Source: a virus (Duplodnaviria > Caudoviricetes). Taken from it: a stretch of DNA of 26,145 bases. Shown piece by piece: positions 1-26,145 of the stretch. Position 1 is the first letter of the stretch. Every line of letters begins with the position of its first letter. The translations under genes and the position numbers were made by a program. The stretch is from IMG/VR virus record IMGVR_UViG_3300017728_000093, positions 1 through 26,145 of that record, one strand, 5' to 3'. Below the pieces are notes generated by a model. The model did no database searches. It worked only from the letters and a program-made list of their open reading frames with translations, and had not been told where the DNA came from.

Positions 1-2
1 CT

Positions 3-305
3 ATTGCAACACTTGAGCGTGAATTGGCAGACGGCGGTGTAACCGTTGCACACTGGCGATGCACTGAAGAAGAAACCGTAGGTACTGGCGACGACGCTGT
101 TACTTACTCTGCATCATCTTACGGTACTGTCGGCTTTACACCAGACCCTACTGCATCTGACTACATTGCCTATGATAGCCTGACTGAGGCTAATGTCTTA
201 GGTTGGGTATGGGAGTCTGTGGGTCAAGACACCGTTGAAGCGGCACTGACTGCTAAGATCGAAGCAGACAAGAATCCTGTCACCGCTGACGGCGTGCCTT
301 GGTAA
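3..305 (+). CDS. Conserved small phage protein, 5'-truncated (probably tail/tail-fibre associated)
   Basis: The frame is open from the window edge (IATLERELADGGVTVAHWRC...SYGTVGFTPDP...YDSLTEANVLGWV...GVPW*), so the TTG at 24 is probably not the true start. The pattern resembles small proteins common in marine phage tail regions. Confidence 0.75.
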   Translation: MATLERELADGGVTVAHWRCTEEETVGTGDDAVTYSASSYGTVGFTPDPTASDYIAYDSLTEANVLGWVWESVGQDTVEAALTAKIEADKNPVTADGVPW

Positions 306-770
306 ATGATTGACCCTGTTACTGCTATTGCTGGAGCCTCTAAAGCATTTGCTATGGCAAAGGCAATGGTAGAAGCAGGGAGAGCTGCTGAAGACACCAT
401 GATGCAGATAAGTACTTGGTACGGACACGCGTCTGATGTCATCTACGCAGACAACAAGGCAAAAAGAACATCACCTTTTAAAAAGGTTGTATTTAGGAAA
501 AGTGTTGAAGCAGAGGCTATACAGGCTTTTGCTGCAAAGAAGAAGATAGAAGCACAGCAAAGAGACTTGATAACCATGTTGAACTACGCATACGGCAGTC
601 AAGGACTTTTAGAGTTTCGTGAACTAAAAAAGAACATAGCAAGAGAAAGAGAAGAAACGGTTTATAGACAACAAGAACTAAAGGAAGCACTTGTTAGTTC
701 TTTTGCTATAGTGACGATGACAGGGCTTTTAGCTGGGTTGTTAATGTTTATTATAACAGGTGGTAAGTAA
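306..770 (+). CDS. Hypothetical protein with coiled coil and C-terminal transmembrane helix
   Basis: 154 aa; MIDPVTAIAGA start; hydrophobic C-terminus FAIVTMTGLLAGLLMFII; starts immediately after the upstream stop. Confidence 0.85.
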   Translation: MIDPVTAIAGASKAFAMAKAMVEAGRAAEDTMMQISTWYGHASDVIYADNKAKRTSPFKKVVFRKSVEAEAIQAFAAKKKIEAQQRDLITMLNYAYGSQGLLEFRELKKNIAREREETVYRQQELKEALVSSFAIVTMTGLLAGLLMFIITGGK

Positions 771-955
771 TGAGTAAAACAGAAGAATTGCTGGCTAGGC
801 TCGAAGGACACGAGAAGGAATGCCTTGTTCGTTATGAAATGATTCAGCGCCAACTTGATTTGGCGGGTAAAGACATTACTGTTAACCGCCAAGCTGTTTT
901 TGCTTTGTATCCTTTTATTCTGGGTGCGTTAGTCTTTGCTGAGTATATAAGATGA
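770..955 (+). CDS. Small membrane protein (coiled coil plus one TM helix; possible lysis accessory)
   Basis: 61 aa; LEGHEKECLVRY then TM AVFALYPFILGALVF; TAATG and ATGA overlaps with its neighbours. Confidence 0.8.
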   Translation: MSKTEELLARLEGHEKECLVRYEMIQRQLDLAGKDITVNRQAVFALYPFILGALVFAEYIR

Positions 956-1350
956 TAGAAGCTCTTATAGGGCCAGTTACAGGGCTTCTAGACAAGTTTG
1001 TAGAAGACAAAGACCAAAAAGCAAAGTTAGCCCACGAAGTCGCTACAATGGCTCAGAGACACGCTCAAGAGCTTGCTACAGCACAAATAGAAGTCAACAA
1101 GGTAGAGGCAGCACACAAGTCTTTATTTGTTTCTGGTTGGAGACCTGCTGTTGGTTGGTGTTGTGTGTTGGGTATGACAGGTAACTTTATGGTTATACCA
1201 TTTACTAATTTTATTCTGGCATTGTTAGCTATTGAAGTAACTATACCACTTATTGATTTAGAAACTATGATGCCAGTTCTCATGGGCATGTTAGGATTAG
1301 GCGCTATGCGTTCTTATGAAAAAACAAAGGGCGTATCAAGGGAGAAGTAA
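952..1350 (+). CDS. Holin, 3-TM (GTA_holin_3TM-like)
   Basis: LLDKFVEDKDQKAKLAHE...Q.EVNKVEA.H.SLFVSGWRPAVGW...LMGMLGLGAMRSYEK.KGV is the typical pattern of this family. Confidence 0.88.
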   Translation: MIEALIGPVTGLLDKFVEDKDQKAKLAHEVATMAQRHAQELATAQIEVNKVEAAHKSLFVSGWRPAVGWCCVLGMTGNFMVIPFTNFILALLAIEVTIPLIDLETMMPVLMGMLGLGAMRSYEKTKGVSREK

Positions 1351-1353
1351 GAA

Positions 1354-4300
1354 ATGTCGAAAAAAAGACAAAACAGAAATACTAGTAAGTTTAAAAAAGC
1401 AGCGGCTTCTCAACGTGCGCGTGTTCCATTCCGTACCGGCGGTCCTTCAGATCGAAGGCGTCCTACAGCAGAAGAAAGGAAAGGGAAAACTACTAAAGAG
1501 ACTACTGATAATAAAATTACTGGGGGTGTAAAAACTACCGGTTCTACTAAAAGTACGTCTACTAAAGCAACAGCTGGTATTAAACCTACTAAAGAAACAG
1601 GAACAGCTTCAACTACAAAGCAAGAAACTCCTGATAATTCTCCAGCACAACAAGCTGCCGGACAACAAGCTGAAGCAGCTAAAGCAGCTGAAGCAGCAAG
1701 GCAAGCTGAAGCAGCTAAAGCAGCTGAAGCAGCAAGGCAAGCTGCTGCAACAAAAGCAGCACAAGAAGCTGCTGCAACAAAAGCAGCGGAAGCAGCAAGG
1801 CAAGCTGAAGCAGCAAAAGCAGCGGAAGCCGTAAGGCAAGCTGAAGCAGCTAAAGAAGCTGAAGCAACAAGACAAGCCGAAGCAACAAAAAAAGCACAAG
1901 AAACTACGGCTACAACTCAAGAAAAAACAAAAAAATTGCAAGAAGAAACAAGAAAAAAGCAAGCAGAAACAACTGCTCGTCAAGAGGCTGCAGAAGCTAG
2001 TGGTTTTGAAGAAGAAGCTCAGGCTACTCAAGCCGAAACAACAAAAAAAGCACAAGAAAATACGGCTCGTCAAGAGGCTGCAGCAAATAGCGGTGTTGAA
2101 CAAGAATCTAAAAATCAACAAGCCGAAACAGAAAAGCAAAGAACAGCAGCTGATAGTGCGGCACTGCCTCCTGACAGTAGTGAACTAACAGAAGGATCAC
2201 CAGATAGTTCTACTTCTAGTTATGAAGAAGGCAGGCGTCGGCAAGAAGACGCAAGGGCAGCAGCAGAAGAAACAACAACAGCAGCAACTGAAACAGCAGA
2301 CAATCAATCTTCAATGCCTGTGCGAGAAAATTTTGAGTCAGATCAAGAATATAATATTGCTTTAGCTCAGTTTTATACAAATAATTTAACGACTTCTTAT
2401 ACAAACACTTCTGTTCCTATGCCTACAGAAGCTCCTATAAACCTACAAACAACTCGGCCAGACCTTCCTGTACTAGAAAAAGTAGTGGCAGAAAAAGTAG
2501 AGGAGGGAGATCCTTCTGTTGTAGAGCAAATGGATGATACTGGAGATGCAGAAGTTACAGAAGCTGAAGCAACTGAAGCAGTATCTGTTGGTGAAGCAGA
2601 AACAACCACAGCCGGTGCGCCTCTTGAAACTGAAGCATCAACAATGCAAGCAGCAATTGCAGAAGGCGTAGCACCCGGAGAAGCAGTAACGGGCGAAGTT
2701 AGTGACGAAGCTCTTGCAAAAGTCGAAGAAGGTACAATAACGCAACCGGCTGTTGCTGCTACAAGAGATTCAGCGGCTGAAGAAGCAGCAAAGGCTGTTG
2801 CGGCACAACGACCAGAAGAACAAAAGTATGTTCAAGCCATTACATCTGATGAGCGATATAAAGTTATTGAGGCTGAAGATCCTGAAGTAGCTACTCGTGT
2901 TGCACAAACTATTTCAAAACGTGCAGAAAAAGATTTAATGGATATTGTCACGGGTGAAGGTGTTAATCTTGATGATATCCCAGAATTTAAACTTGCTGAA
3001 AAACGAACAGCGCAAGTTGCTGAAGCTCAACAAGGTATTGCACAAGAACTAGGTGATGCACCTTCTGTAGATCTTAAAGGTCGTCAAGCTATTCTTGGAG
3101 AAGCTCCTAAAGGCGATGCTGCTCAGATTGGCGGTATTCCTACTATGGAAGCGGCCTCTCGTCAGGCCATAACGGGCGAGGCTCGTAAAGCAGCTGCAGC
3201 AGACATGAATGCTGTTGTTGGTAATCTTCCTCCTGAAATTACAGCGGCAGTACTTGAAGATCCTCAAACTGTTGAAGCTCAGTTAGATACTGCGCCTGTA
3301 AGAGTAAAGGCGGCTGTAGCGGCTCTTCCACAAGAAGCTCTTGTTTCTACTCAGATGGAAGGTCTTCTTGCAGGAATGGAAGATGGTAAAATACCATTAT
3401 GGGCTAAACCTGCTGTTGATGCAATGAACTCTCAAATGGCTTCTAGAGGCCTCAGTACGTCCACTGTAGGGCGAGATGCACTTTTTAATGCTATCATACA
3501 GAGTGCGCTTCCAATCGCTCAGAGCAACGCTCAAGCGCTTCAGCAACGTGCTTCACAAAACCTTAGTAATGAACAACAGGCAAATCTTCAACAGGCGTCT
3601 CAGGTCATGCAACAACGCATGGCAAACCTTTCTAATCGTCAAACCGCTGCATCTCAAACAGCACAAATGGCGCAAGAAATAACTATTCGCCAAGGTGAGT
3701 TTGAGCAACAAGCTATACTAACAAGCGAGCAACAAGAACAACAAGTTCGTATGCAGAACATTCAGAATGCTCAACAACAAGCATCACAAGAGTCTGCACA
3801 ACGCCAACAAGTAGCAATAGCTAATTTAGATGCTGGCACTAAAATGGATCTTGCAAATTTAGAAGCTTTAAATTTAGCAAGCTCACAAAACTTAAACGCA
3901 GAACAACAGGCTCGATTAACAAACTATAATGCTACAGTTGCTAGAACTATGCGTCAAGCAGAACTTGACCAAGACATGGAAAAAGCTAACTTATCAGCAG
4001 AGCTTCAAATAGAGTTAAAAAATCTAACCGAAGAAAATGCTGCTTCTCGTGATACGATGACCGCAGAAAATCAAGAGCGATTAGCAAACTTAAATGTTTT
4101 AGTAGACTTTAAAAAGACTAATGCTGCACTTGCACAGCAGATGGATCTTGCAAACATGAATGCTGCACAGCAAACAGAACTTGCAAACTTAGCTGAAAGA
4201 GCAGCAACAGACTCAGCAAACTTTTCTGAGGCCAATCGTTTTAGGCTACAAGAGCTATCTACTGCGGCTAATGTTCTTTCACAAAATGCACAGCTTCGTC

Positions 4301-5394
4301 AGAATGCAGAAATGGCAAAGCTTTCAGCATCTGAAAAAGTTACACTTGCAAATTTATCAGCTAAGAATCAAGCAGATTCAGAATCTATGACAGCTGAAAA
4401 TGTTGCGGCGTTACAGGTTTATGAAAAGAAAATGCAAGCGGGGCAAGTTAACGCACAACTAGCACAGCAAATGGGACTTGCAAACCTTAACAACCAACAA
4501 GAATCTGCAATGTTTAATGCACAGATTGATGCTAATCTTGATATGGCTCAGTTCAACGCTGACCAACAAGCGGCTATGGCTAATAGTCAGTTCATGCAAT
4601 CAATGACCATGAAAAACTATGATGCTAAACAACAAAGCATTATGCAAAATGCATCAGCTATGGCTTCTATGGACATGGCAAATCTTGATGCTCGTACAAA
4701 AATTGCAGCACAGAATGCACAAGCATTTTTACAAATGGACATGGCTAACCTAAATAACGAACAGCAAATGGCCGTTATGAATCAACAACAGGCACAGCAA
4801 ACCATGTTGTCAAATCAATCGGCTGAAAATGCATCACGCCAGTTTAATGCAGCTAACGAACAACAAGCTGACCAGTTCATGGCTAGTTTAGCAGCTCAAG
4901 TAGATCAGTTCAATGCATCTCAAAGCAATAGCATGGAACAGTTTAATGTATCTGAAGGTAATCGCATTGCAGCTCAAAATGCTCAGAACCAAACACAAGT
5001 ATCTCTTGCTAACGCTCAAATGTCAACAGATATTAGTAAATTAAATGCTCAGATGGATCAACAACGTGAACAGTTTAATACTGCAAACAAACAAGCAATT
5101 GAGCAAGCAGACATTGCATGGCGACGACAGGCTAACACAATTAACACTGCTGCGGCTAATGCGGCTAATCAACAAAATGTTATGAATTCGTTTAACCTAG
5201 ACATGACAGAGCTTCAATATGTTTGGCAAGAACTTAGAGATAATGCAGCATATACTCGACAAGCTTATGAAGGCCAGCAGGATAGAGAAACTCGACTAAT
5301 AGCTACAGCTCTTGGCAATGAATCAGCAGCCAGTGGAGATAAAAATTCAAGCACAACATCCGCTCTTATGCGATTAATTCAGGGATATATCTAG
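1354..5394 (+). CDS. Very large repetitive virion protein (probable internal/ejection protein): basic N-terminus, Ala/Glu/Lys repeat stalk, acidic middle, 550-aa hendecad coiled coil
   Basis: 1346-aa ORF in the structural arm with a Gln/Asn/Ala/Met-rich, Pro-free C-terminal repeat half. Function is inferred. Confidence 0.8.
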   Translation: MSKKRQNRNTSKFKKAAASQRARVPFRTGGPSDRRRPTAEERKGKTTKETTDNKITGGVKTTGSTKSTSTKATAGIKPTKETGTASTTKQETPDNSPAQQAAGQQAEAAKAAEAARQAEAAKAAEAARQAAATKAAQEAAATKAAEAARQAEAAKAAEAVRQAEAAKEAEATRQAEATKKAQETTATTQEKTKKLQEETRKKQAETTARQEAAEASGFEEEAQATQAETTKKAQENTARQEAAANSGVEQESKNQQAETEKQRTAADSAALPPDSSELTEGSPDSSTSSYEEGRRRQEDARAAAEETTTAATETADNQSSMPVRENFESDQEYNIALAQFYTNNLTTSYTNTSVPMPTEAPINLQTTRPDLPVLEKVVAEKVEEGDPSVVEQMDDTGDAEVTEAEATEAVSVGEAETTTAGAPLETEASTMQAAIAEGVAPGEAVTGEVSDEALAKVEEGTITQPAVAATRDSAAEEAAKAVAAQRPEEQKYVQAITSDERYKVIEAEDPEVATRVAQTISKRAEKDLMDIVTGEGVNLDDIPEFKLAEKRTAQVAEAQQGIAQELGDAPSVDLKGRQAILGEAPKGDAAQIGGIPTMEAASRQAITGEARKAAAADMNAVVGNLPPEITAAVLEDPQTVEAQLDTAPVRVKAAVAALPQEALVSTQMEGLLAGMEDGKIPLWAKPAVDAMNSQMASRGLSTSTVGRDALFNAIIQSALPIAQSNAQALQQRASQNLSNEQQANLQQASQVMQQRMANLSNRQTAASQTAQMAQEITIRQGEFEQQAILTSEQQEQQVRMQNIQNAQQQASQESAQRQQVAIANLDAGTKMDLANLEALNLASSQNLNAEQQARLTNYNATVARTMRQAELDQDMEKANLSAELQIELKNLTEENAASRDTMTAENQERLANLNVLVDFKKTNAALAQQMDLANMNAAQQTELANLAERAATDSANFSEANRFRLQELSTAANVLSQNAQLRQNAEMAKLSASEKVTLANLSAKNQADSESMTAENVAALQVYEKKMQAGQVNAQLAQQMGLANLNNQQESAMFNAQIDANLDMAQFNADQQAAMANSQFMQSMTMKNYDAKQQSIMQNASAMASMDMANLDARTKIAAQNAQAFLQMDMANLNNEQQMAVMNQQQAQQTMLSNQSAENASRQFNAANEQQADQFMASLAAQVDQFNASQSNSMEQFNVSEGNRIAAQNAQNQTQVSLANAQMSTDISKLNAQMDQQREQFNTANKQAIEQADIAWRRQANTINTAAANAANQQNVMNSFNLDMTELQYVWQELRDNAAYTRQAYEGQQDRETRLIATALGNESAASGDKNSSTTSALMRLIQGYI
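1666..1902 (+). repeat. Coding tandem repeat, 36-bp unit (QAEAAKAAEAAR)
   Basis: caagctgaagcagctaaagcagctgaagcagcaagg occurs twice exactly (1666-1701, 1702-1737), followed by degenerate copies at 1738-1800, 1801-1836, 1837-1872 and 1873-1902. Confidence 0.95.
3526..5178 (+). repeat. 50 consecutive 11-residue (33-nt) protein repeats, Asn-phased
   Basis: Residues 725-1274 parse into 50 in-phase hendecads (e.g. NLDAGTKMDLA/NLEALNLASSQ/NLNAEQQARLT); Asn is at position 1 in 36 of 50 by manual count. Confidence 0.9.
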
Positions 5395-5445
5395 TAAACA
5401 TTTTAAATATAGTGTATACTAGAAAAAAATAGAATGGAGAAATAA

Positions 5446-6687
5446 ATGGGAATTATATCTAAAATCGGTAAGGGCATAAAAAGCGCTTTTAAAAAAATAG
5501 GTAAAGGAATTAAACGGGGAATAAAATCTGTTGGTAAATTTATGGACAAGATTGGCATTGTAGGACAAATTGGTCTTGCTATTTTGTTACCGGGAATAGG
5601 AGGTATGCTTGCAAAAGGCTTTAGTACTGCTTTTAGTGCAGTAACAGGCGCAATGACAGGATATGCTGGAATTGGCTCTAGCGTAATAAACGCTGCAGGG
5701 GGTTTTTTAAACGCTGCGGGAACAGTAGTAGGAAGGATGGGCAACGCTTTTAATTCTGTTACAGGAGCTATAAAAAATGTTGTGGGTGAAACCCTTAAGT
5801 TTGGTGCAAACAAACTAGGTCTCGGTGAGGTTGCTAGTAGTTTAGGAAGTACTTTTGGATCTCAAGGACTTACAGATCTTGGAACTAGTATTTCTAAAGG
5901 TTCTTTTGATAACATTACAAGTGCTTTTGGAGAAGGATTGACAAACATTACTGATAGTTTTAGTAATGTTTTTAATACTGAGTCTTCAATAGCAAAAAAT
6001 CTTAATATGGAATTTGATCCTTCAAATGTAGACGCTGCCGGAAAACCTATTAGTACAGCTTCTAGTGGTGTTTCTTTAGAAGACATGTCAACAGAAATAC
6101 AAGGTATTGATCCTAGTAAGTCTTTAGATCGTATGGTAGAAGGATATGAAGCACCTTCATTATTAGATAATAAACCTATTAGGACAGTAGCACAAGAAGT
6201 TGAAGCCAGTGCTTTTGCATCCGCAAGAGAACAGGCACTAAAGACGCCAAAGGCAGTGGGCGATAAAAACTTTGTTTTAGAGACAACCCAAGAAGTTCAA
6301 AAAGGCCTAGCAGAACAACTTCGTAAAAAGGCAGCCGATGTTAGGGGAGGGTTCACAGCATTCAAAGAAGATCCTTTAGGAGTTACTGTAGGTTATGGAG
6401 TAGACCAAATAAAAGAAGGTGTAGACGCTGGACTTCAGCAAGTTGGAATGTATGGAATAACAAACGCTGCAGGAGTTGATTTAGTACCCGATCAAATTCA
6501 ACAAAACATAAGTACTTATATTGCTCCGGGTGAAGCAGTACAGGTTCGACCAGCGGCACAAATAACACCAGAATACTTCACTGCAAATCAGTCTATATTT
6601 AATCAATACCCTTGGGGAGCGTCTTCAGCAGTTATAGATAGTAATTACTATCAAGATTTAAACACAACTATGCAGCGAATGGGGTAA
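5446..6687 (+). CDS. Probable ejection/pilot-type virion protein with cationic amphipathic N-terminus and Gly-rich hydrophobic segment
   Basis: 413 aa; MGIISKIGKGIKSAFKKIGKGIKRGIKSVGKF then IGIVGQIGLAILLPGIGGML; GGAG RBS upstream. Confidence 0.75.
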   Translation: MGIISKIGKGIKSAFKKIGKGIKRGIKSVGKFMDKIGIVGQIGLAILLPGIGGMLAKGFSTAFSAVTGAMTGYAGIGSSVINAAGGFLNAAGTVVGRMGNAFNSVTGAIKNVVGETLKFGANKLGLGEVASSLGSTFGSQGLTDLGTSISKGSFDNITSAFGEGLTNITDSFSNVFNTESSIAKNLNMEFDPSNVDAAGKPISTASSGVSLEDMSTEIQGIDPSKSLDRMVEGYEAPSLLDNKPIRTVAQEVEASAFASAREQALKTPKAVGDKNFVLETTQEVQKGLAEQLRKKAADVRGGFTAFKEDPLGVTVGYGVDQIKEGVDAGLQQVGMYGITNAAGVDLVPDQIQQNISTYIAPGEAVQVRPAAQITPEYFTANQSIFNQYPWGASSAVIDSNYYQDLNTTMQRMG

Positions 6688-6693
6688 GTAAAT

Positions 6694-7299
6694 ATGGATA
6701 TGAAATACGCTCAAGAAGCTTTAACGGGTGGAAGACCTATTCCGGGCCAGAGCCTAACTACCGATCCTTCAAATCCTACGCCTTATGAAAAAGCTCCAAA
6801 GTACACTTCTGTTCATGAAGCTACTCGAAGTATTTTTGAGCATTTTATAGACGCAGAAAACTATGTAGCTGTTATGGAAGTTTTGTCAGACGACGTTCCA
6901 ATCATGGATGTTGTTCAAGCTTTTCTATTTGGAGGGTTTCAAGAAGGAAAATGGAATCCTGATTTAATGCTTATGTTAGCAGAGCCTGTTGCTTATATTT
7001 TACTTGCTTTAGCAGAAAGAGCCAATATTGATCCTGTTATTTATAATGGTGAAAAGTTAGATGAGGCTGAAGAGCTTGCAATGATGGGAACAACTTTTCA
7101 AAAAGAAAGACTTAAAAATATGGAAGAGTTTTCTAAAGAGAAAATAGCTTTGCCTGAAGGTGTACTGCCCAGAGAAATTACAGAGCAAATTAAAACTATT
7201 CAACCTCCAGAAAGTTTATTAGCTAGACAGCCAGAAGAAAACACAGAAACAGGTGAAGAAAGCCTGTTAGCAGAGCCTGTTGTAGAGGAGCAAGTATAA
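6694..7299 (+). CDS. Conserved hypothetical virion-module protein
   Basis: 201 aa; RPIPGQSLT.DP..P.PYEK.P motif and G.WNPDLMLML.EP; acidic tail; TAATG overlap with the next gene. Confidence 0.8.
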   Translation: MDMKYAQEALTGGRPIPGQSLTTDPSNPTPYEKAPKYTSVHEATRSIFEHFIDAENYVAVMEVLSDDVPIMDVVQAFLFGGFQEGKWNPDLMLMLAEPVAYILLALAERANIDPVIYNGEKLDEAEELAMMGTTFQKERLKNMEEFSKEKIALPEGVLPREITEQIKTIQPPESLLARQPEENTETGEESLLAEPVVEEQV

Positions 7300-8882
7300 T
7301 GGCTATTCAAGAATTTGGACAATCTTTACTTTCTGATGCCCGTGAAAGAAATGAAAGAGAAAGACGACGAGAAAGAAAGCGGGAAGAAAAAGATCTTCTT
7401 TTAGGCATAGGAATGAAGGTTGCGGATTCAGCACTGACTAGTTATCAAAATAGAAAAACAAACGAATTTCTTAGAGATGAAGCGCTTTTAGCTCGTAATT
7501 TAAATTATAAAATGCGAGTAAAAAGATCTAGTGAAGATGTCATGGATATTGATGGTAATGCACAAGACCCTGATTATTTATACAATAAATTTTTACCAGA
7601 AACTTTAGCAGATGCCCAAGCAGGCACAGGTCAGTTAGCCAGTAGCCGACTTGTTATTAGTCTGGCTGAAATTGAAGCTCGTCGAAGGTCGGAAGAAAGA
7701 CTAAAGGAACTAACCGAAGATAGGGTTAAAGCCGCCAGATCCCTTGTATCTTCTTCAGATGGAAGTGAAACAGCTTATAGAGATGCTGTAATAGCTTCAA
7801 GACCTAGTGGAGGAATAAAGGGTGCAGTTAACTTTTTCGGAAATTTACTTACAGGAGGAACTGCTCACGACGTTGCGCTTACAACCGACATGTATAGAAA
7901 GTCTGAGGAGTATCAGTCTGAATTCAGACAAAATCCTACAGAAGCTCTTACTTCTACGCAACGAAGAGAAAGAGTAAAACAAAATGGGCATCTCCTTGCA
8001 AAAGGAAAAGTAGTTTATGATGATACGCCTGTATCAATAACCGCAACAGATCCTAATGATCCAACTAAAACCAAGACTGTATCAGCTTTTGTAGGTAAAA
8101 TAAATGGTGTTAATGTAGGATATAGAACCGTAGACGGCGAGGTTGTTAATCTTCTTTCGCCTGAACAAACAAAACGAAGAAATACAATTTCAAACATTGT
8201 GACTTCAGAACAAGCGAATCAAATTCGAGCAACAGCTTTAAGTATATTAAGCGAACAGCAAAACAAAGAGCTAAAAGATGTTTTTGTTTCTCTTTATGGA
8301 ACAGAACAAGACGACTCTTCAGACAAGGTCGCTATTAGGCGACAATTTTATGGTAATTTAGGGCAAAATGCAGGAATGCTATTAAGAGATTTTCAGATTC
8401 CAAACGCTGTATCGTATTCCCTTGCTGCTGAAATGGAAATACTTAGACACCAAATGTTAGCAGGCGGTAAAGAAGCAGCAAGATACAGCTTTGGAAGCCT
8501 TCCTGCTAAGAATACTGTAGTGGGTCTTGAGCTTGAAACAAACGCTGAATCTATTAGTCCTATACTAGCCTTAGCAGCTTTAGATTCTTTAGAAGAAAAA
8601 AATACTTTAGGTAGAAGCAAAGAGGCTTACGAGTCTTTTAGAACTTCTTTAGAAAATAATTTTGCAGGAGAAAGTGAAAACACCAAAAAATTCATAAGTA
8701 CTTTTATGTTTTTAGATGCTCCTACACAGTCTGACTTGTTAAAATGGATGGAAGGATATAAAACTTTTAATCAACCAAGAAACTACTTAGAAGGTAATCT
8801 TTCTATCATAGACACACTAATACAAAGCAGCAATGGCTTAAGTCGTTCCCCAACCCGACAAGATAATCGTTACAAAAGATAA
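7299..8882 (+). CDS. Probable internal virion protein (helical)
   Basis: 527-aa ORF between other large virion-type genes; R/E-rich N-terminal helix. No catalytic motif recognised. Confidence 0.7.
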   Translation: MAIQEFGQSLLSDARERNERERRRERKREEKDLLLGIGMKVADSALTSYQNRKTNEFLRDEALLARNLNYKMRVKRSSEDVMDIDGNAQDPDYLYNKFLPETLADAQAGTGQLASSRLVISLAEIEARRRSEERLKELTEDRVKAARSLVSSSDGSETAYRDAVIASRPSGGIKGAVNFFGNLLTGGTAHDVALTTDMYRKSEEYQSEFRQNPTEALTSTQRRERVKQNGHLLAKGKVVYDDTPVSITATDPNDPTKTKTVSAFVGKINGVNVGYRTVDGEVVNLLSPEQTKRRNTISNIVTSEQANQIRATALSILSEQQNKELKDVFVSLYGTEQDDSSDKVAIRRQFYGNLGQNAGMLLRDFQIPNAVSYSLAAEMEILRHQMLAGGKEAARYSFGSLPAKNTVVGLELETNAESISPILALAALDSLEEKNTLGRSKEAYESFRTSLENNFAGESENTKKFISTFMFLDAPTQSDLLKWMEGYKTFNQPRNYLEGNLSIIDTLIQSSNGLSRSPTRQDNRYKR

Positions 8883-8891
8883 GGAAAAACA

Positions 8892-11800
8892 ATGACTACT
8901 AAAATGATTAATCTTTTTGGAGAAGAGGCAGGAGTGCCATATTCTGATTTTTTTTCAGACGAAAAAGAAAAAAATGTTGTTAGTCCTCTTAGAAAAACTG
9001 TTCCTGACTATGTTAACCCCTTTAATTACGAACGCGTTACTCCTAAAGAGCAGCAATCTATAACAGAATTAGATACTGATCCCGTGCTTCTTGAAAAATT
9101 TAATAGAGTTATGGAATACTTAGGGGATAACAGTGCTTTTACTAATAGTGTTTTTGACCCTACAAGCACTATCTCTGAAACAATGCGCGACGACAACATA
9201 AGCATTGCAAAGCTTATTGATAAAACAGTAGCGTTTAAAGATGCTCCCGATAGTATAAAACAAGATTATGCTGATATTAAAAACAGCTGGGATGATGCAG
9301 GAAAAAAAGGCTTTACAGAATGGATGGATATGTTTCAAGACTACACTGTAGATATTGCAACTGATCCTGCCGTATTAGCAGGCATAGCAGGAACTTTTTT
9401 TACTGGCACAGCTAGCGCAGTTGCTGCTGGAGGCACTCAGCTTACTGCTCGGGCAGCTTTGGCTAATACACTTCGTCGTGCAGCAGCAGGGGCTGTAAAA
9501 ACAACAGGTGGTTCTGGATACAAAGGAACTGCTGTTAGAAGTGCCGCTGCAAGTGGAATATATGACATTGCAGGACAACACTTAGATTTAGCAATCAAAC
9601 GTCAAAAAGAGTATAGTCCCACACAAACAGCAATTACAGCAGCAATAGGTGGAGTAGCTGGACCTGCACTTGAAGCAGGAGTAAGAGCAAGCGCCCCTCA
9701 TTTTAAAAGGTTTCTTTTTGGAAAATCAAAAGTAAACCAACAAGCAAGCGAAGGAGTCTTTGAAGAAACTATAGATTTTAAAACAAGAGAAGATAGGGCT
9801 AGAGAAGCTTTTGAGGCCGCAGCAGAACAAGCTGAAAAAGGCGAAATGGGGTACTATACTCCTACGGGTCAAACTAAAGATTCTTTTCCAGCATTAATAG
9901 GTTTGCCCGGACGAGCAGCAAAAGTAGCGAAAGATCTTGAGACAAGAGTTATTGAAGGTCGTATTATTGATTTAGAAGAAGAAAACTATTCAATACTTGA
10001 TGATCTTGTAGATGATCTTGGAGGTGGTCAAGCTACTAAAGAGTTTGTTGTAGACGCTGTTAATGTAGCACAGAACCAACCAGATCCTGAAAAAGTAGCC
10101 GTTACGTTTTTTAATAAACTACACAGGTTTTCTGCAGGAGCGTCTTCAACCATGTTTTTTGGAAAAGCTTCTGGCATTTTATCTCCTTATCGTAAATATT
10201 CTGAAACAGCCAAGCAGCTTCAAGGTAAATTTTCAAGAGAGTTTAACAAAGTGTGGCGTGGTAATCAATTTAAAATTGAAGGAGATTTTGCTGAAGTACA
10301 ACAAAGATATAATGGTGAATTCTACACTACATATATTGATATTGTTGAACCCCTTTCCTATGACAAAGTTAAAGGTAAATTAAAAGATAATGTTAATGCT
10401 TCTTTAAGCATGGCAATGCGGGGTGTAGATTCTGATGTTGCAGGATTAGAGCCTGTATATGAAGCCGCTAGAAAAATGCAAGAATTATATTCTGATATTG
10501 GTGATCGACTTGTTGCAGCTGGAGTTATTGATAAAAAAGTAGATAACTATATTCCTCGTATGTGGAATAGAACGGCTATTGAAAAAAATCCAGATCGTTT
10601 TGCACAGCTTCTTGTAGATCAAGGAGAAGCAAATAATATAGCGGACGGTCGTAGAATTATGGAAGACTTATTAGAAAAACGCAACCAGCTCGACTCTGGA
10701 ACTGACGGACATTTTTTCTCAGCTAAACGAAAGTTTAATAATATTCAAGATGATTTTGTTTTTGAAGAGTTTTTAAATACAGATGTGTTAGGAACTTTAC
10801 ATAACTATACGCACCATGCAGCTAAGTCACTTGCTAAAAAAGAAGTGTTTGGTGTTAATAATATTAAAGAATTTGAAGCCAAGTGGATTAATCCTATTGC
10901 AGAAGATCACTATAATTCTACAGGAAAAAGCTTATCAAAAATTGAAAAATCGCTTATCATGAACTTGTATCGCAGCGCTACTGGTGAGGGTCAACAAAAC
11001 TTTGAATATATACAGACAGGCATGGACACGTATGGTTTAATGAATCGACTAGCTTACTTAGGAGGAGCAACTATTTCAAGTCTTACGGAAGTTTTTGTTA
11101 ATATAGCTGATGCGGGATTTGTAAAGAGTGTTAAAGGTTTTAATGATGCTCTTGAAACATCTTTTAAACTAGTAACAAAAGATACAGAAACAAAATTAAA
11201 AAATCAAATGGGTCTTACCGCTGCAGAAATTAAAAAAGAAATGTTTGAATTTAGTATTGCAGTAGATCAAGGAGTTTCTCAAATGGGAAACAGGCTTGCA
11301 GGAAATGATTTACAGTCCGATAGACTACAAGGAGTTAGCAACGGTTATTTTAAATTTATTGGCCTTGACCTTTGGACAAAGTTTGCACAAACCGTAACTT
11401 TTGCAACCGGCAAGCGTTTAATCATGGGGAATTTAGAAGAAGTTTCTGAATACCTTTCATCAGGAGCTAAAATTTCAAGTCGTATTCAAAATAAAATAGA
11501 TGAATTAAATGAGTTAGGAATTGATATTGAGGAAGGAACGTCTTGGCTTGGTTCAGGAGCAAACTTGCAAGACTCTTATTACAAGGAAATAAAACAAGCC
11601 GCTGCTCGTTATACTAATGATGTAGTGCTAATGCCTGATTCTATGGCATCAACACGACCTATGATGTATTCACACCCAAAAACTCAACTGGCATTTCAGC
11701 TTCTTTCATATCCAGCAGCCTTTACTAATGTTATTTTAAAAGGAGCAGCTAAAAAACTAACTAGAAACCCAAAACAAAATACAGCTAATGTTTTATTGTC

Positions 11801-12374
11801 TGGTCTTTTTATGATGGAGGGTCAACGAATAGTACAGTACCTTAAAACTGGAGGAAAAAGCGAAGAGGACAAAACTCCTTCTGAAGCTCGTATAGAAGCT
11901 ATGAAAAGGGTAGGCGCACCCGGTTTATTATTTCAACAAATTGACAGAGCTACAGAAACTGCTGGGTACACAGGAACAGTAACTCCGTTTTTAATTGCCC
12001 CGTTTGGTCCAGCAGGCTCTGATATAGCAGGCGTTGCTCAAGGAAGACCAGTGCAGACTTTAGGTACTAAGGCTCCTTTCTATTCTTTGTATGGTAATGT
12101 TGCAAAAATAACAGGGAACGAAGACGAGTATGAAGACTATAAACAATACTTTAAAGATTTAGACAGGACCGGCAGCGAAATTCTGCGAACTGATAAACCT
12201 ATTATGACTAGAGATTTATTTTCAAAGGGGGGTGTAGTGGAAGTACCTAATGCTCCAGAAGAGCCTGATGAGCGTATAGATAAAATGACAGGTCAGCCTT
12301 ACAACGAACAAGCTGGCCTTGCTTTTATTGACGAAGAAGATCCTAAGCCTGTATCACTGTTGTCTAAGGTATAA
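8892..12374 (+). CDS. Large internal virion/ejection protein (T7 gp16-like role inferred)
   Basis: 1160 aa; Ala/Gly-rich hydrophobic segment near aa 160-270; NYIPRMWN, ISSLTE and FQLLSYP motifs reminiscent of large podovirus ejection proteins; AAGGA RBS. Confidence 0.75.
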   Translation: MTTKMINLFGEEAGVPYSDFFSDEKEKNVVSPLRKTVPDYVNPFNYERVTPKEQQSITELDTDPVLLEKFNRVMEYLGDNSAFTNSVFDPTSTISETMRDDNISIAKLIDKTVAFKDAPDSIKQDYADIKNSWDDAGKKGFTEWMDMFQDYTVDIATDPAVLAGIAGTFFTGTASAVAAGGTQLTARAALANTLRRAAAGAVKTTGGSGYKGTAVRSAAASGIYDIAGQHLDLAIKRQKEYSPTQTAITAAIGGVAGPALEAGVRASAPHFKRFLFGKSKVNQQASEGVFEETIDFKTREDRAREAFEAAAEQAEKGEMGYYTPTGQTKDSFPALIGLPGRAAKVAKDLETRVIEGRIIDLEEENYSILDDLVDDLGGGQATKEFVVDAVNVAQNQPDPEKVAVTFFNKLHRFSAGASSTMFFGKASGILSPYRKYSETAKQLQGKFSREFNKVWRGNQFKIEGDFAEVQQRYNGEFYTTYIDIVEPLSYDKVKGKLKDNVNASLSMAMRGVDSDVAGLEPVYEAARKMQELYSDIGDRLVAAGVIDKKVDNYIPRMWNRTAIEKNPDRFAQLLVDQGEANNIADGRRIMEDLLEKRNQLDSGTDGHFFSAKRKFNNIQDDFVFEEFLNTDVLGTLHNYTHHAAKSLAKKEVFGVNNIKEFEAKWINPIAEDHYNSTGKSLSKIEKSLIMNLYRSATGEGQQNFEYIQTGMDTYGLMNRLAYLGGATISSLTEVFVNIADAGFVKSVKGFNDALETSFKLVTKDTETKLKNQMGLTAAEIKKEMFEFSIAVDQGVSQMGNRLAGNDLQSDRLQGVSNGYFKFIGLDLWTKFAQTVTFATGKRLIMGNLEEVSEYLSSGAKISSRIQNKIDELNELGIDIEEGTSWLGSGANLQDSYYKEIKQAAARYTNDVVLMPDSMASTRPMMYSHPKTQLAFQLLSYPAAFTNVILKGAAKKLTRNPKQNTANVLLSGLFMMEGQRIVQYLKTGGKSEEDKTPSEARIEAMKRVGAPGLLFQQIDRATETAGYTGTVTPFLIAPFGPAGSDIAGVAQGRPVQTLGTKAPFYSLYGNVAKITGNEDEYEDYKQYFKDLDRTGSEILRTDKPIMTRDLFSKGGVVEVPNAPEEPDERIDKMTGQPYNEQAGLAFIDEEDPKPVSLLSKV

Positions 12375-12376
12375 AT

Positions 12377-14239
12377 ATGATAGGACCATTTGTAAGATCT
12401 ATTGCAAAAGCAACAAATAATTCTTTGCGAGATGATTACGTAGAAGCAACCGCTGAAAAACTTAATACGGTTGTTCGTGATTTTGAAGGCTCACAAAATC
12501 CTTCAGATGAAATGCTTTATGATTTTGAAGACTATGTTGACGTGCTTACTCAATACACTGTTAAAAAAGATAATGCAGATTTAGAAGACGTGTTAGAGTT
12601 TGAAAGACTTAAAAGACTTGTAGATCCTAATCAAAGTTATCGTAATCAAATTTCATCTTCTTTATCAGACGTTAGGTCTTTAGTTAAAATTACAGACAAG
12701 TTTACAAAAGAAAGTAAGGCTCTTCCTGAAGAAGTAGCTCCTTTAGCTAAAGTGGCTGGAGATGCTTTGTTAGATGAAAGGAGTAAAGCACTTTCTCCGT
12801 TTGTGACAAAGGAAGCTAAACAAAAAATTGGCTCTAATGTCTTAAACGAACTATTAGAAGTAGATACATACAAACCTATTATTGAAGCTATTGCTAGGCG
12901 AATGCCAGAAAACCAAACAGTTGATGAGCTACAAGCAAGTGCAAAAGAACGGGCGCAGAATAAAGTAGATTTTACTAGAAACAGTGTTGAAAAGAAACCA
13001 CAGTTTAGAGCTACTACAAGTCACCATGACCTACCATACGACATTTCATTTGCTTACCCACGAGAGTTAGGGACGCATGTAGGGACGCTAGGACAAGCAA
13101 CATCTATTGCTGTTCAAGGCGTAAACCCTTATAGCGATATAGGGCGATACTTAGATTCTCGTCTAGCACCAACACAAAAAGCTGATGTAGATAGGTTTTT
13201 TTCTTCTCAAGAGATGGTTGAAATTAAAGACGTAGTAGATAAACCCATGAAAGCTTCAAGACCTTCTGCCATGAGTAAAGGTTATATCAATGTAAAGAAC
13301 CCTTTAAAGATTGATTATGACGTTAAGGAATGGAGTGCTGAATATTTTTTAGTAGACCAAGGTCAGAAAATTTATGATTCAATTGTAAAACAAGCAGGTA
13401 ATCTTGCCAGCCCTCAACTTAAAAAAGATTTTACAGATCTTATAAAAACTGCCCAAGAAATAACGGATACTGAATGGAAAAAAAGTTTAGGTTTAGATTC
13501 AGCAATGCGTATAAGCCTACAAAAAGTAGAGCTAAATTTTAAATTTCAAAAACTTCTGCAGCGTAATGGCTTTGATTCTGTCCGATATAAGAATGAAGTT
13601 GAAGCATCTCTGAAGGGGGAGCCTAAGTATTCTTATATTCTTTTTAAACCTGAGCAGTTCAAGTCTACAACCGCTAAGTCTTATGATAAGGGAGATCCAC
13701 GCTTTACATTTAATGAGGGCGGTCCTGTAGAGCGTAGCGAAAGTGTAATACCATTAAACATTAAAGCTTTTATTGGGGATCTGTTAGGTTACGACACACC
13801 TATCACTGAAAAACATTTAGACGAAGAAGAATATCAAAGCCTAGTAGAAATTGCTCGTCGTGCTAAAGAAGCAGGAAAAAGCGCTATTGAATATTCAGAC
13901 TATCAAACTCAATCAAAAGGTCAATCTCAGTATGCAGATGTTGGGGGCGGTGGCGGAAACCTTGATTTCTTTAAGAAAATATTTGATCCAAAGTATAGTT
14001 TAAAAACTACTTTAGGACAAGCTCAAATTGAAGAAGACAGTGAGGGAAATACAATTATTAAAGATCGTTATAATTTTAACAATGCTTCTGGTGATATGGA
14101 CGCTATTGATTTTATAAAAGGCGTTAAAAGTGCAGGGACTAACATATACGCACAAGCAAGAAATGTAGCCACTGCGTTTGGAAGTGCGCCCGGAGAAGGC
14201 AGCGAGGTTAAAATTAATTTAGGAAGATTAGACTCTTAA
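12377..14239 (+). CDS. Multidomain virion-module protein containing an ADP-ribosyltransferase-like (ART-PolyVal-like) domain
   Basis: 620 aa; FRAT...GTHVGT...GYINVKNPL...GFDSVRYKNEVE...SYILFKPEQFKS...YDKGDPRF, followed by a separate ~170-aa C-terminal domain. Confidence 0.65.
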   Translation: MIGPFVRSIAKATNNSLRDDYVEATAEKLNTVVRDFEGSQNPSDEMLYDFEDYVDVLTQYTVKKDNADLEDVLEFERLKRLVDPNQSYRNQISSSLSDVRSLVKITDKFTKESKALPEEVAPLAKVAGDALLDERSKALSPFVTKEAKQKIGSNVLNELLEVDTYKPIIEAIARRMPENQTVDELQASAKERAQNKVDFTRNSVEKKPQFRATTSHHDLPYDISFAYPRELGTHVGTLGQATSIAVQGVNPYSDIGRYLDSRLAPTQKADVDRFFSSQEMVEIKDVVDKPMKASRPSAMSKGYINVKNPLKIDYDVKEWSAEYFLVDQGQKIYDSIVKQAGNLASPQLKKDFTDLIKTAQEITDTEWKKSLGLDSAMRISLQKVELNFKFQKLLQRNGFDSVRYKNEVEASLKGEPKYSYILFKPEQFKSTTAKSYDKGDPRFTFNEGGPVERSESVIPLNIKAFIGDLLGYDTPITEKHLDEEEYQSLVEIARRAKEAGKSAIEYSDYQTQSKGQSQYADVGGGGGNLDFFKKIFDPKYSLKTTLGQAQIEEDSEGNTIIKDRYNFNNASGDMDAIDFIKGVKSAGTNIYAQARNVATAFGSAPGEGSEVKINLGRLDS

Positions 14240-14250
14240 GGAAAATAATA

Positions 14251-14676
14251 ATGCAAAGACTTATAGAAACTCTTAAAAAACACGAAGGTGTTAAATACTA
14301 TGTGTACAAAGACCATCTGGGTTATGAAACAATAGGCGTAGGACGCTGTATAAAGCGTGGTGTGGGCTTAGGACTAACACATGATGAAGTAGACTACCTC
14401 CTAATGAATGACGTACAGCGGTGTTTAGAAGAGCTTGACGGGGCGTTTGCTTGGTTCAAAGACTTGACTGAAGTTAGGCGGGAAGCAATGGTAAACTTGT
14501 GTTTTAATCTAGGGCTTACGCGACTCAAAAAGTTTGAAAATGCTTTAGCAGCAATGTCAATCCACAATTACGAAGAAGCAGCAGATGAGTTTTTAGACAG
14601 TCGATGGGCTACACAAGTTGGTCAACGTGCAGTAGAGGTAACAGAAATGATTCGTACTGGAGATATGTATGACTAA
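14251..14676 (+). CDS. Lysozyme/endolysin, glycoside hydrolase family 24 (T4-lysozyme-like)
   Basis: LKKHEG...YKDHLGYETIGVGR (E-x8-D-x5-T catalytic triad); NLCFNLG...F...L.A; DSRWATQVGQRA; AAGGA RBS. Confidence 0.93.
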   Translation: MQRLIETLKKHEGVKYYVYKDHLGYETIGVGRCIKRGVGLGLTHDEVDYLLMNDVQRCLEELDGAFAWFKDLTEVRREAMVNLCFNLGLTRLKKFENALAAMSIHNYEEAADEFLDSRWATQVGQRAVEVTEMIRTGDMYD

Positions 14677-14959
14677 GAAAAAAGACCCTAGACTAGAAAG
14701 AGCAGGAGTAAGTGGATATAACAAACCAAAGCGTACACCCAATCATAAAACAAAATCACATATCGTGGTGGCAAAAGAAGGCGACAAAATTAAAACAATT
14801 CGCTTTGGTCAAAAAGGTGCGAAGACTGCAGGCAAACCAAAGGCAGGTGAGTCAGCCGCAATGAAAGCAAAAAGGAAATCGTTCAAGGCTCGACACGCTA
14901 AGAACATAAAGAAGGGCAAAATGTCAGCGGCTTATTGGGCTGATAAGGCAAAATGGTGA
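14669..14959 (+). CDS. Small very basic phage protein (putative nucleic-acid binding)
   Basis: 96 aa, Lys/Arg-rich; K.IRFGQ...RKSFKARH...SAAYWA.K.KW pattern seen in small viral proteins; GGAG RBS inside the lysozyme 3' end. Confidence 0.82.
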   Translation: MTKKKDPRLERAGVSGYNKPKRTPNHKTKSHIVVAKEGDKIKTIRFGQKGAKTAGKPKAGESAAMKAKRKSFKARHAKNIKKGKMSAAYWADKAKW

Positions 14960-14964
14960 AGACT

Positions 14965-15153
14965 ATGAAAAATATATTTACAGCACATCCTAATGCAGCT
15001 GATGAAACATACTTACAACATTTAAAAAGGGCAGGCGTGTTCGCAGGTTGGATGCTTCTAGGAAGCCTTGCATGTCTAGTACATGCGGTATTCCCTTTTC
15101 TATTTACAGAAACTGCAAGTAAAATAGTTTCTAAACTATACATCAGTTACTAG
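14965..15153 (+). CDS. DUF6356-like small membrane protein
   Basis: FTAHP...ETYLQHL..A...A.....G..ACLVHAVFPFLFTETAS pattern. The start could be 14953 or 14965. Confidence 0.78.
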   Translation: MKNIFTAHPNAADETYLQHLKRAGVFAGWMLLGSLACLVHAVFPFLFTETASKIVSKLYISY

Positions 15154-15163
15154 GGGGAATACT

Positions 15164-15349
15164 TTGGCCGCTAAAAAAACAAAATCAAAAGTAAACGAAG
15201 CAGGTAATTATACTAAACCTACTATGCGTAAACGCCTCTTCAATAAAATAAAGGCAGGCTCAAAGGGTGGCAAAGCTGGTCAATGGTCAGCTCGCAAAGC
15301 TCAAATGCTTGCTAAAGAGTATAAAGCTGCCGGAGGCGGCTACAAATAG
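15164..15349 (+). CDS. Basic protein, N-terminal half of a DUF5872-like protein
   Basis: TTG start with GGGGG RBS; NYTKP.MRKRLF.KIKAGSKGGKAGQWSARKAQMLAKEYK..GGGY. Confidence 0.8.
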   Translation: MAAKKTKSKVNEAGNYTKPTMRKRLFNKIKAGSKGGKAGQWSARKAQMLAKEYKAAGGGYK

Positions 15350-15503
15350 AACGCTGTTTGAGCCACAGTAATAAAAATAAAAGTATAAGCGCTGGTTGAA
15401 GCACTACAAAAATTAAAAGGTTAGCCAGCGCATAACCCATCCCCGTTACATCTCCTATTACTTGGAGAATGTACACACAATAGTTAAAGAGTTCATTTAT
15501 CAT
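15312..15503 (-). CDS. Small membrane protein, antisense to the surrounding + genes
   Basis: 63 aa; LFNYCVYILQVIGDVTGMGY.LANLLIFVVLQPALILLFLLLW followed by basic residues (a clean TM helix, positive-inside); fills the only sizeable gap in the + arm. The RBS is weak. Confidence 0.6.
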   Translation of the reverse strand: MINELFNYCVYILQVIGDVTGMGYALANLLIFVVLQPALILLFLLLWLKQRSICSRLRQLYTL

Positions 15504-15753
15504 GGCTTTAAAAAAATCCCAAAAATCGTTAAAGGCTTGGACAAAGCAAAAGTGGCGTACTAAGTCCGGTAAAAAATCTAGTGAAACAGGAGAGCGTTAC
15601 CTCCCCGCTAAAGCTATCAAGTCTTTGTCAGCTAAAGAGTATGCTGCAACAACCAAAAAGAAAAGAGAAGATACAAAAAAGGGCAAGCAACACAGCAAAC
15701 AGCCGAAGAAGGTTGCCCAGAAAACTAGGAAGTATAGATCTAAACGATCCTAG
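15502..15753 (+). CDS. Basic protein, C-terminal half of a DUF5872-like protein
   Basis: SQKSLKAWTKQKWRTKSGK.S.ETGERYLP.KAI..LS..EYAATT.KKR.DT.KGKQ.SKQPKKVA.KT. Confidence 0.82.
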   Translation: MALKKSQKSLKAWTKQKWRTKSGKKSSETGERYLPAKAIKSLSAKEYAATTKKKREDTKKGKQHSKQPKKVAQKTRKYRSKRS

Positions 15754-15964
15754 TATTTAGTGCGTTAAGCTCTTTTTCAAGATCTTCGTGTAAGCCAGCA
15801 AGCGTTTTGTAAGCTTCTTGAATAACAGTCTTTACAATTTGTTTTTCCTCCGTTGTTTTAAAAACTGTATCAATATCCTTAATTGGAAGTTGGCTTAACT
15901 CAGACATCATAACTCCTTTAGAGTTAAAAAATATTTTAAATCCAATAAGATTCCCATCAGACAT
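15740..15964 (-). CDS. Hypothetical protein (~74 aa)
   Basis: Likely start MSDGNLIGFKIFFNSKG at 15964, with GGAG upstream and overlap with the preceding stop; its 3' end overlaps the convergent + gene by 14 bp. Confidence 0.72.
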   Translation of the reverse strand: MSDGNLIGFKIFFNSKGVMMSELSQLPIKDIDTVFKTTEEKQIVKTVIQEAYKTLAGLHEDLEKELNALNTRIV

Positions 15965-16184
15965 CACGAGTCTCCATCTCAATCCTAACGATGTCTAACC
16001 CTTCAAGATAATCTTTAGACTCCATTAATAATTTTAGTTGAGACTCGATAGCTTCATAGAAAGCATCGTGGTCGTGAAAGGCCATTGGGTTACTTATAAT
16101 AACCTCAACAGCCATCGCATGTTTCTTGATATCAGCTTCGTAGTAGCTACGCATAGTCTTTAGTATTTGATGTGGCTTCAGCAT
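15957..16184 (-). CDS. Hypothetical protein (75 aa, helical)
   Basis: Strong AGGAGG RBS directly after the RNR stop. Confidence 0.8.
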   Translation of the reverse strand: MLKPHQILKTMRSYYEADIKKHAMAVEVIISNPMAFHDHDAFYEAIESQLKLLMESKDYLEGLDIVRIEMETRDV

Positions 16185-16192
16185 GATACCTC

Positions 16193-18064
16193 CTATATTT
16201 CACAGTTGTTGCCAACGCAAGCCAGTGTTTGTGAGCCTTCTGTCATGTCACTGTCTTCGACAATATCCCAAGACATTTCCGTAGGGAAATCAGAAGCAAA
16301 AGTCTTATACTCTTCTTCAGTAATTGGCTCATACGGTGCTTGTTGATAAGTATGCTCTGAGTAAGGGAGGAACGATACACCACTGATCTTATCGAACTTG
16401 TTATACAGCCACTGACCTACTTCGAGGAACTCATCATCACGATAGTAACACGTCATAGACGGCTTATGCTCGCACCAAAAGTCTTGATAAATCTCCCATA
16501 GTTCTAACTGCTCCATAGCACCCATCTCAGAGGCCACCACAGCCCCGTCAGGAGACTTTATAGGGAAGGAGAATACCTTGGTAGAGGGTGACATTACGTC
16601 GTCTTCTACGGGGATTCCAGCCTCTTCAAGGACGGTGCAGAGGGGGTCTCGTGAGTCCGCTCTAACTCGTCTAATGTATTGATCTGAGTATCGAGGGTGA
16701 ATACCACTAGCAGAATCAACCAACTGGCTAACAGTACCGGAAGGCTTAACAGCAGTAATGGCAGTGCTAATATTAATATCAAGGCGTTTAGCCCACTCTG
16801 CGTTAGTTTTAACAGCTTCTTCTTTGAGTTCAGTGAGCCAAGTTTTAAGAACACCTTTATCTCTCCTTCCTGATAATGTTTTGTGGTCCATAATGCCTGT
16901 TAATGACACGCCCAACAACGCTTCTTCCTCTGTGTTCTTCTGCCACACTTTTCTCAGGTATCTAAAGTTGGTAAGGGTAGCTTGTAAAGTTCCAAGGATA
17001 GTCGCAACACGTACTTTTCGTTTGAGGTCTGACAAAGTATCGGTCGGCCTGACGACAACCTCTGACAAATTACAGAACTGATAGGGTCGGAGAATGATTT
17101 CTGAGCATGGATTAGTTCCAAAGTCATAGGTAGCATCTCGTCGCTCGTTTTTTGCAGCTTGCTTTTGACTTGCAACCCTAGAGAACATTCCTCGCTCTCC
17201 TGATCGTGATTCGTATAGGCTTGTCCACTCATTTAAAAATGCCTCGAAGTCTGGCTTCTCTGTATAGCACGCACTGTTGTTGGCTAGTCCTCGCTGTGGG
17301 TTATCGTTCCACCACTGTCCTGACTTGGCCCGACGAATTCTGTCGTCAGTGAGGTTACTAAGACTGATGAGAGCGCTTCGCCTAACTCCCCCGACGACAA
17401 CGATTTGTGCAATCTTACAGCAGATATCGTGACATTCGATGGAGGAAAGCTTGCGTCCAGCAGCCTCCCTAAAGATTTCTGTGGTAAATTTAAAGAGATC
17501 AACAAGAGGCTCTGCACCAGACGCTCGACCTCCAAAAGTTTTAAGGGCTGCCCCTGCAGGTCGTATTCCACTGACGTCCCACTTTGGAAGTTGACCTGTA
17601 TAGAGCAAGCTGACAAGTTCTCTGTAAGCTTTAGCCCATCCAATTTTAGAGTCGGCGACGTGTATAACGGTATCTGTTTCATGAAATTCTTCTGCTACCT
17701 CCGGTAATTTAGTTACGTATTGTCGTTCTACGCTGAACCCAGCGCCTGTCCCACACATTAGGACGTACATCATTTCATCAAATGCTTTTGGGTGATCTAT
17801 TGGCATGTAGCTACAGTTAAACCCTGCAACATTATCACGATCAAGAGCCTCACCAGCAGTCATCAAAGCTCTCATGCTGGGCATAACACCCATGTCATGA
17901 ATGTCTGAGAAAATACCGTTGGCCTCTTCAAGTGTTAGCTTACCCTTTTCAATCCAAAAGTTTAAATATCTGTCGATTGTTTCTTCCCAAGTCTCACGTC
18001 GCTGTTCCTCTGGCAGGTAACGAGCGTATCGTGACTTGTGTATGTACTGTTGATATAAATCCAT
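16193..18064 (-). CDS. nrdJ: Class II (adenosylcobalamin-dependent) ribonucleotide reductase, RTPR-type
   Basis: 623 aa; MPSMRALM, GFNCSY, GGVRRSALISL, GTNPCSEI (thiyl Cys), T.VKPSGT.S and C-terminal redox pair ACVGNNCEI; no beta subunit in the window. Confidence 0.93.
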   Translation of the reverse strand: MDLYQQYIHKSRYARYLPEEQRRETWEETIDRYLNFWIEKGKLTLEEANGIFSDIHDMGVMPSMRALMTAGEALDRDNVAGFNCSYMPIDHPKAFDEMMYVLMCGTGAGFSVERQYVTKLPEVAEEFHETDTVIHVADSKIGWAKAYRELVSLLYTGQLPKWDVSGIRPAGAALKTFGGRASGAEPLVDLFKFTTEIFREAAGRKLSSIECHDICCKIAQIVVVGGVRRSALISLSNLTDDRIRRAKSGQWWNDNPQRGLANNSACYTEKPDFEAFLNEWTSLYESRSGERGMFSRVASQKQAAKNERRDATYDFGTNPCSEIILRPYQFCNLSEVVVRPTDTLSDLKRKVRVATILGTLQATLTNFRYLRKVWQKNTEEEALLGVSLTGIMDHKTLSGRRDKGVLKTWLTELKEEAVKTNAEWAKRLDINISTAITAVKPSGTVSQLVDSASGIHPRYSDQYIRRVRADSRDPLCTVLEEAGIPVEDDVMSPSTKVFSFPIKSPDGAVVASEMGAMEQLELWEIYQDFWCEHKPSMTCYYRDDEFLEVGQWLYNKFDKISGVSFLPYSEHTYQQAPYEPITEEEYKTFASDFPTEMSWDIVEDSDMTEGSQTLACVGNNCEI

Positions 18065-18213
18065 TAGTTTTCCTTTTCTCCATGATAAATAATTATTACT
18101 GCTTCACATTCTGAACAGGTTAAGTTTGTTTCAATCAACTCGTTGCCATCCATATCTTCAACATCAAGATCACCTCCCCATATTAAATCCGAACTACACA
18201 CGTAACATTTCAT
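18064..18213 (-). CDS. Small zinc-ribbon protein (49 aa)
   Basis: MKCYVC...LIWGGD...TNLTCSECEA, two CxxC pairs; the ATG at 18213 is preferred over the longer track start. Confidence 0.75.
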   Translation of the reverse strand: MKCYVCSSDLIWGGDLDVEDMDGNELIETNLTCSECEAVIIIYHGEKEN

Positions 18214-18319
18214 CTTTGTGCCTCTGAGGATTTTTTTTCTTTGGCGGTGATTCACCCTTCTGTTTAAACTTTTTCTTTCGGTTGAACTTATCAGATCGTT
18301 CTTGTTTTCGGTCTATCAT
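18194..18319 (-). CDS. Small basic protein (41 aa), not in the ORF track
   Basis: MIDRKQERSDKFNRKKKFKQKGESPPKKKNPQRHKDEMLRV*; ATGA overlap with the endonuclease stop and an upstream AAGGA. Confidence 0.6.
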   Translation of the reverse strand: MIDRKQERSDKFNRKKKFKQKGESPPKKKNPQRHKDEMLRV

Positions 18320-18792
18320 AGTCCTTCTTCTTTATGTTTTATATTAATCCAATCATCGGGCAAGGTCTGTTCACTATACCACCTAAAGCCTCGTGAGGTT
18401 GCCCACTCACCGTGAGATCTTTTTGTTCCGTCTTTACGTCGCTTTGCCTGTGGCATCGGGGCGCTAGGATCAGAAAACAAAAAGACTAGCTCGTGGTTTT
18501 TAGGTAGTGACTTGCTTATCCAAACGTATTTAGAGTATTCGGGAGCGTCCCAAAACCTCCCCTTAGCTTCGAGAAGGATTGTCTTGCCTTTAATAACCTT
18601 AACGAAGTCTGCATGATACGTGTGATCTACAGTGTAGTCAACCTTTGTGGTGTGGATATCCCAGTTAGATAACGGTCCAGAGTGTAGTTTGTATTCCCAC
18701 TGTGAGTCGTAACCGGGAGTCAAGTCTTTTTCTACAGGACGCACAACTCTTTTTTTACGATAACCTTTTCGTATCTTTGGTTGTTTATTCAA
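18316..18792 (-). CDS. T7 endonuclease I-like Holliday junction resolvase
   Basis: YDSQWE, Y.ADF, LEAKGRF, LVFLF, WA...GF motifs; TTG start with GAGGAG RBS. Confidence 0.82.
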   Translation of the reverse strand: MNKQPKIRKGYRKKRVVRPVEKDLTPGYDSQWEYKLHSGPLSNWDIHTTKVDYTVDHTYHADFVKVIKGKTILLEAKGRFWDAPEYSKYVWISKSLPKNHELVFLFSDPSAPMPQAKRRKDGTKRSHGEWATSRGFRWYSEQTLPDDWINIKHKEEGL

Positions 18793-18959
18793 TGTAATAC
18801 CGCTCCTCTTTTTTCTATCTCTAGCTCAAGAGCAGTGTGAAGATCGTAAAGTGCTTCATCTTCAATGGTACTGACATCGTTGCCGCTAGTAAGGTGTGCA
18901 GCAAACCCAATGATAATTATTTCAAAAGGCACTAAAAGTCCCTGTTTATCATTTTCCAT
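18789..18959 (-). CDS. Hypothetical protein (56 aa), not in the ORF track
   Basis: MENDKQGLLVPFEIIIIGFAAHLTSGNDVSTIEDEALYDLHTALELEIEKRGAVLH*; fills the gap exactly and its stop overlaps the TTG of the next gene. Confidence 0.7.
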   Translation of the reverse strand: MENDKQGLLVPFEIIIIGFAAHLTSGNDVSTIEDEALYDLHTALELEIEKRGAVLH

Positions 18960-19240
18960 GTTTGCATCTCAGCCTTAATATCTTCTAAAGTAAATGAATT
19001 TATAGGCCTGTCAGGGTTAGCAACCACAAGACCCTTTAGCTTTTTGCGTACCCACCGTGGAGAAAAGGTACTAAGAAAAAACTTGTTGTTGGAAAACACA
19101 TGCGTCTGATCGGGGAGAAGTTCTTTATAATTATTTAAAGTTATCATCTTGGCTTCTTCTTCAGAGACTAGTGTGTGCAACCAAGCAACAAGAATATGTG
19201 GAACTTGCTTGTTGATTTGTTTAATTATTTTTCTATTCAT
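18932..19240 (-). CDS. Hypothetical protein (102 aa)
   Basis: ATGA overlap with the exonuclease stop; co-oriented in the replication operon. Confidence 0.78.
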   Translation of the reverse strand: MNRKIIKQINKQVPHILVAWLHTLVSEEEAKMITLNNYKELLPDQTHVFSNNKFFLSTFSPRWVRKKLKGLVVANPDRPINSFTLEDIKAEMQTWKMINRDF

Positions 19241-20097
19241 AGCAAGATCTCGTCAACTCGTGGGGGTGCCACGACTTTAGTAAAGTATGTTGGTCCGTTT
19301 GAATATGCGTATGCTTTAAGCCCCTCACCATTATTAGAGTCTGAGTAACATTCAAACTTGTAAGGGCAGTACGCACAACCAGAAGGAAGTTTCATGTTTC
19401 CTTTCTTACCTTCAGGTATAGGAGCATAACATCGTGAGGGTGGCGTGTCAACAGAAATCGCAGCTCTAACCTTCTTTATTTTGTCTTTTACATTCGGCTT
19501 CTCAAGATCGTCGGGACGATACAAACACAACTCACCGCTCTCTTTGTTGATAACAAGAAAGCCTCCTTCGTTTGTGTTCTCTGCCGTCTCATATCCTGAG
19601 AGCTGTGCTAGATATCCAAAGGGGTCGTTGTCAGCAAGAGTTCCGTTCCTAAACTTATTAAATGCAAACTTAGAAGCTGTCTTAACGTCCACTACCTCAC
19701 CGTTAATCTTACAATCCATATGGCCTTTGATGCCAGACACGTCTATTTCTTTTTGTTCTGATGTAACCTCGTGTCCCGTCATGCGGACTAACATCAAGAC
19801 AATCTCCTCTAGAAGATGTCCATAAAGAAATTTGATTTGTGTTGCACCGCTAATGGATCGGGCGGTAGAAGGCGTTTTACTTTCATACCACAACTGTCGT
19901 AGGGGTCTTCCGATGTTAGACATCCGCAGGGTAAACTCTGCTTGAGGATCTCGTGGTGTAGCCCAAGACAAGATGCTTTCTTTAATACGGACAAGAGTAT
20001 CATCCAGCTCTGTCTCATCAATATTAAGTGGCTCACCGGCTGACAAGCCTTCAAGCCTTCCATATATATCCTGTATTAATGTATCTAAAGTATTCAT
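19237..20097 (-). CDS. PD-(D/E)XK exonuclease, Cas4/RecB-like phage type
   Basis: RMSNIG..RQLWY, GHLLEE, GHMD...VVDVKTAS, Y.AQL..Y and C-terminal CAYCPYKFEC. Confidence 0.85.
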   Translation of the reverse strand: MNTLDTLIQDIYGRLEGLSAGEPLNIDETELDDTLVRIKESILSWATPRDPQAEFTLRMSNIGRPLRQLWYESKTPSTARSISGATQIKFLYGHLLEEIVLMLVRMTGHEVTSEQKEIDVSGIKGHMDCKINGEVVDVKTASKFAFNKFRNGTLADNDPFGYLAQLSGYETAENTNEGGFLVINKESGELCLYRPDDLEKPNVKDKIKKVRAAISVDTPPSRCYAPIPEGKKGNMKLPSGCAYCPYKFECYSDSNNGEGLKAYAYSNGPTYFTKVVAPPRVDEILL

Positions 20098-20633
20098 TCT
20101 GATTCCAATTTAACTTGATTTATAATATTACGAGCTTCTTCTGTTGAGCATTGAAACCACTCGCCTTTTTGTTCGAACCTTTCAGCTAAGATTGTATGTG
20201 CCTTAGCTTCTGAAGCTCGACGGTTACTAACTTTACAATAAGACACTAACTCAAAATCACGAAAAGGGCTAGAAGTTTGATAGTTTTTTAATCTATCTGT
20301 TGCATCTACAGCCATTCCAACCTTTACCCACCCCTCAAATGCAGGGTTGGTTATAACATAAACCTGTCCTTCACTGGACTTTTTGTAATTCTTTAGTGAG
20401 CTAAAAGCTGCAGCCTCAAAACTTTTATACCGTCCGGGCTTGTGTAGGGGGTGTGAAGTAGGAATGTACTTACTGTCAACCCACATTCGATTTGTGTTTT
20501 TATTTATGTGAGCCTTTAAAGTTCTTTTCCCACCGTCTTTTGCGCCAACATAAAAATATTTTCCGTCTTCTTCAATAATATTTTTACAGTAATTCATTGT
20601 TAGTTCTTTAATATATTCTTCAGTGTGTTTCAT
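20094..20633 (-). CDS. GIY-YIG superfamily (T5orf172-like) nuclease, possible free-standing homing endonuclease
   Basis: GQVYVITNPAFEGWVKVGMA.D..DRL..YQTSSP...E..AH..L.......EWF. The start is at 20633 or 20651; both overlap the polymerase end. Confidence 0.8.
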   Translation of the reverse strand: MKHTEEYIKELTMNYCKNIIEEDGKYFYVGAKDGGKRTLKAHINKNTNRMWVDSKYIPTSHPLHKPGRYKSFEAAAFSSLKNYKKSSEGQVYVITNPAFEGWVKVGMAVDATDRLKNYQTSSPFRDFELVSYCKVSNRRASEAKAHTILAERFEQKGEWFQCSTEEARNIINQVKLESE

Positions 20634-22380
20634 ACCAGTTGTTTCCGACATTATATTCTCCCGTTAAACTGCACTTTAAGTTAAAGTCATTACCGGCCTT
20701 CTCGATTGCAGCAATACCCAGCTCACCAACTCTATCTGCTACATCCTTGTGTGCTTCGATCTGCCACTCATCGTGGACGTTAGCTACAAAGTGTGCATCA
20801 AGATCCTTGATAGATTCTTGAAGGTTAATCACTGCTTGCTTCATAACAATAGCACCAGCACCTTGCAGCAAAGTATTTAACGCTGCGTGTTCCGACCGAA
20901 CAAATAACTTACGTTTGTCCAGTCCCTTGAGGTATCCTCTTCGAGCCGCTCCCGCAACTCTGTCTTTAAGATTTTTAAATGCAGGGAGATTATCGAAGAA
21001 AGATTGTCTAAGTCTTCCACCATCTTTTGCGTCTCCTCCAACCACTGAACCAAGTTTAGCATCTCCTGCTCCGTACAAGAGTGCATAGATGAAAGTTTTT
21101 GCCTGAGGTCTTGATTCAAGTCCCGCAGCATTTTGATTTGCTGTGTGTATGTCTCCGTTGAGAAGTTCATAAGTAAAGCCCTCGTCGTTCATGTAGTGTG
21201 CTAACATTCTTAGTTCAAGTCCACTGGCATCAATACCTACCAAGCGATACCCGTCGTCTACAACCCAACACTGCCGACACTCTTTACCGTATGGGCTACT
21301 TGTACTTGGAACCTGTGCCATGTTAGGACTTCTGTGTGTCATCCGTCCTGTCACTGCACCATTAGTATTTACAAAACCGTGAATGCGTCCGTCGTCTCCA
21401 AGCTCTTTGAACCAAGAGTTTATTTGTGCAATACGCTTTTGAAGCATGAGATACTCAGCAATGATTGCAGCCTCAGGTATGTTTTTTACTTGCGATAAGA
21501 CTTTCTCATCAACAATTGGCTGTCCCGTAGGCGTAAACTTTTTAGGCTTCCAGCCAAACTCCAAGAGATATTCTCCAATTTGTTTCCTAGAGCCAAGATT
21601 AAAAGGTTCAGAATCACAGCGAATAAGACGCTTGTCTGGATCTTTACTCGCCTTCTCATACTCTTCATCAGATAGCCGGACCTTCCTTGTTTCTTTGTGG
21701 ACTTGCGCCATCTTAGAAAGCTTACCTGCTTTGGTAAAAGTAGGGACAAGTTCCATAGATGTCTCACGGGGCTTGAATGTTTTATGTACTTCTTTTTCTG
21801 CTTGAGAAAGCTTGCCTGTCAGTTCCGCTAGTAGCTCCATTGCATGTTGTTGATTAAGCTTGAAGCCTTTATCTCGCTGTGCATTTAAGATTCGATACAC
21901 GCTATGTTCTAAAGTAACTGAGGCAGGACCAAAGCCCGGAAGCTCTGCTGTTGTTAGATGTCTATAAACTTTATAGTTGAGAGATACATCTTGCTTACAA
22001 TACTTCATCATCTCTGGTGTATAGTATTCAAAGTTATCATACTCAATCTTGCGATGTCGTAGCCTGTATCCCCACCCCTCTAGAGCATGACCACCCTCAC
22101 GAGCAGGATTGAACAGTCGAGAAAGAACAAGTGTATCTACAATTTTAATACTACCGTTGTCCAGATTAACGCCTGTTAGTTTCTCGATGACGGGAATGTC
22201 ATAACCAAGAATGTTGTGGCCGATAAGTTTGGTTGCATTTTGTAGAAGACTTATTCCTTTGTCAATACATTCGGGACCATACTCGTAAAACTTTCCGGTC
22301 TCTGTATCCATAGCAACTATACAAAACATCTTGGTCGGCTTAAGGCCGTCAGCTTCTATATCAAAAACATAAGATGTCAT
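20620..22380 (-). CDS. polA: DNA polymerase family A with 3'-5' exonuclease (T7 gp5-like)
   Basis: ExoI FDIEAD, ExoII GHNILGYD, ExoIII YCKQD; TGRM; motif A DASGLELR; motif B RPQAKTFIYALLYG; motif C VHDE. Confidence 0.97.
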   Translation of the reverse strand: MTSYVFDIEADGLKPTKMFCIVAMDTETGKFYEYGPECIDKGISLLQNATKLIGHNILGYDIPVIEKLTGVNLDNGSIKIVDTLVLSRLFNPAREGGHALEGWGYRLRHRKIEYDNFEYYTPEMMKYCKQDVSLNYKVYRHLTTAELPGFGPASVTLEHSVYRILNAQRDKGFKLNQQHAMELLAELTGKLSQAEKEVHKTFKPRETSMELVPTFTKAGKLSKMAQVHKETRKVRLSDEEYEKASKDPDKRLIRCDSEPFNLGSRKQIGEYLLEFGWKPKKFTPTGQPIVDEKVLSQVKNIPEAAIIAEYLMLQKRIAQINSWFKELGDDGRIHGFVNTNGAVTGRMTHRSPNMAQVPSTSSPYGKECRQCWVVDDGYRLVGIDASGLELRMLAHYMNDEGFTYELLNGDIHTANQNAAGLESRPQAKTFIYALLYGAGDAKLGSVVGGDAKDGGRLRQSFFDNLPAFKNLKDRVAGAARRGYLKGLDKRKLFVRSEHAALNTLLQGAGAIVMKQAVINLQESIKDLDAHFVANVHDEWQIEAHKDVADRVGELGIAAIEKAGNDFNLKCSLTGEYNVGNNWYETH

Positions 22381-24014
22381 ATTTCATCTCCAAGTTCATC
22401 AATCATTGTATCAATATCTACTTCGTTGAGGCGTCCTGTTTCTTGGTCGTAGTGGAGGTGTGTGGCTAAACCAACGTCACCAGTATATCTAGACTTAAGG
22501 ACACGTACTTTAGTAGTTGAGGCAACCATAACATCGTCTGACTGTTGGTTACGCTCTAAGCTTATCACACAATCACTAAGTTGTGCAATAGATTGTGAGC
22601 CACGTAAATGATTTAATGCAGTCTCAATACCGTTCTCATGACCTCGATCACCTTGGGTGCGTCGAAGGTGTGACACAAGAATCATACCACAGCCGGTCTC
22701 TTCTACGAGAGTTCTAAGCCTGTGCATAATCATATCAATAGCTTTGCGTTCATCAGGATCATCAGATAAAAGAACAAGCATGTGGAGGTGATCAAGAACA
22801 ATCCACTTACAATCACAGCCGATAATCATGTAGCGTAGTTTACTGAATACACTTTCAAGATCATTCATGCCGAGGTGTCCATAAACCCAGACACGATCTG
22901 TGTTCTCGCCGCCGAACATTTCTTGGTGCATTTCTCTTAGGTTGTCATCATCAAAAAGATTACGAACACTGTCAAGGTGGAGTCGGGCATCGGCCTCGAT
23001 AGATAAGATACCATCAATAGTTCTTTGCCAATTCTCTTCGAGAGCCATAACTCCTACATTATCTTTAGTCTTCTTGATGAGCCAATGCTCTAGCTCACGG
23101 GTGACGCTGGACTTACCAAGACCTGTACCACCCGTCAAGGTTACTAGCTCACCAGCACGAAGACCCTCTAGCTTCTCGTTCAGTCCTTCCCAAGGGAAAG
23201 GCACAGAGTCTGTTCGTGTTCTCGTAAGATAACTTTCTAAGTTGTCAGAGACATTGAGAACGCCTGAAGGAGTATACTTCTTAGCGTTCCACCAGTTGTG
23301 GACATAGGCCTTGTGCTGTCCGGCCCGTAACATATCGTTAGCATCTTTGTAGTCAACGGGGACTTCCATGATCCTAGCCTTGCCGGGTCGAAGAAGTCTT
23401 GCTACTTTCTTAGCGGCATCACGTCCATGCTGATCGTTGTCAAAGTTAATAATAATATTATCAAAAGATTCTAAGAACTCTAGATTTTCTTTGACATCAC
23501 GATCTGCTGACTGTGCGCCGTTACGAATAGATACAACCGGCCACTGAGAACCCATGAGTTCGTAGGCTGACATCGCATCTACTTCGCCTTCAACAAGTGT
23601 TACATATTTACCACCGCTTTGAAACAACTGTTGGCCGAAAAGACCACAGCTTTTCCCATCACCACGCCAAACAAAACTTTTATTTTCTTTGCGTACCTTG
23701 ACGCCAATTGCTTCGTTGCCAGAATAGTATGGGTATATGTGTTCTACAATCTGACCTGTAGAGTTTTTAACGGATCGAACTCTATACTTCTTTGCTGTTG
23801 CTAGGCTGATACTCCTGTCAGTTAGTGGATAAAACTCTCCGCTTGGTGCGGGTGTCTTCTGATAATTTGACATAGAAGTCACGTTACTTTTTTCCTTGTC
23901 ACTAGGAATGAAAACCCCGCAACTAAAACATTTGATGGAACCATCGTCGTTCATAGCTGCGGGGTCGGAACCCCCACACTCAGGGCAGGGGAGTCGGGTT
24001 TGAACAAAGGCCAT
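22377..24014 (-). CDS. Primase-helicase (T7 gp4-like)
   Basis: Zn finger CPECGGSD...CFSC; TOPRIM VEGEVDA and FDND; Walker A GGTGLGKS; DHLH; LRGSQSIAQLSD; KSRYTG. Confidence 0.96.
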   Translation of the reverse strand: MAFVQTRLPCPECGGSDPAAMNDDGSIKCFSCGVFIPSDKEKSNVTSMSNYQKTPAPSGEFYPLTDRSISLATAKKYRVRSVKNSTGQIVEHIYPYYSGNEAIGVKVRKENKSFVWRGDGKSCGLFGQQLFQSGGKYVTLVEGEVDAMSAYELMGSQWPVVSIRNGAQSADRDVKENLEFLESFDNIIINFDNDQHGRDAAKKVARLLRPGKARIMEVPVDYKDANDMLRAGQHKAYVHNWWNAKKYTPSGVLNVSDNLESYLTRTRTDSVPFPWEGLNEKLEGLRAGELVTLTGGTGLGKSSVTRELEHWLIKKTKDNVGVMALEENWQRTIDGILSIEADARLHLDSVRNLFDDDNLREMHQEMFGGENTDRVWVYGHLGMNDLESVFSKLRYMIIGCDCKWIVLDHLHMLVLLSDDPDERKAIDMIMHRLRTLVEETGCGMILVSHLRRTQGDRGHENGIETALNHLRGSQSIAQLSDCVISLERNQQSDDVMVASTTKVRVLKSRYTGDVGLATHLHYDQETGRLNEVDIDTMIDELGDEI

Positions 24015-24015
24015 G

Positions 24016-24246
24016 TTAGTCCTCTACTAGTTCAGCTTCCTCAATAAAAATAGCATCTTCGGAAAGATACTCTTGTACTTTAGAGTGCAATGCAACCGAT
24101 GCTGCCTGTGCAATAACTACTCGATCTTCAAGACTACGAACGTCTTGCTCTGCTAACACTAAAAGCTGGAAGGCCTTCTGGCCCTCCGGTGATAGAAGAG
24201 TTACATCATACGTTGTGTCCTCGTGGACATAAGTAATGTTACTCAT
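24016..24246 (-). CDS. Hypothetical protein (76 aa; short beta segment plus coiled coil, DUF6447-like)
   Basis: TYDVTLLSPEGQKAFQLL...L...V.IAQAA; TAATG overlap with the SSB. Confidence 0.75.
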   Translation of the reverse strand: MSNITYVHEDTTYDVTLLSPEGQKAFQLLVLAEQDVRSLEDRVVIAQAASVALHSKVQEYLSEDAIFIEEAELVED

Positions 24247-24668
24247 TAAATTTCATCTCCATCTTCTTCAACATCAAACTCAGCGCCGTCTGGTGAGCTG
24301 AACTCAACAAGGTTTAGAACTTGCATAGCTTGAAAATCTAAGCCTTTAAAGTCCTGACCGTTCCACTGTGTTTCCCACTCTTTGAATTGCACCTTGACAT
24401 GAGAGCCGTTACCAACGGTAGCGTTGATCTCTCGCTTACTCTTATCATAAAGCTTTGGTGCTTCACGAATCATACCACGAGGTCCGTCTACCTTACGCTT
24501 AATAATTAACGCAGGACCATCATCAGTATCTTTTACTGTGAATCCACGATTGCGAAAGCTATCAGCAACATCGTCATCGACAACGAGGTTGACTGAATAG
24601 GCCGGTGTAAATTTAGTATTGGGTGTAGTGACAAAAGACCAATACGCTTTTCCTTCTAATACTGCCAT
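24246..24668 (-). CDS. Single-stranded DNA-binding protein (T7 gp2.5-like)
   Basis: GKAYW..V.TPNTKF...YSVNL, P.L.D......VGNGS.VKV, L..QAMQVL.LVEF and an acidic tail; AAGGAG RBS. Confidence 0.85.
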   Translation of the reverse strand: MAVLEGKAYWSFVTTPNTKFTPAYSVNLVVDDDVADSFRNRGFTVKDTDDGPALIIKRKVDGPRGMIREAPKLYDKSKREINATVGNGSHVKVQFKEWETQWNGQDFKGLDFQAMQVLNLVEFSSPDGAEFDVEEDGDEI

Positions 24669-24672
24669 ATAC

Positions 24673-24888
24673 TTATCTCCTTTGTAAGTGTGTAATGTAG
24701 GCTGGTATTTGCTTTAAAACAAATTCTTCTGTGATTGTGTTGTTACTGTTCTTGGCTTGTATTTTAACCCACGACTGCATATATTGCAATACCTCTAAGG
24801 GTGGGGTGCTTACACCAAGCATCATAACAAACGCTCGAATTAAAATATCTTCAATAAACTCATCGTCAGTTAAAACTTCCTCGAACAT
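24673..24888 (-). CDS. Hypothetical protein (71 aa)
   Basis: Co-oriented and fills the gap; GAGGT upstream. Confidence 0.7.
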   Translation of the reverse strand: MFEEVLTDDEFIEDILIRAFVMMLGVSTPPLEVLQYMQSWVKIQAKNSNNTITEEFVLKQIPAYITHLQRR

Positions 24889-24900
24889 CTATTGTATACC

Positions 24901-25146
24901 TCATGTAGATAAAGAAGAAAGAAGTGTACTTAATTTAACGCTGTCTAAAATAAAGTTAAGTCCTTCAGGAGACATATCAGAAGATAAATTTACCTCTCCT
25001 TCAGTTTCAATAATTAATAGAAATCCTGAGTCTTTTGGTGGTGACATCTGTGTCTTCAAAGTGTCCAGCGAGTTTTGTATCCTATCAAATAAAGGAACAT
25101 CTGTAAAGGATTCTTTCTGTGAAAAATTACCTTCAATTACTTTCAT
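24901..25146 (-). CDS. Hypothetical protein (~81 aa)
   Basis: Likely start MKVIEGNF at 25146 behind GGAGG; the track start at 25173 is also possible. Confidence 0.72.
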   Translation of the reverse strand: MKVIEGNFSQKESFTDVPLFDRIQNSLDTLKTQMSPPKDSGFLLIIETEGEVNLSSDMSPEGLNFILDSVKLSTLLSSLST

Positions 25147-25217
25147 CATCCCTCCATCTTTATCATCAACCATATACCTACTACTCCTATTGTTAAAATT
25201 ATAAAATACATCTCCAT
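25146..25217 (-). CDS. Putative 23-aa single-TM micropeptide
   Basis: MEMYFIILTIGVVGIWLMIKMEG*; TAATG overlap at the start and TGATG overlap at the end. Confidence 0.5.
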   Translation of the reverse strand: MEMYFIILTIGVVGIWLMIKMEG

Positions 25218-25504
25218 TAATTTAGTTCCTCAATAAGTCTTTCAATATACCAACGACACTTTCTTAAGTCTTCAATAGGCTTTCCCTTATAGTCATAGCG
25301 CCAAAGATATTTTAGTGCGTTACCTTTCAGGTATCCGTTAAACTCATTGATGGGCATGGAGGCTTTGATTGCCTCGATAGCTTCTATAGATCCTTTATTA
25401 TAATGATCTGGTTGCGTTACTGGATCAGTATCTTTTCGAATAGAGAGTTTATTCAACTCCCTTACAGCATCCCACTGACTCGGCGTTGCATCATCTATTG
25501 ACAT
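25217..25504 (-). CDS. DUF3310 family protein (T7 gp1.7 nucleotide-kinase-like)
   Basis: DPV..PDHY..G.IEAIEAI......F.GYLKGNALKYLWRY..KG.P.EDL.K..WY; GGAGG RBS. Confidence 0.88.
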   Translation of the reverse strand: MSIDDATPSQWDAVRELNKLSIRKDTDPVTQPDHYNKGSIEAIEAIKASMPINEFNGYLKGNALKYLWRYDYKGKPIEDLRKCRWYIERLIEELN

Positions 25505-25674
25505 CAATATCCTCCTTCTCGAATACGATTAAGTATATCATAGGTTTGTTCATAGCTCAAGTTTAAAGCTTGAAGTCCTTTAAGAACTGAATCATAATCT
25601 GGATTAGAATTACAATAGATGTTTACAAATACGAGGTCTGAAACAATTGCCTCAACTTCTTTTGTTTCTAACAT
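25504..25674 (-). CDS. Hypothetical protein (56 aa), not in the ORF track
   Basis: MLETKEVEAIVSDLVFVNIYCNSNPDYDSVLKGLQALNLSYEQTYDILNRIREGGY*; AAGGAG RBS; TGATG overlap with DUF3310. Confidence 0.75.
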   Translation of the reverse strand: MLETKEVEAIVSDLVFVNIYCNSNPDYDSVLKGLQALNLSYEQTYDILNRIREGGY

Positions 25675-25685
25675 TACTATCTCCT

Positions 25686-25838
25686 TTATATAAACTTACC
25701 TGTCAAAAAAGAATCTATCATTTGAATACAAGAATACTGTAGAAACAACGCACCTAAAATTCCCCCGAAAGGATACACTACATAAGCTTTCCACGGGTTG
25801 TCACGAAGCCATTGCTCTAGTTCTTGATCTGTCATCAT
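25686..25838 (-). CDS. Small membrane protein (50 aa), not in the ORF track
   Basis: MMTDQELEQWLRDNPWKAYVVYPFGGILGALFLQYSCIQMIDSFLTGKFI*; ATGA overlap with the upstream gene. Confidence 0.68.
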   Translation of the reverse strand: MMTDQELEQWLRDNPWKAYVVYPFGGILGALFLQYSCIQMIDSFLTGKFI

Positions 25839-26113
25839 ATTATATTTACATATTCATCGTTAATGATTGTTTGAATATGTACATAACCTTCAGGCCAATA
25901 TGTGTAAGACTCTTTCAAGGCCTTTGCAGTTCTGTGTACTGAGGCTTCAAAGTGTTCATGCATTCCCAGCTCTTCTTTATAATACCAGAATGGTATACGT
26001 AAGACAGGTTCTGCTGGTCCGTGTTCCTCGTAATATACTATAATCTCTGCATCGTTACCTACGGGACCGTCGTTACCAAAGTGTTTTGTGTGTTTGTTAT
26101 CTGGCTGTTTCAT
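25835..26113 (-). CDS. Hypothetical protein (92 aa)
   Basis: AGGA RBS; co-oriented with the early/replication arm. Confidence 0.75.
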   Translation of the reverse strand: MKQPDNKHTKHFGNDGPVGNDAEIIVYYEEHGPAEPVLRIPFWYYKEELGMHEHFEASVHRTAKALKESYTYWPEGYVHIQTIINDEYVNII

Positions 26114-26145
26114 AAGACTTCCTAATTAACTATGTGTCCAGCAAA

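Follow-up and report, generated by a model that had tools for sequence, protein, structure and literature searches.

The window (the whole stretch of phage DNA analysed, 26,145 nucleotides in length) carries on its plus strand a cassette of large genes, three of which encode an R-x-x-F-x-x-G-G peptide (Table 1). The 1346-residue protein that opens the cassette matches no Pfam or PHROG family, and its homologues in related phages occupy the same gene position; because it is positioned after the tail and holin genes, it is probably an ejection protein. Three syntenic genes separate it from the 1160-residue protein, which matches PHROG 7348 and 6958 ('virion structural protein') and is 23–24% identical to LUZ24-like virion or particle proteins. 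In the adjoining 620-residue protein, ART-PolyVal is detected at residues 296–434 (E 1e-3, under the Pfam cut-off), and the C-terminal module matches no known family; colicin M was considered for this module and set aside, being a lead that scored 0.84, under the tool's threshold. The three tagged proteins had been described by the first-pass annotation as unrelated. They are not all so, because the 1160- and 620-residue proteins form a single ORF in 10 of 14 relatives; judged from their sequences, they are the halves of one polyprotein in most of these phages. The modules that follow the tag 3 joint of the 620-residue protein vary among relatives (LysM, a pesticin-type lysozyme or the window's own domain of no known family). 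Thus, the proposed placement at domain boundaries stands, with the tags marking swappable modules.

Table 1. Genes and tags of the putative ejection cassette, with the portal-adjacent gene of the fuller genome.
Feature	Position	Strand	Description
1346-residue protein	1354..5394	+	Ala/Gln/Asn-rich, basic N-terminal leader; putative ejection (internal virion) protein
Tag 1, RVPFRTGG	1420..1443	+	Residues 23–30 of ORF 1354–5394; ends basic leader; predicted cut Phe26/Arg27 (bases 1431/1432), by analogy with T5 pb2
Three genes (413, 201 and 527 residues)	5446..8882	+	Same putative ejection cassette, without clear tag; synteny in relatives
Possible weaker tag (Met form)	8445..8468	+	Within 527-residue protein; of the relatives assessed, only the two closest retain it
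1160-residue protein	8892..12374	+	Putative ejection-protein core (~1,060 residues), linker, tag 2, 50-residue acidic module
Tag 2, RDLFSKGG	12210..12233	+	Residues 1107–1114 of ORF 8892–12374; predicted cut Phe1110/Ser1111 (bases 12221/12222)
620-residue protein	12377..14239	+	ADP-ribosyltransferase-like region, tag 3, 165-residue C-terminal module
Tag 3, RFTFNEGG	13700..13723	+	Residues 442–449 of ORF 12377–14239; predicted cut Phe445/Asn446 (bases 13711/13712)
61-residue basic protein	15164..15349	+	Ends in tag-like K-A-A-G-G; possible small cargo
Portal-adjacent gene	G001:40740-41768 (near-identical fuller genome, outside window)		Three tags around 55-residue domain

All three peptides lie in frame where they had first been noticed, and a six-frame scan of the window returned no other R-x-x-F-x-x-G-G match; the same scan gave a looser fourth match, with Met for Phe, in the 527-residue ORF. 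The motif is absent from all 19 minus-strand ORFs of the window. Composition shuffles gave 0.065 expected matches against the three observed (P ~5e-5), for a pattern that was chosen post hoc. When any two shared positions before Gly-Gly in at least three proteins were accepted as a look-elsewhere control, 2,885 of 3,000 shuffles (96%) equalled the window. By itself, therefore, the window does not hold the motif above chance, and in-window statistics were dropped as proof of it.

The orthologues, by contrast with the window on its own, bear out a signal at the peptide level. In counts that include near-duplicate pairs of loci, Gly-Gly is present at site 2 in all 14 other loci, Phe or Tyr precedes x-x-G-G in 13 and the first-position Arg is kept in only 7. 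Of the 12 loci that include the site 3 region, 9 have Gly-Gly, two have a single Gly and one does not have it at that place; Arg is kept in 11. At site 1, the basic leader ends with x-x-G-G in every one of the 7 loci in which the N terminus is present. The Gly-Gly of the originally proposed consensus and, at site 2, its Phe/Tyr are largely retained, whereas its Arg is frequent but not required, and the strict R-x-x-F form was rejected on the site 2 count. The fuller form of the tag is [R/K]-x-x-[F/Y/M/K] followed by small-x-G-G-x-[V/I/L/M]. Sites 2 and 3 fit the small-x-G-G-x-hydrophobic string found after the scissile bond of T5 pb2; site 1 deviates, with Arg first and the hydrophobic sixth residue missing.

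That the string has no reader, being just a flexible hinge or a relic of shuffled modules, would suit its place in low-complexity linkers, where Gly-Gly is common, and its failure in the look-elsewhere test in the window by itself. However, the tag is conserved position-specifically at 34–44% protein identity and with variable flanks, copies are found at termini, where a hinge is unnecessary (some lie 4–5 residues from the stop codon), and phages without the portal-adjacent domain described below have chance-level counts. We regard this explanation as very improbable. The tag is a conserved peptide-level signal at joints between swappable modules.

A fuller genome, near-identical to the window, gives seven motif matches in 10,601 residues encoded on the virion-gene strand and none in 4,731 residues on the replication strand, in keeping with the early remark that the motif was not spotted in replication-arm proteins. 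Between the portal and scaffold genes of this genome, a position that we take to be the usual slot of the prohead protease, lies the portal-adjacent gene. Its family comprises 11,054 clusters at 50% identity; 144 members contain 600 distinct Gly-Gly sites, with Arg or Lys four residues before the predicted cut in 46%. The portal and the portal-adjacent gene have their closest counterparts in HMO-2011/HTVC103P-type marine podophage isolates: the portal is 58–60% identical to those of HTVC103P, HTVC104P and HTVC115P, the portal tree places the window phage as sister to HTVC103P, and the portal-adjacent domain is 72% identical.

The core of this ~55-residue domain matches tape-measure PHROGs (E 3e-9) and, as a mixed profile, PDB entries including 8zdo_S (E 3e-35), 8rk3_A (E 7e-15) and lambda gpH (E 6e-4). 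Lambda gpH was matched again in a further comparison (E 9e-6), and similarity to tape-measure C termini was detected from a single sequence (E 3.7e-6). On these comparisons the domain is homologous to the tape-measure C-terminal A-x-G-G ... G-E-F-V domain (lambda gpH, JBD30 gp46 and PDB 8zdo gp16), for which there is no Pfam family. In tape-measure proteins, the same domain is bracketed by two tags. The opening strand of the podophage domain is not an intact A-x-G-G, Glu, Ala, Asp or Ser replacing the first Gly; intact tags of the portal-adjacent protein lie 67 residues before the domain and just after it. Among the distinct strings of prophage tape-measure copies, located by means of the domain, all 72 have Gly at the third position beyond the predicted cut, and 67 have Ala at the first. 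The first residue after the predicted cut is variable in cargo tags and Ala in domain-linked copies. The core as modelled by AlphaFold2, in one run with 146 sequences and another with 71, was mostly at pLDDT ~50 or lower, with helices and no strands, and Foldseek with the second model found no match; these models therefore yield neither a fold nor an active site for the domain, nor a basis for comparing it with the fold of PDB 7QOG chain M (crAss001). No known peptidase family was matched in the portal-adjacent protein, and neither it nor the other scanned ORFs of the fuller genome gave a Pfam or PHROG match to HK97, T4, ClpP or S49 prohead proteases or to the zincin MPTase.

Cleavage had initially been suggested to follow the Gly-Gly. 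Three other phage proteins point to the bond before x-x-G-G. T5 pb2 is matured by a cut after R1127 into pb2* and pb2C, according to excerpts of Linares et al. 2023 (PMC10038345), in which the segment after the cut is treated as a muralytic metallopeptidase motif and no sequence rule is named. Inspection of the sequence places this cut directly before A-E-G-G, and R-A-x-G-G is kept in T5 and in four of five fetched T5-like loci, those four being the loci whose translation covered the site. This cut, the only one mapped at such a string, adjoins the same small-x-G-G-x-hydrophobic string as the tags, although pb2 differs from the window proteins in belonging to the tail and not the head, in having one site and in carrying Arg before the cut. 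A profile comparison of the domain with pb2C was not significant (E 0.12–0.15).

Lambda gpH is processed into gpH* and gpHC of ~78 and 14 kDa, with site and catalyst stated to be unknown in excerpts of a 2025 report (PMC12617516). In gpH the homologous domain is flanked by aromatic-A-T-G-G strings, one at 733 and one at 778, and a computed cut before A734 gives 79.8 and 12.5 kDa, in rough agreement with reported masses that are gel estimates; here, however, the domain would act in cis in a tail protein. The portal-bound fragment of crAss001 gp45 (cargo protein C1) was resolved from residue 425, with 12 copies binding the portal wing (PMC10172136, Bayfield et al. 2023). Residue 425 is the A of A-F-G-G, and 27 distinct strings from C1 orthologues vary before that bond and all keep Gly-Gly. 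Like the tagged proteins, C1 (PDB 7QOG and related, Pfam PF25725) is cargo, found in the head, and contains several A-x-G-G strings. The same study takes gp45 as one uncut chain, with no cleavage word in its main text and no cleavage terms in supplement 2. With or without a cut, an atomic model of the gp45 domain would begin close to the first strand. It is longer than the podophage domain, to which its similarity is not significant (no Pfam match of the latter to crAss_CARG1, PF25725, at E 10; hhalign E 0.14–0.39), and their connection is a lead, drawn from the motif and an ESM Atlas score of 0.82.

Because the T5 pb2 cut precedes A-E-G-G and crAss001 C1 is resolved from the A of A-F-G-G, a cut before x-x-G-G is likely. 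Conservation in crAss C1 and in tape-measure copies begins at this bond and continues past the Gly-Gly, on which grounds cleavage after Gly-Gly was rejected. Ubiquitin-like Gly-Gly conjugation was also discarded, as the scans contained no JAB or E1-like family and conservation runs past the Gly-Gly. Excerpts of PMC10713586 and bioRxiv 10.64898/2026.02.24.707460 provided no further cut site, and the literature, as far as its accessible text extends, provided no virion proteomics for the window phage or its cultured kin.

A reading without any cut is that the tag is a docking strand that completes or swaps into the domain, the portal-adjacent protein being a hook that recruits whole cargo into the prohead. 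Excerpts of PMC11445458 describe residues 1022–1066 of JBD30 gp46 as a modelled anchoring hook with a speculative cut after 1066 and no peptidase motif; its domain (PDB 8rk3_A) starts at F1019-A-S-G-G and belongs to the same family as the portal-adjacent domain, but has no link to cargo tags. Docking would agree with this hook and with the binding of C1 to the portal wing; tags at extreme termini could be handles without a cut, the bracketing of tape-measure domains by two tags is as for strand exchange, and the co-occurrence data below fit equally well. Against it stand the cut of T5 pb2 at this very string and the sizes of the lambda gpH fragments, which are compatible with cleavage at the tag. 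Moreover, ~420 Å separates the pieces of crAss gp45, present in 12 copies and each between tags, on the two sides of the portal, an arrangement that cutting would probably explain more easily. Docking therefore appears to us unlikely, though it deserves serious weight.

Tags and domain occur together across phages. With the domain protein itself left out of the counts, 11 genomes with the domain hold 27 tag matches against 9.6 expected, whereas 9 genomes without it hold 6 against 8.0 expected. phiM6, nested among the domain carriers, is without both the domain and the tag enrichment, and the co-occurrence amounts to about three independent changes on the portal tree. CRP-3 has the domain and 0–1 other tag matches, and in a regex version of the count Pa223 (4) and MQM1 (6) have matches without the domain. 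Were the bond before x-x-G-G cut by some other enzyme, either a protease of the host or one of the phage that was not recognised, the portal-adjacent protein would be merely tagged cargo or a substrate. This would suit the HMO-2011-type phages, whose portal-adjacent gene is long and encodes passenger domains, a cell-wall hydrolase among them, and the homologues that carry ART-PolyVal; no catalytic fold was found for the domain, and a 1973 T5 paper, known here by its title as cited in PMC10038345, concerns host involvement in tail-protein cleavage. Yet tag enrichment follows the portal-adjacent gene across genomes, phages that infect very different hosts share the tag, and none of the scanned ORFs of the fuller genome matched a known peptidase family; we consider such an enzyme improbable.

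The interpretation that we favour, giving it somewhat less than an even chance, is that the tag is a conserved mark of cargo likely packed in the head, likely cut before x-x-Gly-Gly during assembly and predicted to be read by the portal-adjacent tape-measure-type domain. The portal-adjacent protein would enter the prohead at the portal and bind tags in trans; the first tag-like strand that it carries itself is without the first Gly, and its site would therefore be open to them. Cutting of bound tags before x-x-G-G would then release, as separate pieces for ejection, the basic leader, the core of the ejection protein, the ADP-ribosyltransferase-like region and the modules that bind or degrade the wall. 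The weakest step would be catalysis by the domain itself, through its invariant Asp, Ser and Glu. At ~55 residues, the domain would make a small protease. A doubtful extension is that the domain is a peptidase, or a module that processes itself, with its cut before A-x-G-G. In tape-measure proteins it would act in cis, and in abundant marine podophages and crassviruses it would have moved beside the portal, there loading and cutting whatever protein bears the tag. If true, it would account for the maturation cuts of lambda gpH and T5 pb2.

A comparable short tag is the T4 capsid targeting sequence, which directs cargo into the prohead and is afterwards cleaved by the prohead protease gp21. T4 and phiKZ-like tags are N-terminal or acidic and their prohead proteases are of known families, whereas here the tag can stand anywhere in a protein and the scans revealed no such protease. 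The polyvalent proteins with MPTase, described in excerpts of Iyer et al. 2017 (PMC5512222), are modular and packaged, with processing proposed, and share an ART-PolyVal-like region with the proteins described here; their MPTase is a zincin peptidase, of which none was detected in our phage, and the word 'glycine' is absent from the main text. A full-text search, with most subscription journals outside its scope, found no paper describing the motif or the portal-adjacent gene as its reader.

How podophages select and prepare the proteins that they inject is largely unknown. If our reading is true, a single rule predicts new N termini at residue 734 of lambda gpH, at 425 of crAss001 gp45 and at 27, 1111 and 446 of the three window proteins. 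The crAss001 ejection model, which counts the parts of gp45 in head and tail as a single chain, would be recast, and such a portable tag, together with its reader, could be put to use in packaging proteins in phage heads. Finally, the K-A-A-G-G of the 61-residue protein scores 4.4 bits with a profile trained on the portal-adjacent family, ranking fifth among the 86 Gly-Gly sites of the fuller genome.

The window belongs to a podophage-like genome. Its + strand carries virion and lysis genes, its − strand a primase-helicase, a family A polymerase and a class II ribonucleotide reductase. The three R-x-x-F-x-x-G-G peptides (tags) claimed by the first-pass annotation are present, in frame, and are the sole such matches in the six frames of the window. 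They exceeded chance in a plain shuffle of the window (P about 5e-5 for three tags) but not in a look-elsewhere control allowing any two shared positions before Gly-Gly, in which 2,885 of 3,000 shuffles equalled the window's tags; the window alone therefore proves nothing. Orthologues bear the tags out. Relatives of the 1160-aa protein occur at 15 loci (34–100% identity); L001 is essentially the same phage as the window, leaving 14 others to be counted, several of them near-duplicates. At site 2, Gly-Gly is found in 14/14 of these, Phe/Tyr in 13 and Arg in 7. Site 3 has Gly-Gly in 9 of the 12 loci holding the region (two single-Gly forms, one displaced), and site 1 closes the basic leader in all seven loci with an N-terminus. 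The tag is real, and it very probably has a function.

Coordinates of the tags and neighbouring features
Record	Position	Feature	Observation
Window	1420-1443	Tag, site 1	1346-aa protein
Window	12210-12233	Tag, site 2	1160-aa protein
Window	12222-12371	50-aa acidic module after tag 2	Well conserved in 8/11 aligned relatives, replaced in 3; another tag closes it in fused forms; no known family
Window	12374-12377	Stop, then restart two bases on	Splits polyprotein of most relatives; shared only with closest two, L002 and L003
Window	13700-13723	Tag, site 3	620-aa protein
Window	13739-14236	165-aa C-terminal module	Relatives have a 46-54% identical counterpart at the distal end of their polyproteins
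Window	14669-14959	Small, very basic protein	Homologues gain N-terminal tag in L008 and L014
Window	15164-15349	Small, very basic protein	C-terminal end is a tag-like string
Window	15502-15753	Small, very basic protein	
Window	20094-20651	T5orf172/MUG113-type endonuclease	Overlaps end of DNA polymerase gene; length differs in L003 and G003
G001	40740-41768	342-aa portal-adjacent protein	
L018 (G001)	7871-8578	235-aa Pro/Arg-rich low-complexity protein, 3' of capsid gene	Tag near C-terminus
L008	3602-7669	1,356-aa ORF at place of 527-aa gene	Separate 200-aa gene before it absent
L232, L234	2995-3360 (each)	crAss-like C1 orthologues	In-frame stops at expected Gln
HTVC033P (W01)	44472-46109; 33940-35733	Large portal-adjacent gene; another protein	One tag-like string; starts with one

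The tags had been assigned to three unrelated proteins, a description that must be revised: the 1160-aa and 620-aa proteins form a single ORF of 1,660 to 2,323 aa in 10 of 14 relatives, two of these ORFs ending at a locus edge. The core of the 1160-aa protein is 23–24% identical to LUZ24-like virion proteins, which supports a location in the particle. The module that comes after site 3 differs: of eight single-ORF proteins scanned, five have LysM there and one a pesticin-type lysozyme; the C-terminal module of the window matched no Pfam family, and the ESM Atlas offered colicin M as a weak lead. Site 3 marks the joint between this module and an ADP-ribosyltransferase-like region, and further tags stand 4–5 residues away from a stop codon or begin small basic proteins at the N terminus; that the tag is a mere hinge is very improbable.

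Three cases point to a scissile bond before x-x-G-G, and not after the di-Gly as first proposed; T5 alone among them is a mapped cut. Intact-mass data put the cut in T5 pb2 after R1127 (PMC10038345), a position that our sequence check places directly before A-E-G-G. The crAss001 protein gp45 carries tag-like strings at 207, 261, 330, 425, 560 and 826; the resolved portal-bound domain starts at 425 and runs to 552, with a tail-bound piece (214 to 245) about 420 Å off (available text of PMC10172136). Orthologues of gp45 are variable before residue 425, with Gly-Gly after it in 27/27 distinct strings. For lambda gpH, the available text of PMC12617516 calls site and catalyst unknown; cutting before A734 would give a computed 79.8 and 12.5 kDa, compared with about 78 and 14 reported there.

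In G001, the 47,416-base record behind L001, the gene order is terminase, portal, the 342-aa gene, likely scaffold and capsid, and the portal–scaffold gap is the usual 'prohead-protease slot'. In the 342-aa protein, three tags surround a core domain of ~55 residues, which matches tape-measure PHROGs, solved-structure sequences including lambda gpH, and 406 phage records (among the matches listed, mostly tape-measure proteins, HTVC103P/104P/115P being closest); at 50% identity the family falls into 11,054 clusters. Copies in prophage tape-measure proteins have A-x-G-G at the start of the domain and F-A-x-G-G-x-V after its end, and the podophage copy has lost the first Gly of the opening strand. 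We tentatively favour, at somewhat less than an even chance, a reading in which the tag would be cut before x-x-G-G with the portal-adjacent domain acting as its reader. The G001 ORFs that were scanned gave no match to a known peptidase family; cutting by another protease is improbable. The homologous region in JBD30's tape-measure protein is modelled as a hook, with no peptidase motif in the available text (PMC11445458), and it is possible, if rather unlikely, that the tag is an uncut docking strand. Two AlphaFold2 runs left the domain unfolded, Foldseek gave no match, and profile comparison with crAss C1 and T5 pb2C gave no link; the nearest family in the ESM Atlas is crAss_CARG1 (0.82, a lead only). 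The portal-adjacent gene of HMO-2011-type phages also carries passengers, so its product may act as cargo in addition to being the reader, or in place of it.

Co-occurrence of domain and tags was assessed in 20 genomes: G001, two further genomes (G002 and G003) and 17 named phages picked from portal or core matches (HTVC103P without its first 5 kb, Rollin without its last 1.3 kb). The domain is present in 11 and absent in 9. A profile built from 600 Gly-Gly sites of 144 family members, applied after setting aside the domain protein, gave 27 matches versus 9.6 expected in carriers and 6 versus 8.0 in non-carriers (Mann–Whitney P 0.0007). The regular expression performed less well (44 versus 21.2 and 20 versus 19.4; P 0.018), with low scores for CRP-3 and G002 and high ones for Pa223 and MQM1. 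Among the 86 sites of G001, two of those in the window come no higher than 8th and 9th under the profile, below its threshold, with site 1 outside the top 14. On a portal tree built by a quick method from 19 rows (Pa223 not included), domain presence needs three label changes, so the co-occurrence amounts to two or three independent events. phiM6 falls among the carriers, yet has neither domain nor tags. HTVC033P has no detectable domain; its reader has possibly diverged or been lost. Our literature search, which did not reach most subscription journals, found no description of the tag; the present analysis contributes the gene between portal and scaffold, the finding that it co-occurs with tags, and predictions at the level of single residues.

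The three small basic proteins of the window are possibly DNA-binding cargo. Between the capsid and adaptor genes, where G001 encodes the 235-aa protein, the two complete relatives lack any long ORF. The long L008 ORF is a possible fusion or insertion, the stops in L232 and L234 suggest, from sequence, stop-codon reassignment, and the endonuclease is likely to be a mobile element.
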